A stretch of DNA of 64,000 nucleotides, taken from NCBI GenBank assembly GCA_041906765.1, contig JAYRIP010000001.1:13061-77060 (forward strand). The letters are read 5' to 3'. Positions 1 through 64,000 of the stretch are shown here, one piece after another. The notes beneath the pieces were generated by a model. That model worked only from the letters and a program-made list of their open reading frames with translations. It was not told the DNA's origin and did no database searches. Both the position numbers and the translations under genes were made by a program. This DNA comes from Candidatus Saccharimonadales bacterium. GTDB lineage: Bacteria; Patescibacteriota; Saccharimonadia; Saccharimonadales; JAYRRP01. How positions within the stretch are numbered: the first letter of the stretch is position 1; the number at the start of each line of letters is the position of its first letter.

Positions 1-30
1 TGCCCATGTCCCTAAGGATACTTGATATGT

Positions 31-52
31 TAAGTGTTGAAGTTTACACTTA
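31..52. promoter_or_regulatory. Perfect 7-bp inverted repeat TAAGTGT-N8-ACACTTA just upstream of the MarR start; candidate autoregulatory operator
   Basis: The two arms at 31-37 and 46-52 are exact reverse complements and sit 7 nt before the TTG start at 59. MarR regulators commonly bind palindromes in their own promoters. Confidence 0.3.
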
Positions 53-58
53 TTACTA

Positions 59-541
59 TTGAAAACACTTCGACCTACAAGCAATATCGGCTATCTTATA
101 AACCATCTGGCTTTTGTGCTCAGTAAGCAGTCGGACCAGATTTTGCAGGAACGGCTTGGCGTTGGGTTTTCACAGTTTAAGATACTGATGATTCTGCAGT
201 GGCGGCCAAACATACAGCAAAAGGAAATTGCTGACAGCCTGGGCCAGACCGAAGCCAGCATTAGCCGTCAAATTAGGCTGTTGCACGAGAAGGGATTGCT
301 GCGCACTATGATTAACAGGCGAAACAAACGCGAGCACATTACTACCCTCACCCTCAAGGGAGAGCGTTTTGCTACAGAAGCTTTACAGGTGCTGGATCGT
401 TACCACGCGCCGGTATTTGAGTCGCTGAGCGACAAGGAAAGGCAGAAGCTTCTTGAGAGTCTACGGCGTATGCACCAAACAGCCTGTGTCGCTTCTCCAA
501 CCGGTTCATGTCACCGTTTCCTCTCTTCTGAAGAAACCTGA
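59..541 (+). CDS. MarR-family transcriptional regulator
   Basis: 160 aa. Winged-helix region QKEIADSLGQTEASISRQIRLLHEKGLL...RRNKREHITTLTLKG is typical of MarR. Confidence 0.8.
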   Translation: MKTLRPTSNIGYLINHLAFVLSKQSDQILQERLGVGFSQFKILMILQWRPNIQQKEIADSLGQTEASISRQIRLLHEKGLLRTMINRRNKREHITTLTLKGERFATEALQVLDRYHAPVFESLSDKERQKLLESLRRMHQTACVASPTGSCHRFLSSEET

Positions 542-567
542 GTGGTATTTATTTTTTAACGTGATTA

Positions 568-576
568 TGGTATAAT
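568..576 (+). promoter_or_regulatory. Extended -10 promoter element (TGgTATAAT) for the tmRNA gene
   Basis: tggtataat at 568-576, 9 nt upstream of the GGGGCUG tmRNA 5' end. Confidence 0.5.
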
Positions 577-585
577 CTTAATTAT

Positions 586-977
586 GGGGCTGAAATTATA
601 TGCTCGACGCCAGTTCTTTATCGGTTAGATCAGCAGGTCGCTTGTCAGCGTTATAGGCAACTACAAGTAGATGCAAAAACATCACTTCGCGATCGCTTAG
701 CTGCTTTGAATCCGTTCAAACAGTTGGCATTCGCACCAGCCGTAGCCTAAGTTGCTTCGGCCATGCGTTGTGCGACACCAGATAGTGCAAATGCGTGCCA
801 TATTTTCTGGTTGCGTAAGTCCTCTGTCCATAGGATTTATTAAGAAATCAGGACTTTGAAAGCCGACTTTTTGACCGTTTACCGGCCGGTTTTCGAGACA
901 TTCTAAACGGTCTATGCCTGTAGACGACTAACTAGATAAACTAGCGGACGCGGGGGCAGTACCCGCCAGCTCCACCA
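586..977 (+). ncRNA. ssrA: tmRNA (SsrA)
   Basis: The 5' end GGGGCTGAAATTATATGCTCGACG and the 3' end GGACGCGGGGGCAGTACCCGCCAGCTCCACCA match the tmRNA tRNA-like domain. The acceptor strands GGGGCTG and CAGCTCC pair, and there is a T-arm and an encoded CCA. A candidate tag frame at 673-747 ends ...QLAFAPAVA, followed by TAA at 748-750. Confidence 0.9.
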
Positions 978-1156
978 AAGAAAGTACCTCCCTTGAAAAG
1001 TGGGGTTTTTTCTTTGGTAAAGTTTGTTAGGTGGGGACTGCCCCGAGAGGGTGAGGATTGCCAGTGGCAATCTGCAAGATTTCAGATACAAACTGGTTTG
1101 TAATATGTAAATTTCTGAACAAGTTGCGAAGCAACGTGTACCCGCCAGCTCCACCA
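959..1156 (+). repeat. 19-nt direct repeat of the tmRNA 3' end (GTACCCGCCAGCTCCACCA at 959-977 and 1138-1156) bracketing a 160-nt hairpin-rich spacer
   Basis: The two copies are identical by direct reading. Identity starts inside the T-loop and ends at CCA. The spacer holds hairpins at 1055-1071 (gattgcc agt ggcaatc), about 1085-1102 (tacaaa ctgg tttgta) and 1123-1135 (gttgc gaa gcaac). Confidence 0.85.
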
Positions 1157-1197
1157 TAAGAGATTTTCGATCAATTCGAAGGTTTTTGTTAATTCAG

Positions 1198-1226
1198 TTG
1201 ACGTCCATTAAATATTATGCTAATAT
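1198..1226 (+). promoter_or_regulatory. Sigma-70-like promoter (TTGACG-N17-TAATAT) upstream of the DEAD-box helicase gene
   Basis: Near-consensus hexamers with 17-nt spacing, about 100 nt upstream of the ATG at 1324. Confidence 0.5.
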
Positions 1227-1323
1227 ATATGCATTGTTTTAAATGAATCCGGGTTGTTTGCACGTTACTCGACTTCATAGCCGACAATTAACGTAACAAC
1301 TAACCGACAGGATTCTTTTTTTA

Positions 1324-2514
1324 ATGTCTTATTACAAATACCGTTCGAGTATCAAGCCTTACGATAGGAAGCGCCAAAATATTCGTGCCAAACTACCAAA
1401 AGGCGCTCAATATATCGATCCGGCTCGTTTTGTGCAAGCCGCCAAGCCTGTAGCTGAAGCCAAGGCTTATCAACCGAATCATATCTTTAACGACTTTGAG
1501 ATCAATGACTTACTCAAGCGCAACTTAGCCACTAAGGGCTATCAAACTCCTTCCCCTATTCAAGACCAAACTATTCCAGTGGCGTTAGGTGGCCAGGATG
1601 TTATCGGTATCGCCAACACCGGTACCGGCAAAACAGCTGCTTTTGCCATACCGATTTTACAGCGTTTAATGACCGTCAGCTCAGCCCGGGCACTGATAGT
1701 TGTCCCAACTCGCGAACTAGCCCAGCAAATCGAGGCCGAATTGAAGTCCATCGCCAAAGGTAGCGGCCTTTTTGGAACGGTTCTAATTGGCGGAGCTAAC
1801 ATAGGCCCTCAGCTACGTGACTTGCGTAGCAACCCTAACGTTATCATCGGCACGCCTGGTCGAATAAAAGACCACTTAGAGCGCGGCACATTGAATCTAT
1901 CCGGCTTCAACCTAGTCGTATTGGACGAAGTTGATCGCATGCTAGACATGGGCTTTGTGAACGACGTCCGACACATTCTGGGTCAGCTATCTACCACTCG
2001 CCAATCCTTCTTCTTCAGCGCTACTATGGATGCTCGCGTAACTAGCTTGATCCAGACTTTTGCCAAAGATCCAGTCACTGTTTCGCTCAAAACCGGCATC
2101 GCCACTGATAGTGTCCATCAGGATGTTATCCATTACGGCAGCACAACCGAAAAGCTCGATAAATTGCACGACGTTTTAATCAACAAAGAGGCTTCCAAAG
2201 TTATTGTTTTTGATGAAACTCAACGGAATGTTGAGGGGCTCAGCAAAGAGTTGGCCAGCCGCGGTTTTGATACCGCCGCTATCCATGGCGGTAAGTCGCA
2301 AGGGCAACGACAACGAGCTTTGAATCGTTTCAAGAATAGTGAGATTGATATACTGGTGGCAACTGATGTAGCCGCCCGTGGCATAGATGTGGCCGATATT
2401 ACCCACGTCATTAACTATTCACAGCCAAAAACTTACGACGATTACATTCACCGTATTGGCAGGACTGGACGAGCTGGCAAGATTGGCTACGCCCTTACTT
2501 TTGTCGCACGTTAA
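1324..2514 (+). CDS. DEAD-box ATP-dependent RNA helicase (DEVD variant)
   Basis: Motifs ANTGTGKTAAF (I), VLDEVDRML (II), FSATM (III) and HRIGRTGRAG (VI). Confidence 0.9.
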   Translation: MSYYKYRSSIKPYDRKRQNIRAKLPKGAQYIDPARFVQAAKPVAEAKAYQPNHIFNDFEINDLLKRNLATKGYQTPSPIQDQTIPVALGGQDVIGIANTGTGKTAAFAIPILQRLMTVSSARALIVVPTRELAQQIEAELKSIAKGSGLFGTVLIGGANIGPQLRDLRSNPNVIIGTPGRIKDHLERGTLNLSGFNLVVLDEVDRMLDMGFVNDVRHILGQLSTTRQSFFFSATMDARVTSLIQTFAKDPVTVSLKTGIATDSVHQDVIHYGSTTEKLDKLHDVLINKEASKVIVFDETQRNVEGLSKELASRGFDTAAIHGGKSQGQRQRALNRFKNSEIDILVATDVAARGIDVADITHVINYSQPKTYDDYIHRIGRTGRAGKIGYALTFVAR

Positions 2515-2525
2515 ATGGAGTATTT

Positions 2526-4355
2526 ATGATTGTTGCTACCCAAGATCCAAATAAAATCCGAAATATTGCGATTATTGCCCATGTCGATCACGGTAAAACC
2601 ACTTTGGTTGATGGACTTTTAAAACAGTCTAAGATCTTCCGCGATAACCAGGCTGAGATGAGCCAGGAATTGATTATGGATAGTGGCGATCAAGAGCGCG
2701 AGCGAGGAATTACAATCACTGCCAAGGTTACTGCAGTGCAGTTCAAGGATAACCGGATAAACATTATCGACACCCCTGGCCACGCTGATTTTAGCGGCGA
2801 GGTCGAACGAACACTAAATATGGCGGATGGGTGTCTGCTAATTGTTGACGCCCAAGAGGGCCCAATGCCACAAACAAAGTTTGTTCTGAGTAAGGCTCTG
2901 GCTTATGGACTGAAGCCGATAGTTATTATCAACAAGATAGATAAGACTGGCTCCAGGATCAAAGAGGTGGAAGATGAAATTGCAGATCTTTTCTTGGAAC
3001 TAGCTGTGCATGAAGATCAATTGCATTACCCAGTTTATTATGCCGTTGGGCGTAGCGGTAAGGCTTGGAGTTCTATGCCTGCAAATACTGAGGCTAATGC
3101 AAATTTATCAATTGTTTTTGATGCAATTATTAAGTACACACCAGCGCCAAAAATTGAACCAGGCAAACCCTTTCAAATGTTGGTTACTGCTCTAGCCTGG
3201 GATAGCTTTAGGGGCAAATATGCTATCGGTCGTATTACTCGTGGAACGGTTTTGCCCCGTACGACAATAACTATATGCAAAAAAGACGGCACAAAGATTA
3301 AAGCTAAAGTTGATAGTATTTATATGAGCCACGGCTTAAACAAATTTGAAGTGTCAATAGGCGTAGCTGGTGATATTGTCCAACTAACAGGACTTGAGGA
3401 AGCCCAGATTGGTGAGACAATTGCTGATATTACTAACCCTGAAGCCTTGCCGGTAATAGAAGTTGAAGCGCCAACTCTTAAAATTTATCTGGGACCTAAT
3501 TCTTCACCCTTCAAAGGTACTGAGGGTAAATTTACGACCAGTCGCCAAATTGGCGAGCGCTTGCAAAAAGAACTGGAAACTAATGTGGGTCTCAAGGTTG
3601 TTGAGGACGGTATAGGCTTTTTAGTATCTGGTCGCGGTGAATTACATTTAAGTGTACTGATTGAAACACTGCGCCGAGAGGGTTTTGAATTTGAAGTTGG
3701 CCGCCCGCAAGCGGTTATTAAAGAAGAAAACGGTCAAAAATTGGAACCGATTGAAGAGTTAATTGTAGAAGTACCAGCTGAGCACGTTGGTACCGTTCAG
3801 ATGGAACTAGGTGCACGCCGGGCCATCCTGCAAGAACAATTCGCTGGTAATAAAAATTTAACTAAGTTGGTCTACAAACTGCCTACTCGTACCCAGCTAG
3901 GATTGCGCAATATTTTAATGACCAATACCAAAGGCACGGTAATTATGAACTCGCTGATGGTTGGTTACGAAGCGTTAGGCCCCGCACTTCAACAGTTACG
4001 AAATGGCGTCATAATATCTTATGAAACTGGCGTCACAACGCCTTATGCTCTGCAGGCCGTAGAAGACAGGGGCATTTCTTTTGTAGGTCCAGCTCAGAAA
4101 GTCTATGCTGGTCAAATAGTTGGGCTTAATAAACGACGAGATGATGTAGAAATGAATGTCTGCAAAGCAAAGCACCTAACCAATATGCGCAGTTCGAGTA
4201 GTGACGGTGTAGTCCAGTTGACTCCTCCAACTATCTTCAGCCTAGAAGAATGTCTCGATTTTATTGAGAACGATGAACTGCTAGAGGTTACGCCTAAGTC
4301 TTTACGACTGCGCAAGCAAGAGCTAGATCCTAACAAACGCAAACGCATCAACTGA
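2526..4355 (+). CDS. typA: Translational GTPase TypA/BipA
   Basis: 609 aa with AIIAHVDHGKTTLVD, DTPGHADF and NKIDK G-motifs. Length and C-terminal domains are EF-G-like, as in BipA. Confidence 0.9.
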   Translation: MIVATQDPNKIRNIAIIAHVDHGKTTLVDGLLKQSKIFRDNQAEMSQELIMDSGDQERERGITITAKVTAVQFKDNRINIIDTPGHADFSGEVERTLNMADGCLLIVDAQEGPMPQTKFVLSKALAYGLKPIVIINKIDKTGSRIKEVEDEIADLFLELAVHEDQLHYPVYYAVGRSGKAWSSMPANTEANANLSIVFDAIIKYTPAPKIEPGKPFQMLVTALAWDSFRGKYAIGRITRGTVLPRTTITICKKDGTKIKAKVDSIYMSHGLNKFEVSIGVAGDIVQLTGLEEAQIGETIADITNPEALPVIEVEAPTLKIYLGPNSSPFKGTEGKFTTSRQIGERLQKELETNVGLKVVEDGIGFLVSGRGELHLSVLIETLRREGFEFEVGRPQAVIKEENGQKLEPIEELIVEVPAEHVGTVQMELGARRAILQEQFAGNKNLTKLVYKLPTRTQLGLRNILMTNTKGTVIMNSLMVGYEALGPALQQLRNGVIISYETGVTTPYALQAVEDRGISFVGPAQKVYAGQIVGLNKRRDDVEMNVCKAKHLTNMRSSSSDGVVQLTPPTIFSLEECLDFIENDELLEVTPKSLRLRKQELDPNKRKRIN

Positions 4356-4432
4356 GACGAACATAATTGATTTTGGATGTTTATTTTGCTCATGCTTGCA
4401 TAGAGACATTGAAGTTTTACAATGTACTTATT

Positions 4433-4768
4433 ATGCCTGAAGGTGAGCCCCCGATTGTACCTGAAGAAGTGTCAGAGGTAGATTCTAGCTCTCTTGACTG
4501 GCAAGAATCTGCCAACTGTATCAATAAAGATCCGGATATCTTTTTTCCAGAAAGAGGTGCAAGCACGAAAGAAGCTAAGGCAATCTGTAAGGAATGTGAT
4601 GTACGGGAAGAATGTCTTGAGTATGCTTTTAAAAACGGCGAAAGGCGTGGGATTTGGGGTGGAACGAGTGAACGTGAGCGTCGTCAGATAAGAAAGCAAC
4701 GTGCCATACTACGTACTGCAGCCCGGCGGGCAATAAGGGAAAGTGAGCTTAGTCCCCTAGAGTCATAG
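4433..4768 (+). CDS. WhiB-like (Wbl) Fe-S transcription factor
   Basis: The four-Cys pattern C-x22-C-x2-C-x5-C (CINKD...CKECDVREEC), the GIWGG turn and an Arg-rich C-terminal tail are Wbl hallmarks. I place the start at ATG 4433 (MPEGEPP), because the upstream part of the ORF overlaps a promoter-like AT-rich region. Confidence 0.8.
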   Translation: MPEGEPPIVPEEVSEVDSSSLDWQESANCINKDPDIFFPERGASTKEAKAICKECDVREECLEYAFKNGERRGIWGGTSERERRQIRKQRAILRTAARRAIRESELSPLES

Positions 4769-4804
4769 GAGACACAAAATACGCTTGTGCTACTATTTAG
4801 GCAC

Positions 4805-5113
4805 ATGGACGAGAAACCAGTACAACCAGTGAACAGCAATGCTCCCAAAGAAAAGGACGAAAAGTATGCAGCGGCACTGGTGCAAATGGCGAATCTAGAT
4901 TATGAAATGCAGCAAAAGCAGAAACCGCCAACCAAGCATTTTATCTCGAAGAAACTCTTAATATATCTCGCAATTTCTACAATTATGAGCATCATTTTTT
5001 ATGCAGCCTATGCAATTGCAAATCGGGGCAAACCCGACCAAGGCCAAAAAGCTGAACAAAAAGCTCAGGAAATATTAAAAGATTACAAAGAGATGCAACA
5101 GTATAATCAATAG
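4805..5113 (+). CDS. Hypothetical single-pass membrane protein
   Basis: ORF with one hydrophobic helix (LLIYLAISTIMSIIFYAAYAI). No recognised domain. Confidence 0.5.
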   Translation: MDEKPVQPVNSNAPKEKDEKYAAALVQMANLDYEMQQKQKPPTKHFISKKLLIYLAISTIMSIIFYAAYAIANRGKPDQGQKAEQKAQEILKDYKEMQQYNQ

Positions 5114-5127
5114 CTTCGTTCGCTAGG

Positions 5128-5553
5128 TTAGCGACGTACTCGCGGTATACGCGAAATAACTACAGAATACACTGTTGCCATAATAGCGATAAGGTGCAGA
5201 TTGAAGCCAATTGCCATACCAATCCCGGCTGAAAACCAGATGCTGGCAGCTGTCGTTACGTTGACGACTTTACCGGAATTTTTTGATCGTAAAATAATGC
5301 CTGCGCCTAAGAAACCGATACCAGTGACAATTTGAGCAGCGATACGAGTGGGATCACCTACGCCTAAATCATGCGAGAGGAAAGCAAATATCATGGAACC
5401 ACCAACCACTAATGTTTGTGTACTGACACCGGCAGGCTTGCGCTTCAATTCTCTTTCCAGCCCAATGGCTAACCCACAAGCCATGGAGACTAGCAAGTTA
5501 AATAAAAACTGCAATTCGTGTGCGCCGAGCCTGAAGTGCAGATAACTATTCAT
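5128..5553 (-). CDS. MgtC/SapB-family membrane protein
   Basis: 141 aa. GLAIGLERELKRKPAGVSTQTLV and GIGFLGAGIILR are typical of the MgtC N-terminal domain. Confidence 0.8.
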   Translation of the reverse strand: MNSYLHFRLGAHELQFLFNLLVSMACGLAIGLERELKRKPAGVSTQTLVVGGSMIFAFLSHDLGVGDPTRIAAQIVTGIGFLGAGIILRSKNSGKVVNVTTAASIWFSAGIGMAIGFNLHLIAIMATVYSVVISRIPRVRR

Positions 5554-5589
5554 TACGGTTTAGTATAACTCATCCAAGATCATTAATAT

Positions 5590-5991
5590 TCAACGTCGGA
5601 CATTGAGAGAGAGTCCCATAATGACGAATGCTACTATAAAGAAAACGACTTGCAGAGGATTAAAACCTATCAATAGTATCTGGTAGGTAAGCCAAGCGGT
5701 AAGCAGCACACCAATAGTAAATGCCACCAACCACGCATGACGTTCACCTATCCATATCTCGAAACTGGTAGCAAGCGGAATGAGACCAAGAATACCAAGC
5801 AGGAACAAACCAGGCCAAAAGTAACTGTGGACGGGCGCACTCTTTAAAAGTGTTGGTGATAGGTGTAAAACTCCAGCCGTATGCGTGTTGCTGACCATTG
5901 CCAAGCCCCCGGTAATTCCACATAGACCTAAGAAAATCAATACCCCCATAAGTAGAAATGTTTGTGTCCGGTATGATTGGAAATTTGGCAT
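5590..5991 (-). CDS. Hypothetical 4-TM membrane protein
   Basis: 133 aa, four hydrophobic segments, no recognised motif. Confidence 0.55.
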   Translation of the reverse strand: MPNFQSYRTQTFLLMGVLIFLGLCGITGGLAMVSNTHTAGVLHLSPTLLKSAPVHSYFWPGLFLLGILGLIPLATSFEIWIGERHAWLVAFTIGVLLTAWLTYQILLIGFNPLQVVFFIVAFVIMGLSLNVRR

Positions 5992-6082
5992 AAGGTATCT
6001 CCTTAAAACTCATTATGCCATATTTAAAATGCCCGTGCTTGGGTTGACGTAACCAGCTCACAGCTCTAGGCTGGATAGTAAG

Positions 6083-7369
6083 ATGTTACAAAAAGCTAAA
6101 CAGAAGGCTAAGTCTGTTGCTGAAAAGGCCCGCTTGTTAATCGGTCAGGGTGAAGTGCATTTGCATGGACATGAAGTCGAAACGGCAAGGGAATATATCG
6201 CCGCGTATTGGGAAAAATTGAAGCGCTATCATCCAAAAGATGACGAAACACTGCTCGGCTTGCCTGAGCCTTATCTTGTTCCTGCCTTTGAAGCCGGACA
6301 TGAGTTCGACTTTAATGAGATGTACTACTGGGATAGTTACTTCATGGTTCAGGGCATGCTGGATCGTGAGCATCAGGAACTAGTGACAGGTATCCTCACT
6401 AATTTGCTGGACTTACAGCGTCGCTTTAAGGCTATACCCAACGCATCACGAACCTATCTGACTGGACGCTCGCAACCACCATTTCTGACCAGTTTTATTC
6501 TTGATGTCTATGACGTATATCAACCTGGCGAAAAGTGGCTGCGCACTGCCATGGAACGGGCTCGTGATGAATATGAAAAGGTTTGGATGGGTACCGCAAA
6601 GCCGAACTGGCGGCAAGTCTATCGGGGCTTGAGCCGCTACTATGACATCAATATGTTGCATGATCTTGCTGAAGCAGAAAGCGGTTGGGACATGACACCT
6701 CGCTTCAACCGGAAGGCGTTGAATTACTTACCGGTAGATTTGAATAGTTTGCTCTACAAATATGAAATGGATTTTTCCCGGGCGGAACGGATTTTTGGCA
6801 ACGGCGTAAAGGCTGACGAGTGGGAACAGATGGCAGCTGCCCGCAAACAGACCATGAATGAACTAATGTGGAGCAATAACCGCAATTTGTTTTATGACTA
6901 TAATTTCGTTAAGGAAAAACGTGGCACAGTGAGCTCATTGGCGGCGTACTTCCCCATGTGGGCAGGGCTTGCTACTGACCAACAGGCCAAAGAACTGGTA
7001 AAAAATCTCAAGAAATTTGAATTTAAAGGTGGCTTGGGTACGACAGACCAGCAATTGAACCAACGCCTTCCAGGAACTTTACCAGGTTCTATGCCAACCC
7101 AATGGGCATATCCTAACGGTTGGGCGCCTCTGCATTTTATCGTGATTAAAGGTTTGCAACGGTATGGCTACACGCAGGATGCACGCCGTATCGCGCTAAA
7201 GTGGCTTAATACTAACTTGAGCTGGTTTGAAAGACACCATGTTTTTTTGGAGAAGTACAACGTAGTTTCACCAGATAAACCACCACTGAAAGGGGTGTAT
7301 CCTTCGCAGACTGGCTTTGGCTGGACGAACGCAGTATTTGAGCGGCTCTGCCGAGAATATATAGACTAA
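6083..7369 (+). CDS. Trehalase (glycoside hydrolase family 37)
   Basis: GH37 signatures FNEMYYWDSYF and QWAYPNGWAPL, plus QPPFLTSF and ESGWDMTPRF. Confidence 0.85.
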   Translation: MLQKAKQKAKSVAEKARLLIGQGEVHLHGHEVETAREYIAAYWEKLKRYHPKDDETLLGLPEPYLVPAFEAGHEFDFNEMYYWDSYFMVQGMLDREHQELVTGILTNLLDLQRRFKAIPNASRTYLTGRSQPPFLTSFILDVYDVYQPGEKWLRTAMERARDEYEKVWMGTAKPNWRQVYRGLSRYYDINMLHDLAEAESGWDMTPRFNRKALNYLPVDLNSLLYKYEMDFSRAERIFGNGVKADEWEQMAAARKQTMNELMWSNNRNLFYDYNFVKEKRGTVSSLAAYFPMWAGLATDQQAKELVKNLKKFEFKGGLGTTDQQLNQRLPGTLPGSMPTQWAYPNGWAPLHFIVIKGLQRYGYTQDARRIALKWLNTNLSWFERHHVFLEKYNVVSPDKPPLKGVYPSQTGFGWTNAVFERLCREYID

Positions 7370-7446
7370 TTGGCATATTTTGGGCAGTGGTTTGGACGTC
7401 TTGATTTGTCAAAAAAATTGACAAAATTTAAGTTTAATCTTTAACA

Positions 7447-7976
7447 TTGTTTATGCACGAATCTACGCCTTTTGATACTGCTAACTACATCAATAAACTT
7501 CAAAACCAGTTAGCATATATTAAAAACATCTACACGATTGAACGCTCAGACGTAGTCGACTTTCAGAGGTGGTTGCACAGCCCAGAGCAGACGGTTGCCT
7601 ATTTAGATATTGAAGGAACCAGCCCCACAATAACCAATCACTTGTCGGATGTAACATACAAAATACAAGGGGGCGAGGGTAGGATGCTAACGAATCATCC
7701 ATAACAAACCTGCAAGCTGGCACAGAAGTAACAATTTTTAAAGGTCATCAATACAGGTATAGCGGAGAATTTGATGCTGTACTAGAAGCTAGACCTGGTT
7801 TAGACAGCAGATTTGTAACTTTTCGAGGTAGTAAGCTTGGAAGAAAAGAAGCCAAAGAGTTAAAGCAGATACAGGGTGAGCGGCCTGGGTATATGAGAGC
7901 AATTGCCAAAATGCTCAATTTTGCTCTTGAGGCTGTTGAGCTTACTAATCCACACACCAAAGACGGATACCAATAA
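7447..7976 (+). pseudogene. Hypothetical gene apparently split by a -1 frameshift (ORF 7447-7704 plus a start-less protein-like frame 7683-7976)
   Basis: The frame 7683-7976 reads DANESSITNLQAGTEVTIFKGHQYRYSGEFDAVLEARPG...HTKDGYQ*. It has no ATG/GTG/TTG start that would give at least 60 aa. It overlaps the end of the 85-aa ORF in the -1 frame. Confidence 0.35.
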
Positions 7977-8026
7977 GAGCAAGAGCGGTTGGACTTAATG
8001 GTCAATAAAGGTAGACTAGTAAAGTT

Positions 8027-9499
8027 ATGAATTTTTATGTGACGACCTCTATTCCTTACGTCAATGGTGATCCGCATATTGGGTTTGGCATGGAACTGTT
8101 GCAGGCAGATGTGATAGCCCGGGCGGGTCGCAAGCAAGGCAAGCCGGTTTTATTTAGCACCGGCACCGATGAACACGGCGGTAAGATTGCTGAGCGTGCG
8201 GCAGAACTCAAACTGACCCCCAAAGCGTATACAGACAAAATGAGCCAACAATTCCGCGATCTTACCAAGCTACTAAATATCAGCAACGATCGATTTATTC
8301 GTACCACCGATGCTGGGCATGAGCAACGCGCCCGTATAATCTGGCAAAAATTAAAGGCTGATATTTATAAGGGTAAATACATCGGTTTATATTGCACCGG
8401 TTGCGAGGCTTTTGTCAGCGAGGCGGCAGCCAAAGAACACAAAGGTGTTTGTCCGTATCACAAAAAGCCGTATGAAAAGCTCGAAGAAGAAAATTATTTT
8501 TTCAAACTTAGCAAGTATGCTCCAGAAATAGAAAAACTTATCGCCGGTGATGAGCTTCTAGTAATTCCGCAAACCCGCAAACATGAAATCTTACGGGTTA
8601 TCAAGGATGGATTATCCGACATAAGTATTAGCCGGCCGAAAGAAAAGATTGCATGGGGTATATCGGTGCCAGGTGATACATCGCAGGTAATGTATGTGTG
8701 GTTTGAGGCGCTTATGAACTATATCACCGTGCTTGGCTATCCGGAGCATGCTGATTTTAAGAAGTTTTGGCCAGCTAACGTGCAGGTACTGGGCAAGGAT
8801 ATCTTACGCTTCCATGCAGGGGTATGGCCGGGTATGCTGCTGGCGCTGGGTTTACCATTACCCAAAATCTTGTATGTGCATGGTTTTATCACCGTTGAAG
8901 GCCAGAAAATCAGCAAGAGCCAGGGCAACAATATTCATCCAAAGCAGATTATTGACCAGTATGGGGTAGATGTGTTTCGTTATTATTTTTTGCGGCGCAT
9001 ACCGAGTTATGAAGATGGCGATTTTAGTGCAAAGAGGCTGGATGAAGCCTATAACAATGAGTTAGCCAATGAGCTTGGGAATGCGGTACAACGAACCGCA
9101 GTAATGATTCAGAAATACCAAAATGGAATAATTGGAGAAATTCCGCCTGGCGAGCATGACACCGCGCCGTATTGGAATGCTATCGAACAATGCCGGTTTG
9201 ATCGTGCGCTTGACGAAGTGTGGGAGCAAGTCCGGGGTCTCAATCAATATGTAGACGAGGAGAAACCCTGGTTGTTAGCCAAGAATAAAGACGACGAACA
9301 TTTGCGTGAAGTGCTGGCTTACCAAGCTAGTTGTTTGCTGGAGATTGCTGATTTATTAGAGCCATTTATGCCCGAGACAGCCGCCAAAATTAAGTATGTC
9401 TTTAAGGATGGGGTAGTCCGTCCCCTTAAAGGCACTCTCTTCCCGCGTACCGATGTGTCACCAGCTTATCCTCAGTCTGGTTCTACCGGCGCTCGGTAG
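8027..9499 (+). CDS. metG: Methionyl-tRNA synthetase (short form)
   Basis: PYVNGDPHIGF (HIGH-type motif) and KISKSQGN (KMSKS-type motif); Cys-rich insertion CTGCEAF...CPYH. Confidence 0.9.
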   Translation: MNFYVTTSIPYVNGDPHIGFGMELLQADVIARAGRKQGKPVLFSTGTDEHGGKIAERAAELKLTPKAYTDKMSQQFRDLTKLLNISNDRFIRTTDAGHEQRARIIWQKLKADIYKGKYIGLYCTGCEAFVSEAAAKEHKGVCPYHKKPYEKLEEENYFFKLSKYAPEIEKLIAGDELLVIPQTRKHEILRVIKDGLSDISISRPKEKIAWGISVPGDTSQVMYVWFEALMNYITVLGYPEHADFKKFWPANVQVLGKDILRFHAGVWPGMLLALGLPLPKILYVHGFITVEGQKISKSQGNNIHPKQIIDQYGVDVFRYYFLRRIPSYEDGDFSAKRLDEAYNNELANELGNAVQRTAVMIQKYQNGIIGEIPPGEHDTAPYWNAIEQCRFDRALDEVWEQVRGLNQYVDEEKPWLLAKNKDDEHLREVLAYQASCLLEIADLLEPFMPETAAKIKYVFKDGVVRPLKGTLFPRTDVSPAYPQSGSTGAR

Positions 9500-9948
9500 C
9501 CACTGATAGTCAGGTAGCCTAATCTTATCATTTCGGCGGACATCTCATCACTGATCATATTTCCGAATATTCTTTTTGGCGTGATAACCTGCCAAAACCC
9601 GACTACTTCTCCATAGGCGAACAGTAGAAGCGCAGACCTTTGACTGTCTAAAGCTGCACCGGCATGTAAGTAGCTTGGATCTTCTTCTAAGGGAGGAAGA
9701 TTCCGATAGTAGTTGCCTGGATATAACGATAGTATTTCAGCTACTTCCGGACGATAACGCAATGCTGCCTCAAGACTGACTGTTACACGCATGATCTCCA
9801 TATCAACCAACACATCACCAGCAAGTGGTATTTCATCTTTGGCAGGTCTTTGGAAAATTTCGGCTTCGTATAGTACGTAATTGAGACGTGGTATAGCTTC
9901 TTCCAAAGAGTTTGGCTTAGAGTAAGGATATTTTTCCATATTTGCCAT
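9472..9948 (-). CDS. Hypothetical protein (gene 4 of a minus-strand cassette)
   Basis: ORF of about 158 aa from ATG 9948 (a TTG alternative lies at 9963). The 3' end overlaps the metG 3' end convergently by 28 nt. No recognised domain. Confidence 0.5.
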   Translation of the reverse strand: MANMEKYPYSKPNSLEEAIPRLNYVLYEAEIFQRPAKDEIPLAGDVLVDMEIMRVTVSLEAALRYRPEVAEILSLYPGNYYRNLPPLEEDPSYLHAGAALDSQRSALLLFAYGEVVGFWQVITPKRIFGNMISDEMSAEMIRLGYLTISGYRAPVEPD

Positions 9949-9952
9949 GCCG

Positions 9953-10297
9953 TTAATCTGCAAAAATTATGTGAATATTGTCGGCCTCATCTTCGTATAC
10001 TCCAATACCAAAAAATGGTACGGCACGCTGGGTTTCGGGTAAGTTATAATATTCCGCAAAATCTGCAATTTGATTCTGCAGCTCCGCTACCTCTTCAGGA
10101 GGATTAACCGCTTGAGCATACACCTTACTTGCGATTGTATTGAGGACTATTGGCAGCTCTCCCGTACACTCATCAATAAAACCGAGCGCTTTTGCACGGT
10201 ACAGAATTTGTTTGCTGCGCGTTACTATCTCATTTGTCCTATCCATTATCTCTGGCGGATGTAAAGGCGCTGTATTGTATTGGTTCTCGTTTTCCAT
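9953..10297 (-). CDS. Hypothetical protein, tandem paralog A
   Basis: 114 aa. It aligns with the next gene over RSKqIL.R...G.LP...DF.E(F/Y)YN.P.TQ.A.P(F/Y).GI.V(Y/F).DE. Confidence 0.55.
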   Translation of the reverse strand: MENENQYNTAPLHPPEIMDRTNEIVTRSKQILYRAKALGFIDECTGELPIVLNTIASKVYAQAVNPPEEVAELQNQIADFAEYYNLPETQRAVPFFGIGVYEDEADNIHIIFAD

Positions 10298-10339
10298 GGC
10301 AGTGCTCCTAATTTTATGAAAGGTTTGATCAGGCTAATC

Positions 10340-10720
10340 TTAATAAGCAAAGTACAAATCCAACTCTCCGATTTCATCACGAAAAACTTCTATACCCCAA
10401 TAAGGCAGGGCATCTTGTGTCGTAGGTTGGTTATAAAATTCGACGAAATCTATTAACTCTTCATGTAGTCGGTTGATATCTTGGTCTTGGTCGACAAAAG
10501 CGGTTTTCATCACCAAGATGCTTAACATTTCTGGAAGTGATCCTTCTGTATCTTTGCAAAACAGGTCAAGCTCCTCGCCGCGTTTTAAAATTGTCTTGCT
10601 TCTGATTGCTACTGTTTGTAATATTTCGCCTCCCTCAATGGCAGCTGCTCGGCCAGCTTCGTTATTGGCTTCTAGCGCTAATGCCTCTGTCTCTCGCGCT
10701 CGGTCGGGTTCGTATTCCAT
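10340..10720 (-). CDS. Hypothetical protein, tandem paralog B
   Basis: 126 aa; paralogous to 9953-10297, sharing the C-terminal motif FVEFYNQPTTQDALPYWGIEVFRDE versus FAEYYNLPETQRAVPFFGIGVYEDE. Confidence 0.55.
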   Translation of the reverse strand: MEYEPDRARETEALALEANNEAGRAAAIEGGEILQTVAIRSKTILKRGEELDLFCKDTEGSLPEMLSILVMKTAFVDQDQDINRLHEELIDFVEFYNQPTTQDALPYWGIEVFRDEIGELDLYFAY

Positions 10721-10742
10721 GTGCTTTTTCTCCCTTTTATTG

Positions 10743-11009
10743 TTAACCCCTAAGCAAATTCGCCACCTCCTTTTGGCGAATATTTGTTTTATTAACCTTG
10801 TCGATTAATGGCTTTTGATTGTTTCGCTTTGTTAGCTGTAGAGGTGCAATGAGATAGGGGACGTCTAGACCGTTGATAGGATAGTGTGTGAAAAGATCTG
10901 GACGTTGTTTTTCCTCGTAGCGAACCGTTTGAACAGGATCACGCAAACGATCCGTGAGTTCGATTATTTGTTTTATGTTATGTGCTGCCCATTGATTTAT
11001 CTTTTCCAT
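10743..11009 (-). CDS. Hypothetical small protein (first gene of the cassette)
   Basis: 88 aa ORF directly downstream of a strong promoter. No recognised domain. Confidence 0.5.
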   Translation of the reverse strand: MEKINQWAAHNIKQIIELTDRLRDPVQTVRYEEKQRPDLFTHYPINGLDVPYLIAPLQLTKRNNQKPLIDKVNKTNIRQKEVANLLRG

Positions 11010-11047
11010 AGTACCCTCCTATAGAAACTGTTAATATAACACTAACT

Positions 11048-11075
11048 ATCATAGCAATAGTAAGTGTATTGTCAA
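11048..11075 (-). promoter_or_regulatory. Sigma-70-like promoter TTGACA-N16-TATGAT (read on the minus strand) driving the 4-gene cassette
   Basis: The reverse complement of 11070-11075 is TTGACA and of 11048-11053 is TATGAT. The promoter lies about 40 nt upstream of the ATG at 11009. Confidence 0.5.
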
Positions 11076-11167
11076 CACTAATAATGTTTGCTCAGTGGTT
11101 TGGGCGGTAGTTACGCCGAGTAAGGTCAGCACATATATTCTTTTGCTGCTAGATGTTTTTGGTGTGG

Positions 11168-11848
11168 TTAGTCAAAGCTACTCGGGAGAATTTCTAAATT
11201 TTGATGATTGAATTTATACAAACGGGCAGGGCGGTGAGCCCCTTCTCGTTGATATTCGTTTGTTGCTGCAACAAGCCCTAAAGTAAGGAACTTCTTACGG
11301 AAATTGCGTTTATCAAGCTTATGACCTAGAACTGCTTCATAGGCAGATTGCAGATCAGTAAGTGTAAAGAATTTACCCAATAAGGCATAAACAGCATTCG
11401 TGTAGGTGAGCTTTGCTTGCAAACGCTCATGGGCATATCTGATGATAGCTCTGTGATCATAAGCAAGCTTCGGCAAATTGTTCACCGGAAAGAATTGTGG
11501 GTTTTGAATGGTTTTGCTACCTTCCGGTAAAAGGTCTGTTCCCAAACCCATATAGGTTACTGAAACTGCGTGACCGCGAGGATCACGGTCAACAGTATCA
11601 AACGTATAAAGCTGTTCAATGAGTCTTAAATCTTCAGTTGCTAGGCCACTCTTTATTTTAAGTACGCGGCTTAGTGCTTCCTGCGTAGTCTCGCCAGCTG
11701 CAATGTAACCACCCGGCAAAGCCCACATATCCTTAAATGGCTCCTGCGCACGCTTGATAAGTAGCACAAAAAGCTCAGCATCGATTAATTGGAAAATGAC
11801 ACTATCGACGGTTAAAATAGGAGGAATATACGTACCCTTTGACATCAT
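11168..11848 (-). CDS. NrtR-like regulator (degenerate Nudix domain plus C-terminal winged helix)
   Basis: The Nudix box is degraded (GGYIAAGETTQEALSRVLKIKSG lacks the REx2EE core). The C-terminal DKRNFRKKFLTLGLV...RPARLYKF is wHTH-like, as in NrtR. Confidence 0.7.
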   Translation of the reverse strand: MMSKGTYIPPILTVDSVIFQLIDAELFVLLIKRAQEPFKDMWALPGGYIAAGETTQEALSRVLKIKSGLATEDLRLIEQLYTFDTVDRDPRGHAVSVTYMGLGTDLLPEGSKTIQNPQFFPVNNLPKLAYDHRAIIRYAHERLQAKLTYTNAVYALLGKFFTLTDLQSAYEAVLGHKLDKRNFRKKFLTLGLVAATNEYQREGAHRPARLYKFNHQNLEILPSSFD

Positions 11849-11879
11849 GTATATTATACACTAACAAAAATAATATACA
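11848..11879. promoter_or_regulatory. Perfect 9-bp inverted repeat TGTATATTA-N14-TAATATACA filling the 31-bp divergent nrtR-like/tatD intergenic region
   Basis: The arms at 11848-11856 and 11871-11879 are exact reverse complements. I read it as a candidate operator. Confidence 0.3.
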
Positions 11880-12656
11880 ATGTTATCTATGGAATTTGTT
11901 GATACCCATTGTCATATACACGGCAAGGATTACGGGGTGGATCCCGATAAGGCATTAAGCGCTGCTCGAGGAATGGGTGTAACACATATTGTTTGCGTAG
12001 GTACCGATGTAGAAGATAGTCATCAGGTGATAGAGTTTGTAAGTAAACGAGAAGGTTGTTTTGCAGCCATTGGTATTCATCCGCATGAAGCAAAGCGATA
12101 TATCGGGAAAAAGCAGGAGCTAGAAGAGTTCAGTAAACTCGCTGAAAAAGCCAAGGTAGTCGCTGTAGGCGAGTGCGGGCTTGATTACTATTACCACCAT
12201 TCTCCTAAGAATGATCAGGAAGTACTGCTTCGTTTGCAGATTGAGCTGGCTCTGAAGCACGACTTGCCACTAATCTTTCATGTTCGTCATGCCTTTGAAG
12301 ACTTTTGGCGTATCGTAGGCGAATATCCAAAAGTCCGAGGGGTAATTCATAGTTTTACCGCTCACCTAAAAGAGTTAGATGAAGCGTTGGCACGTGGTTT
12401 TTACATTGGTCTTAATGGGATTATGACGTTTACGAAAGACGAGCAGCAGCTAGCAGCAGCGCGACAAGTACCCCTGGAACGATTAGTTCTCGAAACCGAT
12501 GCACCATTTTTGACGCCTATTCCTTATCGTGGTAAAATATGTGAACCAAAACATGTGGTGGTAACTGCGGAATTTCTCGCTCAACTTAGAAGCGAATCGC
12601 TAGCCCAGCTTGCGGCAGCTACTACTAAAAACGCTGCGGATCTATTCCGCTTATGA
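11880..12656 (+). CDS. tatD: TatD-family metal-dependent hydrolase/DNase
   Basis: FVDTHCHIH, GECGLDYYY and ETDAPFLTP motifs. Confidence 0.85.
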   Translation: MLSMEFVDTHCHIHGKDYGVDPDKALSAARGMGVTHIVCVGTDVEDSHQVIEFVSKREGCFAAIGIHPHEAKRYIGKKQELEEFSKLAEKAKVVAVGECGLDYYYHHSPKNDQEVLLRLQIELALKHDLPLIFHVRHAFEDFWRIVGEYPKVRGVIHSFTAHLKELDEALARGFYIGLNGIMTFTKDEQQLAAARQVPLERLVLETDAPFLTPIPYRGKICEPKHVVVTAEFLAQLRSESLAQLAAATTKNAADLFRL

Positions 12657-12665
12657 GGAAGTGTA

Positions 12666-12989
12666 ATGCAAGGGATGGAACAACAGACGCGCCGGCAAGA
12701 TATCTTGCCAAAAGAAATTTTACAAGCGGTAACTCACCGCCTGGAGGTGCTTGCCTCGGCAGAAAATAATCTAGAAAACGCAGTCTTATCGGTTTTATCC
12801 AAAGAAATGCCACAACTAAGCCTTGCCCGGCCGGTAGCTACCCAAACCTGTGAGATGAGTGTATCGCATGCAAGTAATGAACAAACACCGCAAATCCAGA
12901 CCGCACCTCGTCACGATAATGAGGCAGCAACAGGGTTGGAGCAAATCCGTCGAGCTATAAACGAGATATTTGAGGTACCCAGTGATTAA
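12666..12989 (+). CDS. Hypothetical protein
   Basis: 107-aa ORF in an operon-like position. No motif recognised. Confidence 0.4.
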   Translation: MQGMEQQTRRQDILPKEILQAVTHRLEVLASAENNLENAVLSVLSKEMPQLSLARPVATQTCEMSVSHASNEQTPQIQTAPRHDNEAATGLEQIRRAINEIFEVPSD

Positions 12990-13353
12990 AAAGTTTATTC
13001 ATCAAATATTTGCCCAGAAGAACCAGTATAAATCTGCGCAGAAATTTAAGGAACTATTGCACCGTGAAGCAGAACTGGGTGGTCGCCTGTTTGGTGCGGT
13101 GCCAGAGGGAGTGCGGAGAGAATTTTTTTGTTTAGATGAGCACACCTGGGTATGGCACGAAGAATGGACAGATGAAGGCAATACGCTGCATCATCAGACA
13201 ACTCGCTATGATGTAAGAGATACTGGCGTCTTAAAAGCTCAAGATGGGCAGCCATATCGGTTTATTACTGACGCTGAAGCTCGTAATATACTGGCCGCAG
13301 CCAAATTGTATCGAAGGCGGGTGAGTCAGGAATTATACGGGTCATTGCAGTAG
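12970..13353 (+). CDS. Hypothetical protein
   Basis: 127-aa ORF (the start may be GTG at 12982). It has protein-like composition but no motif I recognise. Confidence 0.5.
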   Translation: MRYPVIKKFIHQIFAQKNQYKSAQKFKELLHREAELGGRLFGAVPEGVRREFFCLDEHTWVWHEEWTDEGNTLHHQTTRYDVRDTGVLKAQDGQPYRFITDAEARNILAAAKLYRRRVSQELYGSLQ

Positions 13354-13366
13354 GGTATCCCTAAAT

Positions 13367-14530
13367 ATGACAAGACAACAATTGGGCATGAGACCGGTTT
13401 ATCTTGATTATGCGGCGGCAACTCCGCTCGATCCCCTAGTGCTCAAGGTGATGACCCCTTATTTTAGCCGACAATTTCATAATCCTTCTGCTCTTTATAA
13501 CGCTGCTCGACAAGTTCGTCAGACGGTTGAAGCTGCCCGTGGCCGCGTAGCTGCAGGTTTGGGAGCGCGAGCAGGTGAGATTGTGTTTGTCAGCGGCGCA
13601 ACAGAAGCAAATAACCTCGCAATCCAAGGTATCCTGGAGGCGTACCCCAAGGGTCATGTGGTGTTTAGTGCTGTCGAACACGAATCAGTGCGACAACCGG
13701 CACTGCGATATGCGCATACCGAGACTTCTGTAGGTAAAGATGGCCGAATCGACGAACAGGCTCTGCAAGAGGCAGTACGACCGAATACTGTGCTGATAAG
13801 TGTTATGCTTGCCAATAATGAGACTGGTACTCTCCAACCCATTTCAGGGCTGGCAGGATTGGTCGCGGAAATACGACATCAACGACACAAAAGTGGCAAT
13901 AACACACCACTGTTTCTGCATACCGACGCGGCGCAGGCACCCAATTTACTTCCCTTGAAAGTCAGTCGGTTAGGGATTGATCTGATGTCATTGAATGGTG
14001 GTAAGATTTATGGCCCTAAGCAGAGTGGGATATTGTATGTACGCACGGGCACGACTTTACAACCCCTGTTTGTGGGTGGCGGACAAGAAAGAGGCTTGCG
14101 TAGTGGCACTGAGAACGTTCCTGCCATTATTGGTTTTGCAGAGGCTTTTAACCGCGCCCAAGCTGCATGCTTGCAAGAGTCCAAACGGCTGCATAATTTG
14201 CAACGGCTTTTTTGGGATGAAGTCCAGCGTCATATTCCACGCGCAAAGCTCAATGGTTCTTTTGAGCATCGTTTGGCTAACAATATGCACCTTACGATTA
14301 CAGGTATTGATAACGAGAGAGTGGTTATGGAACTTGATGAAATGGGAATTCAATGTGCTGCCGGTTCGGCGTGCAGCGCAAGTGATGAGTTACCGTCACA
14401 TGTCTTAAAAGCCATTGGGCTAAGTGATGAAGAGGCACAATCAAGTCTCCGTTTCAGCATGGGAAGGTCTACTACCTCTGCGGGAGTATTGCGCACAGTC
14501 AAGGCATTAGCTAAAGTTGTGGCGCCATAA
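13367..14530 (+). CDS. Cysteine desulfurase (class V aminotransferase, NifS/IscS-like)
   Basis: PLP-lysine region SLNGGKIYGPK, RSGTENV, and the active-site loop AAGSACSAS. Confidence 0.85.
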   Translation: MTRQQLGMRPVYLDYAAATPLDPLVLKVMTPYFSRQFHNPSALYNAARQVRQTVEAARGRVAAGLGARAGEIVFVSGATEANNLAIQGILEAYPKGHVVFSAVEHESVRQPALRYAHTETSVGKDGRIDEQALQEAVRPNTVLISVMLANNETGTLQPISGLAGLVAEIRHQRHKSGNNTPLFLHTDAAQAPNLLPLKVSRLGIDLMSLNGGKIYGPKQSGILYVRTGTTLQPLFVGGGQERGLRSGTENVPAIIGFAEAFNRAQAACLQESKRLHNLQRLFWDEVQRHIPRAKLNGSFEHRLANNMHLTITGIDNERVVMELDEMGIQCAAGSACSASDELPSHVLKAIGLSDEEAQSSLRFSMGRSTTSAGVLRTVKALAKVVAP

Positions 14531-14616
14531 CACCTATCAAAGCGTGAGCGGCTTATTCCAATCAGGCGCCATTTACGGTATATTTACTACTAATGTGATA
14601 AACAGGTGGGCATGCC

Positions 14617-15264
14617 GTGCAACTTGGAACTCTCGGATTACTGATCAGTATCATCGTCCTCATGGCGGCTGGTCTGATATGGCTGGTTATTGCCCTTGAT
14701 TCTGGTGGTCGTAAGCGGCGAGGGAAAACTGCTCCTCATGAATTAAAAGCCAAAAAGCCAGATGTGACGCAACTAGCCAAAACCGAGGCCGAACATATCT
14801 TTGATGACCAATTCCGTGAAGAACTAAAGAACCACGGGCGGCTGTACTTCGAAAAAATCATCGGCGAGAATGCCATGTTCCTGCAACAGGACCTCAGACT
14901 GACTACTTCGCAGCTTAATGACTTCATGAAGCAAGAGATAACTCGGACGCTGCAAGAAGAGTTTTCAAAATACGAACGCTCGATTACCGACGCTAAGCAA
15001 TTAGCGATAGAATCACTCAACAAAACACGCCAGGCAATTGAACAACAACGACAGATTTTGGCTGAACAAATTGAGCGGGAATTACGAGTCGAAAAAGAGC
15101 GTCTAATGACACGGTTTGAAAATAACCTGGCTGAGATTGTGAACCACTATGTGGTGGCTGCAATTGGGAACCAGATTGATCTCAGCGACCAACTGGAGTA
15201 TATCTTGGGAGAATTGGAAGCCAACAAACAGGCGATTGCCGAGGATATAAAGAATGGCGCCTGA
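14617..15264 (+). CDS. ATP synthase b-subunit-like stalk protein (N-terminal TM helix plus long coiled coil)
   Basis: GTG start. One TM helix is followed by about 170 aa of heptad-like charged sequence. It sits immediately upstream of atpH-A-G-D-C. The assignment rests on position and architecture only. Confidence 0.5.
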   Translation: MQLGTLGLLISIIVLMAAGLIWLVIALDSGGRKRRGKTAPHELKAKKPDVTQLAKTEAEHIFDDQFREELKNHGRLYFEKIIGENAMFLQQDLRLTTSQLNDFMKQEITRTLQEEFSKYERSITDAKQLAIESLNKTRQAIEQQRQILAEQIERELRVEKERLMTRFENNLAEIVNHYVVAAIGNQIDLSDQLEYILGELEANKQAIAEDIKNGA

Positions 15265-15760
15265 GAAATCACCCGGTTTAGTGCTGCCCTTGACCGTGGT
15301 AACTGTTGGAGATGTCACGCATCTGGAGTGGGATTTATCGGCGGCAGATGACTTTCTGGTGCAGGCGGCGGTGCGCAGTGCTGGCCAAAAGATCTCGTTG
15401 CCCCGGCTTACCCGGCAACTTGAAGCAGTGGCCAAAATTAACAACTGCAATTTGCTAAAAATGGAAGATCGGGATCGTCTAGGCCGGATGCTCAAACAGC
15501 TGCAACAGCGGGCGCCGGTTGTGCATATTAGCTTTGCTACCGATCCGCCGATGGCATTTATGCATAAGTTAGTGAAATGGTTTCGAACTAATATTCACCC
15601 GGATGTGCTTTTGCAGGTTGGTCTGCAGCCGGGGATTGCCGCCGGGTGCACTCTAAGAACTACCAACCTGTATTTTGACTTTAGCCTACGCAAGCATCTA
15701 TTCCATAACCGCAAGATTCTGTTGGATAAGATCAGGGAAAATTCGCGGGCGCATGAATAA
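15254..15760 (+). CDS. atpH: ATP synthase delta (OSCP)-like subunit
   Basis: C-terminal [23 protein letters not shown] resembles the delta motif GG..v..Gd...D.S.r..L. Position is between the b-like gene and alpha. Confidence 0.6.
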
Positions 15761-17176
15761 CAACCAACATTTCAGAAAACTGATAGAGGCCGGCAATCCC
15801 ATTGGCGAAGTGGTTTCTGTGGATAAATTTCTAGTAAGGGTGAGGGGGTTGAGTCCTGTCAACAGTCGGGCTCTTGTGATGTTCGAAGACGGCAGCAAAG
15901 GCTTTGTTTACCATATTTTTGAAGACCATGTAGCGGTAATGCATTTGGGCACCAATCACCTTGGTATCGGTATGACCGCCGTGGTGCAATATGACCAACT
16001 CGTTTGCAAGGTCGGCAAAGAGCTTATAGGGAGAATAATATCGGTCAGTGGTGAACCTCTGGATGGCAAAGGTTCAGTCTTGGCTGAAAGTGTGTGGCCT
16101 GTGTTCAACGAAGCGCCGCCAATTTATGAGCGAGAGCAGTTGAACACACAGTTGGAGACGGGTATCACCGCGATTGATTCATTATTTCCACTAGTACGTG
16201 GACAGCGTCTGGCAATACTGGGTGACAGCAAATCCGGTAAAAGCACCCTTGCCACCCAGCTGGCAATCAACCAGCGAAGTACGGACCTAGTAGTAATTTA
16301 TGTGCTGATTGGTAAGCGCCGCAGTGACGTGGAAACATTGCTGGCACGGTTGCGGGATAACCAAGCTCTCGACAAAGCGATTGTGGTGGTATCAACCATG
16401 TTTGAGTCCTTAATCACTACCTATTTGGCACCTTATGTGGCCTGTTCTATGGCGGAATACATCTGGCAAAAGCATGACCAAGACGTGGTGATCGTATACG
16501 ACGATCTCACTAGTCATGCGCATGCCTATCGGGAAATATCATTACTTGCTGGTGTGAGTCCAGGCCGTGACTCTTACCCCGGTGATATGTTTTATGCACA
16601 TTCGAGCTTATTGGAACGGGCTGGAAAGTTAAGCCGGAACCACAAAACACTTACCAGTTTACCTCTGGTCTTGGCTACGGGCGGTGATATTACCGCCTAT
16701 TTGCCGACTAATATCATGTCGATGACGGATGGACAATGGATCCTGGACATGAATCTGTTTCGTGATGGCCAAAGACCGGCATTAAACACAGGTTTGAGCG
16801 TCACCCGTGTGGGTGGTCGCGGCCATAACGCTCGGCAGAAGCAAATAGCTGCCAAAACTTTACAGATGTTGGCTGCCTATCGCCAGGCTCAAGAATTCGC
16901 CCATTTTAGTTCTGAATTAGCTCTCACTGCACAGCGTGAACTTGAATTTGGCAAGCACTTAAGGACACTTCTTAATCAAACGCCCGGTGAGACTTACTCG
17001 TTATTGTCTCAACAGATGATGCTGGATATCTTGTTGAATACTGACGAAGGTGAAGTTATCGATCTCGGCAACATGAAAGAATCGGTAGCTGAAATGGCCA
17101 AACTCGTGCGCCAGGACTCAGACTATGAGACGGTGCGTGACCAACTGAAACAACGCAGTCGTCTGGAGCTAAAAAG

Positions 17177-17180
<4 letters not shown>
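15753..17180 (+). CDS. atpA: ATP synthase alpha subunit (divergent)
   Basis: P-loop [11 protein letters not shown], plus YDDLTSHA and [14 protein letters not shown]. The start is set at ATG 15753, which overlaps the delta stop, rather than at 15675. Confidence 0.85.
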
Positions 17181-19335
<2,155 letters not shown>

Positions 19336-19342
19336 GAGTTTC

Positions 19343-19660
19343 ATGATGCGCCGCCAGATTGCAAGCACGGGAGAGTTCGTTGAAGATAAGCAGAGTGCTC
19401 CATCTAAAACAGTTGCAACATCTATTCGCGTCAAAGTGTACTCTCCTTTTAAAGTTTTTTTTGATGAAGAGGCCGAGAGTGTATCAGCTGAAAATGGTAC
19501 CGGACCGTTTGATGTGCTCGCGCAGCATCATAATTTCCTTACTTTGTTGAAACCGTGTGAACTGATTATCCGCTCACCACGCCAGGAACAAAAAATCCGT
19601 ATTGATCGTGGTGTGATGCATGTAAAGAATAACCAGGTGACCGTCTTTTTGGACGTTTGA
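19343..19660 (+). CDS. atpC: ATP synthase epsilon subunit (beta-sandwich domain only)
   Basis: 105 aa immediately after atpD. It is short and lacks the C-terminal helical hairpin. Confidence 0.6.
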   Translation: MMRRQIASTGEFVEDKQSAPSKTVATSIRVKVYSPFKVFFDEEAESVSAENGTGPFDVLAQHHNFLTLLKPCELIIRSPRQEQKIRIDRGVMHVKNNQVTVFLDV

Positions 19661-19710
19661 CTTGACCCGCTGGTGCTTTTTTAGGTACAAGCAAGGTATA
19701 ATCGTCTCCC

Positions 19711-20763
19711 ATGGCACGAAAAGTATTTGTTGGTATGAGCGGGGGCGTCGACAGTTCGGTAGCCGCCCTATTGCTTAAAGAGCAAGGCTATGAGGTCACG
19801 GGTGTCTATATGAAGAACTGGAGTCGTGATTTGCCGGGGTTTGAATGTCCGTGGCGGGAAGATTACCAGGATGCGAAGCGCGTTGCGGTCCAGCTCGGCA
19901 TTGGTTTTAAAATGTACGATTTTGAGACCGAGTACCGGCATCGTGTGGTAGAGTACATGCTTCGCGAATACCAAGCTGGACATACCCCGAACCCGGACAT
20001 TATGTGCAACCAAGAAATAAAATTCAAACTCTTTCTCGAAACATGCTTGGACGATGGTGCAGAGTTGATTGCTACCGGTCACTATGCAAAGACGGAGAAG
20101 AGCAAACTATACATGGCGAAAGATCTGAACAAAGACCAGACCTATTTTCTCTATCGGGTTTCGACGGCTGCTCTAGAAAAAACAATTTTCCCACTTGGGG
20201 AGTTGACCAAACAGGAGGTGCGTCTCATAGCCAAACACCATCAACTGACTACGGCCAACAAGCAAGAGAGTATGGGTATTTGTTTCGTTGGTAAAGTGGG
20301 CATCAAAGAGTTTTTGCAACATGAGCTCGGACCCCAAAAGTCAGGGAAAGTCGTGGACCAAACCGGGCATATGGTGGGTGAGCACGAAGGGGCCATTTTT
20401 TATACGATAGGACAGCGTCATGGCTTACACATTGGCGGTGGTTTGCCGTATTACGTATCAGGTAAAGATATGGCCACAAATGAAGTGTTTGTTACCACTG
20501 ATTTGTCTGATGAGAGGCTATGGTACCGTCAGTTCAGCCTGGAGGATATACACTGGATTAATAGCCCGGCGATAGCGGGCAAAACTTATGCTGTCAGGAC
20601 TCGTCACCGAGCGGCGCTGGTGCCTGGCAAGGTAAAAACGGAAGGCAACCAGACTATAGTGAAGCTTGATGAAGACCTTCGGGCGCTTACCCCGGGTCAG
20701 TCTGCCGTGCTCTATGCTGGGGAAAGGGTGGTCGGCGGTGGTATTATCGCGAGAGTCTTTTAA
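19711..20763 (+). CDS. mnmA: tRNA 2-thiouridine(34) synthase MnmA
   Basis: PP-loop VGMSGGVDSSVAA, plus TPNPDIMCN and KDQTYFL. Confidence 0.9.
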   Translation: MARKVFVGMSGGVDSSVAALLLKEQGYEVTGVYMKNWSRDLPGFECPWREDYQDAKRVAVQLGIGFKMYDFETEYRHRVVEYMLREYQAGHTPNPDIMCNQEIKFKLFLETCLDDGAELIATGHYAKTEKSKLYMAKDLNKDQTYFLYRVSTAALEKTIFPLGELTKQEVRLIAKHHQLTTANKQESMGICFVGKVGIKEFLQHELGPQKSGKVVDQTGHMVGEHEGAIFYTIGQRHGLHIGGGLPYYVSGKDMATNEVFVTTDLSDERLWYRQFSLEDIHWINSPAIAGKTYAVRTRHRAALVPGKVKTEGNQTIVKLDEDLRALTPGQSAVLYAGERVVGGGIIARVF

Positions 20764-20808
20764 CGAGCGACAAAAATCTGCGTTTTTCTGCTAGACTATG
20801 CACCAGAT

Positions 20809-22686
20809 ATGACTGCCAATGAAGTGAGAACAGCTTACCTCGAGTTTTTTAAGAAACGGGGTCACACGGTAATACCAAGAGCACGCATTGTGCCGGATAA
20901 TGATCCGACCACCCTGTTTACCGGTAGTGGCATGCAACCACTTCTGCCCTACTTGCTTGGGCAAAAACATCTGGCTGGACAGCGTTTAACGGATAGCCAG
21001 ACATGTTTCCGGGCAGAGGATATTGATGAAGTTGGTGATAATCGACATACCACCTTTTTTGAAATGCTTGGCAATTGGAGCTTAGGTGACTATTTTAAGC
21101 GTGAGCAGCTGCCTTGGTTCTTTGAATTCCTGGTCGAGACCGTTGGCTTGGATCCGAGCAAACTGTACGTAACAGTATTTATAGGTGATCCAACCAATAA
21201 CGTCCCGAAAGATGAGGAGTCGGCCGAAATTTGGCAGCAGTTGTTCCGGGCAAAAGGCATACAAGCCACAGCAGTAGAAATGGGTAGTGAGACCGATGGT
21301 TATACCAGGGGTATGCAGGGTGGTCGGATATTTTATTATGATGCGACGAAAAACTGGTGGAGCCGAGTAGGCAAGCCAGAAAATATGCCGCCAGGTGAAC
21401 CAGGTGGTCCGGATAGTGAAGTATTTTACGACTTTGGTACTGCACACGATGAGTCATTTGGTCAGCATTGTCATCCCAACTGCGATTGTGGCCGGTTCCT
21501 TGAGATCGGCAACTCTGTTTTTATGCAGTATGTGAAGCAAGAGGATGGCAGCTTTTCGGAATTACCCCAGAAAAATGTAGATTTTGGTGGGGGTTTGGAA
21601 AGAATTGCGGCTGCCAGCCAGGGTGACCCCGATATTTTCAAAATTGACCTGATGTGGCCGATCATTGAACGGCTGCAGGAGATGTCCAAAAAACAATATG
21701 GGGAACATGTGCAGGCCAAGAGGATTATTGCCGACCACATGCGCAGTGCAGTCTTTATGGCGGCTGATGGAGTGACGCCAAGCAACAAAACTCAAGGATA
21801 TATTCTACGACGGCTCTTGCGACGGGCGATTCGCCATGGGCTGGAAATAAGCATTGAGGCTGGTTTGCTCGAAAATGTTGCTGATACGGTGCTGGCTATG
21901 TATAAAGACGCCTATCCTGAACTCATGCAGGATAAGGATACGGTCATATCAGTGCTTGCACGTGAAGAAAAAGCTTTTCGCCAAACTTTGCGCAAAGGTT
22001 TACGGGAGTTTGAAAAATCTGTCGGAGCCCAGCTTGACGGTACCACTATTTTTCGATTGTTTGACACCTATGGCTTTCCCCCTGAGCTTAGCTTAGAAGA
22101 GGCAAGGAAAAGAGAAATTAAGGTTACAGATAACTGGGAAAAGGCCTACAGCAAAGAACTTGAACAGCAGCGTGAGCGTTCGCGTAGCGCAACTGCAGGC
22201 ATATTTAAGGGAGGCTTGGCAGAACACTCGGAGCAGACAATCAAATATCATACCGCTACACATTTAATGTACAAAGCGCTGCGGCTCGTATTAGGCGACC
22301 ACGTACAACAGCGTGGCAGCAATATTACGAATGAACGGCTGCGCTTTGACTTCAACCATCCAGCAAAACTTACTCCCGAAGAACTGAAGCGTGTCGAAGG
22401 TATTGTAAACGAGCAAATTGACAAAGACTTGCCGGTTACGTGGGAGGAGATGCCTACTGATAAAGCCTTGGCTACTGGCGCTCGTGGCCACTTCGGTGAA
22501 AAATATGGAGAAACGGTGAAAGTCTATATTATGGGCCCGAAAGATAATCCGTACACTATGGAATTATGCGGCGGCCCTCATGTGGAGCACACGGGTATTC
22601 TTGGCGAGGACGGGAAGCGGTTCAAGATCATCAAAGAAGAGAGCTCATCTGCCGGTATTCGCCGAATCAAGGCTATCTTAGGATAA
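20809..22686 (+). CDS. alaS: Alanyl-tRNA synthetase, short form lacking the C-terminal C-Ala/DHHA1 domain
   Basis: The N-terminus RTAYLEFFKKRGHTVIP, the editing-domain HTATHLMYKAL and CGGPHV are present. At 625 aa it is well short of the usual approx 870 aa. Confidence 0.9.
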   Translation: MTANEVRTAYLEFFKKRGHTVIPRARIVPDNDPTTLFTGSGMQPLLPYLLGQKHLAGQRLTDSQTCFRAEDIDEVGDNRHTTFFEMLGNWSLGDYFKREQLPWFFEFLVETVGLDPSKLYVTVFIGDPTNNVPKDEESAEIWQQLFRAKGIQATAVEMGSETDGYTRGMQGGRIFYYDATKNWWSRVGKPENMPPGEPGGPDSEVFYDFGTAHDESFGQHCHPNCDCGRFLEIGNSVFMQYVKQEDGSFSELPQKNVDFGGGLERIAAASQGDPDIFKIDLMWPIIERLQEMSKKQYGEHVQAKRIIADHMRSAVFMAADGVTPSNKTQGYILRRLLRRAIRHGLEISIEAGLLENVADTVLAMYKDAYPELMQDKDTVISVLAREEKAFRQTLRKGLREFEKSVGAQLDGTTIFRLFDTYGFPPELSLEEARKREIKVTDNWEKAYSKELEQQRERSRSATAGIFKGGLAEHSEQTIKYHTATHLMYKALRLVLGDHVQQRGSNITNERLRFDFNHPAKLTPEELKRVEGIVNEQIDKDLPVTWEEMPTDKALATGARGHFGEKYGETVKVYIMGPKDNPYTMELCGGPHVEHTGILGEDGKRFKIIKEESSSAGIRRIKAILG

Positions 22687-22733
22687 ACTCCGTTTCAGTC
22701 TCTACCTCTGGAATGCTATAATAAAATCCGCCT

Positions 22734-24026
22734 ATGCTTAATAAAATAAAGAATTTGCGACATGTCACTGCCAGAGCTGATCGTAAGAGTAAGGATGACC
22801 AATATATCGTAGGACTTGATATTGGTACCGAGTTTGTCAAGGCTTTGGTGGGAAAAGTCACCGGTGACAGGATAGAAATTACCGGTGTGGGACGGGCGCA
22901 TCAGGAATTAAGCGATATGCAGGCGGGCGCGATTGCCGATATTGCCGCTGTGGTGAATAACTGCGATCAAGCCTTGAACGAAGCTGAACAGCAAGCAGGT
23001 GTTAGTGCGCGTCCGGTGGTAATCGGCATTGCAGGTGAGTTAGTGAAGGGCACAACAACTTCTGTCAAAGTGAGGCGCAAGAATGCCGATAAAGAATTAA
23101 CGGTGGAAGAAGTTGAAAAAATTGTTGCGCTTGTCCAGCAACGGGCCCGTGAGCGAGCTAAACAGCAGCTAGTGTGGGAGTTGGGCGGCAAAGACGTCGA
23201 GATACGGCTCGTGAATAGTGCACTTGTCGGCATAGAGATTGACAGTTATCCCGTAACGAATCCTATCGGTTTCAAAGGTCGGGAAGTGGCAGTACAGCTA
23301 TATACGGCTTTTGCGCCCATGATACATATCGGTGCCTTGGAGCGGACAGCTCAGGAACTTGACATGGACTTGCTCGCGGTGGCGGCTGAGCCTTTTGCGG
23401 TGGCGCGTTCAGTGATCGGTAACGATTCAAATGCAAGTATGAGCGCAATACTCATGGATGTCGGTGGTGGTACCACTGATATTGCAGTGATAAATGATGG
23501 TGGAGTGCAGGGTACTAAAATGTTTGGTATCGGTGGCCGTGCGTTCACCCGCTCAGTCGAACGGGCTCTAGATGTTACCTTTTTACAAGCGGAAGAACTA
23601 AAACTTGGTTTATCTACCAGCAAGGTACCCTCTGCCAAACGGCCTACGATAGAAAAAGCGTTAGGTGCTACCCTTGATGTCTGGACTTCGGGCGTAGAGC
23701 TGGCTCTGGGTGAATTTCCTGGGCTTGACCATTTGCCTCACCGGCTTTTGCTATGCGGTGGCGGCTCGAGCCTGGAAATGCTCATGGATCGCCTAAATAC
23801 CACTGACTGGTATTCCAGACTGCCCTTTACACGCAAACCGGTCGTACAGCACATCCAGCCGCATCAAGTAGTGGGGATTGTTGACAAAACCGGAAGTGTC
23901 ACTGATCATACCTACATAACCGCAATGGGGCTTTTGCGTGTTGGTTTGGATACGCTATCCCAGTCCGACCAGCCAGGCCCTGATAATACTTTGCGACAGA
24001 GATTGGATAGGCTGCTGAAAGTATAA
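22734..24026 (+). CDS. Actin-fold ATPase, FtsA-like cell-division protein
   Basis: Phosphate and adenosine motifs VGLDIGTEFVK, MDVGGGTTDIAV and LCGGGSSL. Confidence 0.65.
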   Translation: MLNKIKNLRHVTARADRKSKDDQYIVGLDIGTEFVKALVGKVTGDRIEITGVGRAHQELSDMQAGAIADIAAVVNNCDQALNEAEQQAGVSARPVVIGIAGELVKGTTTSVKVRRKNADKELTVEEVEKIVALVQQRARERAKQQLVWELGGKDVEIRLVNSALVGIEIDSYPVTNPIGFKGREVAVQLYTAFAPMIHIGALERTAQELDMDLLAVAAEPFAVARSVIGNDSNASMSAILMDVGGGTTDIAVINDGGVQGTKMFGIGGRAFTRSVERALDVTFLQAEELKLGLSTSKVPSAKRPTIEKALGATLDVWTSGVELALGEFPGLDHLPHRLLLCGGGSSLEMLMDRLNTTDWYSRLPFTRKPVVQHIQPHQVVGIVDKTGSVTDHTYITAMGLLRVGLDTLSQSDQPGPDNTLRQRLDRLLKV

Positions 24027-24028
24027 GA

Positions 24029-25711
24029 ATGAGCGAAGCAACCAAAGACACCATTTATATAGATATCGACGATGAAATAACCAGTGTTATAGACAAAGTG
24101 CGGTCTAGCAAGCACAAGATAGTGGCTCTTGTCTTACCAAAGCGTGCCGCCGTATTTCAGAGTATTGTGAATATGAAACTCCTCAAGCGAACAGCCGACG
24201 AGGGGGAGAAACGCGTTGTTTTGATCACTTCTGAGGCGAGCTTGTTGCCACTAGCTGGTGCGGTTGGCTTGCATGTAGCCAAAACCCTGCAGAGTAAGCC
24301 ATCTATTCCTCGTCCGCCAGAGGTGCCTGCCGACGATCTCACACTTGATGAATCCGAAGAGCCGCTTGAAACTGGTGATGAACCGGAAATTGATACATCA
24401 AAAACAGTCGGTGAACTTGCCAGTACGCCTCCGGCTGAAGATGCGAAGCCGGAAGAGACAATTGAACTGGACAACGAACCAGAATCTACCCGTGCTTCGG
24501 CTGCCAAAGCGAAAAAGCCAGGAAAAAAAGGCAGCAAAAACTCTAAAGTTCCAGACTTCAATAAATTCCGCAAGCGGTTGCTCATTGCTAGCGGAGTGGT
24601 GGTGATCTTGATAATCGGGTGGGTGTTCATGTTCATGATTTTGCCGAAAGCAAAAATCACCATCAAAACCGATACGACCAACCTTAATACTGATGTAACC
24701 TTTACGGCCAGCACAGAAACCGACCACTTGGATGAATCTACCCAGGTAGTGCCGGCTCTTAGGAAGGAAAGTAAGAAGTCTGATACGCAGAAGGTGCCGG
24801 CAACGGGACAAAAAGATGTTGGCACAAAAGCTTCCGGATCAATTACGGTAAAAAATTGTGAAGATACCGAACCCCGTACCTTGCCCGGAGGAACCACTTT
24901 TAGTGCGAACGGAAAAAACTTTGTCACCAACAATACTGCAACCGTGCCTGCCGGCAGTTTTAGCGGTGGCGGATCCGTGTGTAAATCAACCAGCGTTGAA
25001 ATTCCGGTAACAGCCGCCGAAAACGGAGATAGCTATAATCTGTCAGCGACGTCTTATGCAAGTGGAAAATTGGCCGGTAATTTTACGATTAATGGCAGTT
25101 CTATGTCTGGAGGCACAAGTAAAATTGTAAAGGTGGTAAGCCAACAAGACGTTGATACTGCAAAGCAGAAAATTGCCAAAAATGATGATGCTGCAAAAGA
25201 GGAATTAAAGAAACAACTACAGGAGCAAAACTATACCGCTATAGCCGATACATTTTCAGCCGGCAACCCTGTGGTTACCGCTGCACCGGCAGTTGGGCAA
25301 GAAGCCAGTGAAGTAACTGTTACTTCAGTCGCTACCTACACTATGCTAGGAGCAAAAACCGATGAGGTGAACAAACTTATTACAACCGAGGCTAATAAGC
25401 AACTGGACTCTGGGAAACAGAGCATTCAATCGACTGGTCTTGATCAGGCAAATATCAGAGTTAGCCGAAAAAACAGCGATACAGATGTACAAGTGACCCT
25501 GCAAACATTAGTGATTGCCGGGCCCAAGCTCGAAATTGATAAGTTAAAACAGGAAGTTGCCGGCAAGAGGCGTAGTGAAGTACAAAAGATTATTCAAGAA
25601 CGGCCGGGGGTAAAAGACGTGACAATTGACTACAGCCCATTCTGGGTATTCAGCACACCGAAAAAAGCTAGCCGTATCTCAATCACTTACGATCAAACTA
25701 AAGGACAATGA
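24029..25711 (+). CDS. Hypothetical bitopic membrane protein (cytoplasmic N-domain, acidic linker, TM helix, large Thr/Ser-rich ectodomain)
   Basis: 560 aa with a TM helix LLIASGVVVILIIGWVFMFMILP. It is translationally coupled to the flanking genes. No recognised domain. Confidence 0.6.
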   Translation: MSEATKDTIYIDIDDEITSVIDKVRSSKHKIVALVLPKRAAVFQSIVNMKLLKRTADEGEKRVVLITSEASLLPLAGAVGLHVAKTLQSKPSIPRPPEVPADDLTLDESEEPLETGDEPEIDTSKTVGELASTPPAEDAKPEETIELDNEPESTRASAAKAKKPGKKGSKNSKVPDFNKFRKRLLIASGVVVILIIGWVFMFMILPKAKITIKTDTTNLNTDVTFTASTETDHLDESTQVVPALRKESKKSDTQKVPATGQKDVGTKASGSITVKNCEDTEPRTLPGGTTFSANGKNFVTNNTATVPAGSFSGGGSVCKSTSVEIPVTAAENGDSYNLSATSYASGKLAGNFTINGSSMSGGTSKIVKVVSQQDVDTAKQKIAKNDDAAKEELKKQLQEQNYTAIADTFSAGNPVVTAAPAVGQEASEVTVTSVATYTMLGAKTDEVNKLITTEANKQLDSGKQSIQSTGLDQANIRVSRKNSDTDVQVTLQTLVIAGPKLEIDKLKQEVAGKRRSEVQKIIQERPGVKDVTIDYSPFWVFSTPKKASRISITYDQTKGQ

Positions 25712-26121
25712 ACTCTATAGTCGCCAGTATATTGGCTATCGATGTGGGAGAAAAACGCATTGGTGTGGCGGTAGCGGGCTTGACAAGTCGGCTTGCTCAA
25801 CCTCTCTGTACTATATATGCTCATGATGGATCTTCACAGGAAATAGCTGAGTTGGCTCACCGACAGAGTGCCCGGGCAATTATTGTGGGACTCCCAAGAA
25901 ATATGGACGGCAAAGAAACTGCCCAGACGGCATTGGTAAAGAAATTTGCTGACACATTACGTGCCACAACCGATCTGCCGCTGTATTTTCAAGATGAAAC
26001 ACTGACATCTGTAGAAGCAAGGACAGAACTTGAATTGAGGGGCTTGCCGTATAATAAAGAAGACGTGGATAAGCTGGCTGCCTGTCATATCTTGACTGAT
26101 TGGCTGGCGGCTCACCCCTAA
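25708..26121 (+). CDS. ruvX: Holliday-junction resolvase-like nuclease RuvX/YqgF
   Basis: ILAIDVGEKRIGVAVA N-terminus and GLPRNMDG. Confidence 0.85.
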   Translation: MNSIVASILAIDVGEKRIGVAVAGLTSRLAQPLCTIYAHDGSSQEIAELAHRQSARAIIVGLPRNMDGKETAQTALVKKFADTLRATTDLPLYFQDETLTSVEARTELELRGLPYNKEDVDKLAACHILTDWLAAHP

Positions 26122-26130
26122 CAACATATT

Positions 26131-27198
26131 ATGAGTAGGTACACAGCAGGAATGAAACGGCGAGGAAAGCACACCTGGTGGATGGTATTGTTAGTGGCAA
26201 TTATAGTAACAATAGCCGTGGCGGGAGGAGCAATTGCTTATACCCGACATTGGTATTATGGAAATCTCAAAGCGTTGAGTGCTAGCCAGAAAACAAGAAA
26301 CTTTACTATTCATCGCGGGGCGAGCCTCGCAGAGATCGCTAATGAACTGAAATCCCAGCAGTTTATAAGAAACAGTTGGGCATTTAAACGGTATGTAGTA
26401 TCACAGGAAGCGAGCGACAAAATAAAAGCTGGGACATACGAGTTAAGCTCTAGTCAAAGCGTGCCGGAAATTGTTGCAATCATTACAGAAGGCAAGGTGG
26501 CGTCGAACCTGGTAACAATTCTACCGGGTCAGCGGATTGATCAGATAAAAAAGACGCTGTTAAATGCCGGCTTCAACGAAGCAGATGTAAATAAAGCTTT
26601 GGATCCTTCAACGTATGAGGATCATCCAGCCTTAGTTGATAAGCCGTCTCAAGCTAGCTTGGAAGGTTACCTCTATCCTGAGTCATTCCAACGTACATCC
26701 GATACCCAGGCCCAGACAATCGTAAAACGATCATTGGATGAAATGCAGAAGCGCCTTACTCCCGAAATACGAGCTTCGTTTGCGAAGCAGGGTTTGAGCG
26801 TCTATCAAGGGATTATTGTTGCGTCAATTGTCGAACAAGAAGCAGCCAAAGCAGATGAGCGTACCCAAGTAGCGCAGGTTATTATGAGGCGTTTAAACCT
26901 TGATATGGCACTTGAATCCGACCCCACGGCGTTTTACGGGGCAAAGTTGGCTGGGCAGCCACCATCACTTCTTTTCGACTCTCCTTACAATACTTATCTC
27001 CACAAAGGATTACCACCTGGTCCTATCAGTAATGTCTCTGTTAGCTCACTGCAAGCAGCGGCTAGTCCTGCCGGCACGGACTGGCTGTTTTTCGTAGCAG
27101 GGGATGATGGATCAACCCATTTTTCGCGCACGCATGATGAACACCAGGCTCTAATAGAAAAATACTGCAAAATTAAGTGCAATCAGAACAGCCAATAA
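26131..27198 (+). CDS. mltG: Endolytic murein transglycosylase MltG (YceG family)
   Basis: N-terminal TM helix, LEGYLYPESF, and SPYNTYLHKGLPPGPISN. Confidence 0.85.
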   Translation: MSRYTAGMKRRGKHTWWMVLLVAIIVTIAVAGGAIAYTRHWYYGNLKALSASQKTRNFTIHRGASLAEIANELKSQQFIRNSWAFKRYVVSQEASDKIKAGTYELSSSQSVPEIVAIITEGKVASNLVTILPGQRIDQIKKTLLNAGFNEADVNKALDPSTYEDHPALVDKPSQASLEGYLYPESFQRTSDTQAQTIVKRSLDEMQKRLTPEIRASFAKQGLSVYQGIIVASIVEQEAAKADERTQVAQVIMRRLNLDMALESDPTAFYGAKLAGQPPSLLFDSPYNTYLHKGLPPGPISNVSVSSLQAAASPAGTDWLFFVAGDDGSTHFSRTHDEHQALIEKYCKIKCNQNSQ

Positions 27199-27309
27199 CC
27201 TCATAGTAACAGGGGTAGGGGGCTTGATTTCATTGGGGCTATTATGGTAAAATTGAATACGTGATCGCCGACAAAGCTAGGCTACACAGCACACTTTTTT
27301 GACGATCCA

Positions 27310-28512
27310 ATGGGTTTTTCCTTGCAAAGCAGGGATGACCCAGTTTTAGTAAGAATTACGCAGGAGTATTTTATTCGTACTCAATTACGTGCCCTGGAAC
27401 AACCTCGGCAATCGCGGCTTACCGTCCTTCCCTCTCGCCGTAATAAACGTCTTTCTACCCGTCTTTCCAAGCGCTCCAAAAAGCGATTGGTTCGTTTTGG
27501 CATACTTGCCGCAAACCTTGCCGTACTGGTGGGTGTGCTTGGCTTTGTCTTGAGAAGTCCTTCCTCAAGTCGCCCGGTTCGCCAAGGTGCAGCGATCATA
27601 TCCCCAGAAGCTGCTGAAGCTAATCCCCTTGACCAGTTATCATCGGCCGATATTGCAGTGCACGTGGCACACATGACACGCTTAGAGGAGTCAACTTCGG
27701 TGGTGAATAAGGCAGATACCGTGAATGCCCAACTGGCAGTGACACCGGCTGATACAACCGTGGTTGCGAAACCTCAGGTGGTAGCCACTGCGCTTAAATC
27801 CCGAAAAGACATCCAAACTTATACCACTCAAGCTGGCGATACTATTAGCAGTGTTGCGGCGAAATTCAATGTCACATCTGATAGTATCCGATGGTCAAAT
27901 AGTTTGACCGGTGAAAGTTTGCCAGCTGGCAAAGAATTGGTTATTCCCCCTATTAGTGGGGTAGTGTATGTCGTAAAGCCGGGAGATACACCTGATTTGC
28001 TGGCGGCTAAGTTTCACGCCAACAAAGACCAGATCATCATCTTTAATGATGCAGAGGTAGGTGGTTTGCCAGTGGGGCAAAGAATTGTGATTCCAGATGG
28101 TGTGCAAAGCCAGCCAGGCCGCGTGAATCAGTTACTGTCCTATGGAAACAACTTCGCTTGGGGTGGGAGTGCACCCCTATATGGTGGCGGTGGCTATGAC
28201 TATGGCTATTGTACTTACTGGGCTGCGCTTCGTCGCTCGCAAATTGGTCGGCCAGTGCCAAGTAATCTAGGAAATGCAAGCACATGGAAAGTTCTGGCAG
28301 CGCGTGCCGGTCTAGGCGTGGGGAATTCACCACAAGCTGGCGCAGTTATCTGGACTCCACCTCGTGACTACTATGGACACGTAGGCTTTGTGGAATCGGT
28401 TAATCCGGATGGAAGTGTCAATGTTTCAGAAATGAATACGGCAGGTTGGGGCCGGGTAAGCTATAAGACCTTATCTGCAGCTGACGCTGCTCGTTATTCC
28501 TACATATACTAA
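27310..28512 (+). CDS. Peptidoglycan hydrolase with two LysM domains and a C-terminal CHAP domain
   Basis: LysM motifs YTTQAGDTISSVAAKFNV and YVVKPGDTPDLLAAKFH. CHAP motifs CTYWAA ... GHVGFVESV ... SEMN. Confidence 0.8.
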   Translation: MGFSLQSRDDPVLVRITQEYFIRTQLRALEQPRQSRLTVLPSRRNKRLSTRLSKRSKKRLVRFGILAANLAVLVGVLGFVLRSPSSSRPVRQGAAIISPEAAEANPLDQLSSADIAVHVAHMTRLEESTSVVNKADTVNAQLAVTPADTTVVAKPQVVATALKSRKDIQTYTTQAGDTISSVAAKFNVTSDSIRWSNSLTGESLPAGKELVIPPISGVVYVVKPGDTPDLLAAKFHANKDQIIIFNDAEVGGLPVGQRIVIPDGVQSQPGRVNQLLSYGNNFAWGGSAPLYGGGGYDYGYCTYWAALRRSQIGRPVPSNLGNASTWKVLAARAGLGVGNSPQAGAVIWTPPRDYYGHVGFVESVNPDGSVNVSEMNTAGWGRVSYKTLSAADAARYSYIY

Positions 28513-28567
28513 AGCCAAATTTGGCCGAAGTCTTTACTCCTTATAGAGCACTCTGTACTCTATAGGT

Positions 28568-29839
28568 ATGTTTGTTGATGAGGCGACAGTTCGTGTCCAG
28601 GCCGGTGATGGCGGCGATGGGGTGGTAAGTTTTCGTCGTGAGAAATTTGTTGATAAGGGTGGCCCCGACGGCGGTGACGGCGGTGACGGCGGTGACGTAG
28701 TAATGAAGGCGAGTGCAAGCCAAAACACTTTGGCACGTTTTCGGCATGATGCATTTCTCAAAGCAGAATCGGGTCGAACGGGGGCGAAGCAAAGACGTCA
28801 TGGAAAAAAGGGCCGTTCGCTTGAGATAGCCGTTCCGCCCGGCACGTTGGTATGCGAAGGGGAAACAGTAATAGCCGACTTGGTCCACGAAGGTGACAGT
28901 ACGGTGGTGGCCCGTGGCGGGAAAGGCGGCTTTGGTAATGCTCATTTTGTGTCTTCACGGCGGCAAGCCCCGAAAGTTGCTGAAAAAGGCGAAAAAGGTG
29001 AAGCGCGAGAGCTTACCCTTGAGTTAAAAATGATAGCTGATATTGGCATTGTTGGCTTACCGAATGCGGGTAAGTCTACTCTGCTGACGGTTATAAGTAA
29101 TGCTCGCCCGACTATCGCCGACTATCCATTTACCACCTTAGTGCCCAGTCTAGGCGTGGTTGACCTTGATAAACAGCATTCCTTATTATTTGCCGATGTT
29201 CCAGGCTTGATCGAGGGAGCGAGCAAAGGCAAGGGTTTGGGGGACGAATTCCTGCGTCATGTGGAGCGGACCGGGGTATTACTGCATTTAATTGATGTAT
29301 ACGAAGATATTTCGCATGCTTACCAAATCATTCAAAAAGAGTTAGCTAATTATCGAGTTGATCTTTCTTCTCGACCTCAGATAGTGGCTCTTAACAAAAC
29401 TGAAGGAATGAATGGGGTGGAGCTCAAAGCGAAGGTCAGGCAATTGCGCTCAGTTCTGCCAAAGGGTTCTCGTGTGTTCGCCATCTCGGCTAAAAGCAAA
29501 TTAGGTTTGGATAAACTGCTTGAGGCGTTGGATCGCTTGGCAAGGCGACAACGTAGCTTGGCAGCAGCTAAGGATACTACCCAATCCAAGGTACCTATCC
29601 TGCGCTTGCAGCCCAGTGACGACGACTGGCAGGTAACGCAAACGGACGGGGTATTTGTGGTAAGCGGCAAAAAAATAGAACGATTTGCAAGAAGAACGGA
29701 TTTTTCTAGCCCGCATGGCGAACAGCGGTTTCGTGACATCATGAAAAAAATGGGTATCATACACCAGTTGCAGCGACTCCATATTGAGGCTGGCCAAAAA
29801 ATCAGGATTGGTGAAAGCGGCGTGGTTATTGAGTATTAA
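28568..29839 (+). CDS. obg: GTPase Obg/CgtA
   Basis: FVDEATVRVQAGDGGDG glycine-rich Obg fold, G1 GLPNAGKST, DVPGLIEGA, and a C-terminal OCT-like domain. Confidence 0.9.
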   Translation: MFVDEATVRVQAGDGGDGVVSFRREKFVDKGGPDGGDGGDGGDVVMKASASQNTLARFRHDAFLKAESGRTGAKQRRHGKKGRSLEIAVPPGTLVCEGETVIADLVHEGDSTVVARGGKGGFGNAHFVSSRRQAPKVAEKGEKGEARELTLELKMIADIGIVGLPNAGKSTLLTVISNARPTIADYPFTTLVPSLGVVDLDKQHSLLFADVPGLIEGASKGKGLGDEFLRHVERTGVLLHLIDVYEDISHAYQIIQKELANYRVDLSSRPQIVALNKTEGMNGVELKAKVRQLRSVLPKGSRVFAISAKSKLGLDKLLEALDRLARRQRSLAAAKDTTQSKVPILRLQPSDDDWQVTQTDGVFVVSGKKIERFARRTDFSSPHGEQRFRDIMKKMGIIHQLQRLHIEAGQKIRIGESGVVIEY

Positions 29840-31279
29840 ATGGTTTCATATTATTTCTATGATCTAGAGACATCCGGCTTTAATCCGCGCGAGGCGCGTA
29901 TTATGCAGTTTGCCGGGCAACGAGTTAATGAATCCCTGAAGCCGGTGGGTGAGCCGCATAACATTTTAATTAGCTTAAGTGATGACATCTTGCCGGATCC
30001 GGGGGCAATTCTGGTGACGAAGATTACTCCGCAACAAACTTGGGCTGATGGCATGAGCGAGGCAGAGTTTCTGCGTTTATTCCACAGTGAAATTGCCTTA
30101 CCGGGGACTGTATTTGTCGGCTTTAACTCTATTCGGTTTGATGATGAATTTATACGCTACCTTCACTATCGCAATTTTTATGACCCCTATGAATGGCAAT
30201 GGCAGGAGGAGCGGTCTCGTTGGGATTTACTCGATGCGAGTCGGATGACGCGGGCGCTCAGACCAGAAGGGATTAAATGGCCTTATGATAGTGAGGGCAG
30301 ACCAAGCAACCGGCTAGAGTTGCTTACAGCCAGTAACCGATTGGAACACACTGCTGCGCATGACGCACTGAGTGATGTCAATGCAACTATTGCGTTGGCC
30401 CGTTTACTGAACCAAAAACAATCAAAACTCTTCAGTTACTTGCGAAATCTAAGACAGAAGGGCAGAGTAAAAGAGATAGTGGAAAGTGGTCTTCCGTTCG
30501 TGTATACCTCTGGTAGGTATCCGAGTGAAAATGAAAAGACTACGGTAGTGGTACGTCTTACTGCTCATCCTGATCGTGACTCCGCAGTTCTCGTGTATGA
30601 TCTTCGGTACGACCCGAAACCTTTCGCAAAACTTACTCCGGCACAGCTTGCAGATGCCTGGCAACCGAAATATACAGGAGAAAAACCGGTTCCTTTTCCT
30701 GTTAAATCATTAGCATATAACCGCTGTCCAGCGATTGCACCGCTTAATACCCTTGATAAAGCGGCGCAAAAGCGGATAAAAATTGATCTTAAGGCCTGTC
30801 AAGCTCATCGGGAAAACTTGCGGACTATGCCAGAATGGCCCGAAAAGCTGGTCGAGGCCTTAGCGATAATCCGCAAACGGCGACAAACCCAGCTGCTTAC
30901 CGATACAGGTGCTGCCGAGGGTATGCTTTACGATGGTTTTTACCCACCCTCAGACAAGAAACTTCTGACCAGCTTTCGGGAAACTGTCCCCGCAGACCTC
31001 ATGAGTTACGTTGACAAGTTTCATGACGCACGGCTTAAGGCGCTTGTGCTGCCTTATAAGGCTCGCAATTTTCCGAAAAAACTTACCGCAGAAGAAAAGC
31101 AGCAATGGGAAACATACCGACAGCAAAAATTATTTATGGGCGGCAAAGAGAGTCAACTGGCGAAGTTCATGGTGCGTTTACAGGAACTTGCGCAAAGTCC
31201 CGCGCTTACCGCTGAGCAAAGTTTCCTTTTAGAAGAGTTACAGCTCTACGCACAAAGCCTGGCGCCTGCCAGCCACTAA
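29840..31279 (+). CDS. sbcB: Exodeoxyribonuclease I
   Basis: DEDDh motifs YDLETSG, FNSIRFDDEF and AHDALSDV. The length of 479 aa fits ExoI. Confidence 0.85.
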   Translation: MVSYYFYDLETSGFNPREARIMQFAGQRVNESLKPVGEPHNILISLSDDILPDPGAILVTKITPQQTWADGMSEAEFLRLFHSEIALPGTVFVGFNSIRFDDEFIRYLHYRNFYDPYEWQWQEERSRWDLLDASRMTRALRPEGIKWPYDSEGRPSNRLELLTASNRLEHTAAHDALSDVNATIALARLLNQKQSKLFSYLRNLRQKGRVKEIVESGLPFVYTSGRYPSENEKTTVVVRLTAHPDRDSAVLVYDLRYDPKPFAKLTPAQLADAWQPKYTGEKPVPFPVKSLAYNRCPAIAPLNTLDKAAQKRIKIDLKACQAHRENLRTMPEWPEKLVEALAIIRKRRQTQLLTDTGAAEGMLYDGFYPPSDKKLLTSFRETVPADLMSYVDKFHDARLKALVLPYKARNFPKKLTAEEKQQWETYRQQKLFMGGKESQLAKFMVRLQELAQSPALTAEQSFLLEELQLYAQSLAPASH

Positions 31280-31415
31280 GTGAATGAATTACCCAACGTA
31301 TATCCAACGTTATTAACGTGGCAAACACTAATGCCCACATGCATCCGTTGATCCATCCGAAAGTGATCTCTATGTGGGTGCCAGGAACCAGGCCCAGTAC
31401 AATGAACTCCATCAT
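31206..31415 (-). CDS. Possible small membrane protein
   Basis: 69-aa ORF with a hydrophobic N-terminal half. The 3' part overlaps the sbcB end by 74 nt, so it is uncertain. Confidence 0.25.
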   Translation of the reverse strand: MMEFIVLGLVPGTHIEITFGWINGCMWALVFATLITLDIRWVIHSLSGWQAPGFVRRAVTLLKGNFAQR

Positions 31416-31572
31416 TTTAGTTGCCTCAAAGGTTTAAGGGTTTGGTGTGTATTTTAAATAAATTTGTAATAATGTCAATATTATACTAAATGCTAATGAT
31501 TAATATTGACTTAATTATCGATTTATTGCTAAACTACTTACAAGCAATTCAAGTTAGGTTTGGAGAAGAAAA

Positions 31573-32166
31573 TTGGGAAAGAAAAATACTTGGAACCGAA
31601 AAAATATGGAATCACGAGGAAATCATAACCTCGGTAAGACCATGACAAAGGGCTTCGGGATCGTGCGAATGTTGACAAGAAACTCCGAGCAAGTGGTTTT
31701 CCATACTCTAGACGAGGCTGGTTTGTCGGATAATATACGACCAAGATCACGATTACATGTTACTGTTATTGGTTTCATGGGTATGAGTAAGAGGGAACAA
31801 GCAGCATTCAATGCTGGATTTAGTGTAGTCAGGTTAGAGGAGCGTCTGGAAAATGGTGGGACCGAACAGGTACCGCGTACATCGTTAGATGTAACTCTTG
31901 GTTCTTTTGCGTTAGCAGGCAATGTGCTCTATAGTGAACTTCAACACGAGCAACTTGCGAATGAACAAACTCATTTGGCTGGTCAAGTAGCACTTCACGG
32001 TATTAATATTGATCGAATTAATAAAAAGGTAGTACCACCACACTTAGCGGTGGGTGTTGTGCAGTCATCACCAGCAATAGAGATCTGCGAGCAGGCTGAG
32101 GAAGCTTTGTATGGAGCGGTTGTGGCCTTGGATCGTTGGAAGGTTTATCCTGACCGCTACGCCTAA
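31573..32166 (+). CDS. Hypothetical protein, possibly 2H-phosphoesterase/LigT-like
   Basis: TTG start preceded by GGAG. There are two H-x-(T/A)-x motifs (LHVTVIGF and PPHLAVGV), but the second is degenerate. Confidence 0.45.
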   Translation: MGKKNTWNRKNMESRGNHNLGKTMTKGFGIVRMLTRNSEQVVFHTLDEAGLSDNIRPRSRLHVTVIGFMGMSKREQAAFNAGFSVVRLEERLENGGTEQVPRTSLDVTLGSFALAGNVLYSELQHEQLANEQTHLAGQVALHGINIDRINKKVVPPHLAVGVVQSSPAIEICEQAEEALYGAVVALDRWKVYPDRYA

Positions 32167-32223
32167 AGACACATTAAACCATCTGGAATAAACTCTCAAA
32201 ACCGAGTATAATGTTTCGGCTTT

Positions 32224-35040
32224 ATGAGTGAGTTTATTGAGGTAAAAGGTGCCCGGGAACACAACCTGAAAAATATTTCAGTGCGGATACCCAGGGGCAA
32301 GCTAGTCGTTATTACGGGCTTAAGCGGATCGGGTAAATCGAGTCTGGCTTTTGATACGATTTATGCCGAAGGACAACGACGGTATGTTGAATCGCTTAGT
32401 TCCTATGCGCGGCAGTTCTTAGGTCTTATGGAAAAACCTGACGTGGATCAAATTGACGGTCTCAGCCCGGCTATCAGCATTGATCAAAAGTCCACCAGCC
32501 GTAACCCGCGTAGTACGGTGGCGACTGTTACTGAGATATATGATTACCTGCGTTTGCTTTTTGCAAGGATAGGCATTCCTCATTGTCCAATATGTGGCCA
32601 ACCAGTATCCCGTCAAACTGCCGCAGCCATTGTTGACCAGATAGCTGCCGGCAAAACAGAATCGCGATTGATGATATTAGCACCCATCGTGGCAGATAAA
32701 AAGGGAGCGTTTGAACATATTCCCGAACAGTACTTACGTGCTGGCTATGCCCGAGCACGAGTAGACGGTGTGGTGTATGCGCTGGATGAGTTTCCAGAAC
32801 TAGATAAAAACTATAAGCACCGGATAGAAATTATTGTAGATAGATTGGTCAATGACGAGGCGTCGCGGGGTCGTCTTGCTCAATCTGTTGAGCAGGCCTT
32901 GGATATTACAGAAGGACGAGTAGCGGTTTTAGACGCTGACACCAGCAAACTTGATGAGTATAGCTTAATGTATGCCTGCCAGCAGCATCCGGACGTGCTT
33001 ATACCGGAATTAGAACCGCGGACATTCAGCTTTAACTCACCCCATGGTGCCTGCCCTGTTTGCACAGGACTCGGCTCACGGCTTGAGGTTGACCCCGATC
33101 TAGTTATTCCTAACGGTCGTTTGACAATTGCCGAAGGTGCAATTCGTCCCTTTAACCGAGTGAATGCTGATGCCTGGTATATGAAGAAAATGCAAGCCGT
33201 CGCTGATCGTTACAAATTTAGTTTGCATGTTCCTACCGGCCAGCTCAGGCAGGATCAACTGGATAAAATCCTATATGGCACAGGTAATGAAAAGTACCGT
33301 GTCTCGCTTGGTTTAGGCCGATCATTTGAAACGACTTATGAAGGTGTTATACCGAATCTAGAGAGGCGTCATAAAGAAACCGAGAGCGATTTTATTCGAA
33401 GAGATATCGAACGATTTATGCAGGAACGCCCGTGTCATGAATGCAAGGGGCTCCGTCTTAAACCAGAGGTGTTAGCGGTTACGGTAGAAGGAAAATCAAT
33501 CATGGATTTATGTGCTCTCTCGATTGATCAGGCATTGCAGTTCTTTAGTGGTATGAAGCTTATTGGTAATGAGCAAAAAATTGCTCACCAGATTCTCAAA
33601 GAAATCCGGGCGCGGTTGACCTTTCTTCAGGATGTCGGCCTTAATTATCTCAGCTTGTTGCGCAGCGCCGTTACCCTATCAGGGGGCGAAGCCCAGAGAA
33701 TACGCTTGGCAACCCAGATTGGCTCCGGGTTGATGGGGGTGCTGTATGTGCTCGATGAGCCTTCTATCGGCTTGCACCAACGAGACAACAAACGCCTTAT
33801 TGCTACACTTGAGCACCTTCGCAGTCTTGGTAATACCGTCATTGTGGTAGAGCATGACGAAGAAACGATTCGCCGCGCTGACCACTTGCTTGATATTGGT
33901 CCGGGAGCAGGAACCCATGGAGGTAACGTGGTGGCCAGCGGCTCACCTCAAGAGGTTGCGAAGAACCCAAGTAGTATTACCGGCCAGTATCTCCGTGGCC
34001 AAAAAGCTATTTTGACTCCTAAAAAGCGTCGTCCAGGCAATGGCAAACAACTGGCAATAAAAGGTGCCCGCGAAAATAACCTGAAGACTATTAATGTCGA
34101 TATACCTCTAGGCAAGTTAGTGGTAGTAAGTGGCGTATCGGGCTCGGGTAAGTCGAGTTTAATCAACGATATTTTAGCCAAAGAATTATCAGCTCGCTTA
34201 ATGCGTGCCAACACGGTTCCGGGAAAACACGATGACATCGAAGGGCTTACACATCTCGATAAAGTAATCATCATTGATCAGTCACCAATTGGTCGCACAC
34301 CTCGTTCTAACCCGGCTACCTACACAGGTTTATTTACGCCAATCCGTGAATTGTTTGCAAGCGTGCCAGAGGCAAAACTTAGAGGATATAGTCCCGGGCG
34401 TTTTAGCTTTAATGTTCGCGGTGGCCGTTGTGAGAACTGCAGGGGGGATGGCATTATCAAGATTGAGATGCATTTCTTGCCAGACGTGTATGTAAGTTGC
34501 GAAGTCTGCAAAGGGAAACGGTATAACCGTGAGGCGCTGGAGATACATTACAAAGGCAAAACTATAAGTGATGTGCTCGAAATGACTTGCGAGCAGGCAC
34601 TCGAGTTTTTCTCTTCTATTCCTGCCATTGCCCGCAAACTCCAAACTTTGGTTGATGTAGGCCTGGGTTATATTGGCCTGGGCCAACCAGCAACTACTCT
34701 GTCCGGCGGTGAAGCTCAGCGAGTAAAATTGGCGACAGAACTATCGCGTCGGGCCACGGGGCGTACGCTATATATCCTTGATGAGCCTACTACTGGCTTG
34801 CATATAGCTGACGTTGATAAACTGTTGCATGTGCTTGGCGCACTCGTAGATACCGGTAATAGCATGATTGTTATAGAGCATAATCTCGATGTAATTAAAT
34901 CAGCAGACCATATTATTGACATGGGACCAGAAGGTGGGGATGCGGGCGGACAAGTAGTGGCTGTGGGTACTCCCGAAGAAGTGGCAAAAAATCCTGCTTC
35001 CTATACGGGCAAGTTTCTAAAGGAGATGCTTCAGCGTTAA
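32224..35040 (+). CDS. uvrA: Excinuclease ABC subunit A
   Basis: Two ABC modules ([14 protein letters not shown] and [13 protein letters not shown]), two LSGGEAQR signatures, and zinc modules CxxC. Confidence 0.95.
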
Positions 35041-35048
35041 CGGATAAT

Positions 35049-35564
35049 ATGAACGAGCAACTTAGTAACTCACCGGAAGTCGCACCTATCGTATCTGATG
35101 TATACGCAGAACTCTACTTCTACGCGGCGTTTACATATCGGCATCCTGAGCGCGAGGCCGAAGATATGGCGAAATATATGGAGTATTGTGGTGCGTCTGT
35201 TGAAGCAATACGAGCTCCTTCACCTATGGACGCGCGCGAGCTAACAAAAAAAATGAGTAGTCATGTAAAAACTATGGTGAAGGAGGCTGGCAAAGAACTT
35301 GGTATATCGTGGGAGAATGATGCAATTGACGATGCTACGGCTACGAGTCTGCATGATTATCTCACGCAGCAATGGGAAGCAGGCAAAAACCTTGCAAGTG
35401 ACCTAACGGAAGAGGAACCCGAACTGGATGATCTTAAAAATCCGTTGCAGAGCGTGGAAGATGTACAGCACGAATGGCAGCGGATGCACCCTGCGAAACG
35501 CCAGGCTTATCGTTTATCGAAGGCTAAACTTGGTTTGGATAAATGGCTGCAGAAAGAGAAATGA
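35049..35564 (+). CDS. Hypothetical acidic protein
   Basis: 171-aa ORF 8 nt after uvrA. No recognised motif. Confidence 0.5.
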   Translation: MNEQLSNSPEVAPIVSDVYAELYFYAAFTYRHPEREAEDMAKYMEYCGASVEAIRAPSPMDARELTKKMSSHVKTMVKEAGKELGISWENDAIDDATATSLHDYLTQQWEAGKNLASDLTEEEPELDDLKNPLQSVEDVQHEWQRMHPAKRQAYRLSKAKLGLDKWLQKEK

Positions 35565-35582
35565 CTTTCTTGTGCCTGGCAG

Positions 35583-36236
35583 CTACTTTGTTTGCTTGTT
35601 GGGCGGCAGTTTGCGCATGCCGGACTTGAGCCCTTTAAACAACGCAAGGCGACTACGTTTCTCTGCTAGCAAGTGAATCATTGCCAATGCAAGGCTGCCG
35701 AATAGTACCGCAAGAATGACGATTTCAATATAACGATCAAGCTGTGGGATACGGCCTCCTATAAAGAAGCCGAGCAATGTCATGCCTGCTCCCCAGAGTA
35801 TGCCGCCGATAACATTAAAAAACATAAATCTATTTCGTGGCATTTTGCTGGCACCAGCTACCACTGGCGCAAATGTACGGACAATCGGTGTAAAACGGGC
35901 CAGTATTATAGTTTTTCCGCCATGCCGGTCATAAAAAGCGGCAGCCTTTTCGAGATGGTCGTGTCGAAATAATACGCCATCTTTCTTCTTAAAAATTCTG
36001 TGTCCTGTTCGAAGGCCAATACTGTAACCCACGTTGTCACCAACGACTGCGGCTGCAACGACTGAGATGAGTAGCAGCGGTAGAGATAGCCTACCTTGTG
36101 AGGCGGCTAGTCCTGCTCCGAATAGCAAGGTGTCGCCTGGCAAGAAAAACCCGATCAACAAGCCCGATTCAGCAAAAATTATAAATGCTATGGCCAAGAT
36201 TCCCCAGGCTTGTATGATGTGCTCGACGTTGAACAT
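35583..36236 (-). CDS. DedA-family membrane protein
   Basis: GFFLPGDTLLFGAGLAA and ARFTPIVRTFAPVVAG motifs. Confidence 0.85.
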   Translation of the reverse strand: MFNVEHIIQAWGILAIAFIIFAESGLLIGFFLPGDTLLFGAGLAASQGRLSLPLLLISVVAAAVVGDNVGYSIGLRTGHRIFKKKDGVLFRHDHLEKAAAFYDRHGGKTIILARFTPIVRTFAPVVAGASKMPRNRFMFFNVIGGILWGAGMTLLGFFIGGRIPQLDRYIEIVILAVLFGSLALAMIHLLAEKRSRLALFKGLKSGMRKLPPNKQTK

Positions 36237-36331
36237 GTACCTTAAAGATTATAGGTTCTCGCGGATATCGTCCAGGCTCTTTGTTATAATGGTTGTGAAC
36301 GGTCCCCAAAGGCCGGAAAAAGGAGGGTAGT

Positions 36332-36970
36332 TTGAGCGATTCTAATATTGGTTTGGCAGTTCAGGAAAGACCGGTGCGGGGCAAAGCAGTGAAGCATCTT
36401 CGCCGTGACGGGTTGATCCCTGCGGTTATTCACGACCATGGTAAAGAGTCAAAAGTGATTATGGCACCATACCTGGAAGTGGTAAAAGTGTACCAGAAGG
36501 CAGGAAAGACCACGCCTCTCGAATTGCAATTGGGCAAATCCAAGTATCTCGCAATAATTAAAAACGTTGATTTTGAGCCGAAAAAGCACCAACTTCGCCA
36601 CGTAGTATTTAATGCGATCGAGCAAAACCAGACAGTGCAGACAGAAGTGCCCATACGACTTAGCGAAGATATACCTGCCGAGAAAGCGGGTTACATGGTG
36701 ATTCGTAACCTGGATGCAGTGGAAATAGAAGCGTTACCGAAAGATCTCGTGGACGAACTGCACGTTGATGCGGGTACCTTAGAGGAAATTGGCGATAAGC
36801 TTGCAGTATCTGACATAGTGGTACCAAATGGCGTTACTATTCTCACTGAACCTGAGCATACCATTGCAGTGGTTGAAGAAACCAAGGCTCAAATATCTGA
36901 AGAAGAGAGTAGCGAAGAAGCTGCGGAAGGTACCGAGGAAGGTGCTCAGGAATCAACCGAGGAAGAGTAG
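36332..36970 (+). CDS. rplY: Ribosomal protein L25, Ctc form
   Basis: TTG start; GKAVKHLRRDGLIPAVIH N-terminus, with an acidic C-terminal extension. Confidence 0.85.
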   Translation: MSDSNIGLAVQERPVRGKAVKHLRRDGLIPAVIHDHGKESKVIMAPYLEVVKVYQKAGKTTPLELQLGKSKYLAIIKNVDFEPKKHQLRHVVFNAIEQNQTVQTEVPIRLSEDIPAEKAGYMVIRNLDAVEIEALPKDLVDELHVDAGTLEEIGDKLAVSDIVVPNGVTILTEPEHTIAVVEETKAQISEEESSEEAAEGTEEGAQESTEEE

Positions 36971-36971
36971 G

Positions 36972-37220
36972 TTGCAAAAAGTGTGGCAACGGCAACACAA
37001 TGCGTTAGTCAAGGAGTTTAAGTTTAAGGATTTCAAGCAGGCTTTGGAATTTGTAAACAAAGTTGGCGAATTAGCCGAGGCTGCCAATCACCATCCTGAT
37101 ATAGAACTAAGCTGGGGACGAGTGAAAATTAGGCTTTCTTCTCATGATGTAGGAACGGTTACAGAACGTGATCAACAAATGGCCGGGCAGATTGATCAAC
37201 TTACTGTAAATACTACATGA
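36972..37220 (+). CDS. Pterin-4-alpha-carbinolamine dehydratase (PCD/DCoH)
   Basis: FKDFKQALEFVNKVGELAEAANHHPD...LSSHDVGTVTERD. The start is placed at TTG 36972 (or GTG 36981), after the L25 stop, rather than at 36828. Confidence 0.75.
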   Translation: MQKVWQRQHNALVKEFKFKDFKQALEFVNKVGELAEAANHHPDIELSWGRVKIRLSSHDVGTVTERDQQMAGQIDQLTVNTT

Positions 37221-37236
37221 TCAGGTAAGCAAAAAT

Positions 37237-39015
37237 TTACTCTTCTAAGAAACCTCCAGACTGGTGGTTCCATAATTCAGCGTACTTACCATTCTTTCGT
37301 AGCAATTCTTTATGTGTACCTTCTTCTATTATATTGCCATTCTCCATCACAATGATTCGATCCATCCTTTGGATGGTGCTCAGTCTATGGGCAATGACAA
37401 TCGCAGTGCGACCTTCCATGAGTTTCCATAGTGCTTGCTGGATGAGGATCTCGCTTCTGGAGTCAAGGGCACTTGTTGCCTCATCTAATAATAGTATGGG
37501 CGCATTCTTTAGCATTGCTCTGGCAATAGCAATACGTTGGCGTTGCCCGCCGCTCAGTTTGACACCACGTTCGCCCACTAGGGTTTGATAGCCGTCTTCA
37601 AGCTTATTGATAAACTCGTGTGCGTAAGCTAATTTAGCAGCTCCTTCAATAACAGCTTGGCTTGAACCTAGTTCCCCATATTCGATATTCTCAGCGAGAC
37701 TGCGATGGAACAGCAGGGGTTCTTGTGGCACATAGGCGATGCTTTTGCGCAAACTTTGCTGGGTGACTTCAGCAATATTCTGCCCGTCAATCATAATTTG
37801 ACCTTCTTGAATATCCATAAAGCGTAGTAACAACTTAGTCAGGGTTGTCTTACCCGAACCGGATTGGCCGACTAGCCCTATTTTTTCACTTGGTTTAATA
37901 CGTAATGACAAATCGGCAAACAAAACCTCATCTCCTCCGTCATGCGAGAAGACTACGTTTTTAAATTCGATGTTACCGCGATGAGCCGTTAAGTCAGGAG
38001 CGTCAGGTTTATCAAGGATCTCAACTGGTAAATATAATATCTCAGCCATATCATGGGCATCACCAAATACTCGGGTAAAGACACGAAAGGTATTGTTTAA
38101 GTCCCACAATCGCCGCATGATACCTAAGGTGAAGGTGAGGGCTAAGTAAATAACCCCGACATTGGCTTTTTGATTAACAGCTAATAACACTGACACGATG
38201 ATCACTACTATATTCAGACTACGCTGTATAGCACCTGTATAGAGTTCTTGGCTCATTGTGAAACGCATAGTATCAATGGACCGTTTATGAACATTTCTGA
38301 TCTTTTTCAGCATTCTTTCTCGTTCAAAATTTTCATTGGCAAATGATTTCACTGCCAGTATGTTTGAGACAGTATCGGAAAGTTGACCAGTTCGTTCGGT
38401 CTCAGCAGCTGCCCATAATCTGTTGTAGGGCAGTTGTCTTTTGCGAAAACTCCAAATGACAGGTATGTAGATCGCACTAATCACAAGTATTGCCAACGAT
38501 ATGTATGGTGCTTTGGGTGTGAGGATAATAATAGTGGCGATTACCGCCACGATCAGTTTAAATACATTCCAGGTGAGTGCGTCAGTGAGACGCTCAAACG
38601 AGCCGACAAATTTGTTCACCTGATTGACGAGTGATCCCGCAAAACGCTCACCGAAGAATCTGGCACTCATTTGCTGTAGATGGTCGAAGGTAGTAGTGTT
38701 CAGGTCGCTCATTATTAAATCTTGAGTACGCCAGAAACGTGGAAGTACGATCCTATTCCAAATTAAATGACCTATATATTCTGTGGTTACTATGGCAAGT
38801 AAAATTAACCACAGATTATTACCAGCCTTTAATCGGTTGAGATTTCCAGAAGCTAAACTTGATAAAATGATGCTTACGATAATTGGTTGGATAAAATCCT
38901 CGACAACTTGAGCAATAACCATCATTGGGTATATGATGGCCAAATCTTTCTTATACTTTTTGGTGTGGCGCCAATAGATGCTGAGCACCTTCTGGGCGTT
39001 CGAAGGGGTAGACAT
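37237..39015 (-). CDS. ABC exporter, fused permease/ATPase (MsbA/multidrug type)
   Basis: Six-TM N-terminal domain, Walker A GQSGSGKTTL, signature LSGGQRQRIAIARA, and Walker B ILLLDEATSALD. Confidence 0.9.
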   Translation of the reverse strand: MSTPSNAQKVLSIYWRHTKKYKKDLAIIYPMMVIAQVVEDFIQPIIVSIILSSLASGNLNRLKAGNNLWLILLAIVTTEYIGHLIWNRIVLPRFWRTQDLIMSDLNTTTFDHLQQMSARFFGERFAGSLVNQVNKFVGSFERLTDALTWNVFKLIVAVIATIIILTPKAPYISLAILVISAIYIPVIWSFRKRQLPYNRLWAAAETERTGQLSDTVSNILAVKSFANENFERERMLKKIRNVHKRSIDTMRFTMSQELYTGAIQRSLNIVVIIVSVLLAVNQKANVGVIYLALTFTLGIMRRLWDLNNTFRVFTRVFGDAHDMAEILYLPVEILDKPDAPDLTAHRGNIEFKNVVFSHDGGDEVLFADLSLRIKPSEKIGLVGQSGSGKTTLTKLLLRFMDIQEGQIMIDGQNIAEVTQQSLRKSIAYVPQEPLLFHRSLAENIEYGELGSSQAVIEGAAKLAYAHEFINKLEDGYQTLVGERGVKLSGGQRQRIAIARAMLKNAPILLLDEATSALDSRSEILIQQALWKLMEGRTAIVIAHRLSTIQRMDRIIVMENGNIIEEGTHKELLRKNGKYAELWNHQSGGFLEE

Positions 39016-39339
39016 ATCGCGAGCTCCTTGCTGGGCGATTGTTATTTAGTAGGGTTTGTAAGGATTTTGATGGAGTGTGGAGACTTACTGCACGTCAAGA
39101 GCGGCCCAAGAGATTGTAAACATATAAAACTTCTTCATTTTAATCCGCTCTCCTTAAAGTTTGATAAACAATAGCGTTCATTGTACTCCAGTAGTCAAGT
39201 TATAGCAAAACAGAGGTGAATGATATAATGGAACAGATGGAGAAGGTGATACTTTACTGCGAGTTTGTACCTGTAAAAGATCCCAATATGACAAAAGGGC
39301 GATTCTTATGCGAACCGGCTTGTGCTCAGGAGAAAACTT

Positions 39340-39456
39340 ATGCCAGCACCTGAAAAACAGTCCCAACAATCTGGAAGCGAGTTCAAAGAATTTACCGCAC
39401 GGGCATTAAAAGTTGGTGCGCTATTGTTGGCTGCATTGGTATTCCTCGACATTTAG
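39340..39456 (+). CDS. Possible 38-aa tail-anchored small protein
   Basis: AGGAG sits 7 nt upstream of the ATG. The sequence is MPAPEKQSQQSGSEFKEFTARALKVGALLLAALVFLDI. It is too short to verify. Confidence 0.3.
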   Translation: MPAPEKQSQQSGSEFKEFTARALKVGALLLAALVFLDI

Positions 39457-39493
39457 ATTTTGTTATCACGGTATATCACACGGATAATTACTT

Positions 39494-40999
39494 ATGATGA
39501 GTGATAAATTGGAGAAAAAACTAGCGGCGTTACCCAAAAGTCCGGGCGTGTACTTTCATAAGGATGCGCGGGGCAAGGTGCTATACATTGGGAAAGCCGC
39601 AGTCCTGCGTAATCGTGTTCGGCAATATTTTCAATCCAGCCGGACACGTGATCCGAAAACAGAGGCGTTAGTGGCTGAAATTGCTGACATTGATTGGATA
39701 ACAGTCGAGAGTGAATTGGATGCACTTTTTTTGGAAGCCGAAATGGTGCGGCGCTATCTACCGCCGTATAACATTTTGCTTCGGGATGACAAAAGTAATG
39801 CCTATGTTCGCATTACTTACAATGGTGATCACCCGACAGTTAGCATTACCCGTCGTCCACTTGATGACGGTGCAAGGTATTTTGGCCCGTATTTTCAAGC
39901 GACAGAAGTGCGCCGGGCGCTAAAATATTTGCGCCGGATATTTCCTTATTCTACCCATGTGCACACTATCCCAAAGCGGGCATGTTTGCAGTATCACTTA
40001 GGTTTGTGCCCGGGTTTGGAAGGAAATGAGTCAAGCCTGACAGATTATCGGAAAGATCTACAGAGCCTGATGAAATATCTGAAGGGCGAACGGGTACAGT
40101 TGCTCAAGCAACTAGAAAAAGAAATGAAACAACATGCCGAAGCGGCGCGATTCGAAGAAGCGGCTGAAGCACGTAACCGCCTTTTTGCTCTAAAGAGATT
40201 GAGCCAACAAATTATCTTCTCGGACAAGGAGTTTTTGGATCTAAGCAAAGATGAAGGCTTGTTGGGCCTGAAGGAGTTGCTAAGCCTAAAAAAATTGCCT
40301 CGGCAGATCGAAGGCTTTGATATTAGCCATCAGCAAGGTTCCGATACCGTTGCCAGTATGGTGGTATTTACTAATGGTTTGCCACACAAGGCTGCTTATC
40401 GCAAATTTAAGATGAGAATTCCGGGCAATGATGATTTCGCCCATATGCACGAAGCGTTGTGGCGACGACTTGGAGCGCAGCATATAAAAGAATGGGGACG
40501 TCCGGATTTATTGCTAATAGATGGCGGCAAGGGCCAGTTGACGGCGGCAGCCAAAGCGCAGGATGAGCGAGGTTTACGGTTGCCGATGGTCGGGCTGGCC
40601 AAACGAGAGGAGGAACTAGTGATTCATAAGACACTTTCGGGTGTCGCGCTGAATAAAGCGGTGGCCGATAGGTTGGGCGCATATGTGCGACAAGAAGAAT
40701 ACTTTTGGCGTGTTCGATTGCCGGACCATTCCCACGTGGTGAAGTTATTGCAAAGGATTCGCGATGAGTCACATCGTTTCGCAGTCAGCTACCACAGTGT
40801 ATTGAAAACAAAACGCCAGACTGCAAGTGTGCTGGACGATATCCCCACAATTGGGCCAGCTACGCGCAAAAAACTATTAACGACATTTGGGTCACTAAAG
40901 GGTATCCGGCAAGCTCGAAAATGGGAGTTGGACAGAGCGGTTGGCGCCAAAAAGGCAACCATTTTGCGCCAATATCTAAGAGCTGACCGGCTGGGGTAG
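39494..40999 (+). CDS. uvrC: Excinuclease ABC subunit C (short, 501 aa)
   Basis: GIY-YIG domain PGVYFHKDARGKVLYIGKA, UVR domain RFEEAAEARNRL, an endonuclease domain, and a C-terminal HhH IPTIGPATRKKL. Confidence 0.9.
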   Translation: MMSDKLEKKLAALPKSPGVYFHKDARGKVLYIGKAAVLRNRVRQYFQSSRTRDPKTEALVAEIADIDWITVESELDALFLEAEMVRRYLPPYNILLRDDKSNAYVRITYNGDHPTVSITRRPLDDGARYFGPYFQATEVRRALKYLRRIFPYSTHVHTIPKRACLQYHLGLCPGLEGNESSLTDYRKDLQSLMKYLKGERVQLLKQLEKEMKQHAEAARFEEAAEARNRLFALKRLSQQIIFSDKEFLDLSKDEGLLGLKELLSLKKLPRQIEGFDISHQQGSDTVASMVVFTNGLPHKAAYRKFKMRIPGNDDFAHMHEALWRRLGAQHIKEWGRPDLLLIDGGKGQLTAAAKAQDERGLRLPMVGLAKREEELVIHKTLSGVALNKAVADRLGAYVRQEEYFWRVRLPDHSHVVKLLQRIRDESHRFAVSYHSVLKTKRQTASVLDDIPTIGPATRKKLLTTFGSLKGIRQARKWELDRAVGAKKATILRQYLRADRLG

Positions 41000-41020
41000 G
41001 ACTGGTATACTAAGGTCTTT

Positions 41021-42250
41021 ATGTCACGCGAACATTTTGATGCAACGTTTTTTATTGCCAATCGGCGTCGGTTGCGGGAACTGTTTACTGGCACTGCTCC
41101 AATTATTTTGGCGGGTAATGGCCTTATGCAGCGCAACAGCGACACAACTTTTCCTTTTAGACAGGATAGCAATTTCTGGTACGTTACCGGTTGTGATGAG
41201 CCTGACCTCGTGCTGGTCATAGACAAGAACGAGGAATACTTAATTGTGCCAAAGAGAGATGAAGGCCGGATAGCATTTGATGGCGAACCGGATAACCAGT
41301 TGCTTTGTACTATTTCTGGCATTAATCGCATGATGGATGAAGAAAGTGGCTGGAAACACCTGGAAGCTCGACTTAAAAAAGTGAAACACGTGGCCACCTT
41401 GGCGGCAGCTCCAGCCTATGTAGACAAGTTCGGTTTTTATACTAATCCAGCACGTCTACATCTCATTGAACGGCTGAAATCAGCTAACACCTCTGTAGAA
41501 CTGCTTGATCTTCGTACCCATTTTGCCAAGATGAGGATGGTTAAACAACCACCTGAGCTAGAGGCTATCAAGCAGGCCGTCGGCATTACTATGAAAGCTT
41601 TTCGTGAGGTCCATAGATTACGCTCTAAATTTAAATATGAGTACGAAGTAGAGGCGCTACTCAATAGACGTTTTCGGCAAACAGGAGCTGCTGGACATGC
41701 CTATCAACCTATTGTAGCGGGTGGTGCACGGGCTTGTACGTTGCATTATGTGGCAAATAATCAGCCCCTCTCCTCGCAGGATCTTTTGCTGGTAGACGCT
41801 GGGGCCGAAGTGGGGCACTATGCAGCCGATATAACCCGTACGTTCCCGCTTGGTGAGCCGTCAAAACGAGCCATGGCAGTGCTTGAGGCAGTTACCGAGA
41901 TCAATGATTATGCTACCGGCATACTCAAACCGGGAACTGACATGAAAGAATATGAGCATGCTGTACGCATCTTTACAGGAGAGAAACTACGCACGTTGGG
42001 ACTTATAAAATCTATCGAACCTGAACATCTGCAGCAATATTTTCCTCATGCCACCTCTCACTTCCTGGGCTTGGATGTACATGATGCTGCCGATTACTCA
42101 CAGCCTCTGGAGGCAGGGATGGTGCTTACGGTCGAGCCAGGGATATACATCGCTAAAGAGGGGATTGGCGTCCGCATAGAAGATAACGTGCTTATTACGG
42201 AAAAAGGGGCATTACGCTTAAGTGATCGCTTGCCTCGGCTGCTGGACTAA
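41021..42250 (+). CDS. Xaa-Pro aminopeptidase (M24B)
   Basis: DAGAEVGHYAADITRT, HFLGLDVHD, EPGIY and RIEDNVLIT metal-ligand motifs. Confidence 0.85.
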   Translation: MSREHFDATFFIANRRRLRELFTGTAPIILAGNGLMQRNSDTTFPFRQDSNFWYVTGCDEPDLVLVIDKNEEYLIVPKRDEGRIAFDGEPDNQLLCTISGINRMMDEESGWKHLEARLKKVKHVATLAAAPAYVDKFGFYTNPARLHLIERLKSANTSVELLDLRTHFAKMRMVKQPPELEAIKQAVGITMKAFREVHRLRSKFKYEYEVEALLNRRFRQTGAAGHAYQPIVAGGARACTLHYVANNQPLSSQDLLLVDAGAEVGHYAADITRTFPLGEPSKRAMAVLEAVTEINDYATGILKPGTDMKEYEHAVRIFTGEKLRTLGLIKSIEPEHLQQYFPHATSHFLGLDVHDAADYSQPLEAGMVLTVEPGIYIAKEGIGVRIEDNVLITEKGALRLSDRLPRLLD

Positions 42251-42270
42251 CCTACAATACACCATAATAT

Positions 42271-42633
42271 ATGGACCGTCCTTTTATGCGCTTTTTGCTT
42301 CGGTGGTTTGTCTGTAGCCTGGGGTTATGGATCGCTGCAGCGTTACTCGGAGACCGGATTACTTATAACAGCCGTTTCCTGGTCATTATTGTGGCAGGCC
42401 TGATTTTGGCACTGGTAAATGCTGTTATTAAGCCGGTTGTGGTCATATTGTCGCTACCAGCCATACTTTTTAGCCTTGGGTTGTTTATGATCGTTATCAA
42501 TGGGCTGATGGTGATGCTGGTGAGCAAGCTATATGCGCCATTGCATGTCACCAACTTTGGCGCTGCGATGCTTGCGGGCATGGTTATCGGGCTGGTAAAC
42601 TATCTAGTAACCGCGATACTTGAGGAGCGATGA
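42271..42633 (+). CDS. Phage-holin-4 / DUF360-like 4-TM membrane protein
   Basis: 120 aa. ALVNAVIKPVVVILSLPAILFSLGLFMIVINGLM resembles the holin-IV superfamily. Confidence 0.65.
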   Translation: MDRPFMRFLLRWFVCSLGLWIAAALLGDRITYNSRFLVIIVAGLILALVNAVIKPVVVILSLPAILFSLGLFMIVINGLMVMLVSKLYAPLHVTNFGAAMLAGMVIGLVNYLVTAILEER

Positions 42634-42640
42634 TTAACGG

Positions 42641-42853
42641 ATGAGCAATTTCAACTACATCACCATTGTTACCACTGTCTTGCTCTGTACTCTGATATTG
42701 CTGCAAACCCGTGGCGCCAGCCTGGGGGCCGGCTTGGGTGGCGGTGGTGAAGTTAATGTGGTAAGGCGCGGTTCTGACAAGACTCTGCACCAAATTACCA
42801 TAATCTTGGTCGTAATCTTCGGATTGTCTCTAATTTTTGGCATTCTTGCCTGA
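42641..42853 (+). CDS. secG: Preprotein translocase subunit SecG
   Basis: 70 aa with two TM helices separated by the Gly-rich loop LLQTRGASLGAGLGGGG. Confidence 0.75.
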   Translation: MSNFNYITIVTTVLLCTLILLQTRGASLGAGLGGGGEVNVVRRGSDKTLHQITIILVVIFGLSLIFGILA

Positions 42854-42868
42854 GACACGAGACTACTT

Positions 42869-44650
42869 ATGATTGACAGAACCACCAAACTTAGGTGGCG
42901 CCGACGTTTCAGGCGCAGTAAGCGACAGGTAGAGGAACTTGGATTACAGACCGAAGAGCACCTGGAACGACATTTTTTTCGCCGACTCGCCAAGCTTGCA
43001 AGTGTTCGCCGCTTCACCATTGCATGGATTACATTGTTGGTTCTTTTAGCGGGCTGTGTCCTTGTGCAGACACGGGCGCTTGGCAAGTATTATTTAGGTG
43101 ACGTACCGGCAGCGGGCGGTATTCACACCGAAGGCCTGGTAGGTAACTTTACAAACGCCAACCCTATTTATGCCGCCACGAATGCCGACAGCAATGTCTC
43201 TAAGTTGGTATTTTCTGGTCTCATGAAGTATGACCAGCACAACCAGTTGGTTGGCGATATGGCGAAAGAATGGTCAGTCAACGAAAAAGGCACACGCTAT
43301 ATCTTCAAGCTTCGGCCTGAGCTTAAGTGGCATGATGGTTATGCGCTGACGGCTGAGGACGTAGTTTTTACTTACCAGACTATACAGAACCCAGATACAA
43401 AGTCACCCTTCGCTGTCAGCTGGCAAGGAGTCAAAGTTAGTAATCCTGACGCGCAGACGATCGTGTTTGACCTTCCGAATCCGCTTATTTCTTTTCCTCA
43501 TTCATTGACAGGGGGGATAGTGCCCAAACATTTATTGGCAAAAATACCAAAAAGCCAACTTAGAGCGGTGAGTTTTAATACCAATCCAGTTGGCAGCGGG
43601 CCATTTAAATGGGAGGGCGTTGAAGTAACTGGCGAAACATCCGAAAACCGCGAGCAGCATATTGGCCTTTTGCCCTATGAAAACTATCATTTTGGCAAGC
43701 CCAAACTGGATAAAATGACCCTGAAGATTTATCGGAGTGAAGACTCGCTGCTGGACGCTTTTCGCAAGCGAGAACTGAACGCAATGGCTGGCATCAGTGC
43801 AATCCCTGCAGATATCCGAAACGATATAGAAACGCAGCAGTACAATTTACCACTTACCAGCGCAGTTATGGTATTTCTAAAATCAAACCAAGAAGTATTA
43901 CGCGACATAGTGGTTCGGCAGGCACTTGCGCTGGCTACTGACCAGCCGGCTATCCTAAATGATTTTCCCGAACCGGTTATATCACTACAAGGGCCGCTAT
44001 TAGCGGGGCAAATCGGTTATGACAAGTCACTGCGTCAACAGGTAAATGACCCGGCACGGGCGGCAAAGATACTTGATGAGGCAGGCTGGAAGTTAAACGC
44101 TCAAGATATTCGTGAAAAAAATGGTAAGACATTATCGTTTCGACTGTTTTCGCAGGACAGCAATGAATATTCACGGGTGGCCCAAACCCTGCAAAAACAG
44201 TGGAAGCAAATAGGTGTCGATTTACAGCTTAGCCTGCAATCCGAGAATGATCTGCAAACAGCCATTGCGTTTCATAATTACGATGCGCTCCTGTATGGCA
44301 TATCAATCGGGGCGGACTCGGATATCTTTGCGTATTGGCACAGCTCACAAGCCGATTTACGCTCGCCAACCAGGCTAAACTTCTCAGAATACAAGTCTTT
44401 AACGGCCGATAAGGCACTAGAGGGTGGCCGAACAAGGACCGAGCCGACGCTTCGAGCTATAAAGTACCGGCCGTTTTTGGAGGCCTGGTACCACGATGTG
44501 CCGGCAATTGCTCTATATCAGCCACATTTCCTATATGTCACAAGAGGCCACGTCGGCGGCTTTACGCCAACACTGCTTAATAGTACCGCTGATAGATATG
44601 CTCATATTGAAGACTGGACCATTAGCCAACAGAAAGCACCACTCTATTAG
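42869..44650 (+). CDS. ABC transporter substrate-binding protein, family 5 (peptide/nickel type), membrane-anchored
   Basis: 593 aa with an N-terminal TM anchor. KWHDGYALTAEDVVFTYQ is typical of SBP_bac_5. Confidence 0.8.
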   Translation: MIDRTTKLRWRRRFRRSKRQVEELGLQTEEHLERHFFRRLAKLASVRRFTIAWITLLVLLAGCVLVQTRALGKYYLGDVPAAGGIHTEGLVGNFTNANPIYAATNADSNVSKLVFSGLMKYDQHNQLVGDMAKEWSVNEKGTRYIFKLRPELKWHDGYALTAEDVVFTYQTIQNPDTKSPFAVSWQGVKVSNPDAQTIVFDLPNPLISFPHSLTGGIVPKHLLAKIPKSQLRAVSFNTNPVGSGPFKWEGVEVTGETSENREQHIGLLPYENYHFGKPKLDKMTLKIYRSEDSLLDAFRKRELNAMAGISAIPADIRNDIETQQYNLPLTSAVMVFLKSNQEVLRDIVVRQALALATDQPAILNDFPEPVISLQGPLLAGQIGYDKSLRQQVNDPARAAKILDEAGWKLNAQDIREKNGKTLSFRLFSQDSNEYSRVAQTLQKQWKQIGVDLQLSLQSENDLQTAIAFHNYDALLYGISIGADSDIFAYWHSSQADLRSPTRLNFSEYKSLTADKALEGGRTRTEPTLRAIKYRPFLEAWYHDVPAIALYQPHFLYVTRGHVGGFTPTLLNSTADRYAHIEDWTISQQKAPLY

Positions 44651-44720
44651 GTTCAGCTCTCAATACGAAAAAGGTGTGGTACAGTATCTTTGCAACCATG
44701 TCTTTTGCAGGCAATGATAT

Positions 44721-44807
44721 GCGCGAGTGGCGGAATTGGTAGACGCGCTACCTTGAGGTGGTAGTGGGAGCAATCCTGTGGAGGTTCAAGTCCTCTCTCG
44801 CGCACCA
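44721..44807 (+). tRNA. tRNA-Leu (anticodon GAG), CCA encoded
   Basis: Acceptor strands GCGCGAG/CTCGCGC pair. The anticodon loop is TTGAGGT. It has a long variable arm and the T-arm GGAGGTTCAAGTCCTCT. Confidence 0.9.
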
Positions 44808-44846
44808 AAACAACATGATGACCCGCACTGGTCGTCTTGTTGTTTT
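44808..44846 (+). terminator. Hairpin terminator after tRNA-Leu(GAG) (bidirectional type)
   Basis: A 15-bp stem (aacaacatgatgacc / ggtcgtcttgttgtt, one mismatch) with A- and T-tracts. Confidence 0.55.
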
Positions 44847-44920
44847 GCTATTCCTCCTGCAAAACAGGAACACTATATCTGTTAGTTACGGTAGTTTATT
44901 TGTTTTGAATGGTGATTAGT

Positions 44921-45895
44921 TTACTGTACGGTTGAATTTTGATAATTTTTATCTAAGCACGGGTGGCCCTTGTAGGCACTCCTGAGGTCTGCCGTATTGT
45001 AGTCTGAGCAGGATAAAATGGCTTGGGTGTTTGTAAAATATACCCATTTACCTGGCTCTTTTTTATAAAATAGTGCATCTGATCCATCATCTTCTTCAAT
45101 ACGACTCTCTCCAAGTTTTGCTGTCTGGTAGCCGCTCACCCTGCTGTTAGAAATCTCTAAGCCTCCTAAAATTGTTGATTCGCTTACGTTAGGTAAGACA
45201 TCAGCAAAAGGCTTAATCTTTTCCGCCCCGCCCTTGTAGTCGTCAATACGACCGCAGCTTGCTGTACTTGAACTTGAAGCATCAGAAGGTGTTTCAATTG
45301 TACAAATTAAATTTTTATCTGTGTATACATCTTTTGCACCAAAAGTTCCTGTTTTATCCAAACCGAACTCTTTATAGATATCGGCAATTTCGGTACGTAT
45401 GGCAGTATCTCCTGCTTTTGGATAATTATAGTTCGTCGGGTCGGGGTTGTGCGGCATAAGTTCAAGTATTGAACCCCCGTCGTAGTCTGAGTAGAATGTA
45501 AATCCTTTGGTTTTATACGGGGGTGCTCCTTTGGAGAGTCGAACACTCATCTCATTTTCTTTCGGCTCGTTGTTCTTATCAAGATCTAAGAGGGTATATT
45601 GGCTGGCAAAGGTGTCTTTTACCTTATTAGTTACATCTTCTGGTTGCAGTCTCTCTGTCTTATTGTTTTGTGTGACCTTTTGCTGCCCGCTGCTCTGTCC
45701 TTGCTGCGGTTTTGATTTTTGTAGAAGCGTGTAACCTACTCCGCTAACCATTGCTAAAACAAGTACAATTATTGCCACAATAATTACCACTTTGCGCTTA
45801 GATTTCGGTGTGTTTTCATTTGGCGGTAGGGGTGGCTGAGGTGCAGTATAAGTCGTATTTTGTTCTAGAGGTTGTGGTTGTTGCTCGTTACCCAT
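44921..45895 (-). CDS. Hypothetical membrane-anchored secreted protein
   Basis: 324 aa with a Pro/Gln-rich N-terminus and a TM helix VVIIVAIIVLVLAMVSGVGY. No recognised domain. Confidence 0.6.
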   Translation of the reverse strand: MGNEQQPQPLEQNTTYTAPQPPLPPNENTPKSKRKVVIIVAIIVLVLAMVSGVGYTLLQKSKPQQGQSSGQQKVTQNNKTERLQPEDVTNKVKDTFASQYTLLDLDKNNEPKENEMSVRLSKGAPPYKTKGFTFYSDYDGGSILELMPHNPDPTNYNYPKAGDTAIRTEIADIYKEFGLDKTGTFGAKDVYTDKNLICTIETPSDASSSSTASCGRIDDYKGGAEKIKPFADVLPNVSESTILGGLEISNSRVSGYQTAKLGESRIEEDDGSDALFYKKEPGKWVYFTNTQAILSCSDYNTADLRSAYKGHPCLDKNYQNSTVQ

Positions 45896-45989
45896 CGCTT
45901 TACCTTTTTATTTTACTTAGCCTTAATATAACATAAATTGCTTTCTGGTAAGGAGAAAACTTCTTGCACATTGATAAACGTGCAACTCT

Positions 45990-47347
45990 CTATATTGATA
46001 AGTTCTCAATGTAAGTCTTTTCGGCGATTTCTAGACGATACTCAAGGCTAATGGGGTCTTGGAATCCCTCTGTAATTGCCTGACGAATCTTGTTTCCTGC
46101 CTGCCAGGCTGTCTCACCGAGAGCGGATATGCCAACAGTTCTTGATGAGCCAACCGTTTGGTATTGGTTATTTCCTACTTTTTCAGCTGCAGCGAATCGA
46201 ACATTACATCCCAATGACTCTATTGTGTCGGTGTTTAGGGTAAAGCTATGACTTGGCCCTTTACGATAACCATAATCCGGCGAAACGAGATATACAATTG
46301 CTGAACCGAGCGCCTTATATCTAATCTTATCTTGGGCAAGTTCACCTGTGGCGATAGTACGCAATATTTCCGCTAAGTCGACATTATCTTCCATGAGGTC
46401 AATAATGTTGATAAGCTCAGGATCACCACCTCTGGCATTTGTTTCAACAATTTTTAAACCCTCACTTGTTTTAAAAAATGTGGGATACAAAACCCCTTTA
46501 TAGTCCTGGCCTTGTTGTCGTAGCTTGTTGAGCAGTTCGTACATAAGGGTGACCGCCTCTGTATAGTCAACATCTGTTACAAATGGCAACACCCCATCTT
46601 CCATAGAAAAAGCACCCATACCACCCGTGCCAGGCCCGGAGTCATTGTCTTCTCTGTAAGGGTAGTCGTAGGTTGCAGGAGGTTTTATGAGTGTTTTACC
46701 ATCGGTAAATAACTGTAGGGTAAATTCGTGTCCTTCTAGTTTTTCTTGAATCTCTACCCCTGTTTGTTTATTATCTGCAATAACTCGCAGGGCGTATTCA
46801 CTGCCTTCATGAAAGGTGTCGAAGTGTTTTCCCATAACTTTTACGCCTTTTCCACCTGTCAGCCCTCGTGGTTTTATAGCGATGGGAGTATTTTGGTTTT
46901 CAAAATAATCAATAGCAGTATGAATACTAGGCGCGTCTTCTGCCATGAAGTTCACGGGGTTATACTGAGGAGCTATCTCGTCTATGAGCTCTCTTAAGTA
47001 AAATTTGTCCCATTCAATTCTTGCCGCGTTTCTGTCGGGACAAGGGATATACATGTCACCAATTTCTTTCTTTGCTATGCGTTGCTTTAATGTATCTACG
47101 ACGCCAGCTGCCAACGAATCATCAAATTAGTTAAAAACATGTCAGGCTGAATGTGCTCAACGCACTCTGTAATTTGCGCCACATTTGTGATGGCATCTAT
47201 CTTATGAAATTGTCCGCCACTTTGCTCAGCTTTATCTATAAGCCCGGGGTTTTCAAAAGTGCCAATAATATGTAGTTTGTGGTCTTGTAGCCTAGCAGCA
47301 AGAGCCTCATCGCGCCCCATTTGCCCTAATAGTGCTATTTCCATCAT
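45990..47347 (-). pseudogene. purD: Phosphoribosylamine-glycine ligase (PurD)-like ATP-grasp gene split by a frameshift into 83-aa and 374-aa ORFs
   Basis: The N-terminal ORF (47096-47347) reads IALLGQMGRDEALAARL...PDMFLTN. The C-terminal ORF contains (FDDS)LAAGVVDTLK, GPGTGGMGAFS and ETNARGGDPE. The two frames join by a 1-nt shift near 47115-47130. Confidence 0.6.
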
Positions 47348-47482
47348 CTAATATTATTAAGCACTCTTATATATAAGTATAAGTCATCACTCTTGCTATT
47401 TATTTCCCTGAGATATCGAAAGGATATGCTATCATTAACTCCATAAGTCTAATGCTTACCTAACGACGTTAAAGAGAGGGCC

Positions 47483-49120
47483 ATGAGTAAGGTTGCACAT
47501 TATTTACAAGAGCATTTAGTGGGCGAGGTCTTTACCTCTGGTGATATCCGGCGTTATTTTTCGACAGATGGGGGAGTATTCGCTGTCATGCCTTCGTTGG
47601 TAATGTACCCACGAAACGAAAATGATGTTCGTAAGGCCACTCGCTTTACCTGGCAACTTGCGGAACGAGGTAAAGTATTGCCAATTACTGCTCGTGGGCT
47701 GGGGACAGACCAAGCCGGTGCCGCCATTGGTTCAGGCATAATTATGGTATTTCCAGCGCACATGAACCGGATTCTGGAATATGATGGTAAAACAGGGGTA
47801 GTGACCATAGAACCAGGCATTAATTATGGTAAGTTACAACAGACGCTCCATACCCATGGTAGGTTTCTGCCACCCTTTCCATCCTCAATTGAATTCAGCA
47901 CGGTTGGTGGTGCCATTGCCAATAATGCGGGGGGCGAGAAATCGGTCAAGTATGGGACAACCAAACAGTATGTAAAGGGCCTTCGCGTCGTGTTGGCAAA
48001 CGGTGAAGTTATCGAGACGCGTCGCTACAACAAGCGTGAGGTTAGCAAGAAACAAGGTGCCGCAACTTTCGAGGGGGAAATTTATCGCTCTTTGGATGCG
48101 TTATTCGAAGAGCATCGTGATTTGATAGACTCAATATCTTTGGATGTGACTAAAAATTCTGCCGGATATAACCTGCAAGAGGTAAGAAAAAAAGACGGAT
48201 CATATGATTTGACACCGCTATTTGTTGGCTCTCAGGGCACCTTAGGCGTTGTCAGTGAGGCTACGCTTTCCACAGAAGCATACAGCCCAAATACTACGCT
48301 GATTGCTGCGTTCTTTGATGACTTGCGAGTGGCCGAGGAAGTAGTGCTGGAACTTCGCAAATTGCCTGATATGCCAAGCGCGATGGAAGTAGTTGATGAG
48401 CATCTGCTTAATTTCCTGGATACGCATTATCCAAATCAGTTGAAAGGTATTGTCGAAAAGCCATTCCATAAATTAATTGTGTTGATAGAGTTTGATAATG
48501 CGAATGCCCGAACCCAGAAACGCCTAGCAAAAAAGGCGCAAAAGATCCTGGCCAAATCCCAGATTACTTATCGCGTGGAAACTGATGAGCATGACAAAGA
48601 ACAACTCTGGAAAATTCGACATAGTGCCGCCGCAGTCATTAGCCATTCCGAGGGCAGCCTCAAATCTCTGCCTATTATTGAAGATGGTATAGTTCCGGTG
48701 GAACGGTTCAGTGATTATATCCGTGGCGTGTATGATTTGTTTGAAAAATATCACCTCAAGGCGGCGGTTTGGGGACATGCCGGTAACGCCAACCTGCATA
48801 TGCAGCCATTTCTGGATCTGAGTCAAGTGGGTGATCGTCAAAAGGTATTCAGGGTAGCTGAAGACTATTACGATATGGTAATAGCCTTAGGTGGTAGCAC
48901 AAGTGGCGAACATAGTGATGGCCGCTTGCGGGCACCCTACTTACCGAAACTATACGGTGAAGAAATTTATAAAGTTTTCCAAAAAGTTAAACAAATATTC
49001 GATCCCTACGATACCTTAAATCCGGGAGTCAAAATTAATGTCACGGTCGACGATATCAAGCCACTTCTTCGGCACGAGTACTCTATGGATCATTTGTTCG
49101 ACCACTTGCCGCGCTCCTAG
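47483..49120 (+). CDS. FAD-linked oxidase (GlcD / D-lactate dehydrogenase-like)
   Basis: 545 aa. It has an N-terminal FAD-binding PCMH-type region (PRNENDVRKA...ITARGLGTDQAGAAIG) and C-terminal GGSTSGEHSDG. Confidence 0.8.
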   Translation: MSKVAHYLQEHLVGEVFTSGDIRRYFSTDGGVFAVMPSLVMYPRNENDVRKATRFTWQLAERGKVLPITARGLGTDQAGAAIGSGIIMVFPAHMNRILEYDGKTGVVTIEPGINYGKLQQTLHTHGRFLPPFPSSIEFSTVGGAIANNAGGEKSVKYGTTKQYVKGLRVVLANGEVIETRRYNKREVSKKQGAATFEGEIYRSLDALFEEHRDLIDSISLDVTKNSAGYNLQEVRKKDGSYDLTPLFVGSQGTLGVVSEATLSTEAYSPNTTLIAAFFDDLRVAEEVVLELRKLPDMPSAMEVVDEHLLNFLDTHYPNQLKGIVEKPFHKLIVLIEFDNANARTQKRLAKKAQKILAKSQITYRVETDEHDKEQLWKIRHSAAAVISHSEGSLKSLPIIEDGIVPVERFSDYIRGVYDLFEKYHLKAAVWGHAGNANLHMQPFLDLSQVGDRQKVFRVAEDYYDMVIALGGSTSGEHSDGRLRAPYLPKLYGEEIYKVFQKVKQIFDPYDTLNPGVKINVTVDDIKPLLRHEYSMDHLFDHLPRS

Positions 49121-49140
49121 ACGGTAAAATTACATTTCTG

Positions 49141-49425
49141 ATGGCTTTACAACCTTACGATCTTGTCGGAATCATCGGTGCCTGTTTGATATTTTTTGGT
49201 TTTTACCGCACAAGCATCGGGCGGTGGTCTAATAAATCTTTCTGGTATGAACTCGATAACATGGTAGGGGCTGCCCTACTGATTGTTTATCAATTGCACC
49301 TCAAAGCATTCATTAGTGTCACGCTCAACACACTGTGGGTTATCGTGGCGTTTCGGGGCCTTACCTCGTTTGCCTCGCGATATAAATGGGGTCGTCAAAG
49401 GAAGACGAAGCGAAAGCGTCGATGA
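49141..49425 (+). CDS. Small 3-TM membrane protein
   Basis: 94-aa ORF with hydrophobic segments and a basic tail. Confidence 0.55.
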   Translation: MALQPYDLVGIIGACLIFFGFYRTSIGRWSNKSFWYELDNMVGAALLIVYQLHLKAFISVTLNTLWVIVAFRGLTSFASRYKWGRQRKTKRKRR

Positions 49426-49492
49426 ATTGTCTTGACAGCATAACCAGGATTCGCCAGACTTATATAAAAGGTATCAAACGAACAGTGAAGGC

Positions 49493-51901
49493 ATGAGTCG
49501 AAAAGAGATCCTAAAAGACTATCCAAAGTTCAACCTATTAGCTTTCTTTATTTCTATCTTTTGTTTTGGGGCTGCCGGCTATATTATTATTGCCAGCAAA
49601 GCGGCCGGGGTTATTCCTCACCCTGATGGTACACTTGTGCGCATTAAAGATGAACCTTCTGATCCCGAAAAAGAGAATATCTATCAAATCAGAGACGGCA
49701 AGCTATTCCTTATTCCTTCTGTAAAAAACAAAGCCAGTAATGGCACCGTATCTTATAACGACCAAATTCTTAATAGTTATGGGTATTCACGGACAAATGC
49801 CAAGGTTGCTACAACTGCTGATATGCAGTTGCCCAAGACTGCAAATGGACAGGTGCTTAAGCTATCATTCCGTGAGGGCGTAGTCCTGTCGGATAACAAC
49901 AATTATTGGATGGTAGATGAGCTTCCTGGCACTCCTAATCCTTCGTATAATATATTGAAGATTAATGACCCGGGACAATACGGCGTATCCTTGGGCTACA
50001 CATTCCTCACCTGGAAGTACGACATTATCCAGATATCTAGCGTTGACTTGCCAAAATATGGGAATGTAACTGGTGCCATTAGCGCCTATGACGTGCATAG
50101 TGACGGAACAGTGATTCGGAGTGGCAACGATTATTACCTTATTAAAGACAGCAAGCGTTATAAAATACCAAATGCACAAGTTGCCCGTAGTTATGGTTAT
50201 GACGTAGCCAACGCATCGACATGGGCAAGGGTAAAGCAGGCTACCGCAAAAGATATGCAACTGCCCGATAAGTCCACAGCTGGCCAGGCTTTGGTACTGG
50301 ATTATCGAGAGGGAGCCTTGCTACGTTGTACGCTAGATTATCAAAATACCGGTGCATCACAGCGTTGCTCACGCGGTAAACTCTATATTGTCGATAACAA
50401 AGGTGGCGCAAACGTCAAGAGAGAGTTTACCGGGTCAGCATTCAGCGGTCTTGGTTATAGTGATGCTGAGCTCATAACTATCGATGGGGGAGCAGCAGCC
50501 AGTGTTCCTGTCACTGACAGTGCAAATCCTGTTGCGCTTGATTCTGGTGGCGTGATTCCTAGCCCCGTCTCGCCTCCAGTCGCAGCAATCTCTTCACCGG
50601 CGAACGGCGCGGCTTATCAAAGCGTGCCGGCAAATGTGAACTTTAGTGCCACTGGTAGCAGTGCCCGTTCCGGCGGTCAGGTAATGTCTTATAGCTGGCA
50701 ATTTGGTGATGGAGCTACTGGCAGTGGCATAACCACAACCCACTCATACACTAAAGCTGGTTCTTATTCCGTGACGCTCATGGTTGTTGATGACAAAGGC
50801 CTTACTGCCTCAGCTAGCGTTACACTAAAGGTGAACAGTTCGCCACCTGTTGCCTCTGATACAGTTGGGACAACTACTAAGTTTACCGGGTGGAACATCT
50901 ACGACTTTATGTCCGACTGGCCGCAAGTTCATGCAGGTATTCGACAGCAGAAGCCCTCGGCCATCCGATGGTTCTTCGATGTTGATCGTTATATACGCGA
51001 TGAAACGACAGGGAAAGTGCGTGATTTTGATGCAAACTTTACTGACAGTAGCTTCCAGGATTTCCTTAAGGCGATAAAAGAATCCAATGCGACCCTCATT
51101 GTTACCGTTTCAAATAAAGGCATTGTATGGCCTGAGGAATATCGAGCTTGTTCTGGTTGTAATTATCCGGACATGCTGAAATTCACCCCCTACATTAAAA
51201 AGGTTGAGGGTTACTTAAAAGCTTCGGGTGTGAATGTGATATGGGAAGCATGGAATGAGCCAGATTTACGCTGGGGTTCATTCCTGAACCGCGCACCAAC
51301 TGCTGGTGCCAATGAGAATTTCTCTGAGGCTTGGTCGCCAATTGGCAATGTTATTAAAGGTGCCGCCAGCTTCACCGGTGGTAACGGCGAATTATGGCGC
51401 CAGATGCACCAAACCACTTCATTCCCTCAATCTTCAGGAGGGATAATCAGTCGTTATACTGCCGAGTGGCCATCGAGTGCGATATTTGTTGATTCGACCA
51501 GTTGGATTCGTGCTACAGCTCCGCATGTGACGTACACTAGCTTCCATCTATACCAGAATAATTATTCCGGTGGCGTCCCCGAGTATGTTAATAAAATCGC
51601 GAGTGATCTAGCCGTGTGGCAACAGATAAAAGGTACCAAAATCAAATTCTATATTGGCGAAATCGGTAAGAATTCCGGGCAGAATTTGGGTGTCAACAAT
51701 ACTGATGCACAGTTCTTGCGGGATGTGCATAATGCGCTTTCCACTGATACGCGCACAAAAGACTACTATATGGGCATGACCGCACATACTTTTTCACCGG
51801 AAGGGAACGGATCACTTGTCGATATGTGGGAACCGCGCAAAGGTTGGTGGCAACCTGATTTTAATGCCACAGATATTCCACCTGAAAGTAATACTCCCTA
51901 A
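49493..51901 (+). CDS. Secreted multidomain protein: duplicated N-terminal domain, PKD domain, C-terminal clan GH-A-like glycoside hydrolase
   Basis: Signal anchor; internal repeat (Y.I.DGK...IP...SYGY...A.DMQLP...GQ.L.L..REG..L); PKD motif YSWQFGDGATGSG...HSYTKAGSYSVTLMVVDDKG; WEAWNEPD catalytic-type motif. Confidence 0.75.
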   Translation: MSRKEILKDYPKFNLLAFFISIFCFGAAGYIIIASKAAGVIPHPDGTLVRIKDEPSDPEKENIYQIRDGKLFLIPSVKNKASNGTVSYNDQILNSYGYSRTNAKVATTADMQLPKTANGQVLKLSFREGVVLSDNNNYWMVDELPGTPNPSYNILKINDPGQYGVSLGYTFLTWKYDIIQISSVDLPKYGNVTGAISAYDVHSDGTVIRSGNDYYLIKDSKRYKIPNAQVARSYGYDVANASTWARVKQATAKDMQLPDKSTAGQALVLDYREGALLRCTLDYQNTGASQRCSRGKLYIVDNKGGANVKREFTGSAFSGLGYSDAELITIDGGAAASVPVTDSANPVALDSGGVIPSPVSPPVAAISSPANGAAYQSVPANVNFSATGSSARSGGQVMSYSWQFGDGATGSGITTTHSYTKAGSYSVTLMVVDDKGLTASASVTLKVNSSPPVASDTVGTTTKFTGWNIYDFMSDWPQVHAGIRQQKPSAIRWFFDVDRYIRDETTGKVRDFDANFTDSSFQDFLKAIKESNATLIVTVSNKGIVWPEEYRACSGCNYPDMLKFTPYIKKVEGYLKASGVNVIWEAWNEPDLRWGSFLNRAPTAGANENFSEAWSPIGNVIKGAASFTGGNGELWRQMHQTTSFPQSSGGIISRYTAEWPSSAIFVDSTSWIRATAPHVTYTSFHLYQNNYSGGVPEYVNKIASDLAVWQQIKGTKIKFYIGEIGKNSGQNLGVNNTDAQFLRDVHNALSTDTRTKDYYMGMTAHTFSPEGNGSLVDMWEPRKGWWQPDFNATDIPPESNTP

Positions 51902-51953
51902 GACCAACACTTGAGTTTTGCAGCCGATACGCTTACCATTATGAAAGTCATTT

Positions 51954-52040
51954 GCCGCAGTGGTGAAATTGGTATACACGCTAGTTTCAGGGACTAGTGG
52001 GAGCAATCCCGTGGAGGTTCGAGTCCTCTCTGCGGCACCA
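51954..52040 (+). tRNA. tRNA-Leu (anticodon CAG), CCA encoded
   Basis: Acceptor strands GCCGCAG/CTGCGGC pair. The anticodon loop is TTCAGGG. It has a long variable arm and the T-arm GGAGGTTCGAGTCCTCT. Confidence 0.9.
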
Positions 52041-52224
52041 TATTGGGTTCAGTGCCTAGTTGGAGTGCGGGTTGGTAACTATAAGTGAGACTCGAACCGA
52101 TAGGCGTACATTGCTTGGGGCAATGTACGGAATCCTTGCTTGGCTGAGCGAGCATTTGCGCGCGGGCAACGCGCACAAATGTTGCCGAGCGAACATGAGG
52201 AGTCGAGTCCTCTCTGCGGCACCA
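52019..52224 (+). repeat. 22-nt direct repeat of the tRNA-Leu(CAG) 3' end (TCGAGTCCTCTCTGCGGCACCA at 52019-52040 and 52203-52224) bracketing a 162-nt structured spacer
   Basis: The copies are exact. The spacer holds hairpins gcgtacattgc/gcaatgtacg (52104-52129) and catttgcgcgc/cgcgcacaaatg (52153-52181). It also holds an inverted 10-nt copy of the T-arm (gactcgaacc, 52089-52098). Confidence 0.85.
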
Positions 52225-52301
52225 GGCATAGATAGTATGTATACAAATAACGAGATTGCTACGAGAGCTTAAATACGCTATTATTCGTCGGTGATCAGTA
52301 T

Positions 52302-52378
52302 GGGTGGCTAGCTCAGTTGGCTAGAGCACCTCGTTTACACCGAGGGGGTCGGGGGTTCGAATCCCTCGCCACCCACCA
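52302..52378 (+). tRNA. tRNA-Val (anticodon TAC), CCA encoded
   Basis: Acceptor strands GGGTGGC/GCCACCC pair. The anticodon loop is TTTACAC and the T-arm is GGGGGTTCGAATCCCTC. Confidence 0.9.
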
Positions 52379-52564
52379 TACAGCTTTTGTTAAGAATTGT
52401 TTGTGGCGAAGGAAGCCAACTGCTTGGCTTTCGTGGGATGAAAACAGTCGGAGCCCTGTGTGAGTTTTGGCCTAAGGGCCAAAGGCGAACACGGTGAGAC
52501 GGGCTCGCGAGACTTTACCGTCAGGTAAAGTACTTGTGAGTCGAATCCCTCGCCACCCACCATA
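52357..52564 (+). repeat. 24-nt direct repeat of the tRNA-Val 3' end (TCGAATCCCTCGCCACCCACCATA at 52357-52380 and 52541-52564) bracketing a 162-nt structured spacer
   Basis: The copies are exact. The spacer has GTGAG (52460-52464) followed by a 7-bp hairpin tttggcc taag ggccaaa (52466-52483) and then gcgaac. A second hairpin ctttacc gtca ggtaaag lies at 52513-52530. Confidence 0.85.
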
Positions 52565-52566
52565 AG

Positions 52567-52592
52567 CACCCCTAAATGCAAGGGGTGTTTTT
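52567..52592 (+). terminator. Rho-independent terminator following the second copy of the tRNA-Val 3' end
   Basis: cacccct aaatgca aggggtg followed by TTTTT. Confidence 0.7.
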
Positions 52593-52702
52593 GTTGGCAA
52601 AGCAAGCCGGCTGTCTGGACGTACTTTAAGCAATTGTTAAAAAGCTCACTGCTTATAGGGTACTGCCCGAGTTATGCTGAAGGGCAGCAAGGAGAGAAAC
52701 CA

Positions 52703-53074
52703 ATGGCTAATTCCCATTTACGGCAAGCAGCAGCAGATGTATGGAGAGCTGTGGAAGATGCCGGCCGGGAAGCACGCGAGTTACAGGTATTAATTGATGA
52801 AACAAGGCGTGCCAGGGAACAACAAACGCGAAGCTTACGGCGCCAGCGCTCATTACTGCTTTCCACGGCTGCCCAGCAAAGTACCGTAACGGAAGAACGG
52901 TTTGCGCTTGAACGTCAGGCGCAGGATCTCGAAAATCGGGCAATCCAGACTGAGCAAGATATGAATCGCAAGGTCAATCAGCTCATCCAGGCTGTGCACC
53001 ATAAGGAGTTGATGCGCAATAACCTCGAATCACAAGCTCGTAATTTGGAACGCCAAGCTGCCCAGTGGGGTTAG
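52703..53074 (+). CDS. Hypothetical coiled-coil protein
   Basis: The start is set at ATG 52703, preceded by AAGGAGAG. It is about 123 aa, rich in Q/R/E heptads (RELQVLIDETRRAREQQTRSLRRQ...). Confidence 0.55.
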   Translation: MANSHLRQAAADVWRAVEDAGREARELQVLIDETRRAREQQTRSLRRQRSLLLSTAAQQSTVTEERFALERQAQDLENRAIQTEQDMNRKVNQLIQAVHHKELMRNNLESQARNLERQAAQWG

Positions 53075-53149
53075 CAGGGTCCAAGTTGAATGTTTACCTC
53101 TTATCAGTTATGATAAATGTGCTTTTTGCCAGTTTAAATGGCGCTTTAG

Positions 53150-53225
53150 CTCAGTTGGTAGAGCAGAGGCCTGAAGAGCCTTGTGTCCCCAGTTCGAGTC
53201 TGGGAGGCGCCACCATAAAACTTTT
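53150..53225 (+). tRNA. tRNA-Phe (anticodon GAA), CCA encoded
   Basis: Acceptor strands GGCGCTT/AGGCGCC pair. The anticodon loop is CTGAAGA and the T-arm is CCCAGTTCGAGTCTGGG. Confidence 0.9.
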
Positions 53226-53393
53226 GTAACCTTTTTCCTGGTGAGAAAAGTTTCATTATGTCTCTACAGACGAAGAACTGGATCTTTTGCGTAGCAAAAG
53301 CAGTTTGACGCCAGCGAAGTCACGCACAGGAATATATTCCGAGCATGACGAAGTGCGCGAAGGCGTAGCCGAAGGTCTGGGAGGCGCCACCAT
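53208..53393 (+). repeat. 19-nt direct repeat of the tRNA-Phe 3' end (GTCTGGGAGGCGCCACCAT at 53208-53226 and 53375-53393) bracketing a 149-nt structured spacer
   Basis: The copies are exact. The spacer holds hairpins cttttgc gta gcaaaag (53294-53310), the palindrome ggaatatattcc, and tgcgc gaag gcgta near the 3' end. Confidence 0.85.
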
Positions 53394-53405
53394 GGCAAGA
53401 TTACA

Positions 53406-53436
53406 AACAAAAAGAGGGAATCAAGCCCTCTTTTTG
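53406..53436 (+). terminator. Rho-independent terminator following the second copy of the tRNA-Phe 3' end
   Basis: aaaaagaggg aatcaa gccctcttttt. Confidence 0.7.
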
Positions 53437-53450
53437 TTTAAATAAACGTT

Positions 53451-54872
53451 ATGCATGAGAACAACAGACCTAGAATCACAGGCGTAGAAACAGAGTTCGG
53501 TTTCGTATATGAGCTGCAACAAGGCAACGGCTGCTATGATTTCGCCTATAGCCCCCACGCCGACACTATATTATCCGATAACTTACCCGCGGGTATTCAC
53601 CGTACCAACAAGCGTGGGATGCTTAGTAACGGTGCCCGGGTATATATAGATATTGGCGCCCACCCAGAATTTTCTACGGCCGAAGCCGCCACTTTCAAGG
53701 ACGTCATAGCGCAAGACCTGGCAGGCGAACGCATTATTTTTCAATCTTTTCAACGGATGGCAGAAAGAGGCATGCTGAAAAGCTTTCAGCTAAACAAAAG
53801 GGTGGCGGACATGTGTGGCACTTACTGGGGCAGGCATGAGAACTATCTAGTACCACGCACGCTGGACACAAATACCGAAATCGTGCCTCAGGTTGCCTTA
53901 CATTTGGCTACTAGGTCAATATGGGCTGGAGCCGGAATGCTTCGTCCCGACAGCGAATACGTGATGGCACAAAAGATAAATGCTATTCGCACCCTGTGCA
54001 GCTATTCCGCTAGCAGGGAAGGCTTGCGCCCGTTGGTGGATATAGGTCGTGATGAGCCGCATGCCGATAAATCATTGTGGCGCCGTCTTCATGTGGCTTC
54101 GGCAGACTCTAATATGTTCCCGTGGACTTCTTGGATGTCTCTCGGCACAACATCAATCGTCTTAAGAATGGTGGAACAGGGGGATGACTTAAGTGACCTA
54201 CACTTGTACAATCCGGTTCAAGCAGCACATAAGACAATACGTGATCTTGACCTGAATGCCAGCTTGTCGCTAAAAAATTCCACAAAACCAATGACAGCTT
54301 TAGACATACAGGAAGCTTTAGCGGAACGGGCGTGTGTAATGTCACAAAACGGTTGTCTTCCACCTGAAGAGCAGCAGATAGCTGCTGAATGGATGAAATT
54401 GTGCCAGGATTTAAGGCGGGATTCCGAACAATGCGCTGAACGAGTAGAGTGGATTGCAAAATATATGTTTCTTGGCAAAGTCGCCGCCAAAAAGAATATA
54501 GCCTTTCATAGCGAGCCCCTAAGGAAGTTAGATATAGCTTGGGACAACCTAGATACAGACAAAGGCATAGCTCAAAAAATCCGCGCCAAACGAAGTTTGC
54601 CCGAGATAGTAAGCGAAGAAGAAGTGCAGGCAGCCATGATAGAGCCTCCGCACACGAGGGCCCATACAAGAGGACGGCTTATAAAAAACTTTGCTAGCCT
54701 ACAGAATCTAGAATCCCCTCCGATTAGTGAACATATTATTGATTGGCATGAATTTGCGATTAAACACTCTAAGGGTGGCAATACTGGAATCTATCAAGTT
54801 GTTCTTAATGATCCTTACGAAACCGAATCTGCCGAAGCAGATGAGATGCTGTATCTGATGTCTAAATTTTAA
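53451..54872 (+). CDS. Pup-ligase/deamidase family protein (PafA/Dop-like)
   Basis: RITGVETEFG, NGARVYIDIGAHPEFSTAE and GRHENYLV match the conserved PafA/Dop N-terminal and active-site motifs. 473 aa. Confidence 0.75.
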   Translation: MHENNRPRITGVETEFGFVYELQQGNGCYDFAYSPHADTILSDNLPAGIHRTNKRGMLSNGARVYIDIGAHPEFSTAEAATFKDVIAQDLAGERIIFQSFQRMAERGMLKSFQLNKRVADMCGTYWGRHENYLVPRTLDTNTEIVPQVALHLATRSIWAGAGMLRPDSEYVMAQKINAIRTLCSYSASREGLRPLVDIGRDEPHADKSLWRRLHVASADSNMFPWTSWMSLGTTSIVLRMVEQGDDLSDLHLYNPVQAAHKTIRDLDLNASLSLKNSTKPMTALDIQEALAERACVMSQNGCLPPEEQQIAAEWMKLCQDLRRDSEQCAERVEWIAKYMFLGKVAAKKNIAFHSEPLRKLDIAWDNLDTDKGIAQKIRAKRSLPEIVSEEEVQAAMIEPPHTRAHTRGRLIKNFASLQNLESPPISEHIIDWHEFAIKHSKGGNTGIYQVVLNDPYETESAEADEMLYLMSKF

Positions 54873-55076
54873 CTGGTTGCACAGATAACGTTCACTCATT
54901 ATAATCTTACCCTGTTAATAGCTATTAGGATTAGGGTAGAAATTTTAATTGTTTAAAGTTTTTATCCCCCGATTAAAGAGAGGATTCTTTAATCGGAAGA
55001 GGAGCAGGCAACAAACGTATCTGCAAAACCAAAAGTTCCGCCTTGGTTTCGCAAGCAAGTTGTTAAACTGCGACGT

Positions 55077-55153
55077 GCGGGTGTAGCTCAGTTGTTTAGA
55101 GCGCTTCCTTGCCAAGGAAGAGGCCAGGGGTTAGAGTCCCCTCACCCGCACCA
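55077..55153 (+). tRNA. tRNA-Gly (anticodon GCC), CCA encoded
   Basis: Acceptor strands GCGGGTG/CACCCGC pair. The anticodon loop is TTGCCAA. The T-loop TTAGAGT is unusual. Confidence 0.9.
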
Positions 55154-55341
55154 AGTAAAGAGTCGGTCGAAAGACCGGCTTTTTACTTGGTCTGAGGCGG
55201 CTCTTACGCCTGGTCGAGAAGAGGCCAGGGTGAGAAGTGCCAGTGGCACTTCGCAAGGGAACCTTCCGATGAAAACTTGTTTTCAATGGTGAAGTTCCGG
55301 GCCCGCGGAAGGCGGGGAGAGTCCCCTCACCCGCACCAAGT
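55133..55341 (+). repeat. 24-nt direct repeat of the tRNA-Gly 3' end (AGAGTCCCCTCACCCGCACCAAGT at 55133-55156 and 55318-55341) bracketing a 164-nt structured spacer
   Basis: The copies are exact. The spacer starts with a terminator-like hairpin (55154-55190). It also contains a 13-nt copy of the tRNA variable/T-stem segment gaagaggccaggg (55218-55230), then GGGTGAG and hairpin aagtgcc agt ggcactt (55235-55251), followed by tgaaaa cttg ttttca and cccgc ggaag gcggg. Confidence 0.85.
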
Positions 55342-55713
55342 TGACACCAATGACTGTTCCCTATCAAGGGAGCTTTTATTTTTCTTGATTGAGCTGTCGG
55401 TTTCAACCTTAGCCAGTTCTGACTTCATTTTTGGTAAGTTGTCCTTGATTGGGATGACCCATGGATTAGGCTCTATGCTTACCGTTTTATTTGTAAGGAC
55501 TGGGTTACAGCCTATGGCTAACAGAATCTCTCTCCTCATACCGAAGTTACCCGCTTTAAAATTCTCACTAGCATTACATAGTCGTTCAAGAGTCATGCCG
55601 ATGATCTCGTACCAGTTTTTGACCCTTTCTGCGGTATCTTTCTGCTCTTTTTGGCGCAGGGCAAGCTCGGTCTCTATGACAATGCGAAGTGGCAAGAATT
55701 GAGCAATAGGCAC
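55327..55713 (-). pseudogene. Possible C-terminal remnant of a large serine recombinase
   Basis: 128-aa GTG-start ORF with a stop two codons upstream. GNFGMRREILLAIGCNPVLTNKTVSIEPNPW resembles, from memory, the tail motif (..K.EIL.ALGSN..L.DKKL.) of large serine recombinases. No catalytic N-domain is present. Confidence 0.35.
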
Positions 55714-55797
55714 TATGACTTACGCAAAATCTGGCACGCAGTCCTCTACCTAACGGGAAAGATGGCCATGGCGCAGAAAAAGGCTTCCAAACGATAA
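55684..55797 (+). mobile_element. Degraded N-terminal fragment of an IS5-type (DUF4096-like) transposase
   Basis: The frame reads ...KWQELSNRHYDLRKIWHAVLYLTGK.... D-L-R-x-I-x-x-A-V-L-Y-L-x-TG matches the conserved DLR..lnAIlYvlrTG motif. The frame breaks right after it and there is no start codon. Confidence 0.4.
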
Positions 55798-55845
55798 CTG
55801 CTCGTGAATGATTAATCACTAGATATCTAATTTGTAGTATACCTA

Positions 55846-55874
55846 TTGACAATGTAGTACTTGTCTGCTAACAT
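55846..55874 (+). promoter_or_regulatory. Sigma-70-like promoter TTGACA-N17-TAACAT for the GHKL operon, predicting a leaderless or near-leaderless first gene
   Basis: Consensus -35 at 55846-55851 and -10 at 55869-55874. The ATG at 55885 lies only about 4 nt beyond the expected transcription start. Confidence 0.5.
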
Positions 55875-55884
55875 ACGTACTACC

Positions 55885-56103
55885 ATGACAAATGAGAGTA
55901 AAAACGAAAAATTCAAGCGGTTAGCCAAGCAGCGCGGCGATCGTGTATTGAAGGACATCGAGTTACTCGGTAATCTGGGCAACCGGAATAATTATGATTA
56001 TTCCGAATCAGATGTCAGAAAGCTGTTTTCGACTCTAGAGGAGGAGTTACGAATAGCTAAGACGAGGTTTAAGCAAAATAAAAAGCGCGAAATAAGATTC
56101 TAG
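55885..56103 (+). CDS. Small basic helical protein (72 aa), first gene of the GHKL operon
   Basis: MTNESKNEKFKRLAKQRGDRVLKDIELLGNLGNRNNYDYSESDVRKLF.... The TTG at 55861 proposed by the ORF track lies inside the promoter. Confidence 0.5.
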   Translation: MTNESKNEKFKRLAKQRGDRVLKDIELLGNLGNRNNYDYSESDVRKLFSTLEEELRIAKTRFKQNKKREIRF

Positions 56104-56138
56104 GGTATGGTAATTACATAATTTAGGGGGACCAATAA

Positions 56139-58151
56139 ATGGCCACATTCACACAACCCATCAACCGAGCGGCAGACCTTAAAGCAATATTGGATGGTTA
56201 CGAACAAGCAATTAAAAAAGATAGTTGGTTGTCCGAAGCTTTTCAAAAGGATGGAATACAGAACGCATGGGGAGCACGTACCTCTTCGAGGGGCAATGGT
56301 TGGGAGGTTAAACTCCTCTATTACAGCGACCCCTCGACTTCTAGGACCTTCGCAATAATTGAAGACGCAGGAACCTACGGTTTAACAGGTAACGTGCCAG
56401 AGAACGTAGAGGAAGAAATACGCTTGCTTGAATCTGAAGATGAAAGGCAGCGTTTGGGACGGTTTCTGAGTTCGAACTGGAGCTTAAAAACGGAAAACTC
56501 TTTGGGCTCGCGAGGCCGCGGTAAGATGATTTTTGTTGGAGCTTCAACAACCAATGAAATGTATTTTGAAACAGTCAAGAGCGATGACAACTATTACGTA
56601 TTCGGCAGAACTTATTTGGATAAGGATAAGACCATGAAGGTCGAAGTTCAAAAAGGCAGGCAGGCACACGAAATGCGTGAGCGAGTATTTGGTCATAGAT
56701 TTCCTGCCGTACGCCATGTAGGTACGAGAATCATCGTACCGGAACCAGAACAAGAGCTAGCTGATGCGCTTAGAACGGGTAGCATTGCAGAAAGCATCCA
56801 GTTGACATGGTGGGAGATTATAAATAAGTACCAGGCAAAGATTTATGTCGGGGAGCTCAGTAACGCGAAGCTAGTAGAGGCTTCGCCCTGGCTTCCAACT
56901 GAGGTGTCTGGCATAAATAAACAAAAAAGCTATACGAATATAGCAATAGAGCCAGGCTCTATTTTAAAAATCAAGAGGATCGGCCTCGCATACCTTCAAG
57001 ACAAAGAGGTTCCGATTAATTACCAGGGTATAGCGATACAGCGTGGGGGCATGAACATCCAAGTGATGCCGACAACTAAGTTGTTGCGCGAAGTACCAGA
57101 GGGCAAAATTTTTGGCTCAGTTGAGTTCGACAGATCGCTCGACGATGCGATGTTAGAGCTTGAGCATGCCGAGCACTATGACTTTAAGTGGCACAAGGGT
57201 GTCGCTTATAAAGTTAACCGAGAGCTTAAAAAAATCGTAAATGATTTTGCCCGGGAATTTAAAATCCTAAATGATGAACGAGAGGCCTCCTCAAAAGACA
57301 GAAAAGAGGCTGCATCCGCTGTTCAACGAGAGTTGAATGATATTGCCAAATCATTGGGGCTAAAAGGTTTAGGATTTGGGACAAAGACCAAGGGATTGCC
57401 GCGTCCGGCTCCTGTTGAGCCAGAACAGATTACAATTTCGATACCTGAGTTTAAGACGCCTAATACCAATGGACAGGTAAGTGCGGGACAGTACCTTACG
57501 GGAACCTACGCACTTGCCAGTAGCGAGTATGCAGAGCAATTAAAGGTCAGCTCCCAAATTTGGATCTATAGAGAAGGGGGCTTTAACCTTCCTGGCTTAG
57601 TCGAATCGCGAGAAGGAGTTGTAGGTAGCGGAATTGCAGCATTAAGAGTAGGTTGGGACGACTTACACATAGACGATCGCTTTGAAAAGGGTCACTACTT
57701 TCTTAAGGCAAAATTGATTGCGCTTGAGGACCGAACGATGGATGACGGTAAGGAAATCGAAAAAGGTGACATTCTATACCGAGAAGTTTCAAGACCATTT
57801 TGGGTTGATGAAGAGCCGCCAGCAAAGGGTTTCTTTAAAGACATCGTAGCTCTCTCCAAAGGCCGAGAAAACTATGTCTGGTGGGAATACGAAGACGGCT
57901 ATGTGCTTTGCTATAACAAAGAACACCCACGCATTAAAGAGATAATCGATGATGACGAAGCATATAAGGATTTGCTTCGCAAGGAAGGTACTCTTATCCT
58001 TTGGGCCATCGTTTTAAACAATGTCATTGCTAACCCCGAAGAGATGGACAAGAAGATACTGAAATTAACGGATGGTGTAGAAGAGCAATCTTTGGAAAGC
58101 CAGGTGGGCTGGCTGCTCAGCCGTCGCAGTGAAGTGCTATGGGGTAAATGA
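56139..58151 (+). CDS. GHKL-superfamily (MORC/MutL/Hsp90-like) ATPase-domain protein, 670 aa
   Basis: N-box-like EAFQKDGIQNAWGA, G1-like IIEDAGTYGLTG and G2-like GSRGRGKMIF. A strong RBS AGGGGGA precedes the ATG. The C-terminal approx 400 aa have no recognisable domain. Confidence 0.65.
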   Translation: MATFTQPINRAADLKAILDGYEQAIKKDSWLSEAFQKDGIQNAWGARTSSRGNGWEVKLLYYSDPSTSRTFAIIEDAGTYGLTGNVPENVEEEIRLLESEDERQRLGRFLSSNWSLKTENSLGSRGRGKMIFVGASTTNEMYFETVKSDDNYYVFGRTYLDKDKTMKVEVQKGRQAHEMRERVFGHRFPAVRHVGTRIIVPEPEQELADALRTGSIAESIQLTWWEIINKYQAKIYVGELSNAKLVEASPWLPTEVSGINKQKSYTNIAIEPGSILKIKRIGLAYLQDKEVPINYQGIAIQRGGMNIQVMPTTKLLREVPEGKIFGSVEFDRSLDDAMLELEHAEHYDFKWHKGVAYKVNRELKKIVNDFAREFKILNDEREASSKDRKEAASAVQRELNDIAKSLGLKGLGFGTKTKGLPRPAPVEPEQITISIPEFKTPNTNGQVSAGQYLTGTYALASSEYAEQLKVSSQIWIYREGGFNLPGLVESREGVVGSGIAALRVGWDDLHIDDRFEKGHYFLKAKLIALEDRTMDDGKEIEKGDILYREVSRPFWVDEEPPAKGFFKDIVALSKGRENYVWWEYEDGYVLCYNKEHPRIKEIIDDDEAYKDLLRKEGTLILWAIVLNNVIANPEEMDKKILKLTDGVEEQSLESQVGWLLSRRSEVLWGK

Positions 58152-58795
58152 TGGCTATAGTCTTACGCCGAGGCGGTGAAAAACAGTATAAAAGCGGTAC
58201 CGGCAGGGTAACCAGTGAGGATAGTCTAAAAGCAGACCAACTGGATAATGAGCTTAGTATAAAAATCAAGGCATATGAACAGGATGCTCTGAAAAGAGGT
58301 CTTATACTCCCCAATGGCACAAAAAAAGACGCATTACGGATTTGGTATGATATCGGAAAGTTGCTGTATGACATAGCCGATAAATATGGTGTATTGGGCA
58401 CATCCGATGAGCTTTACTATTGGCAGTCAATTTACGACCACGTTTCGCCTTTAATTCAAAAACTCGGGCCTCCTCAAAGTACATCGAACACTAGGAATCA
58501 CTTTAGATTGTGCGCTTACATGGCTAGTAAGGGCGATTGGGACTTTGTTAGCAGTGTGGGTAACTGGTCCGTATGGCGAGACTTATTAGATAATAGTAGA
58601 ATCCAAGAAGATCCACGGGTATTTGATTGGGTAGTTAATGCAATACATACGTCAGGCCTTGGGCATAAGGAAGTCAGACCGTTCGTACACGAAGTCCGGC
58701 GAAGTATAAAAAACAAAGACACTACGGTATTAACCGACAAAGAGTTGGTAGCTAAGCTGCAACCATTACTGGGTTTGATTCCTTCGAAATCTTAA
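58148..58795 (+). CDS. Hypothetical 215-aa protein, translationally coupled (ATGA) to the GHKL ATPase
   Basis: There is a 4-nt start/stop overlap with the upstream gene. I could not identify any nuclease motif. Confidence 0.6.
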   Translation: MMAIVLRRGGEKQYKSGTGRVTSEDSLKADQLDNELSIKIKAYEQDALKRGLILPNGTKKDALRIWYDIGKLLYDIADKYGVLGTSDELYYWQSIYDHVSPLIQKLGPPQSTSNTRNHFRLCAYMASKGDWDFVSSVGNWSVWRDLLDNSRIQEDPRVFDWVVNAIHTSGLGHKEVRPFVHEVRRSIKNKDTTVLTDKELVAKLQPLLGLIPSKS

Positions 58796-59798
58796 CCAAA
58801 TGGGTATTCATTTCAAGGGCCAGAAGCGTTTCTTTTACGCTTTCTGCCACAGCTTGAGCAACAGGCACAGATACGGCGTTGCCTAATTGCTTATAGGCTT
58901 GTGTAACAGGGATATCAAATGAGTAGTCATCGGGGAATCCTTGAAGTCGTGCGCTTTCTCTGGTTGTAATCTTCCTAACCCCTCGAGAATTTAATGGTGA
59001 GCCGGTTCGGTTTACGGCATCCCTTGGCTTAGGAACATCTTGGATTAGATTTCGCTCCCTTCCCATATTGCCAACTACAAGCGCGGTAGATATGCCCTCT
59101 GGATCTAGAATGCGATATCCGAAGCCATGGCCTTTGGCAGCATGCCTTTGCTTGTGTTTTTCGAGTCCGTCCATGTATGTTTGCGAAAGATAGTAGTAAT
59201 CGTGCACCTCTTCCTTTTCAAGAATGTCCTTAACGCGAAGTTTAAGTTCAACAGGCTCTGGAAACTTAAATTCTGCAGAATGGTCCTTGAAGCCCACTAT
59301 GTAAATTCGCTTCCTATCTTGAGGAAGCCCATAATCCTTTGTGTTTAGAACTTGGGTATATACCTTATACTCTAGCTCGTTTTCAAGCTTATCCATGATG
59401 ATCTTAAACGTATTGCCCCCATCATGTTTAACGAGGTTTTTTACATTCTCAAGTACAAATGCTTTTGGACGCTTAGCCTTTAGTATTTCGAGCACATTAA
59501 AAAAGAGCGTTCCCCTTGCGTCATAGAAACCGTGTAGCTTACCGATTTTAGAAAATGGCTGGCAGGGGAAGCCCCCCGTAATTATGTCGGCGTAGGGTAT
59601 GTCGTTTGGCTCGACTTTAGTAATGTCTTGTAAATCTAATGCGCCTTCGCCAAAATAGCCGTCGAAGGAGACCTTGCACCACTTATCAAAATCATTTGAA
59701 TATATAGTTCTAAAACCAGCCCTCTCAAATCCGAGCCTAAAACCGCCGATTCCAGCAAACAGATCTACTAAGGTATATTTGTTATCGGATGTTGTCAT
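58752..59798 (-). CDS. dcm: DNA (cytosine-5)-methyltransferase
   Basis: Motif I DLFAGIGGF, motif IV GGFPCQPFS, motif VI ENVKNL, and motif X QLGNAVSVPV. Confidence 0.9.
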   Translation of the reverse strand: MTTSDNKYTLVDLFAGIGGFRLGFERAGFRTIYSNDFDKWCKVSFDGYFGEGALDLQDITKVEPNDIPYADIITGGFPCQPFSKIGKLHGFYDARGTLFFNVLEILKAKRPKAFVLENVKNLVKHDGGNTFKIIMDKLENELEYKVYTQVLNTKDYGLPQDRKRIYIVGFKDHSAEFKFPEPVELKLRVKDILEKEEVHDYYYLSQTYMDGLEKHKQRHAAKGHGFGYRILDPEGISTALVVGNMGRERNLIQDVPKPRDAVNRTGSPLNSRGVRKITTRESARLQGFPDDYSFDIPVTQAYKQLGNAVSVPVAQAVAESVKETLLALEMNTHLVKISKESNPVMVAA

Positions 59799-59842
59799 AA
59801 TGTTTAATTATAGCCGGAAACGTAATAATTGGCATCAAGGTT

Positions 59843-60259
59843 ATGGATAAATTTGATTCGAAAAAAAGAAGCGAGATAATGTCGCGCATAAAATCCAAGG
59901 ACTCTGTAGCGGAGAAAATCGTTTTCAGAGAACTTAGGCGTAAAAATATTTATTTTCAAAAGCATTATAAAAATGCTCCCGGAAAGCCAGACATTGCACT
60001 GCCCAGAAAAAGGCGTGCAGTATTTATAGATGGCGACTTTTGGCATGGTAGAGATTTTATTCAACTTTCAGAACAGCGTAAATTAAGTGTCTTCTGGATT
60101 AAAAAGTTAACTGGCAATATAGACAGAGACAAACGTCAGCTTGAAGAGCTGGCTCAACTCAACTGGAGGGTGCTTAGAGTTTGGGAAAGTGACATAAAGA
60201 GAATACGGACTAGATCAGCAGAAATTGAAAAGATTGTCTCGTTTCTAGTCGCAGACTAA
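59843..60259 (+). CDS. vsr: Very-short-patch repair endonuclease Vsr
   Basis: KKRSEIMSRIKSKDSVAEK...GKPDIALPRKRRAVFIDGDFWHG is typical of Vsr. It is divergent from dcm. Confidence 0.9.
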   Translation: MDKFDSKKRSEIMSRIKSKDSVAEKIVFRELRRKNIYFQKHYKNAPGKPDIALPRKRRAVFIDGDFWHGRDFIQLSEQRKLSVFWIKKLTGNIDRDKRQLEELAQLNWRVLRVWESDIKRIRTRSAEIEKIVSFLVAD

Positions 60260-60411
60260 ACGGTCCGTAGCTCATCAGCAAAGTTACACTTTCACGAATA
60301 GTGCTGCACCAGGGATTTTGCGAATCATTACATATGTAAAACACCGAAAAAACCGGTATTTTGCTTTAACTCAAAAGAGACTTAAACTAACTCTTTTGTT
60401 ATCCTAGGCTT

Positions 60412-60855
60412 ATGAAAGATGAAGATGTCGCAAAAGTTGGCGTGGGAGTATTCGTAGTAAAAAACAATAAAGTATTACTCGGAAAGAGAAAGAATGCTCA
60501 CGGTGAGAATGAATATGGTGGACCTGGTGGACATTTGGAGTACGGCGAAACCGCAGAGGAAACTGCTCTAAGAGAAATTGCCGAAGAGTGCGGGATAAAA
60601 GTAAGGCATTTGAAGATGCTTTGCGTGTCCGATTTGCTGACATATTTCCCGAAGCATTATGTTGATATTGGATTTACAGCTGAATGGGAAGATGGCGAAC
60701 CAAAAGTTCTTGAGCCACATAAATTAGAGTCGTGGGATTGGTACGATCTAGATAAATTACCGGATAACCTATTCGGGTGCGTCAGTGCTTACGCAGAGTC
60801 ATACAAGACCGGCAAAAAGTATTTTACATTTCCAAGTAAATTAGCTATGAAGTAA
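60412..60855 (+). CDS. Nudix hydrolase (intact Nudix box)
   Basis: GGHLEYGETAEETALREIAEECGI fits Gx5Ex7REx2EExG. Confidence 0.8.
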   Translation: MKDEDVAKVGVGVFVVKNNKVLLGKRKNAHGENEYGGPGGHLEYGETAEETALREIAEECGIKVRHLKMLCVSDLLTYFPKHYVDIGFTAEWEDGEPKVLEPHKLESWDWYDLDKLPDNLFGCVSAYAESYKTGKKYFTFPSKLAMK

Positions 60856-61027
60856 ATCTGGCGATAGATCAAATTATTTTATGATATTTCCCAATTTATA
60901 GTTATCAATCTTACTAGATGAAGTTAGGAATACGTTGGCTATCTGGTACCAATACGACCCACCCGATTTTGAAACAGCATGGTTTTAATTAGAGCTTCGA
61001 TGAGGCCCTTTTTGCTACCATTAGATA

Positions 61028-61663
61028 ATGAGCGAACTGACACCTGAAGAGAAATTGACCATTGCAACATATGATCGTCAGGCTGAAAACTGGTCGTCAA
61101 GTCACGCTACTACCAATTTTTGGGGCGAAGAAATGAAACGCTTTGAAGAACTACTTCCAAGCGGTCGGATACTAGAAATTGGTGCTGGTGGCGGTCGTGA
61201 TGCAAAGGAGCTTATTGAGGCTGGTTACGACTATCTCGGAACAGATATTTCGGTGGGATTGTTAGAGCAGGCACGTAAGAATAATCCTGGCGTTAGCTTT
61301 GAAAAGGTGAGCGTGTATGACCTGGACTACGAAGAGTTATTTGATGGCTTTTGGTGCTCGGCCGTACTACTGCATATACCAAGAGACAGGATTGATGATG
61401 CTCTGCAAGCTGTCAATAAAAACATGAAGCGAGGTGCTATTGGTTTCATCGCTATTAAACAGGGCGAAGGCGAAAAGTTGGAAGCAGATGATAAAAGCCC
61501 TCAGGGTGACGAACGATTTTTTGTGTATTGGACTAATGATAGCTTTTCAAAGAGACTTAGGGATAATGATTTTGAAATTGTAGAGCATGGCTATCGCCCG
61601 ATGAGCGAGCGAACTAAATGGTTAACCTACATTGTAAAAGTAGGTGATGCAAAACTAAGTTAG
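61028..61663 (+). CDS. Class I SAM-dependent methyltransferase
   Basis: Motif I ILEIGAGGGRD, followed by an acidic loop GTDIS. Confidence 0.8.
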   Translation: MSELTPEEKLTIATYDRQAENWSSSHATTNFWGEEMKRFEELLPSGRILEIGAGGGRDAKELIEAGYDYLGTDISVGLLEQARKNNPGVSFEKVSVYDLDYEELFDGFWCSAVLLHIPRDRIDDALQAVNKNMKRGAIGFIAIKQGEGEKLEADDKSPQGDERFFVYWTNDSFSKRLRDNDFEIVEHGYRPMSERTKWLTYIVKVGDAKLS

Positions 61664-61726
61664 CTCGCTAGACAAATTGAATAACTTCACGAGATTCTGT
61701 AACCTGGCATCGCTACAGTGTTAATT

Positions 61727-61764
61727 AAAAACAGCACCGTTTTTGAAGTGACGGTGCTGTTTGT
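61727..61764. terminator. Bidirectional hairpin terminator between convergent genes
   Basis: A perfect 10-bp stem acagcaccgt / acggtgctgt, flanked by AAAA and TT(G)T. Confidence 0.7.
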
Positions 61765-61777
61765 GAACTGGAAAGTG

Positions 61778-61966
61778 TTACTTCCAGCCGAAAGCCTGGC
61801 TCAGGATCCAGAGCGTTACTGCAATGGAAATGAAGAACAGGCCCAAACCAACTGGACTACCCCAGCTGAACCACGAACCCCACGAGCGCCAGTGCTTCAA
61901 ATGGTCCTGGTAGCTCCAGTCGTAGTCCTTTTTAAGGTCCTCGGGACTTTTGCTTTGGTGTGGCAT
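61778..61966 (-). CDS. Small Trp-rich membrane protein (62 aa)
   Basis: The start is set at ATG 61966, with AAGAGGA 5 nt upstream. The sequence is MPHQSKSPEDLKKDYDWSYQDHLKHWRSWGSWFSWGSPVGLGLFFISIAVTLWIL. Confidence 0.5.
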   Translation of the reverse strand: MPHQSKSPEDLKKDYDWSYQDHLKHWRSWGSWFSWGSPVGLGLFFISIAVTLWILSQAFGWK

Positions 61967-62162
61967 ATACGTCCTCTTGTTAATTGATGAAAGGCACGAG
62001 CGCCGATAGGGTTCGACGATGCCCATAGAGTCGGCGCAGGCCTACTCATTCATCTTTCAGTGGTACTGGTGTCCGCCCATGTTGTTCGCCGAATGAGCAG
62101 CGCATGGTTGTAGGGGACGACCACATCGCAAGTATTTAATCATGAAATAACAGATACGACAA

Positions 62163-64000
62163 TTAGTGAGAATCTGCTTTTTGACGTTTAATAATGGTTG
62201 CGACGACAATAACGACAAGCAAGGCTGTCGGAATCAGTAGCCACACTTTCCATGGCTTTTGTGAATGATTTGTGGTGTCGGTAGTAGGAGTTTTGTTGTT
62301 GTCTTGGGTGATGGCGGCAGATAAGTTTTTAAATACTAACTCTGCTTTTCCTTGGACAATTTGATTGAGTGCAATGCTTAGATCGTCCTGTCCGTCTTTA
62401 TCTATGTCAAAGCGCTGTGTTTGGCCAACTGTAAGGGTAGCCACAATAGGGTCGGAATGGATCTCTATAGTAATAGTGTGGTCGTTGACAGTTTTTATAG
62501 TGATAGTGTGCTGATCGTTCTTTATTTTTACGAGAACTTGTTCATTTGGCGCGAGAGTGTGGGTAAAGCCTGTCGTGCTGAAATAGTCTTGGATTTCATT
62601 CAAGATAATCTCGTTGGGTGGGGTGATAGCAGGTGGCTCTTGGACGGATTCGCTAGAAGATCCGCTTGAAGCCGGTTTATTATTTCCGCTCGTGCTAGAC
62701 GGTTGACTGCTGGAGTCCTGATTGCTGTTGTCTGTTGAAGTATCGACGTATTCAATGGTGGCGCTGTAGCTGCCCGACTCATTACTGCTACTGTCTTTAA
62801 ACTTGACATAGACAGTCTTGCCGCCAAAGCTCCCTGCGAGTGTCCATGATTTAGAAGTGGCGTAGGCTTCATAGCTAGCGCCAGCAAAGTCAGAAGCATT
62901 CGATACCATCATTTGTAGACTGCCGGCTGAGTCAACATCATCTGTGGCGCTCAGCGTGAGCGTAACGCTTGAGCTCGTTGTGGTAGCGGCACCACCGTTA
63001 ATGCTCACACTACCCGTGGGTGCTGTGGTATCAGTAGTGTAGAGGATCGTATCGTTGTAAGCGCCCGAAGTATTTGAAGCGCTGTCTTTAAACTTGATAT
63101 AGACCGTTTTAGTTCCGGTGCCAGCTGATAATGTCCACGCTTTGCTTGTGGCATATGCCTCCCAACTGGCACCTGAGAAACCACTATCATTACTTACCAT
63201 CATTTGCAAGGAGCCGGCAGAATCAAAATCGTCGTTGGCAGAGAGGTTGAGGGTGACGCTACGTGATGTTGTGCTCGCTGCCCCTGCATTGATACTAATA
63301 CTACCTGTTGGAGAAGTATTATCAGCTACCGTAATACTGTCGCTATAACCTGAACTCGTATTTCCGACCGAATCTTTGAAACGGACATAGGCCGTTCGGC
63401 TGCCGGTGCCACTCGTCAGTGTCCAGGCTTTAGAGATGGCATATGCCTCCCACGATGCGCCGGCAAAACCAGAGTCATTTGAAACCTGCATCTGCAGGCT
63501 ACCACTGGTGTCAATGTCATCCGTGGCGCTTAAAGTCAGGGTGACACTCGAGGTGTTGGTGGTTGAGGCGCCGCTATTGACGCTAATAGAACCAGTCGGC
63601 GCAGTCGTATCATTGAGGGTGATAGTGTCAGAATAACCGGTCGAGACATTGCCGGCCGAATCCTTAAAACGGACATAAACTGTTTTCGTGCCTGTCCCAC
63701 TGCTCAGTGTCCAAGCTTTGGAAGTATTGTATGCTTCCCAACTAGCCCCCGAAAAGTCAGAGGCATTACTGACTTGCATCTGCAACGTTGAAGTATCATC
63801 AATATCATCCGTCGCAGCAATAGTCAAAGTGGTACTCGGCGAAGTCGTGCTGGCTGCTCCACCATTAATACTGACACTACCCGTCGGCGCAGTGGTATCG
63901 GAGAGGAGTGAAGTCGATTGATCGATTGCCATCTCAACCGGCAAGTTGTAGCTACTGCTATCTTTAATGACTGACGTGGGTGAACTACAATCACGGGCAT
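62163..64000 (-). CDS. Large cell-surface protein with four tandem approx 96-aa repeats and a C-terminal TM anchor (5' end beyond the window)
   Basis: The reading frame stays open to position 64000. The repeat reads DTTAPTGS(V/I)S(I/V)N.GA..T....VTL.LSA.DD.D....LQM.VSN.S.F.GASWEAY..SKAW.L..G.G.KT.Y.(R/K)FKDS..N. The C-terminal helix is WKVWLLIPTALLVVIVVATII. Confidence 0.75.
   Translation of the reverse strand, partial: ARDCSSPTSVIKDSSSYNLPVEMAIDQSTSLLSDTTAPTGSVSINGGAASTTSPSTTLTIAATDDIDDTSTLQMQVSNASDFSGASWEAYNTSKAWTLSSGTGTKTVYVRFKDSAGNVSTGYSDTITLNDTTAPTGSISVNSGASTTNTSSVTLTLSATDDIDTSGSLQMQVSNDSGFAGASWEAYAISKAWTLTSGTGSRTAYVRFKDSVGNTSSGYSDSITVADNTSPTGSISINAGAASTTSRSVTLNLSANDDFDSAGSLQMMVSNDSGFSGASWEAYATSKAWTLSAGTGTKTVYIKFKDSASNTSGAYNDTILYTTDTTAPTGSVSINGGAATTTSSSVTLTLSATDDVDSAGSLQMMVSNASDFAGASYEAYATSKSWTLAGSFGGKTVYVKFKDSSSNESGSYSATIEYVDTSTDNSNQDSSSQPSSTSGNNKPASSGSSSESVQEPPAITPPNEIILNEIQDYFSTTGFTHTLAPNEQVLVKIKNDQHTITIKTVNDHTITIEIHSDPIVATLTVGQTQRFDIDKDGQDDLSIALNQIVQGKAELVFKNLSAAITQDNNKTPTTDTTNHSQKPWKVWLLIPTALLVVIVVATIIKRQKADSH
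62745..63899 (-). repeat. Four tandem approx 288-291-bp coding repeats inside the surface-protein gene
   Basis: The protein repeats cover aa 16-400 of the ORF that starts at 63944 (units of 96, 96, 97 and 96 aa). Confidence 0.85.

Follow-up and report, generated by a model that had tools for sequence, protein, structure and literature searches.

A family of approximately 180-base protein-less folded modules at tRNA and tmRNA genes of Saccharibacteria

The stretch of DNA analysed here (the window) comprises 64,000 nucleotides of a Candidatus Saccharimonadales genome. Coordinates are positions in the window and all features described lie on its forward (+) strand. An intact tmRNA gene, ssrA, is found at 586..977. 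It matches the Rfam covariance model RF00023 over model positions 1–374 with a score of 67.2 bits (gathering threshold 47). The T-arm reads GCGGG-GGCAGTA-CCCGC and the CCA end is encoded. ARAGORN, run on the window, did not call this gene, probably because the T-loop is GGCAGTA and not TTCRANT; CCA and the T-stem are both present. The same type of tmRNA T-loop was found in at least 120 contigs when metagenomes were scanned for tmRNA 3′ ends with the T-loop of the window. The last 19 nt of the gene, Y(1) at 959..977, comprise the last three nucleotides of the T-loop, the 3′ strand of the T-stem, the 3′ strand of the acceptor stem and CCA. An earlier note, made from the sequence alone, had claimed that these 19 nt recur at 1138–1156, and the repeat is indeed exact: GTACCCGCCAGCTCCACCA occurs at 959–977 and again at 1138–1156, with 0 matches in 100 shuffles. 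The insert between Y(1) and the orphan second copy of the tmRNA 3′ end, Y(2) at 1138..1156, is therefore 160 nt long (978–1137). After Y(2) there is a weak hairpin (TTCGA/TCGAA) with a T-run at 1166..1187, which is probably the original terminator region of ssrA; the terminator scan made no call at this position.

The insert has a defined internal order. Terminator-like hairpin T1, followed by a T-run, occupies 974..1018 and its stem includes ACCA paired with TGGT. Hairpins of the T1 type are also found 3′ of the tRNA in other modules. Next comes GGTGGGGACTGCCCC (1030..1044), which copies the T-arm of the tmRNA in antisense and is 87% complementary to 953–967, and then X′, a degenerate sense copy of the 5′ strand of the T-stem, CCCCGAGAGGG (1041..1051). 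X′ and the end of the antisense piece together make a small hairpin; X′ is conserved across the four ssrA modules that are compared below. The remainder of the insert is the module core (1052..1137), for which consensus structure and covariation define three hairpins: P1 at 1052–1076 (UGAG...GCA, loop AGU), P2 at approximately 1079–1116 and P3 at 1123–1135 (GTTGC-GAA-GCAAC). A terminator-like hairpin at the start and three further ones had been noted before, and this description agrees with ours; the sense and antisense pieces derived from the tRNA-like part of the gene are additional to that first reading. Our covariance model of the core, R1, matches 1046–1146 with 53.6 bits (E 2.6e-11). From the order T1, antisense piece, X′, core and Y(2) it follows that the core occupies the place of the T-loop in a partial second tRNA-like domain. 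All inverted repeats of the ssrA module are internal hairpins and none connects both ends. ORFs overlapping the insert are 28–81 aa long on either strand, the longest being antisense to the tmRNA, and indels between related ssrA inserts have lengths that are not multiples of three. The insert is therefore without a credible gene, as had been proposed.

The earlier note had also recognised the same size and layout behind four tRNA genes about 51 kb away, and the inserts at these genes are indeed 159–164 nt long. The tRNA-Leu(CAG) module (51954..52224) consists of the tRNA (51954–52040), an insert of 162 nt (52041–52202) and a 22-nt repeat (52203–52224); inside the insert are an antisense piece at approximately 52084–52115 and a divergent core with a weak R1 match (52099–52185, 15 bits, E 0.04). 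In the tRNA-Val(TAC) module (52302..52562) the tRNA (52302–52378) is followed by an insert of likewise 162 nt (52379–52540) and a 22-nt repeat (52541–52562). Its antisense piece lies at approximately 52397–52420, and its core is a variant that scores below the R1 threshold and has an extended 3′ hairpin of a type common to family variants. The tRNA-Phe module (53140..53392) has the tRNA at 53140–53215, an insert of 159 nt (53216–53374) and an 18-nt repeat (53375–53392), with an antisense piece at approximately 53260–53281 and a short divergent core, again below the R1 threshold. The tRNA-Gly(GCC) module (55077..55338) comprises the tRNA (55077–55153), an insert of 164 nt and a 21-nt repeat (55318–55338). 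Here T1 (55154–55190) is followed by an antisense piece (approximately 55193–55215) and a canonical core (approximately 55231–55317), which R1 matches at 55225–55326 with 97.9 bits; both T1 and T2 of this module are terminator-like by the terminator scan. No module is present at tRNA-Leu(GAG), 44721–44807, and five of the six tRNA-like genes in the window thus bear one. Kinship between these modules and the ssrA insert stands only in part. The ssrA and tRNA-Gly inserts share GGGTGAG-N4-GCCAGTGGC-N5-GCAAG and their stem differences are compensatory, so that the tRNA-Gly core is homologous and covarying. It is the only other core in the window with clear homology to that of ssrA, whereas the tRNA-Leu, tRNA-Val and tRNA-Phe modules have divergent core types.

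A 20-base core motif was detected at at least 117 loci in species-representative genomes. Record titles of the motif loci listed are nearly all Candidatus Saccharibacteria or Saccharimonadales, in agreement with the taxonomy of helicase homologues of the window, and scanning 2.9 million viral contigs with the motif gave no match. R1 was built from an alignment of 68 cores, whose consensus is three side-by-side hairpins with compensatory changes at 25 of 35 pairs. Scanning 100 loci (701 kb) with R1 yielded 126 cores. Across these, 96.2% of paired cells are consistent with pairing as compared to 70.7% in shuffles, compensatory changes occur at 33 of the 35 pairs, and the covariation score is 0.614 versus at most 0.089 with slid partners. 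The core pairs include 214 G.U and 31 A.C combinations; this large excess of G.U over A.C assigns the fold to the strand given here, be it in RNA or in single-stranded DNA. Covariation support of the core is about equal to that of accepted RNA families. Rfam 15 gave no match to the inserts at gathering thresholds and just weak, chance-level matches at E ≤10 (miRNA models, permuted tmRNA, DUF3800-XI), and no description of the modules was found in the literature searched. The modules form a family of approximately 180-base protein-less folded elements that reside in Saccharibacteria tRNA and tmRNA genes, not described in Rfam or in that literature, and the ssrA insert with its repeat is one copy of this Saccharibacteria-specific family of insertion modules.

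Relative to the host gene the modules occur in two layouts. In class A (46 cores), which is the layout in the window, the tRNA ends 60–85 nt upstream of the core and its 3′ end, from T-loop to CCA, is repeated 3′ of the core. The duplicated segment begins at the insertion point and extends as far as the mature 3′ terminus (CCA plus 0–5 nt), and the spacing of the repeats is mostly 139–188 nt. In class B (38 cores) the tRNA starts 28–96 nt downstream of the core. Here the core is preceded by a copy of the 5′ part of the tRNA that is 18–55 nt long and begins 1–6 nt ahead of the mature 5′ end, and it is followed by a short 3′ flank and an antisense piece. Our survey of 124 tRNA genes from the core loci and the window assigned 34 to class A, 32 to class B and 62 to neither. 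Since these loci were picked for having a core, the resulting fraction, approximately half of the tRNA genes carrying a module, is an upper estimate.

Most insertion points are in the T-loop; others are in the D-loop, the variable loop and the anticodon loop of tRNA-Pro(GGG). Insertion always follows a G and the core starts with TGAG, the left flanks (GGG, AGG, GAG, TAG, GCG) having just this final G in common. Repeat length ranges from 12 to 55 nt across modules and is set by the distance from insertion point to gene end. On the exact side the repeat is perfect over the tested stretch in 21 of 39 class A and 21 of 33 class B modules and decayed in the remainder, i.e. flanks are decayed in approximately 40% of modules, and the opposite flank of the core is degenerate (approximately 73–75%). 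An antisense piece was found in all 30 of 30 class A modules. It fits its own tRNA (score 28.4) better than other tRNAs (17.8), lies between the two sense copies and spans the insertion point. Its complementarity is approximately 80%, with a weak wobble enrichment (41 G.U versus 24 A.C). In minimum-energy folds of the second unit the antisense piece is predicted to pair with the repeat and X′, which would give a junction of several helices and leave NCCA as a single-stranded tail.

A tRNA lies within 260 nt of 88 cores; 84 of these are co-oriented with it and four are opposed. In one locus (L016) the core lies within an antisense tRNA-Phe fragment, and the arrangement in L031 is identical. Copies are also nested, core within core (L020, L040, L091, L105, L107), or arranged in tandem (L019, L069, L084, L122), and pseudo-tRNAs with two cores occur (L023, L057). 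Both the core subtype and the insertion site vary at the same tRNA between genomes.

Comparison of relatives demonstrates precise presence and absence of modules. Of the metagenome contigs with the tmRNA 3′ end of the window, 106 have enough downstream sequence, and a downstream repeat is found in 4 of these 106 tmRNA loci listed, at 161–198 nt. The ssrA modules of the window, L004, L029 and L183 are alignable throughout. Their P1 and P2 stems diverge via compensatory changes, and the differences between the T-stems of the four tmRNAs (GC, AC, GG, AC) are exactly mirrored in the second repeat. The earlier note had proposed looking for related ssrA alleles that lack the module, and such an allele exists: ssrA is occupied in L004 and empty in L247, with an identical repeat sequence. 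In L247 the flank TTCGACnCGCTT stands immediately 3′ of CCA, and L004 has the identical flank. With regard to the helicase next to ssrA, homologues of 79% identity have no ssrA directly upstream, and in L004 the ssrA end and module are located farther upstream of the helicase homologue.

For the tRNA cluster, the window was compared with a relative that has a 57% identical homologue of the Pup ligase (L123, L124). In this lineage Pup-ligase homologues are too rare for use as a broad anchor. The relative retains the order tRNA-Leu, tRNA-Val, tRNA-Phe, ligase and tRNA-Gly, and in it tRNA-Leu and tRNA-Phe (L124) as well as tRNA-Gly (L123) are free of modules. At tRNA-Phe of L124, CCA is directly followed by the terminator that is found in the window after the second repeat; the 177 nt of insert and repeat are therefore a clean indel. 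The tRNA-Val of L124 has an orthologous module (3033–3222 of that contig) with the same unusual core as in the window, and its repeat fits the acceptor stem of that species, which is different from that of the window. The idea that antisense piece and acceptor stem co-evolve in tRNA-Val was considered and rejected: in the alignment both species have the same orthologous sequence with one change. The direct repeat is the only clear mirror of the host stem. Presence and absence alone cannot tell gain from deletion between direct repeats.

Could the repeats be attL and attR of a large island or prophage in ssrA whose interior has been lost? Integration classically takes place at the 3′ ends of ssrA and tRNA genes, and one relative has a gene for a large serine recombinase directly beside tRNA-Gly. 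A scar of this kind is hard to reconcile with an insert size that is nearly constant in the window (159–164 nt) and clusters at approximately 160 nt elsewhere, or with the same covarying core at more than 100 loci and many different tRNAs. Related ssrA loci have either the small module or a clean empty site and never a larger element, and remnants of an integrase were found neither in the ssrA insert nor nearby. The earlier note had judged the insert too small for an island, and the more than 100 loci with the core, the lack of a nearby integrase and the clean empty ssrA sites agree with this. Neither is the insert the two arms of a deleted prophage, since its core is common with the tRNA-Gly spacer and no larger element occurs at related ssrA. 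This explanation is close to refuted; we give it a very small probability and treat it as effectively excluded.

Cores from different genomes that share the host tRNA have an identity of 0.63, as compared to 0.58 within a genome and 0.54 otherwise. Since cores at the same tRNA resemble each other more than cores within a genome do, most copies look like old residents. One pair of cores within a single assembly is 90% identical and has different flanks. In addition, hairpins at the same site are kept by compensation (two species for tRNA-Val, four contigs for ssrA), with the repeat mirroring the stem of its own genome. Such compensatory changes fit a function for the host or in cis at least as well as pure selfishness, and together with the apparent age of most copies they make an RNA role in cis or for the host a serious rival to a purely selfish element. 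According to this explanation the module is a structured domain of the tRNA or tmRNA transcript that is useful to the host, a 5′ leader if it lies upstream and a read-through product if it lies downstream, with possible tasks in processing, stability or regulation. Its 3′ end would be a tRNA-like tail, and the partial tRNA copies would reflect how the domain is built and closed, not mobility. Strong covariation, the strand-specific fold and the prevailing co-orientation all speak for it. So does the predicted helix between antisense piece and repeat, which would close the core and leave the NCCA tail single-stranded. Promoter-like hexamers, noticed by eye 5′ of the partial copy in several class B modules, point in the same direction, as the core would then be transcribed. 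On the other hand, half of the tRNAs in module-rich loci and 102 of the 106 listed tmRNA loci do without a module, and occupancy of the same tRNA differs between close relatives. In class A a terminator-like hairpin separates the gene from the module. The varying sites and core subtypes at the same tRNA, the nested and tandem copies and the decayed flanks likewise count against a host RNA. Weighing both sides, we regard a host role as possible but rather unlikely.

The modules are best read as a miniature, structured form of the integrative elements that target tRNA and tmRNA genes. More specifically, we put about even confidence in a non-autonomous miniature integrative element that is mobilised in trans, and infer the mechanism as follows. 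A small circular intermediate, probably single-stranded and folded, would recombine with a tRNA-arm loop of the chromosome. In the modules as observed, the core of approximately 100 nt interrupts a partial copy of one arm of the host gene, usually at the T-loop and sometimes at the D, anticodon or variable loop. A folded single-stranded intermediate is favoured because the fold is strand-specific and the antisense copy spans the insertion point; by pairing with both sense flanks, the antisense piece would create a duplex that resembles the target. If the circle has the order 5′ flank, core, 3′ flank and rest, a single crossover with the chromosomal gene could produce both layouts, a crossover 3′ of the core giving class A and one 5′ of the core class B. 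The window-type module brings the 3′ end of the gene together with a terminator-like hairpin, and the other type brings the 5′ part. Since the module brings a replacement for the gene piece, an intact tRNA or tmRNA is always left. The enzyme, presumably some kind of recombinase, would be encoded elsewhere, and the elements may still be active.

Integration of mobile elements typically gives one complete and one partial tRNA copy, the 3′ part of the gene being present afterwards as a direct repeat (PMC9897764). For genomic islands of Klebsiella, sublocations in the T-loop, the anticodon loop, the D-loop (upstream integration) and at the 3′ end have been described (bioRxiv 10.1101/2020.11.02.365908). 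The modules resemble integrative elements with tyrosine integrases (islands, prophages, ICEs) in several ways: the repeat is the segment from loop to gene end, a complete and a partial copy result, the host gene stays functional, downstream and upstream layouts both exist, and presence and absence are precise. They differ in that they have approximately 180 bp and not kilobases, carry neither integrase nor cargo, and have a covarying fold of the single-strand type in place of protein-binding duplex arms. An antisense copy of the target arm and junctions that vary by a few bases are further differences.

Integron attC sites and attP(+) of CTX phage (XerCD) are strand-specific imperfect hairpins that rebuild a target-like duplex, and these elements have no recombinase of their own or are supplied with it in trans. 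The modules may be like them in that the antisense piece is predicted to pair on either side of the core, and G.U pairs in the core greatly exceed A.C. Unlike them, the modules have many tRNA-arm targets, not one dif or attI site, and a 100-nt branch of three hairpins at the presumed crossover. MITEs, REP/REPIN sequences, Rickettsia palindromic elements and elements derived from IS200/IS605 are short, multicopy, non-coding and rich in hairpins. Miniature repeats of bacteria are lineage-restricted, non-autonomous and sometimes nested, and the same applies to the modules, which nevertheless lack terminal inverted repeats, have a repeat whose length depends on how far away the gene end lies, and occur almost only in tRNA and tmRNA contexts in fixed orientation with sense and antisense flanks derived from the target. 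A structured insert in a tRNA loop is also seen in interrupted tRNA genes, i.e. archaeal tRNAs that are intron-containing or split, and the tRNAs with group I introns reported from Patescibacteria, the phylum of the modules (PMC13011429; the terms ‘T-loop’, ‘duplicat’ and ‘repeat’ are absent from its text). In contrast to those, the interrupted copy in the modules is an unspliceable fragment and the intact gene stands beside it.

Further observations count against a mobile element. The spread of the repeat boundary beside the core over T-loop positions 55 to 59 is looser than a fixed crossover, the low complementarity and weak wobble bias of the antisense piece fit poorly, and a search for recombinases, transposases and reverse transcriptases was negative. 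This search covered the neighbours of the modules and the recurrent ORF clusters at 117 loci, where the ten largest clusters among 1093 ORFs look like housekeeping genes when judged by eye, and Pfam scans of about 50 ORFs of the window. Phage contigs provided no recombinase partner either, and exact-protein look-up of a 146-aa ORF between tRNA-Val and tRNA-Phe returned nothing. Within this scope there is no protein in cis.

An origin through RNA would account for some of the same features. In that case the core RNA would have been joined to tRNA fragments at exposed loops and then reverse-transcribed; a chimera or a hairpin-ended pre-tRNA could provide snap-back priming, and the cDNA would recombine beside the cognate gene. 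The duplicated segments end at the mature 3′ terminus or begin near the mature 5′ terminus, insertion points fall in loops of the folded tRNA, the structure is strand-specific, and the sense–antisense–sense order with hairpin turn-arounds corresponds to a snap-back product. CCA is encoded in 122 of 124 tRNA genes, and so the presence of an added CCA is not informative here. Against an RNA origin, a reverse transcriptase was seen neither near modules nor among the approximately 50 window ORFs scanned, and four cores are opposed to the neighbouring tRNA. The antisense piece comes without an antisense core and hence was not copied from an interrupted RNA. Moreover, an RNA of approximately 100 nt with three hairpins, few conserved unpaired bases and no match to a ribozyme or intron family is an unlikely self-inserting ribozyme. 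We therefore consider this origin improbable.

Several known kinds of element were compared with the modules and rejected. MITEs do not fit, as terminal inverted repeats and a fixed short target duplication are missing and the repeat varies between 12 and 55 nt. A palindromic element derived from IS200/IS605 would have hairpins at both core ends, as is the case here, and would stand 3′ of a constant target of 4–5 nt with no duplication, but the left flanks share just the final G and the repeat is long. An IS110-type bridge RNA element would have a DEDD/serine recombinase gene next to a non-coding RNA with two guide loops; here an adjacent ORF is missing, and the core has three plain hairpins without large internal loops. 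Self-spliced or enzyme-spliced tRNA introns are contradicted by the fragmentary nature of the interrupted copies, and no Rfam intron or ribozyme matched at E ≤10. A guide RNA of the TnpB/IscB type would have an adjacent essential gene as its target and guides on either end of the scaffold. Retrons were dismissed because there is no RT and the a1/a2-msd layout is absent, and small self-cleaving ribozymes because there is no family match and few unpaired bases are conserved.

A more far-reaching reading is that a single strand, folded as RNA or DNA, has a conserved three-hairpin scaffold flanked by sense and antisense copies of a tRNA arm, and that pairing of these copies addresses the module to its cognate gene by programming a recombinase that acts in trans. 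Since the address would be copied from the target, one scaffold could in this way have acquired new addresses, namely tmRNA and the tRNAs of at least 15 amino acids. We think it improbable that the modules are such self-addressed devices. If true, it would be a natural form of retargetable, guide-like recombination, distinct from bridge RNAs and from integron and Xer sites.

The usual agents of integration into tRNA and tmRNA genes are kilobase elements with their own integrase. If the modules are mobile, such integration can be reduced to approximately 180 bases without a protein, and the antisense copy of its target that a module contains suggests a mechanism of the single-stranded or guide-like kind. 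If they are host RNAs, they would be a lineage-wide trait of how tRNA and tmRNA are expressed, in a phylum whose genomes are very reduced. The modules also matter for annotation, where partial tRNA copies can pass for genes or break assemblies. Contigs from the same species as the window terminate at module edges.

Behind the tRNA-Gly(GCC) gene (55077–55153) and its module, the window encodes a C5 cytosine DNA methylase (58752–59798), and two ORFs of 670 and 215 amino acids, neither of which has a Pfam match, lie within 55340–59800. In the syntenic relative, locus L123, this arrangement is replaced by a large serine recombinase gene (L123 3213–4709) that lies directly at the 3' end of tRNA-Gly. 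Since the recombinase gene abuts the tRNA in this way, larger elements seem to use tRNA-Gly as a site too. On the other side of the tRNA gene a non-coding leader of about 170 nt (54905–55076) is kept in the related species (L123 2960–3147). It contains the hairpin CCCCCGATTAAAGA...TCTTTAATCGG and is preceded by a TATAAT box. The leader follows a Pup-ligase-family gene (PF03136, E 1e-92; 53451–54872), which is located between tRNA-Phe and tRNA-Gly in this Saccharimonadales genome. Only five homologues of the ligase have at least 50% identity; the remainder do not exceed 38% identity, and those few of them that have a source name are of the Actinomycetes type.

The T-loop of the window tmRNA (586–977) is non-canonical, reading GGCAGTA versus TTCRANT. 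The gene is detected by Rfam and missed by ARAGORN, and the same 3' end is found in at least 120 metagenome contigs. In three independent assemblies of the same species (L001, L002 and L003) contigs terminate at the module edges (window 946–1138). Specifically, one contig begins 7 nt ahead of the second repeat, the orphan copy of the tmRNA 3' end at 1138–1156, and two begin within the tmRNA T-arm. Such ends suggest branching of the assembly graph, caused either by repeats or by variants in the population. Several metagenome contigs (L180, L187, L208, L216, L179, L185 and L231) show the beginning of another tmRNA, GGGGCTGAA..., within roughly 15–60 nt after the tmRNA CCA end. Tandem ssrA genes or small circular contigs could account for this pattern.

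Partial copies without the core, the three-hairpin part of the module, are found on both sides of tRNA-Ile in a further retrieved locus (L055 3370–3620). A 35-nt copy of the tRNA's own 5' half precedes it at a distance of 53 nt, and a 30-nt copy of its 3' part follows it after 48 nt. It looks as if a complete tRNA-Ile was inserted into the anticodon loop of another copy.

The core family has no entry in Rfam. The presence of lysM-TM7 RNA (RF03005) in that database means that TM7 genomes have previously been mined for RNA motifs, and the core family is absent despite this earlier mining. In the retrieved locus L047 a lysM-TM7 RNA (5587–5735, 88 bits) is located a few hundred bases away from a core. 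The window's genome also encodes a WhiB-family transcription factor (PF02467; 4367–4768).

What the first reader, a model, noticed from the sequence alone, without database searches (positions are those of the whole stretch)
1046..1137. tmRNA-linked and tRNA-Gly-linked spacers are homologous, with compensatory base-pair changes in three hairpins
The spacers at 1046-1137 and 55226-55317 share a block AGGGTGAG + 7-bp hairpin with AGT loop + (T/C)GCAAG. In both loci this block sits exactly 90 nt upstream of the second 3'-end copy.

The hairpin stems differ only by paired substitutions:
- gattgcc/ggcaatc versus aagtgcc/ggcactt (2 compensatory pairs)
- tacaaa-ctgg-tttgta versus tgaaaa-cttg-ttttca (2 compensatory pairs)
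- gttgc-gaa-gcaac versus cccgc-ggaag-gcggg (3 compensatory pairs)

Both spacers also begin with an A/T-flanked terminator-like hairpin followed by TTTTT(T/A)CTT(T)GGT. The Val spacer shares GTGAG + a 7-bp hairpin + GCGAA at a similar distance (81 nt). The Leu and Phe spacers share only the general architecture, and the Val and Phe spacers share the 5' motif TA.A.CTTTTGT.AA. Conservation of pairing rather than of sequence points to selection on a folded RNA (or single-stranded DNA), not on inert scars.
Basis: seen in the sequence. Interest (0 to 1): 0.8.

Follow-up and report, generated by a model that had tools for sequence, protein, structure and literature searches.

The report
Structured RNA insert beside tRNA genes
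The two "spacers" are copies of an apparently undescribed 88-nt, three-hairpin RNA element that is widespread in Saccharibacteria, where it sits inside partial duplicates of tRNA and tmRNA genes next to an intact gene copy.

Summary
Window 1048-1137 and 55227-55317 are two members of a family with about 290 copies in Saccharibacteria genomes and metagenomes. None was found in viral contigs or Rfam.

In 109 distinct copies, 24 of 31 base pairs show compensatory double changes. 95.7% of cells are paired, against 76% in shuffles and 31-47% in slid controls. G.U pairs outnumber A.C pairs 204 to 31, so the fold lies on the tRNA-sense strand, as expected for RNA.

The core always follows GG in a loop of a tRNA or tmRNA gene copy: mostly the T-loop after G53, also the D-arm, the anticodon/variable region, another core, or a non-tRNA hairpin loop. 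The interrupted copy is almost always partial and lies beside an intact gene. That explains the second 3'-end copy. Most units also carry an antisense segment matching their own tRNA across the uninterrupted insertion site.

Presence/absence differences, nested copies, tandem arrays and decayed copies indicate mobility. A Val unit about 90% conserved between distant genomes indicates selection.

There is no integrase, reverse transcriptase or att-type anatomy. How the element moves and what it does are inferred only.

The parts
586..977 (+). tmRNA gene (intact). Its last 19 nt are repeated at 1138-1156.
   Evidence: Rfam RF00023, 67 bits. ARAGORN misses it.
978..1018 (+). A/T-flanked hairpin directly after the CCA, ending ...TTTTTTCTT, followed by TGGT (complement of ACCA).
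   Evidence: Sequence. MFE fold. The same layout occurs in most 3'-type units elsewhere.
1030..1044 (+). Antisense segment (AS): GGTGGGGACTGCCCC, 13 of 15 identical to the complement of the tmRNA T-arm.
   Evidence: Local alignment to the antisense of the gene's 3' part, z = 3.6, 1 of 200 shuffles as good.
1048..1137 (+). Type-A core, a divergent member with a short hairpin 2. GGGUGAG; hairpin 1 at 1056-1072 (AGU loop); UGCAAG; hairpin 2 at 1087-1102; hairpin 3 at 1123-1135 (GAA loop).
   Evidence: Covariance model R1: 49.7 bits, E = 4e-10. MFE equals the family consensus. A second tmRNA-linked copy is in L022.
1138..1156 (+). Exact duplicate of the tmRNA 3' end (T-loop 3' part to CCA).
1164..1187 (+). 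Hairpin plus T-run after the second copy; presumably the terminator that ends the unit.
   Evidence: Sequence. Not called by the simple terminator scan.
55077..55153 (+). tRNA-Gly(GCC) gene, intact.
55154..55188 (+). Terminator-like hairpin starting right after the CCA.
   Evidence: Terminator scan hit at 55165-55180 plus T-run. MFE fold.
55193..55213 (+). Antisense segment: TGAGGCGGCTCTTACGCCTGG, 17 of 21 identical to the complement of tRNA-Gly positions about 48-68 (T-arm).
   Evidence: z = 4.0..
55218..55230 (+). Sense copy of the 13 nt of tRNA-Gly that precede the T-loop (GAAGAGGCCAGGG). The core follows its terminal GG.
   Evidence: Exact 13 of 13 match.
55227..55317 (+). Type-A core, a typical member. 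Hairpin 1 at 55235-55251; long hairpin 2 at 55257-55298 (tip 55270-55285); hairpin 3 at 55302-55316.
   Evidence: R1: 99.4 bits, E = 5e-22. Family covariation.
55318..55341 (+). Exact duplicate of the tRNA-Gly 3' end (T-loop position 3 to CCA, plus AGT).
55356..55383 (+). Terminator-like hairpin after the second copy.
52041..52224 (+). Unit behind tRNA-Leu(CAG) (gene at 51954-52040). A different core family. Antisense T-loop at 52084-52098, hairpins at 52106-52128 and 52152-52182, 3'-end duplicate at 52203-52224.
   Evidence: Marginal R1 hit at 16 bits. A similar unit lies behind tRNA-Leu in L096. This site is empty in L001/L002.
52379..52564 (+). Unit behind tRNA-Val (gene at 52302-52378), 'type B' core. 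Antisense segment at 52403-52420, GTGTGAG plus hairpin at 52458-52483 plus GGCGAA, hairpin at 52513-52530, duplicate at 52541-52564. A terminator follows at 52566-52592.
   Evidence: About 90% identical to the unit at the same site in L001, with compensatory changes.
53216..53393 (+). Unit behind tRNA-Phe (gene at 53140-53215), another core family. Weak antisense segment at 53267-53281, duplicate at 53375-53393. A terminator follows at 53409-53435.
   Evidence: A precise 177-bp presence/absence difference against L001, with conserved flanks.

Best explanation
The two spacers are copies of a small mobile element whose conserved part is a structured RNA.

**The core.** It is about 88 nt: GGUGAG, hairpin 1 with an AGU loop, GCAAG, a long bulged hairpin 2, then hairpin 3 with a GAA loop.

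**Shown.**
- The core folds on the strand that has the tRNA's sense, and the fold is under selection.
- It is always inserted after GG in a loop of a structured-RNA gene copy, mostly the T-loop after G53.
- The core alone can be the inserted unit. This is seen in nested copies and in one full-length interrupted tRNA-Lys gene.
- In nearly all cases the interrupted copy is only a fragment that runs from the insertion point to the mature 3' or 5' end of the tRNA, and it lies next to an intact gene.
- Most units also carry a tRNA-specific antisense segment spanning the uninterrupted insertion site.

In the window, the tmRNA and tRNA-Gly loci are '3'-type' units. Their order is: intact gene, hairpin/terminator, antisense segment, short sense T-stem strand, core, then T-loop-to-CCA copy. 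The Leu, Val and Phe loci carry related units with other cores. Those three units lie between the tRNA and its terminator, so they are probably transcribed as tRNA trailers.

**Inferred.**
- The element spreads as an excisable cassette: core plus a permuted copy of its target flanks.
- It enters by a single crossover within the tRNA-derived homology. This automatically leaves one intact gene plus one interrupted fragment, in either the 3'-type or the 5'-type arrangement.
- Insertions that disrupt the only copy of a gene are lost.
- The RNA fold, and the antisense segment that pairs with both flanks of the core, serve the element's own propagation, for example excision or insertion at loops of folded tRNA.
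- No protein partner was identified.
For: **Family size and host range.**
- 115 stretches in genome contigs, nearly all titled Saccharibacteria, Saccharimonadales or Patescibacteria.
- 99 stretches in metagenomes.
- 159 plus 135 core hits by nhmmer.
- 0 in viral contigs.

**Structure.**
- 24 of 31 pairs covary; 95.7% of cells are paired against 76.4% in shuffles and 31-47% in slid controls.
- G.U 204 against A.C 31.

**Insertion sites** (genome-derived loci):

| Site | Copies |
|---|---|
| T-loop | 58 |
| D-arm | 11 |
| Anticodon arm/loop | 10 |
| Variable region | 8 |
| Antisense orientation | 3 |

The distribution was replicated in the metagenome set. GG precedes the core in 109 of 109 copies.

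**Mobility.**
- Leu, Phe and Gly sites are empty in L001 and L007, and the Phe difference is a precise 177 bp.
- The Val site in L009 carries a type-A core, while the window's Val site carries type B.
- Nested cores, tandem arrays and decayed copies.
- Each core subfamily is spread over many tRNA types.
- A non-tRNA hairpin-loop target with arrays.
- Core-only insertion in a full-length tRNA-Lys gene, L068.

**Antisense segment.** The unit's own tRNA gives the best match in 21 of 48 units and a top-10% match in 32 of 48. The segment spans the T-loop, the T-stem 5' strand and the variable loop.

**Selection in place.** The Val unit is about 90% identical between genomes whose neighbouring PafA protein is 57% identical, with compensatory changes.

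**Transcription.** No promoter-like sites lie inside the units. In the Leu, Val and Phe units the terminator lies after the second copy.
Against: - There is no direct evidence of transcription, excision, circles or any enzyme.
- No reverse transcriptase, integrase or transposase is encoded in the 64-kb window.
- The crossover model does not explain how a matching antisense segment and flank copies are generated each time the core moves to a new tRNA type.
- Long-term conservation at an orthologous site (Val) fits a host function as well as a selfish one.
- G.T pairs also occur in single-stranded-DNA hairpins used by some transposases, so RNA against same-strand ssDNA is not settled.
- The copies were collected with a sequence pattern, so diversity is under-sampled and the counts are biased.
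- Removing the core from L068 does not restore a canonical 7-nt T-loop.
Confidence: 0.55

Rival explanations
1. Host-serving RNA. The unit is a cis-acting or trans-acting RNA that works on the adjacent tRNA. In one version it acts as a structured trailer controlling 3' processing or termination. In another it is a 'spare part plus splint': a reserve T-loop-to-CCA fragment held on an antisense splint that bridges the T-loop, ready for repair of cleaved tRNA by an RNA ligase.
For: - 5 of 6 tRNA/tmRNA genes in the window carry a unit.
- The Val unit is about 90% conserved between distant genomes.
- The duplicated fragment always runs exactly to the mature tRNA end and stays identical to the resident tRNA, even where the acceptor stem differs between genomes.
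- The antisense segment spans the break point.
- The Leu, Val and Phe units are co-transcribed trailers.
Against: - Many relatives have empty sites at the same tRNAs.
- Decayed, nested, tandem and antisense-oriented copies, and insertion into a non-tRNA hairpin loop, look selfish.
- 5'-type units would have to supply 5' fragments instead.
- No linked ligase or nuclease was found.
Confidence: 0.17
2. Single-stranded-DNA transposon relic. The hairpins are ssDNA signals of a non-autonomous element of the IS200/IS605 or PATE kind, or a similar element that targets hairpin loops, moved in trans by a transposase encoded elsewhere in the genome.
For: - Strand-specific hairpins with tolerated G.T pairs.
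- Seamless core-only insertions in loops after a short motif (GG).
- Strong orientation bias.
- Small size and many copies.
Against: - Those elements do not create 20-60 nt target duplications or antisense target copies.
- The element shows no conserved subterminal palindromes at both ends. Instead it is one compact three-helix domain with invariant unpaired nucleotides.
- No transposase was seen in the window.
Confidence: 0.1
3. Integrase scars. The units are attL/attR remnants (CIME-like) of tyrosine-integrase islands that integrated in the T-loop and carried the replacement 3' end. The conserved block would then be an arm-type protein-binding region.
For: - The identity block from the T-loop to the CCA is the classical signature of tRNA-integrating elements.
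- tRNA-Gly is an island hot spot here and in L001.
Against: - The unit length is fixed at 177-185 bp, with no coding capacity.
- The same core sits behind more than 15 tRNA types, each time with that tRNA's own end.
- D-arm, anticodon and 5'-type arrangements exist.
- Covariation preserves pairing rather than sequence, with G.U asymmetry.
- The sequence just 5' of the repeat is hairpin 3, not a T-stem-like core site.
- The only recombinase nearby (in L001) is a serine recombinase.
Confidence: 0.05
4. True intron. The core is spliced out of tRNA transcripts, by itself or by a protein, and the fragments are decayed former host genes.
For: - L068 is a full-length tRNA-Lys(UUU) gene with the core in its T-loop and no intact copy within 8 kb.
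- Insertion sites are the loops of the cloverleaf.
- The antisense segment pairs with both 'exon' flanks, like an internal guide sequence.
Against: - Only 1 of about 290 cores interrupts a full-length gene.
- Removing the core from L068 leaves a 6-nt T-loop.
- No bulge-helix-bulge motif was visible by hand inspection, and there is no match to group I/II or any ribozyme family in Rfam.
- 88 nt is far below the size of known self-splicing introns.
Confidence: 0.05

Closest known systems
Integrative elements (prophages, genomic islands, CIMEs) inserted in tRNA/tmRNA genes by tyrosine integrases. The T-loop sublocation class is recalled from Williams 2002 (own knowledge).
   Same: Both leave a direct repeat running from the T-loop to the CCA (sometimes a few nt beyond), so an intact gene is preserved. 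Both occur at tmRNA as well as tRNA genes, and both form tandem arrays.
   Different: The unit is only about 180 bp and encodes no integrase. One core family serves many tRNA types. 5'-type, D-arm and anticodon insertions occur. There is an antisense copy of the target. Conservation is of RNA pairing, not of protein-binding sequence.
[quoted passage not shown]
   Same: Same phylum. Both are structured RNA insertions in tRNA genes that annotation tools miss.
   Different: Those introns are more than 200 nt, match Rfam RF00028, sit at position 35/36 of functional genes and self-splice in vitro. This core is 88 nt, has no Rfam match, sits mostly in the T-loop of partial pseudo-copies, and only 1 of about 290 copies interrupts a full-length gene.
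Archaeal non-canonical (bulge-helix-bulge) tRNA introns and split tRNAs (own knowledge; reviewed in PMC4033280)
   Same: Insertions occur at D-, anticodon- and T-loop positions. Intron families are shared between different tRNAs. Complementary sequences hold the gene parts together.
   Different: The host is bacterial. No bulge-helix-bulge motif is recognisable at the junctions (hand inspection only). An intact gene copy is always adjacent, so no splicing is required.
Non-autonomous bacterial repeats with hairpins (REP/BIME, PATEs of IS200/IS605, MITEs) and hairpin-targeting elements such as group IIC introns (own knowledge)
   Same: Small, multi-copy, hairpin-rich and strand-specific. Insertion next to or inside stem-loops.
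   Different: No terminal inverted repeats or paired end hairpins. There are long, target-derived duplications and an antisense target copy. The element is a single compact three-helix domain with invariant single-stranded motifs.
Large tRNA-adjacent structured RNAs (GOLLD, ROOL) and TM7-specific Rfam motifs (e.g. lysM-TM7, RF03005)
   Same: Orphan structured RNAs found by comparative analysis, often next to tRNAs or specific to TM7.
   Different: No sequence or structure match. Much smaller. Embedded in duplicated tRNA fragments.

Membership tests
Tyrosine-integrase integrative element / att-site remnant | An integrase gene, or a recognisable island, lies between the two repeats. | tested here: not met
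   Only 159-164 nt lie between the repeats. There is no recombinase Pfam hit anywhere in the window.
Tyrosine-integrase integrative element / att-site remnant | An element family is tied to one cognate attB (one tRNA species). | tested here: not met
   The same core lies behind or before tRNAs of at least 15 specificities plus tmRNA.
Tyrosine-integrase integrative element / att-site remnant | A direct repeat from the crossover point to the 3' end of the tRNA gene. | tested here: met
   Repeats of 18-24 nt from the T-loop to the CCA.
Group I / group II self-splicing intron | A match to the catalytic-core covariance models. | tested here: not met
   Rfam 15 searches at gathering and at E <= 10 give only tRNA and tmRNA at these loci.
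Group I / group II self-splicing intron | Interrupts an otherwise complete, functional gene. | tested here: not met
   1 of about 290 cores (L068) interrupts a full-length tRNA gene. All others lie in fragments beside an intact gene.
Archaeal-type BHB tRNA intron | A bulge-helix-bulge motif at the exon-intron junctions. | tested here: inconclusive
   Hand inspection of the L068 junctions (sequence) shows no 3-4-3 motif. No dedicated BHB search tool was available.
Known Rfam RNA family | Reaches the family's gathering score. | tested here: not met
   The best sub-threshold hits are chance-level.
IS200/IS605-type PATE or MITE | Paired end structures or terminal inverted repeats, and short or no target duplication. 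| tested here: not met
   The alignment shows one three-helix domain and no terminal repeats. The duplicated target parts are 18-60 nt.
IS200/IS605-type PATE or MITE | A cognate transposase in the same genomes. | not testable with these tools
   Whole genomes could not be scanned. None is present in the window.
Structured non-coding RNA (generic) | Significant covariation that supports a consensus fold on one strand. | tested here: met
Structured non-coding RNA (generic) | Evidence of transcription. | not testable with these tools
   Only the position relative to predicted terminators is available.

The most novel reading that the evidence does not exclude
The 88-nt core is a new kind of RNA-based mobile element. 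It inserts at GG in exposed loops of folded tRNA, tmRNA and other hairpin RNAs, at the RNA level or on folded single strands. It becomes fixed in the genome as a retro-copied or recombined cassette that regenerates the target. The tRNA-specific antisense segment acts as a guide or splint that pairs with both flanks of the insertion site. An alternative version is that the cassette is a tRNA repair module, holding a spare tRNA end on a splint. Either would be a mechanism with no described bacterial precedent.
Probability: 0.3. Interest if true: 0.92.

Novelty: categorically new. Interest (0 to 1): 0.82.

Why it matters
Saccharibacteria have tiny genomes, with roughly one gene per tRNA. Yet a large share of those genes carry a 180-bp appendage built from a conserved RNA fold, a duplicated gene end and an antisense copy of the target.

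If the element is mobile through its RNA, it would be the smallest structured mobile RNA known in bacteria. It would also be a new way of invading essential genes without killing the host. If it serves the host, it points to an unknown layer of tRNA maturation, protection or repair in a lineage that lives as an epibiont under constant attack.

There is a practical consequence too. The fragments confound tRNA annotation and island-finding tools that rely on tRNA-end repeats. The covariance model built here could be used to annotate such copies in Saccharibacteria MAGs.

Tried and rejected
- **Rfam.** Searches at gathering and permissive thresholds over both loci, 19 further loci and 10 metagenome loci found nothing at the cores.
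- **Relatives via the neighbouring PafA-like gene.** The protein-based scan of genome contigs found no confirmed hit. Exact-protein look-ups of the window's own protein were not on record. Relatives were reached through homologues instead.
- **Viral contigs.** No copy, so a phage origin is unsupported.
- **Type-B (Val) pattern in metagenomes.** No hit, so the spread of that family is untested.
- **Self-hairpin reading of the antisense segment.** Rejected. Its arms pair poorly with each other and better with the T-loop and T-stem 5' strand.
- **Hypothesis that the conserved GGGTGAG pairs with the acceptor strand (CTCACCC in Gly).** Rejected, because the tmRNA end has no such complement and the motif is invariant across tRNA types.
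- **Intron test.** Removing the core and asking ARAGORN for a tRNA gave only L068 plus two artefacts.
- **Promoter scan.** Nothing inside the units.
- **Search for reverse transcriptase, integrase or transposase among about 55 window proteins.** None found.
- **Single-sequence folding z-scores.** Too weak to decide the strand.
- **Literature.** Eight full-text searches found no description. The only related work concerns group I introns at position 35/36.
- **Snap-back cDNA, template-switch (direct-inverted-direct) and circle-integration schemes.** These were considered for the origin of the antisense copy. None could be tested.

Full report
**1. What is in the window.**

ARAGORN finds five tRNA genes, and Rfam adds a tmRNA at 586-977. 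Five of these six genes are followed by an exact copy of their own 3' end, from inside the T-loop to the CCA. The copy starts 159-164 nt downstream of the gene end, so each added unit is 177-185 bp. Only tRNA-Leu(GAG) at 44721-44807 lacks a unit.

A pattern derived from the block matches twice in the window and never in 100 shuffles.

**2. Relatives of the same locus.**

The gene between tRNA-Phe and tRNA-Gly encodes a PafA-like protein. Its nearest homologues are only 50-57% identical, but their contigs keep the Leu-Val-Phe-PafA-Gly order. Site by site:

- In L001/L002 the Leu, Phe and Gly sites are empty and the Val site is occupied.
- The Phe difference is a clean 177-bp presence/absence with conserved flanks.
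- In L007 the Val site holds a truncated remnant of a unit.
- In L009 the Val site holds a complete unit whose core is the same type as the window's tmRNA and Gly cores. The window's own Val unit has a different core.

So one core type sits behind different tRNAs, each time with that tRNA's own 3' end.

**3. Family.**

A pattern that fixes only the unpaired motifs found 115 stretches in one-genome-per-species contigs. Nearly all are titled Saccharibacteria, Saccharimonadales or Patescibacteria MAGs. It found 99 stretches in metagenomes and none in viral contigs. A profile built from the alignment finds 159 and 135 cores in those two sets of loci. No Rfam family matches. Eight literature searches found only group I introns at position 35/36 of Patescibacteria tRNAs.

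**4. Structure.**

I aligned 109 distinct cores. RNAalifold gives three helices, and 24 of the 31 pairs have double compensatory changes. The control results:

- 95.7% of cells are paired, against 76.4% in shuffles (0 of 500 shuffles reach the observed value) and 31-47% when partners are slid by 1-3 columns.
- 585 compensatory cells, against 153 +/- 10 in shuffles.

The collecting pattern did not constrain the covarying positions.

Wobble pairs are strongly one-sided: 204 G.U against 31 A.C. One position is G.U in 88 of 109 copies. The fold therefore lies on the GGTGAG strand, which is the tRNA-sense strand in almost all loci.

The covariance model scores the window's Gly copy at 99 bits and the tmRNA copy at 50 bits. 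The Leu unit scores only 16 bits, and nothing else in the window is detected.

**5. Anatomy of the units.**

The core is always preceded by GG (109 of 109), and its last base abuts T55 or C56 of the T-loop. Two arrangements exist:

- **3'-type** (as in the window): intact tRNA, a hairpin that is often a terminator, an antisense segment, a short sense copy of the variable loop and T-stem 5' strand, the core, then the T-loop-to-CCA copy.
- **5'-type**: a copy of the tRNA from its first base up to the insertion point, the core, a short piece of the downstream flank, an antisense segment, a spacer, then the intact tRNA.

Insertion points in the genome-derived loci:

| Site | Copies |
|---|---|
| T-loop after G53 | 58 |
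| D-arm | 11 |
| Anticodon arm/loop | 10 |
| Variable region | 8 |
| Antisense orientation | 3 |

The metagenome set gave the same picture. Other contexts:

- Another core serves as target, giving nested copies without any duplication.
- The loop of a long non-tRNA hairpin serves as target, with arrays.
- One case is a full-length tRNA-Lys(UUU) gene with no intact copy within 8 kb, L068. It is the only such case among about 290 cores.

The duplicated tRNA part always ends at the mature end of the tRNA, within 0-4 nt at the 5' end or 0-8 nt at the 3' end.

**6. The antisense segment.**

Its best-kept part complements the T-loop, the T-stem 5' strand and the variable loop. This is the uninterrupted target across the insertion point.

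- It is specific to its own tRNA. The unit's own tRNA gives the best antisense match in 21 of 48 units and a top-10% match in 32 of 48.
- Changes that keep wobble pairing on the sense strand (93) outnumber those that break it (43).
- Predicted folds pair it with the two sense flanks of the core.

In the window it lies at 1030-1044, 52084-52098, 52403-52420, 53267-53281 (weak) and 55193-55213.

**7. Age and selection.**

The structured part of the Val unit is about 90% identical between the window and L001. The flanks cannot be aligned, and the neighbouring PafA protein is only 57% identical. The differences are compensatory: CTTTACC/GGTAAAG against TTTTTCC/GGAAAAA. The antisense GTGGCGA against GTGGTGA tracks the acceptor strand TCGCCAC against TCACAAC.

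Core subfamilies are each spread across many tRNA types, so retargeting is frequent. Tandem arrays include both identical and diverged units.

**8. Expression context.**

No promoter-like site lies inside the units. For Leu, Val and Phe the terminator follows the second copy, so those units are probably tRNA trailers. For tmRNA and Gly a hairpin follows each copy. No reverse transcriptase, integrase or transposase is encoded in the window.

**9. Interpretation.**

Shown:
- This is a large family, specific to Saccharibacteria in the collections searched and absent from Rfam 15 and from the literature searched, made of a structured element on the tRNA-sense strand.
- It inserts after GG in loops of structured-RNA genes.
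- It varies in presence between relatives.
- It is nearly always embedded in a gene fragment beside an intact gene.

Inferred:
- All arrangements are circular permutations of 'core plus target flanks'.
- That is what a single crossover between a small excised cassette and the resident gene would produce, in either flank.
- It is also what selection would leave if disruption of a single-copy tRNA gene is lethal.

Not explained: how the matching antisense and flank copies arise at each new target, which enzymes act, and whether the RNA serves the element or the host.

The integrase-scar reading fails on four counts: unit size, host range across tRNAs, the 5'-type and D-arm or anticodon sites, and conservation of pairing rather than sequence. 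The true-intron reading fails because only 1 of about 290 copies interrupts a full-length gene.

Noticed in passing
window 44721-44807: tRNA-Leu(GAG) is the only one of the six tRNA/tmRNA genes in the window without a downstream duplicate of its 3' end. A type-A unit sits behind tRNA-Leu(GAG) in another genome (L109).
   Followed up: partly
window 53451-54872 and 4367-4768: A Pup-ligase (PafA/Dop-like, PF03136) gene and a WhiB-family regulator, both typical of Actinobacteria, are encoded in what is evidently a Saccharibacteria genome. The nearest PafA homologues are only 50-57% identical. This may reflect gene transfer from the actinobacterial hosts of these epibionts.
   Followed up: partly
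window 55340-60260: Directly after the tRNA-Gly unit lies a probable island. It holds three ORFs without Pfam hits (128, 670 and 215 aa), a C-5 cytosine methylase (58752-59798, minus strand) and a Vsr mismatch endonuclease (59843-60259), which looks like a restriction-modification module. In the relative L001 the same tRNA-Gly is followed by a large serine recombinase (L001 3213-4709).
   Followed up: partly
L068 1631-1790 (JBBSLJ010000002.1): A full-length tRNA-Lys(UUU) gene carries the 88-nt core in its T-loop. There is no antisense segment, no duplicate and no other tRNA within the 8-kb locus. ARAGORN detects it only after the core is removed.
   Followed up: partly
L135 1200-1420; also L130, L144, L157, L182, L192, L221: The same core is inserted after AGAGGG in the loop of a long non-tRNA hairpin (AAATGAGCTCTCAG-AGGGGGTGGGCACCG-CTGAGAGCTCATTT), forming arrays with a period of about 130 bp. 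The target has no Rfam match.
   Followed up: partly
L015, L048, L054, L063: Nested elements: a second complete core is inserted after the CGGG that precedes hairpin 3 of the first core. It displaces the 5' strand of that hairpin, with no duplication and no antisense segment.
   Followed up: yes
L046, L093 (tRNA-Phe): The core is inserted in antisense orientation relative to the tRNA, again after GG (..GAACTGG|). These antisense-oriented cases are rare: 3 of the cores classified and 2.
   Followed up: partly
L122 and about 12 other loci (tRNA-Pro GGG): The tRNA-Pro(GGG) of many Saccharibacteria has an odd anticodon region (..ACGGCTGGGGGCCGT..), which ARAGORN labels 'tRNA-???'. A pseudo-copy with the core in that loop precedes it in many species, and in L047 and L122 the pseudo-copy is duplicated in tandem.
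   Followed up: partly
window 586-977: ARAGORN does not call the tmRNA, but Rfam RF00023 does at 67 bits. tmRNA genes in this lineage may often go unannotated.
   Followed up: yes
L061, L082, L118, L023, L096, L109: Other tRNA-linked units lack the type-A pattern but keep the same plan: terminator, antisense T-loop such as GGATTCGAAC, then a hairpin that is often ..GCCAGTGGC... Some have very small inserts (8-20 nt) in the T-loop copy. This suggests a wider superfamily, or a continuum of such cassettes.
   Followed up: partly
L111 and L226: After the core is removed, the antisense segment plus the sense flanks of a unit are themselves called as a tRNA-like cloverleaf by ARAGORN. Unit remnants could therefore be mis-annotated as tRNAs.
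   Followed up: no
L028 5587-5735: A lysM-TM7 RNA (RF03005) lies on the same contig as one element copy. This shows that TM7-specific motifs are represented in Rfam, while this element is not.
   Followed up: no

Follow-up and report, generated by a model that had tools for sequence, protein, structure and literature searches.

As Williams is said to have described in 2002, tRNA and tmRNA genes reportedly provide the att sites of integrase-borne genomic islands and prophages. The modules described here, found at five of the six tRNA and tmRNA genes of a 64-kb window (the whole stretch of Saccharibacteria (TM7) DNA that was analysed), resemble such sites in three respects: a direct repeat of the 3' end begins in the T-loop, the gene is left intact, and sites are either filled or precisely empty. 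However, just ~160 nt separate the repeats, with no integrase found in the window, a mirror-image class duplicates the 5' end, the repeat is cut off from further tRNA identity by a folded insert (referred to below as E), and the spacer holds an inverted tRNA copy and a fold conserved by covariation. Repeats of ssrA have been reported in Dehalococcoides (PMC3146451).

E is small, non-coding, multi-copy, hairpin-rich and non-autonomous, as are REPIN/RAYT and MITE-like repeats (REP/BIME, Correia, ERIC, Rickettsia palindromic elements), some of which are long-lived and some of which lie within RNA genes (PMC2229807). In contrast to these, it has no terminal inverted repeats or target duplication, forms a four-helix junction instead of a simple palindrome, targets the loops of tRNA genes, and displays deep, class-wide structural covariation. 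Group I introns are known in the T-loop of tmRNA (PMC11915505), and those of the same phylum are likewise structured RNAs that split tRNA and tmRNA loops; E is, however, much shorter (70–95 vs >200 nt), lacks a group I core and an Rfam match, and its "exons" are nearly always incomplete, with an intact gene alongside. Archaeal non-canonical tRNA introns, which have been proposed to move between tRNA genes and whose hosts include reduced epibionts, occupy many loop positions, as do split or permuted tRNA genes (D arm, 25/26 region, anticodon, variable and T-loops; PMC3978253). Unlike these, E has a bacterial host and resides in non-functional partial copies. Transposition of tRNA introns has been proposed in Thermoproteales; we know of no splicing endonuclease in bacteria. 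Miniature derivatives of IS200/IS605 and the omega RNA of TnpB are comparable in their strand-specific folded ends, absence of target duplication, possible precise excision, and a scaffold that abuts the flank, whereas E has no conserved left target tetranucleotide, is oriented by the tRNA and not by GC skew, and is not accompanied by any TnpA or TnpB that we could see.

Organisation of the modules

Five tRNA genes were identified with ARAGORN and the tmRNA gene with Rfam. The features of the window are as follows.

586..977, +, intact tmRNA gene (Rfam RF00023, 67 bits; missed by ARAGORN)
978..1017, +, terminator-like hairpin directly 3' of the tmRNA CCA, the stem pairing CCA with TGG (read from the sequence)
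1029..1042, +, imperfect inverted copy of the tmRNA 3' end (AGGTGGGGACTGCC), paired with the tail in the minimum-free-energy fold
1051..1137, +, E insert of type A in the T-loop of a partial tmRNA copy (covariance model R1, 49.7 bits, E=5e-13; nhmmer, E=3.5e-8)
1138..1156, +, tmRNA tail, exactly equal to 959-977 (19 nt, distance 179)
44721..44807, +, tRNA-Leu(GAG), module absent, internal control (ARAGORN)
51954..52040, +, intact tRNA-Leu(CAG) (ARAGORN, Rfam)
52073..52098, +, imperfect inverted copy of the tRNA-Leu 3' end (TGGTAAC..GAGACTCGAACC; comparison with the reverse complement of the tail, pairing with the tail in the fold)
52099..52196, +, structured insert of type D at the variable-arm position, 5' of a T-arm copy that is almost complete (fold z=-4.0 to -4.4)
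52197..52224, +, imperfect direct copy of the T-stem 5' strand and exact 22-nt tail (52203-52224 = 52019-52040, distance 184)
52302..52378, +, intact tRNA-Val(TAC) (ARAGORN, Rfam; promoter-like site 52256-52284)
52401..52415, +, imperfect inverted copy of the tRNA-Val acceptor and T-stem 3' strands, paired with the tail in a two-species consensus fold
52445..52451, +, short direct copy of the variable loop and the start of the T-stem 5' strand (CAGTCGG; comparison with the tRNA)
52452..52540, +, E insert of type B (GTGAG-hairpin-GCGAA, type A-like)
52541..52564, +, Val tail, exactly equal to 52357-52380 (24 nt, distance 184; terminator 52567-52593)
53140..53215, +, intact tRNA-Phe(GAA) (ARAGORN, Rfam; promoter-like site 53086-53114)
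53239..53281, +, tRNA-Phe T-arm, CCA and a 9-nt stretch of trailer, copied imperfectly and inverted (reverse-complement comparison)
53306..53374, +, E insert of type C, after direct CAGTT (T-stem 5' end and T54/55; tRNA-Phe homologues in L009/L008 and L022)
53375..53393, +, Phe tail, exactly equal to 53198-53216 (19 nt, distance 177; native terminator 53409-53436)
55077..55153, +, intact tRNA-Gly(GCC) (ARAGORN, Rfam)
55154..55213, +, terminator-like hairpin (55154-55190, terminator scan), then an imperfect inverted copy of the tRNA-Gly 3' third (55188-55213, z=5.3 vs the reverse complement of the tRNA 3' end)
55218..55230, +, exact 13-nt direct copy of the tRNA-Gly variable loop and T-stem 5' strand (GAAGAGGCCAGGG; read from the sequence)
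55230..55317, +, E insert of type A (model R1, 103 bits, E=9e-29)
55318..55341, +, Gly tail, exactly equal to 55133-55156 (24 nt, distance 185; terminator-like site 55356-55383)

All five modules named in the original prediction are present, with exact 3'-end repeats of 19–24 nt that start in the T-loop and end 0–3 nt beyond CCA, and tRNA-Leu(GAG) is, as had been stated, the only gene without one. The chance expectation of an exact repeat of at least 19 nt inside 200 nt is ~1e-9 per gene. The tRNA-Phe gene had been placed at 53150-53225, with a distance of 167 and a spacer of 149; the correct values are 53140-53215, 177 and ~158 nt, and the five modules (177–185 bp copy to copy) are therefore more uniform than first stated.

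The spacers fold more stably than their shuffles (z from -2.0 to -5.3) and in all five cases follow one plan: an imperfect inverted copy of the 3' third of the gene leads through a turn into a short direct copy, which ends in the T-stem 5' strand and is followed by E and the tail. On this plan the tail is therefore the part of a split, incomplete gene copy that lies 3' of the insert, and not an att scar. Judged by sequence, each module thus duplicates part of the neighbouring tRNA or tmRNA gene in rearranged form, with a loop of this second copy split by a folded insert. The Phe inverted copy includes the trailer, and its template would therefore have been DNA or a primary transcript, not the mature tRNA.

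A terminator-like hairpin separates gene and module at the tmRNA and Gly loci (978-1017 and 55154-55190). This hairpin-after-CCA layout recurs in ~35 type A modules of other genomes, and in L046 the same arrangement follows a probable tmRNA 3' end, judged by the repeat (GTACCCGGCAGCTCCACCAAA), the gene itself being unannotated. No terminator lies between tRNA and module at the Leu, Val and Phe loci, and the sole terminator of the Val and Phe loci is 3' of the tail (52567-52593 and 53409-53436, by-eye reading), as originally described.

The inserted element and its distribution

The tmRNA and Gly inserts share a ~90-nt four-helix fold, designated type A, whose plan is GUGAG, P2 (with an invariant GCC-AGU-GGC tip), GCAAG, a long P3, CGGG and P4. 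Further types exist, including the Val (B), Phe (C) and Leu (D) inserts of the window; E inserts are discrete, have fixed ends and measure 70–95 nt. L001 has, at the corresponding site, a homologue of the Val insert (nhmmer E=2e-24) with 4 compensatory pairs, and the Phe insert displays 7 such pairs against L009. The Leu insert does not match the type A covariance model (6.4 bits) and is related to a module 3' of tRNA-Gln in L088.

A motif scan detected >118 copies of the type A fold. E elements make up a large family that was seen in the scans nearly always in Saccharibacteria, although the counts are biased since the loci were picked as matches to the type A motif. The proposal that further copies and a conserved fold should be found was borne out: among 84 type A sequences 94.3% of cells pair (28–44% when slid), the covariation score is 0.569 (0.05–0.11 slid), 22 of the 30 pairs carry compensatory changes, and one G.U pair is retained in 74 sequences. 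The fold on the tRNA-sense strand thus appears to be under selection. Of the 118 copies with a tRNA within 260 nt, 115 (97%) match the strand of that tRNA, which the orientation of E tracks far better than GC skew. Identity between copies within a genome is 0.42–0.84 (background, 0.60), and recent bursts are not evident. Rfam searches returned no family match for E, introns included, and the family is absent from the RNA-family library and the literature searched; neither a match in the viral contigs searched nor a conserved motif in the left flank was found.

The spacer plan is also seen in 40 downstream-type modules elsewhere, the inverted copy being significant (z>3) in 25 of them. In a mirror class of 42 modules, a 5' head copy comes first, then E and a brief 3' piece, and the intact tRNA last. 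Insertion points lie in the T-loop (54/56), the D arm (17/20 and 24-25/27-28), the anticodon loop (31/33) and the variable loop (46/47-49), with 1–3 nt of the tRNA-gene loop replaced by E. Nesting of E in E (L033, L059, L040, L075), tandem modules (L032, L102), a truncated copy (L007 Val), antisense E that retains its fold inside a direct tRNA-Phe copy (L028/L048), and a complete tRNA-Gly(CCC) that E interrupts and near which no intact counterpart lies (L064) are hallmarks of a mobile element; a single pseudo-tRNA-Pro in L096 holds two E elements.

Orthologous sites in close relatives are both filled and empty. An insert occupies the Phe site in the window and in L009, but the site is precisely empty in L007 and L001, where the tRNA is joined straight to the flank that is present 3' of the tail. 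At the Val locus, type B occupies the site in the window and in L001, while L009 has type A and L007 a remnant. Insert types borne by one tRNA can be unrelated between lineages. The L001 Val tail follows the differing acceptor stem of its own tRNA (concerted change), and one derived "zipped" anticodon loop of the Gly D-arm type is common to at least 6 genomes. Orthologous modules are retained across lineages whose Pup ligases are only ~50% identical, their helices being kept by compensatory change.

The search for a recombinase near the modules, suggested earlier, yielded no integrase in the 64-kb window, and of the 150 genes that flank E copies the 25 most frequent families reported include none; two serine recombinases are the only recombinases among the reported genes. 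The window and these 25 families likewise contain no TnpB, IscB or Cas gene. No candidate enzyme able to move E was found in the window or among the genes flanking its copies, no free or autonomous form was seen, and no target duplication or terminal inverted repeat at E marks an insertion mechanism. In L001 an island with a large serine recombinase adjoins tRNA-Gly.

Possible origins of the modules

We favour, with a probability of roughly 0.55, the interpretation that the modules are partial gene copies split by E, a non-autonomous, fold-dependent insertion element of tRNA loops. E would land in single-stranded loops of tRNA-gene sequence, nearly always in the tRNA sense. Within the sole copy of an essential tRNA it should harm the host, and survivors would be nearly all beside an intact gene, which would explain why nearly every E is found next to a complete tRNA. 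The direct-inverted-direct partial duplication may be due to fold-back template switching where the tRNA, terminator and E form a hairpin-rich region, and would then have been retained because it restored the intact gene. The flanking repeats could subsequently cause modules to be lost precisely, gained in tandem and homogenised with the tRNA. The Leu, Val and Phe modules are probably co-transcribed with their own tRNAs, and a putative trans-acting protein may recognise the invariant AGU hairpin. That the modules are miniature mobile elements had been suggested originally, and the filled and precisely empty sites and the unrelated insert types at one tRNA agree with this. Worn-down integrase islands they are not, however: the repeat flanks an insert within a partial tRNA copy, sequence derived from the tRNA is found 5' of the insert as well, and an inverted copy is present.

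Several observations count against an insertion element, among them the absence of recent bursts and of any mover found. Saccharibacteria have genomes of roughly 1 Mb, and in genomes so small the long, compensatory upkeep of orthologous modules is suggestive of selection on the host rather than of a selfish passenger; the orientation of E would also fit an RNA selected for co-transcription. It is possible, if rather doubtful, that E is mainly a structured RNA selected by the host and expressed from tRNA transcription units, perhaps acting in cis as a leader or trailer or forming the RNA component of a ribonucleoprotein. The tRNA flanks would then be scaffolds that give ends, stability or tRNA-specific pairing, and mobility would be only historical. 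The strong covariation, the sense-strand G.U pairs, the strand linkage, the missing tRNA-module terminators (Leu, Val, Phe), the long-retained sites and the presence at five of six genes in the window are consistent with this, as are the hairpin tip and junction bases, whose invariance is typical of sites contacted by a protein or in tertiary structure. Mismatches in the helix of inverted copy and tail are more often G.U than A.C (81 vs 49), and at the Val locus one pair of this helix changes from C-G to U-A between two species, in step with the tRNA acceptor stem. However, the sites are dispensable, being precisely empty or truncated in close relatives, one tRNA is served by unrelated types, type A downstream modules have a terminator-like hairpin before E and no predicted internal promoter, and rare antisense copies retain the fold; nesting, tandem copies and the many insertion positions resemble transposition, not gene design. 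Of the tRNA-tethered structured RNA proposed originally, the fold is strongly supported. Conservation does not extend to the T-arm/acceptor mimic: many copies that retain the insert and T-stem have lost or mutated parts of the acceptor/CCA end, and upstream-type modules have no such mimic at all.

Scars or miniature derivatives of tyrosine-integrase islands, with the repeat as att core and the spacer as fused attP arms, are improbable. The repeat from the T-loop to just beyond CCA, the precise empty sites and the L001 island all recall classical tRNA att sites, but tRNA identity extends 5' of the insert, so that E splits the would-be core, an inverted copy is present, 42 modules duplicate the 5' part instead, the spacer fold is of an RNA type, viral contigs have no match, and integrases were neither found in the window nor enriched beside the copies; the derivation from tRNA-targeting islands first put forward finds little support.

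The idea of a scaffold with a programmable 3' guide fares still worse. In the window a ~90-nt structured scaffold does abut 19–24 nt identical to a genomic target, as expected of a guide RNA (TnpB/IscB omega RNA-like or CRISPR-type) steering a protein to tRNA genes, but this segment is simply the tRNA sequence past the insertion point, comprises just 9–12 nt in many upstream-type modules and is antisense in L028/L048. E is, moreover, flanked by tRNA sequence on both sides, with no conserved left motif, no Rfam match and no nuclease gene of these kinds in the window or the 25 flanking families, and such a guide would aim at an essential gene of the same cell, right beside it.

A new small intron spliced from tRNA precursors is equally hard to credit: E does occupy tRNA loops, including the T-loop in which tmRNA introns are known (PMC11915505), interrupts one complete tRNA-Gly(CCC), and is accompanied by an inverted copy that could splint both flanks, but its size and motifs are unlike those of group I or II, the intact gene beside nearly every copy would be unneeded for a working intron, and in silico removal gives a predicted tRNA from only 4 of 104 copies, of which 1 stands alone, the rest of the 104 lacking an acceptor strand.

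Module anatomy and insert types in the window

Five tRNA genes were identified in the window by ARAGORN, and Rfam added a tmRNA at 586-977. The latter had been missed by ARAGORN (Rfam match, 67 bits); the tmRNA and interrupted tRNA copies of this lineage are easily missed by standard tools. As originally predicted, five of these six genes are followed on their 3' side by an exact repeat (19-24 nt) of their own T-loop-to-CCA end, the exception being tRNA-Leu-GAG, which has no module. The copy-to-copy distance at the Phe locus is 177 and not 167, because tRNA-Phe had earlier been placed 10 nt too far to the right.

Exact repeats of the T-loop-to-CCA end (window positions)
tmRNA: 959-977 repeated at 1138-1156; 19 nt; copy-to-copy distance 179
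tRNA-Leu-CAG: 52019-52040 repeated at 52203-52224; 22 nt; copy-to-copy distance 184
tRNA-Val: 52357-52380 repeated at 52541-52564; 24 nt; copy-to-copy distance 184
tRNA-Phe: 53198-53216 repeated at 53375-53393; 19 nt; copy-to-copy distance 177
tRNA-Gly: 55133-55156 repeated at 55318-55341; 24 nt; copy-to-copy distance 185

All five spacers showed more stable predicted folding than shuffled controls (z = -2.0 to -5.3). When they were compared with each other by global alignment, the tmRNA and Gly spacers were the only pair to align (z=9.6). The view that they form one family of five was therefore dropped in favor of one plan with several insert types, designated A (tmRNA and Gly), B (Val), C (Phe) and D (Leu-CAG). 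Sequence comparison revealed this plan in all five modules, including those whose spacers do not align. Its 5' part consists of the gene, a loop or terminator-like hairpin, and an imperfect inverted copy, beginning with TGG, of the 3' part of the gene. Next, 3' of a turn, the variable loop and the 5' strand of the T-stem recur as a short direct copy, identical over 13 nt in Gly (GAAGAGGCCAGGG); a folded insert of 70-95 nt (the E element) and the repeated gene end, or tail, complete the module. The tail thus represents the 3' end of a second, incomplete gene copy, interrupted by the insert at about T54/C56; the Leu insert is located just upstream of a near-complete T-arm copy. No promoter was predicted inside the modules by a promoter scan, and TTGAAC-like boxes were dropped as promoter candidates, since they are inverted T-loop copies with a spacing unfit for a promoter.

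Fold and distribution of the E element

A motif of type A (GTGAG-N4-GCCAGTGGC-N5-GCAAG) was scanned in 185,579 species genomes, which yielded at least 118 stretches; among the matches listed, nearly all belong to Candidatus Saccharibacteria/Saccharimonadales. The same motif had no match in 2.9 million viral contigs. The closest relatives were reached via homologues of the Pup ligase (50-57% identical), and a protein-seeded scan of genome contigs with this protein gave no match. In 917 kb of loci fetched from other genomes (L numbers below), a profile search detected 164 E copies.

An alignment of 84 type A copies was almost gap-free over about 95 nt. RNAalifold predicted 30 pairs in three helices, 22 of them with compensatory changes. 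Pairing in the predicted structure was found in 94.3% of cells, compared with 28-44% when the partners were slid, and the covariation score (0.569 versus 0.05-0.11 in controls) was reached by none of 500 shuffles. A G.U pair occupies one P4 position in 74 of the 84 copies, which indicates that it is the tRNA-sense strand that folds. No variation was found in the GUGAG/GCAAG junction or the GCC-AGU-GGC tip across the alignment. In addition, the P3 loop contains a nearly invariant RCU complementary to the invariant AGU of the P2 loop (columns 20-22 and 52-57 of alignment A2). A P2-P3 loop-loop contact is possible from this complementarity; it lies beyond the reach of covariation because neither loop varies.

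When the window was searched with the covariance model built from these copies, the Gly insert (103 bits) and the tmRNA insert (49.7 bits) alone were detected. The inserts of the other types recur elsewhere: that of Val is conserved in a relative with 4 compensatory pairs, that of Phe in a relative with 7, and the Leu type is present 3' of tRNA-Gln in L088. A covariation check of the kind proposed for the spacers in the original prediction gave compensatory pairs in types A, B and C, with slid and shuffled controls exceeded in type A. Compensatory pairs together with strand-specific G.U pairs characterize E as a conserved structured RNA in the generic sense. No Rfam 15 family matched the modules or nine other loci in searches at gathering thresholds and at E<=10, and no description of E was found in Rfam 15 or the full-text literature searched. 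The model offers a direct route to mapping the E family.

Loop specificity, tRNA linkage, gain and loss

E copies are always inserted in loops, where they replace 1-3 nt of the tRNA.

Insertion points of E (tRNA positions)
54/56: T-loop
17/20 and 24-25/27-28: D arm
31/33: anticodon loop
46/47-49: variable loop

Two arrangements were observed: (i) an intact tRNA upstream of E, as in the window (40 cases), and (ii) its mirror image, with E in a 5' head copy that precedes the intact tRNA (42 cases). Copy-to-copy distances are clustered at 172-197 in both. Of the 40 downstream modules, 25 have a significant inverted tRNA copy; mismatches between inverted copy and tail are more often G.U (81) than A.C (49).

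Almost all E copies with a tRNA within 260 nt lie on the same strand as that tRNA (115/118; 97%). Agreement of E orientation with local GC skew is far lower (80/135; 59%); in the window, the + strand is G-rich throughout. Since orientation tracks the tRNA far better than the skew, an RNA-level or transcription-linked constraint of some kind is likely, and the case for single-strand DNA transposition coupled to the template of the lagging strand is weakened.

Filled and empty orthologous sites, the comparison of which had been proposed in the original prediction, were both found. The Val site of L001 carries a homologous module, the tail of which fits the acceptor stem of the L001 tRNA, different from that in the window; at Phe, Gly and Leu, L001 is precisely empty. 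At the Phe site, L009 bears a homologue of the window's Phe insert and the close relative L007 is precisely empty. At the Val site, the L009 insert belongs to the type found at tmRNA and Gly, and a truncated remnant is all that is left in L007. Truncated E copies were detected in L007 and L044, and some tails have no acceptor/CCA part while E and the T-stem are kept.

Several more complex configurations were identified: two E elements within one pseudo-tRNA-Pro (L096), and E elements nested in a second E, at its P4 position (L033, L059, L040, L075). In L032 and L102 two identical modules of ~184-194 nt lie in tandem (in L032 directly 3' of tRNA-Met), as expected from unequal recombination between flanking repeats. 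An antisense E, its fold intact, lies within a simple direct tandem repeat of tRNA-Phe 39-76 and its terminator, without an inverted copy (L028, ~4118-4349; L048, ~44-275). Finally, in L064 (5030-5187) a type A E interrupts the T-loop of a complete tRNA-Gly(CCC) that has no intact copy in its vicinity, a situation seen once among the 104 copies tested; either the gene is disrupted and dispensable, or this is the sole case of possible E removal from RNA.

Nature of the E element and its neighborhood

We favor, with a probability of about 0.55, the reading that E is a discrete insertion element of tRNA-gene loops, non-autonomous and dependent on its fold, and that the modules are E elements lodged in a spare partial gene copy. 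Anatomy, fold, loop specificity, tRNA linkage, the pattern of gain and loss and the lack of a recombinase in the window are direct observations; the steps that follow are inferred from them. Fold-back template switching at the hairpins of the terminator, T-arm and E could have produced the direct-inverted-direct partial duplication, which would be retained because the intact gene is left in place. Recombination between the repeats may then cause precise loss as well as tandem gain, and would keep the tail identical to the tRNA; the invariant AGU hairpin might serve as a handle for a putative protein.

The main rival explanation, that E is a host-selected RNA for which tRNA pieces act as scaffolds, seems to us less likely, and the two readings are not mutually exclusive. 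Three observations count against a purely selfish element: (i) orthologous modules are kept between lineages with about 50% protein identity, (ii) one derived anticodon hairpin of the Gly D-arm type is common to at least six genomes, and (iii) E copies within one genome are not homogenized. No sign of a recent burst was detected. Only tentatively do we suggest that E represents a categorically new class of RNA-structured element, a loop-homing mobile element or a tRNA-scaffolded RNA partner of a protein. In the first version it would home to exposed tRNA loops, possibly at the RNA or single-strand level, by means of a putative enzyme; in the second, such a protein-partner RNA may occur at most Saccharibacteria tRNA loci.

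Saccharibacteria genomes are among the smallest and most streamlined in bacteria, yet modules of ~180 nt, with a folded element matching no library searched, accompany all but one of the window's tRNA/tmRNA genes. If E is mobile, it would represent a new way to colonize the most conserved genes of the cell without killing it, via some moving enzyme; if it is a working RNA, it would be a lineage-wide tRNA-linked RNA with a function nobody has sought. The partial copies also mimic att sites and confuse the annotation of tRNAs and genomic islands.

E fits none of the known systems compared (integrase att sites, REPINs/MITEs, archaeal tRNA introns, Patescibacteria group I introns), and we file it among small non-autonomous structured elements, distinct from these families. 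The original prediction had included miniature integrative elements derived from tRNA-targeting islands, a reading examined here together with that of an integrase-island att scar. The exact 19-24-nt repeat of the 3' end does resemble an att core; however, a recombinase gene or remnant is expected at such a site and none was found in about 60 window ORFs. Moreover, tRNA identity should be confined to the core 3' of the crossover, whereas in E modules it extends beyond the insert on the 5' side (by 13 nt in Gly), an inverted copy is present, and 42 modules duplicate the 5' end. The att-scar reading thus fails in two of the three features tested. E shares with REPINs and MITEs the nature of a small repeated hairpin, but has neither the terminal inverted repeats nor the short fixed target-site duplication of MITEs: its ends (GTGAG... 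and ...GTGACC) are not inverted repeats, and tRNA nucleotides are replaced, none duplicated. No RAYT (Y1 HUH) gene was seen in 64 kb of this genome and 8-kb pieces of others. A guide-RNA reading (IS200/IS605 derivative or omega RNA) fails, since these elements insert 3' of a conserved 4-5 nt target whereas the left flanks of E vary (AGA, AAC, AAG, GTA, GGG), and TnpA/TnpB are absent from the window and from the 25 most frequent of 147 flanking families. Archaeal tRNA introns share loop positions with E; we know of no splicing endonuclease for archaeal-type BHB introns in bacteria. Group I introns of Patescibacteria also occupy such positions (PMC13011429, PMC11915505). An intron reading fails on the catalytic core and complete exons expected of group I/II introns: no Rfam intron matched the E modules even at E<=10, and in silico removal of E gave no tRNA from 100 of 104 copies.

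The window genes are of housekeeping type (BipA, WhiB, MetRS, ATP synthase, MnmA, AlaRS, UvrA/C, Pup ligase), and Pfam detected no integrase, transposase or reverse transcriptase. The 150 ORFs flanking E copies elsewhere represent 147 families, the 25 most frequent of which comprise ABC transporters, kinases and similar proteins; the phage-integrase family is absent from these 25, and two large serine recombinases are listed. The search for recombinases suggested earlier thus revealed none in the window and these two among the listed families. A large serine recombinase is also encoded, with an N6/N4 DNA methylase and a SNF2-type helicase, in an island directly 3' of tRNA-Gly in L001 (3213-12948), at a site without a module.

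Several further features were observed. In L068, a lysM-TM7 RNA (RF03005; 5587-5735, - strand) is separated by about 250 nt from an E copy; no RF03005 match was obtained with Rfam upstream of the window's LysM/CHAP gene (27310-28512). The Pup ligase (PafA/Dop family; 53451-54872) has few close homologues, the best non-self match being 57% identical, and a WhiB regulator is encoded at 4367-4768. Both are families characteristic of Actinobacteria, on which Saccharibacteria epibionts usually live; the distribution of the E motif and the relatives indicate that the genome itself is one of Saccharibacteria. A 146-aa ORF between tRNA-Val and tRNA-Phe (52634-53074) has no Pfam match, and its position is kept in relatives (123-124 aa). 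At 58752-60259, a C5 cytosine DNA methylase gene (- strand) adjoins one for a Vsr mismatch endonuclease, a pair that looks like a restriction-modification remnant or module.

Follow-up and report, generated by a model that had tools for sequence, protein, structure and literature searches.

A gene-less module with a conserved structured element and a second tRNA 3' end behind tRNA-Gly(GCC) in Saccharibacteria, and its counterparts at other tRNA genes

The stretch of DNA analyzed here (the window, 64 kb in length) contains a single tRNA-Gly gene, as judged by both ARAGORN and Rfam. This intact tRNA-Gly(GCC) is at 55077-55153 (Rfam tRNA, 72.6 bits) and, like the other features of the locus, lies on the + strand. 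It is followed by a terminator-like hairpin (55150-55191, inverted repeat I9), as a sequence-only reading of the locus had noted. The stem of this hairpin begins in the ACCA end of the tRNA, its 19-nt arms (55150-55168 and 55173-55191) are 89% complementary in an inverted-repeat scan, and it is part of the minimum-energy fold. Next comes an antisense arm (55193-55213), an imperfect reverse complement of the tRNA T-arm. The match is 17 of 21 positions, which none of 2000 shuffles equaled, and in the predicted fold the antisense arm pairs with the two tRNA-derived segments that follow it, a 13-mer and a tail.

The 13-mer, GAAGAGGCCAGGG, forms a left arm at 55218-55230 that is a sense copy of the end of the anticodon stem, the variable loop and the 5' strand of the T-stem. 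It has two exact sites in the 64-kb window, 55117-55129 (within the tRNA) and 55218-55230. The chance expectation at one mismatch or fewer is 0.09, and two matches occurred in 0 of 100 shuffles. The sequence-only reading had recognized this 13-nt copy in the spacer and had placed it correctly, but its position for the site in the tRNA (55115-55127) was 2 nt off. The left arm is joined to an 88-nt element that starts with GTGAG (55230-55317), which we call type A. It scores 100.2 bits with a covariance model (R1, described below) and its base pairs are supported by covariation. The first G of type A (55230) also belongs to the left arm. The insert had been described as structured and about 87 nt long; the structure is borne out and the length is 88 nt.

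The tail (55318-55341) repeats the tRNA from A56 in the T-loop to CCA and the 3 nt beyond. It is one half of a 24-nt exact direct repeat (D3), AGAGTCCCCTCACCCGCACCAAGT, whose other half is at 55133-55156 in the tRNA. The 20-nt core of AGAGTCCCCTCACCCGCACCAAGT matches only these two sites in the window at three or fewer mismatches, with an expectation of 0.01. The whole 188-nt stretch behind tRNA-Gly has a predicted folding energy of -91.6 kcal/mol, with z = -5.8 on the + strand compared with z = -3.7 on the - strand, both relative to shuffles.

The right-hand part of this stretch is a 3' fragment of tRNA-Gly with a foreign insert in its T-loop, as previously proposed, and the insert occupies the place of T-loop nucleotides 54-56 (T54-C56). 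This second Gly copy keeps only the 13 and 24 nt and lacks the acceptor 5' strand, the D arm and the anticodon arm. A complete cloverleaf, and thus a functional tRNA-Gly, is found by ARAGORN and Rfam only at 55077-55153. As is typical of integrative elements that target tRNA genes, the insert is bounded by a direct repeat of the 3' part of the tRNA, here 24 nt and exact, with the intact tRNA at one end. The 185-bp module is gene-less and has no recombinase gene. The locus had also been taken for the left edge of a downstream island. That idea fails in the sense of an att site pair: the repeats enclose only about 160 bp and there is no third copy of the tail in the window, so the Gly module is not the att-pair edge of an island.

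Type A is present in multiple copies in the genome to which the window belongs (G000; 857,676 bases in 9 contigs, 98.8% complete by a computed estimate, 41 tRNA genes). A motif search found eight copies with a mean column identity of 63%, three stems, and compensatory changes in 17 of 31 pairs. The predicted fold consists of a P1 hairpin, a long P2/P3 stem and a P4 hairpin, and conserved unpaired nucleotides are present. Covariance model R1, built on those eight copies, finds 11 copies in G000 at E <= 1e-8. In a larger alignment of 113 copies from 100 sources, which was fitted to the model and therefore favors paired and covariation values, 97.1% of cells are paired (75.3% in column shuffles), 27 of the 31 base pairs have compensatory changes, and compensatory cells number 666, compared with 165.5 in shuffles and 38-93 in slid controls. 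None of 500 shuffles reached the observed values. One pair is G-U in 78 of the 113 copies and G-C in 20. On the opposite strand the G-U pair would be an A-C mismatch, which assigns the fold to the tRNA-sense strand, whether in the form of RNA or of single-stranded DNA. Judged from the aligned sequences, with support for the pairs that goes beyond the controls, it is well supported that type A represents a structured RNA or ssDNA motif and a family of its own.

Type A does not resemble structures that have already been cataloged. It has no match in Rfam 15 at gathering scores, and neither a group I intron nor any other intron, ribozyme or RNA family in that collection matches it. A cmscan of 51900-55450 at E <= 10 returned tRNA matches and six scattered weak matches to other families. 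The only one of these families that touches type A is DUF3800-XI, with 15.5 bits against a gathering score of 37.8. We also considered and rejected a MITE: no inverted-repeat pair joins the ends of 55230-55317, and the flanking repeat is 24 nt of tRNA.

Type A copies group neither by tRNA nor by genome. The nearest neighbor of a copy has the same anticodon in 4 of 85 cases (3.9% expected by chance) and comes from the same genome in none, and divergence among the copies inside one genome is about that between genomes. Such diversity inside a genome exceeds what a recent burst would leave. Together with this lack of clustering and the strong structural constraint on the sense strand, it marks type A as an old, functional part either of the elements or of the host. 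Its role could be in the architecture of a recombination site, in the processing or insulation of read-through transcripts, or in self-cleavage. We infer that it is a single-stranded structure (RNA or ssDNA) for recognition or processing that the element requires.

Modules with the same general plan are found at many other tRNA genes of G000. Behind nine of its 41 tRNA genes, 18-22 nt from the 3' end of the gene itself recur exactly, in a copy whose end is 175-212 nt downstream. When a tail copy is defined as at least 14 of 18 matching positions, 11 of 39 testable tRNA genes have one, compared with 36 of 1555 cross-tRNA controls. Altogether, modules are present at no fewer than 15 of the 41 tRNA genes and at the tmRNA gene. 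Downstream modules with type A follow Gly-GCC, Met-CAT, Arg-GCG, Pro-GGG, Arg-TCG, Arg-TCT and the tmRNA gene; the tails or bodies of some modules are degenerate (Pro-GGG and Arg-TCT). Upstream copies of type A are at Arg-CCT, Glu-TTC and Tyr, each inside a partial copy of the 5' part of that tRNA that precedes the intact gene. The module of the tmRNA gene (586-977), also within the window, has the same architecture (1051-1156, + strand; R1 46 bits, E 2e-9): a type A variant (1051-1137) and then an 18-nt copy (1139-1156) of the tmRNA 3' end (960-977).

The slot between a tRNA gene and its tail copy can also be filled by other bodies. Those in the window, found in the repeat scan and all on the + strand, follow tRNA-Leu(CAG) (52041-52226, type B body, 22-nt tail copy), tRNA-Val(TAC) (52379-52564, type C body, 24-nt tail copy) and tRNA-Phe(GAA) (53216-53393, single-copy body, 19-nt tail copy). 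The type B body is 78% identical to the module behind tRNA-Val(GAC) on contig C8, and the type C body also occurs behind Ser-GCT in G000. A Gln-type body is another filler of the slot, with further partial copies near other tRNA genes in the same genome.

Type A is widespread in the order. It is found in 35 of 61 genomes (0.5-1.3 Mb each), with 0 to 18 matches per genome, and the matches are often at contig ends. A degenerate type A pattern matches at least 118 stretches in a collection of species-representative genomes, and 69 of the 80 pattern matches listed carry Saccharibacteria or Saccharimonad names. This places the organism of the window among the Saccharibacteria (TM7). The pattern has no match in the viral contigs of IMG/VR, a similarity search with the module gave no match in phage records and none in plasmid records, and a search for related loci with the Pup-ligase protein as query found no relative. 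The insert in the partial tRNA-Gly copy is a conserved, multi-copy structured element that recurs at many tRNA genes and at a tmRNA gene across the order, which goes beyond what the sequence-only reading had noted.

The modules of relatives are built to a common plan. Relatives' loci and G000 together gave 148 matches to type A, or 146 after two duplicate loci were dropped. An intact tRNA gene is within 400 nt upstream of type A in 77 matches and downstream in 49. Requiring 12 nt or more of tail match and a gap below 130 nt left 43 downstream modules. In these, 64-96 nt separate the tRNA from type A, and type A has a length of 86-88 nt in 36. In 38 the tail has its start 21-22 nt short of the tRNA 3' end, and in 31 it extends as far as that end. 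The left arm is specific to its tRNA: it is identical to its own tRNA at 10 or more of 13 positions in 31 of the 43 modules, compared with 14 of 215 cross-tRNA controls. The 13-nt match first seen at Gly is thus reproduced elsewhere. Retention of upstream tRNA sequence, which had been put forward as a check on the other modules, holds for most type A modules of relatives (these 31 of 43) but not for the Leu, Val and Phe modules of the window, in which no adjoining sense left arm is apparent by eye. The antisense arm is clear at Gly and modest over the 43 modules. Its mean duplex energy is -14.2 with its own tail and -12.4 with other tails, and its own tail is in the best 10% of duplexes in 11 of 43.

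Upstream modules have a fixed order as well: the 5' part of the tRNA from position 1, type A, 7-12 nt of the tRNA sequence that follows, a short antisense piece that turns back, a TATAAT-like box, and the intact tRNA gene. Of 34 rows, 31 have a similarity that ends at position +1 of the tRNA, with runs of at most 8 nt; the other three rows are self or tandem matches. Type A is mostly in the T-loop, and it also occurs in the D-loop (17|20), at the junction of the D and anticodon arms (22-25|28), in the anticodon loop (37|40) and in the variable loop (46|49). In every copy examined by its tRNA flanks, type A has the orientation of the tRNA fragment. The junctions are not those of clean insertions, with 1-4 tRNA nucleotides missing at the site. 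One pseudo-tRNA-Pro (L071) carries two copies of type A, and three loci (L015, L064 and L065) are tandem arrays. In G019 (locus L191), type A is the only interruption of a full-length tRNA-Lys that lies 3.6 kb from an intact copy.

The tRNA-Lys of G019, and the orientation-specific placement of type A in tRNA loops (D, position 26, anticodon, variable and T), which recalls the sites of non-canonical archaeal tRNA introns, might suggest that type A is an intron, self-splicing or spliced by proteins, of an expressed second copy of tRNA-Gly. We find this scarcely credible. The Gly copy lacks the 5' two-thirds of the tRNA apart from the 13 nt that remain, the T-loop would still lack 1-4 nt if type A were removed, and type A matches neither the group I intron nor any other Rfam family.

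Comparison with a second genome of the same genus (G001), which is syntenic with G000 over the region of the modules, shows gain or loss of modules and replacement of tRNA parts. Only one of the five modules compared, that of Val-TAC, is common to the two genomes; those of Gly, Leu, Phe and Tyr are absent from G001. The tRNA-Gly of G001 has no module and is followed by a different terminator and then by unrelated genes. An allele without the module thus exists at Gly, but the sequences downstream of Gly in the two genomes are unrelated and cannot be aligned, so an exact empty site cannot be drawn there. At Phe the empty site is exact. The sequence immediately after tRNA-Phe in G001 is the ortholog of the sequence after the tail copy in G000. 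Thus, G000 has exactly one extra module, 177 bp bounded by a 19-nt repeat, and the native flank follows the tail, not the tRNA. There is no module at Leu-CAG in G001. At Val-TAC, both genomes have the type C module; the tail in G001 matches the different acceptor stem of its own tRNA, and the antisense arm differs between the genomes by one compensating change.

The Tyr locus provides a case of the opposite polarity. The tRNA-Tyr gene of G001 is intact, and its 5' part is identical to the copy that is interrupted by type A in G000. The intact tRNA-Tyr gene of G000 differs by compensatory changes in the D stem, the anticodon stem and the variable arm. It follows from this comparison that the native gene was interrupted and is now made whole by a 5' part of foreign origin, which comes with its own promoter-like box. 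A further 7.5 kb of nucleotide-metabolism genes is present at this locus in G000 only. Together, the 177-bp indel at Phe and the interrupted native copy at Tyr back, in both polarities, the earlier suggestion that an element brings a replacement end for the tRNA.

The same observations bear on the main rival, in which the module is a cis-acting RNA encoded by the host and transcribed together with the tRNA. Alternative pairings would form among the antisense arm, the tRNA 3' end and the tail, and control of 3' maturation of the tRNA, termination or stability would fall to type A as a sensing or protein-binding domain. Such an RNA would account for the RNA-type covariation of type A, with its G-U pairs on the tRNA-sense strand, for an orientation that is always that of the tRNA fragment, and for the stereotyped total length. 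It would also fit the tails that are kept identical to the tRNA in 31 of 43 modules and the tail at Val(TAC), which follows its own acceptor stem in both G000 and G001, with the compensating change in the antisense arm. Moreover, copies of type A within a genome are as divergent as those between genomes (63% mean column identity), unlike the products of a recent transposon burst. However, a host regulator is hard to reconcile with the presence of only one of five compared modules in both of two genomes of a genus, and 26 of the 61 genomes of the order have no match to type A at all. The positions of type A are also unexpected for a regulator: it occurs at five positions of truncated tRNA copies, sometimes twice per copy (L071), in tandem arrays (L015, L065 and L064), and in a native tRNA-Tyr that was interrupted and replaced. 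At Gly, a terminator-like hairpin lies between the tRNA and the module. We therefore regard a host regulatory RNA as doubtful, weakened above all by the turnover within the genus and by the truncated, multiply interrupted pseudo-tRNAs.

G000 has four genes for large serine recombinases (LSRs) and one gene of the Phage_integrase family (tyrosine recombinase), all outside the Gly module. It also has one weak match to a Y1 transposase, no TnpB or IS110 transposase gene, and a single reverse transcriptase (RT) gene in a locus on contig C2 that resembles diversity-generating retroelements. For two of the LSR genes, the end of the gene falls within the 3' 41-42 nt of a tRNA gene (Glu-TTC and Asn-GTT) encoded on the other strand. 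Of 21 LSR loci examined, 15 show such an overlap between the LSR gene and the 3' part of a tRNA gene, and the LSR proteins group by target tRNA. The island at tRNA-Asn extends for 8.5 kb to an 18/20 copy of the tail, which is preceded by a structured non-coding stretch with an antisense piece. The end of the Asn island has a short motif in common with the body of the Gln-type module and no BLAST match to it; given that the likeness is limited to this motif, we do not count it as evidence of homology.

One locus connects type A directly to an LSR. Contig G006:C16 starts inside a tRNA-Pro and continues with a 4122-bp unit that is present twice at 100% identity. The two copies are separated by a 21-nt repeat that runs from the T-loop to CCA. 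Each unit begins with the LSR gene, whose stop codon borders the repeat on one side, while type A adjoins it on the other. The unit closes with a degenerate tRNA end, followed in turn by a hairpin, an antisense piece, a left arm and type A. This is the one candidate found for a full-length element with type A at its end. The unit could be such an element, with type A at its far end, or it could be an LSR element joined to a (possibly older) mini-module, the two duplicating together. Beyond 16 other LSR genes, no second tail of tRNA-Pro, Glu, Leu or Phe was found within the flanking DNA examined. A copy of type A 7.4 kb from the LSR of G011 was set aside, as it belongs to another tRNA (Arg).

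The distribution of recombinases does not identify a general partner for type A. LSRs are found in 26 of the 35 genomes with type A and in 18 of the 26 without it, so that over the 61 genomes their presence does not track that of type A. G057 has 18 matches to type A and no match to an LSR or an RT. Reverse transcription as the engine has no support either: RT is found in 11 of the 61 genomes, unrelated to the counts of type A. Y1 transposases are found in 19 of the 61 genomes, 14 of which have type A; 21 genomes with type A lack Y1, and the link is weak. The presence of type A at sites in the D-loop, at position 26, in the anticodon loop and in the variable loop cannot be explained by one recombinase specific for the T-loop. 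Candidates for the mobilizing activity are a tRNA-specific LSR acting in trans and homologous recombination by the host after uptake of DNA. Saccharibacteria have been reported to be naturally competent.

The LSR islands at tRNA genes in these genomes raise another alternative, that the Gly module is the decayed remnant of a large island. An integrase of the island would have placed it at tRNA-Gly, and subsequent deletion of its genes would have left only the attL and attR ends, with type A as a presently inactive leftover of the end of the island. The 8.5-kb island at tRNA-Asn, which ends in an 18/20 tail copy after a structured stretch with an antisense piece, resembles such a precursor, as does the LSR unit of G006 with type A at its end, and the degenerate tails and bodies at Pro-GGG and Arg-TCT would be expected of decay. 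Nevertheless, we consider this origin quite unlikely. Random deletion would not give a gap of 64-96 nt and a total length of about 180 nt in 43 modules that come from many genomes and tRNAs, the indel at Phe is exactly one module, and type A is still under structural constraint. There are also no intermediate sizes among the loci examined, except for G019, with 3.4 kb of cargo without a recombinase.

Based on these comparisons, we favor, with moderate confidence, the view that the approximately 188 bp behind tRNA-Gly(GCC) are a miniature, gene-less integrative module that carries a replacement tRNA end and thereby keeps its tRNA-shaped targets functional. We infer that the Gly module arose by the following recombination history. 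A small element, carrying type A at one end and a tRNA 3' end of its own at the opposite one, would recombine with the tRNA gene inside the segment from the T-loop to CCA. The last 21 or so nt of the intact tRNA would then be the replacement brought by the element, and the gene would stay whole because the 3' end of the element is now the one that is used. The native 3' end would be displaced behind type A, where it forms the tail. Subsequent recombination between the 18-24-nt repeats could delete a module cleanly or generate tandem arrays, which would explain both the clean loss at the Phe site of G001 and the arrays at L015, L064 and L065.

A bolder reading is conceivable, although we think it unlikely. 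Type A might be a new class of functional single-stranded structure, either a self-processing RNA or a folded-strand recombination site, and the active core of gene-less elements of about 185 nt that parasitize tRNA and tmRNA genes across the Saccharibacteria. Their points of entry would be exposed loops of tRNA-shaped nucleic acid, and they would always bring the piece of tRNA that is needed to keep the gene alive. Such an element would be a minimal integrative replicator without a gene of its own.

Saccharibacteria are ultra-small episymbionts with genomes of roughly 0.8 Mb. The finding that at least one third of the tRNA genes of G000, as well as its tmRNA gene, have a gene-less module of about 180 bp points to an unrecognized layer of genome dynamics in these streamlined genomes. 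Because the modules break assemblies and create partial tRNA calls, type A provides a handle for annotation. It also opens a route to studying how recombinases that target tRNA genes, or the recombination of the host, act in the candidate phyla radiation. Should the modules prove mobilizable, they would rank with the smallest integrative elements known and might serve for inserting DNA site-specifically into these bacteria, which are hard to manipulate.

A full-text search of the literature (main texts without supplements) found no description of such modules or of the type A motif, and the passages checked in one candidate paper (PMC8040213) mention neither Saccharibacteria nor TM7. Several known systems share some of their properties. 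Integron attC sites and the attP of phage CTX are recombination sites that fold as single strands and whose structure is conserved above their sequence. Type A is similar in that its structure is more conserved than its sequence and in that strand-specific pairs (G-T or G-U) lie by a recombination junction. In contrast to attC, there is no integron integrase here; G000 has one gene of the Phage_integrase family. That type A recombines on a folded strand would be pure hypothesis.

Non-canonical tRNA introns of archaea have a bulge-helix-bulge structure and are found at D, anticodon, variable and T positions. Type A is similar in its placement at several positions in tRNA loops, always in the orientation of the tRNA, and sometimes twice per tRNA. 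It differs in that its hosts are truncated pseudo-tRNAs beside an intact gene, in bacteria, and in that its removal would not restore a tRNA.

MITEs, Correia elements, RPEs and REPINs are short, gene-less, multi-copy and structured, are patchily distributed among relatives, and break assemblies. The modules described here are also short and gene-less, and many copies of type A are at contig ends. However, type A lacks the terminal inverted repeats of MITEs, and its flanks carry a repeat of 18-24 nt of the target tRNA in place of a short fixed duplication. Unlike the copies of small bacterial repeats, the copies of type A in one genome are not similar to each other.

The cis-mobilizable elements known as CIMEs lack a recombinase, are bounded by attL and attR, and are related to the autonomous elements ICESt1 and ICESt3 of Streptococcus thermophilus. 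Tandem accretion allows the two to move together. The unit of G006, an LSR element with an end like a mini-module that is duplicated as 4122 bp, resembles such an accretion. CIMEs are kilobases long and carry genes, and we know of none with a structured RNA-like core or with multiple copies over many tRNA genes.

The closest relatives in kind are the integrative elements that target tRNA and tmRNA genes, including genomic islands, prophages and tycheposons. The tycheposons of Prochlorococcus insert into a tRNA gene, restore it with a copy borne by the element, and leave part of the tRNA behind as a direct repeat at the distal end (10.1101/2020.12.28.424599). Islands pile up beside the tRNA together with degenerate remnants and partial tRNAs, and the integrases cluster by target tRNA (10.1101/2020.12.28.424599). 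Here too, LSR proteins group by target tRNA. The modules differ from such elements in several respects. They are about 185 bp long and gene-less, the Gly module having no integrase of its own, and they are at a minimum of 15 of the 41 tRNA genes of one 0.86-Mb genome. They are built around an 88-nt structured element inside a partial tRNA copy, and one form of them restores the 5' part of the tRNA and brings its own promoter-like box. Integrative elements that target tRNA genes are already known as a kind; what is new here is a gene-less variant with a structured motif.

tmRNA genes, like tRNA genes, are targets of the modules, the gene-less units of about 185 bp that end in a copy of the target's 3' end. 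Within window 586-1156, the DNA behind the tmRNA gene (586-977) holds, in order, a hairpin, a piece resembling the T-arm in antisense, a divergent version (1051-1137) of the conserved structured element called type A and, as a tail, 18 nt that copy the 3' end of the tmRNA (1139-1156). The type A element and the 18-nt copy behind this gene therefore extend the range of targets beyond tRNA genes.

Type A also interrupts tRNA copies. In locus L191 from G019, another genome of the order (contig C2), a full-length tRNA-Lys(TTT) at 8131-8291 of the locus has type A in its T-loop as its sole interruption, so that tRNA positions 1-53 are followed by type A and then by positions 57-77. An intact tRNA-Lys with its own mini-module stands 3.6 kb upstream of this copy; the DNA separating the two contains genes for a histidine kinase and a GNAT protein and none for a recombinase. 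In locus L071 (about 110-400), a single pseudo-tRNA-Pro(TGG) upstream of an intact tRNA-Pro gene contains two type A copies, at 25|28 and 55|57.

Modules with a different body may form an additional family. A stretch of about 55 nt at the core of the Gln-type body is found again in the genome that holds the window (G000), beside tRNA-Ser(CGA), Ser(TGA) and Glu(CTC) and, in two further places, at a contig end (C5:129940-129998, C5:122855-122907, C4:99593-99645, C5:102-128 and C6:14-40). This recurrence at other tRNA genes and at contig ends suggests such a family, with degenerate tails.

DNA downstream of two tRNA genes, Gly and Tyr, differs between G000 and G001, a genome of the same genus. 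Downstream of the Gly module, window 55342-64000 is wholly different from its G001 counterpart; GC drops to 0.40-0.45, and the region holds a type II cytosine methyltransferase gene on the minus strand (58752-59798), one for a Vsr endonuclease (59843-60259), NUDIX and methyltransferase genes and several ORFs without a family. After tRNA-Tyr, G000 exceeds G001 by about 7.5 kb (L168, C3:138200-146600); this extra DNA lacks a recombinase gene and codes for NUDIX, Ham1, nucleoside deoxyribosyltransferase, NADAR, HIT and MazG-like proteins. Separately, a Pup-ligase family protein (53451-54872; Pfam E 1e-92) is encoded between the tRNA-Phe and tRNA-Gly modules of this Saccharibacterium; an exact-word search of a species-representative genome collection found no close relative.

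Large serine recombinase genes end within the 3' 41-42 nt of an opposite-strand tRNA gene, tRNA-Glu(TTC) in L164 (483-2253) and tRNA-Asn(GTT) in L165 (1401-3008). Of 21 loci from relatives, 15 show this overlap, and the recombinases sort into groups according to the tRNA they target. An 8.5-kb island in G000 (C4 58935-67507) is bounded by tRNA-Asn and a copy of its 3' end matching at 18 of 20 positions, preceded by about 160 nt of structured, non-coding DNA that includes part of the tRNA end in antisense orientation.

The 8-kb contig C2 of G000 (L031) carries two Fic genes, a TraG/VirD4-like gene and a pair of 133-nt repeats with 78% identity (4722-4854 and 6106-6238), one of them at the 3' end of a gene for 867 amino acids. 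Together with the contig's reverse transcriptase gene (6729-7862), the repeat pair looks like a diversity-generating retroelement.
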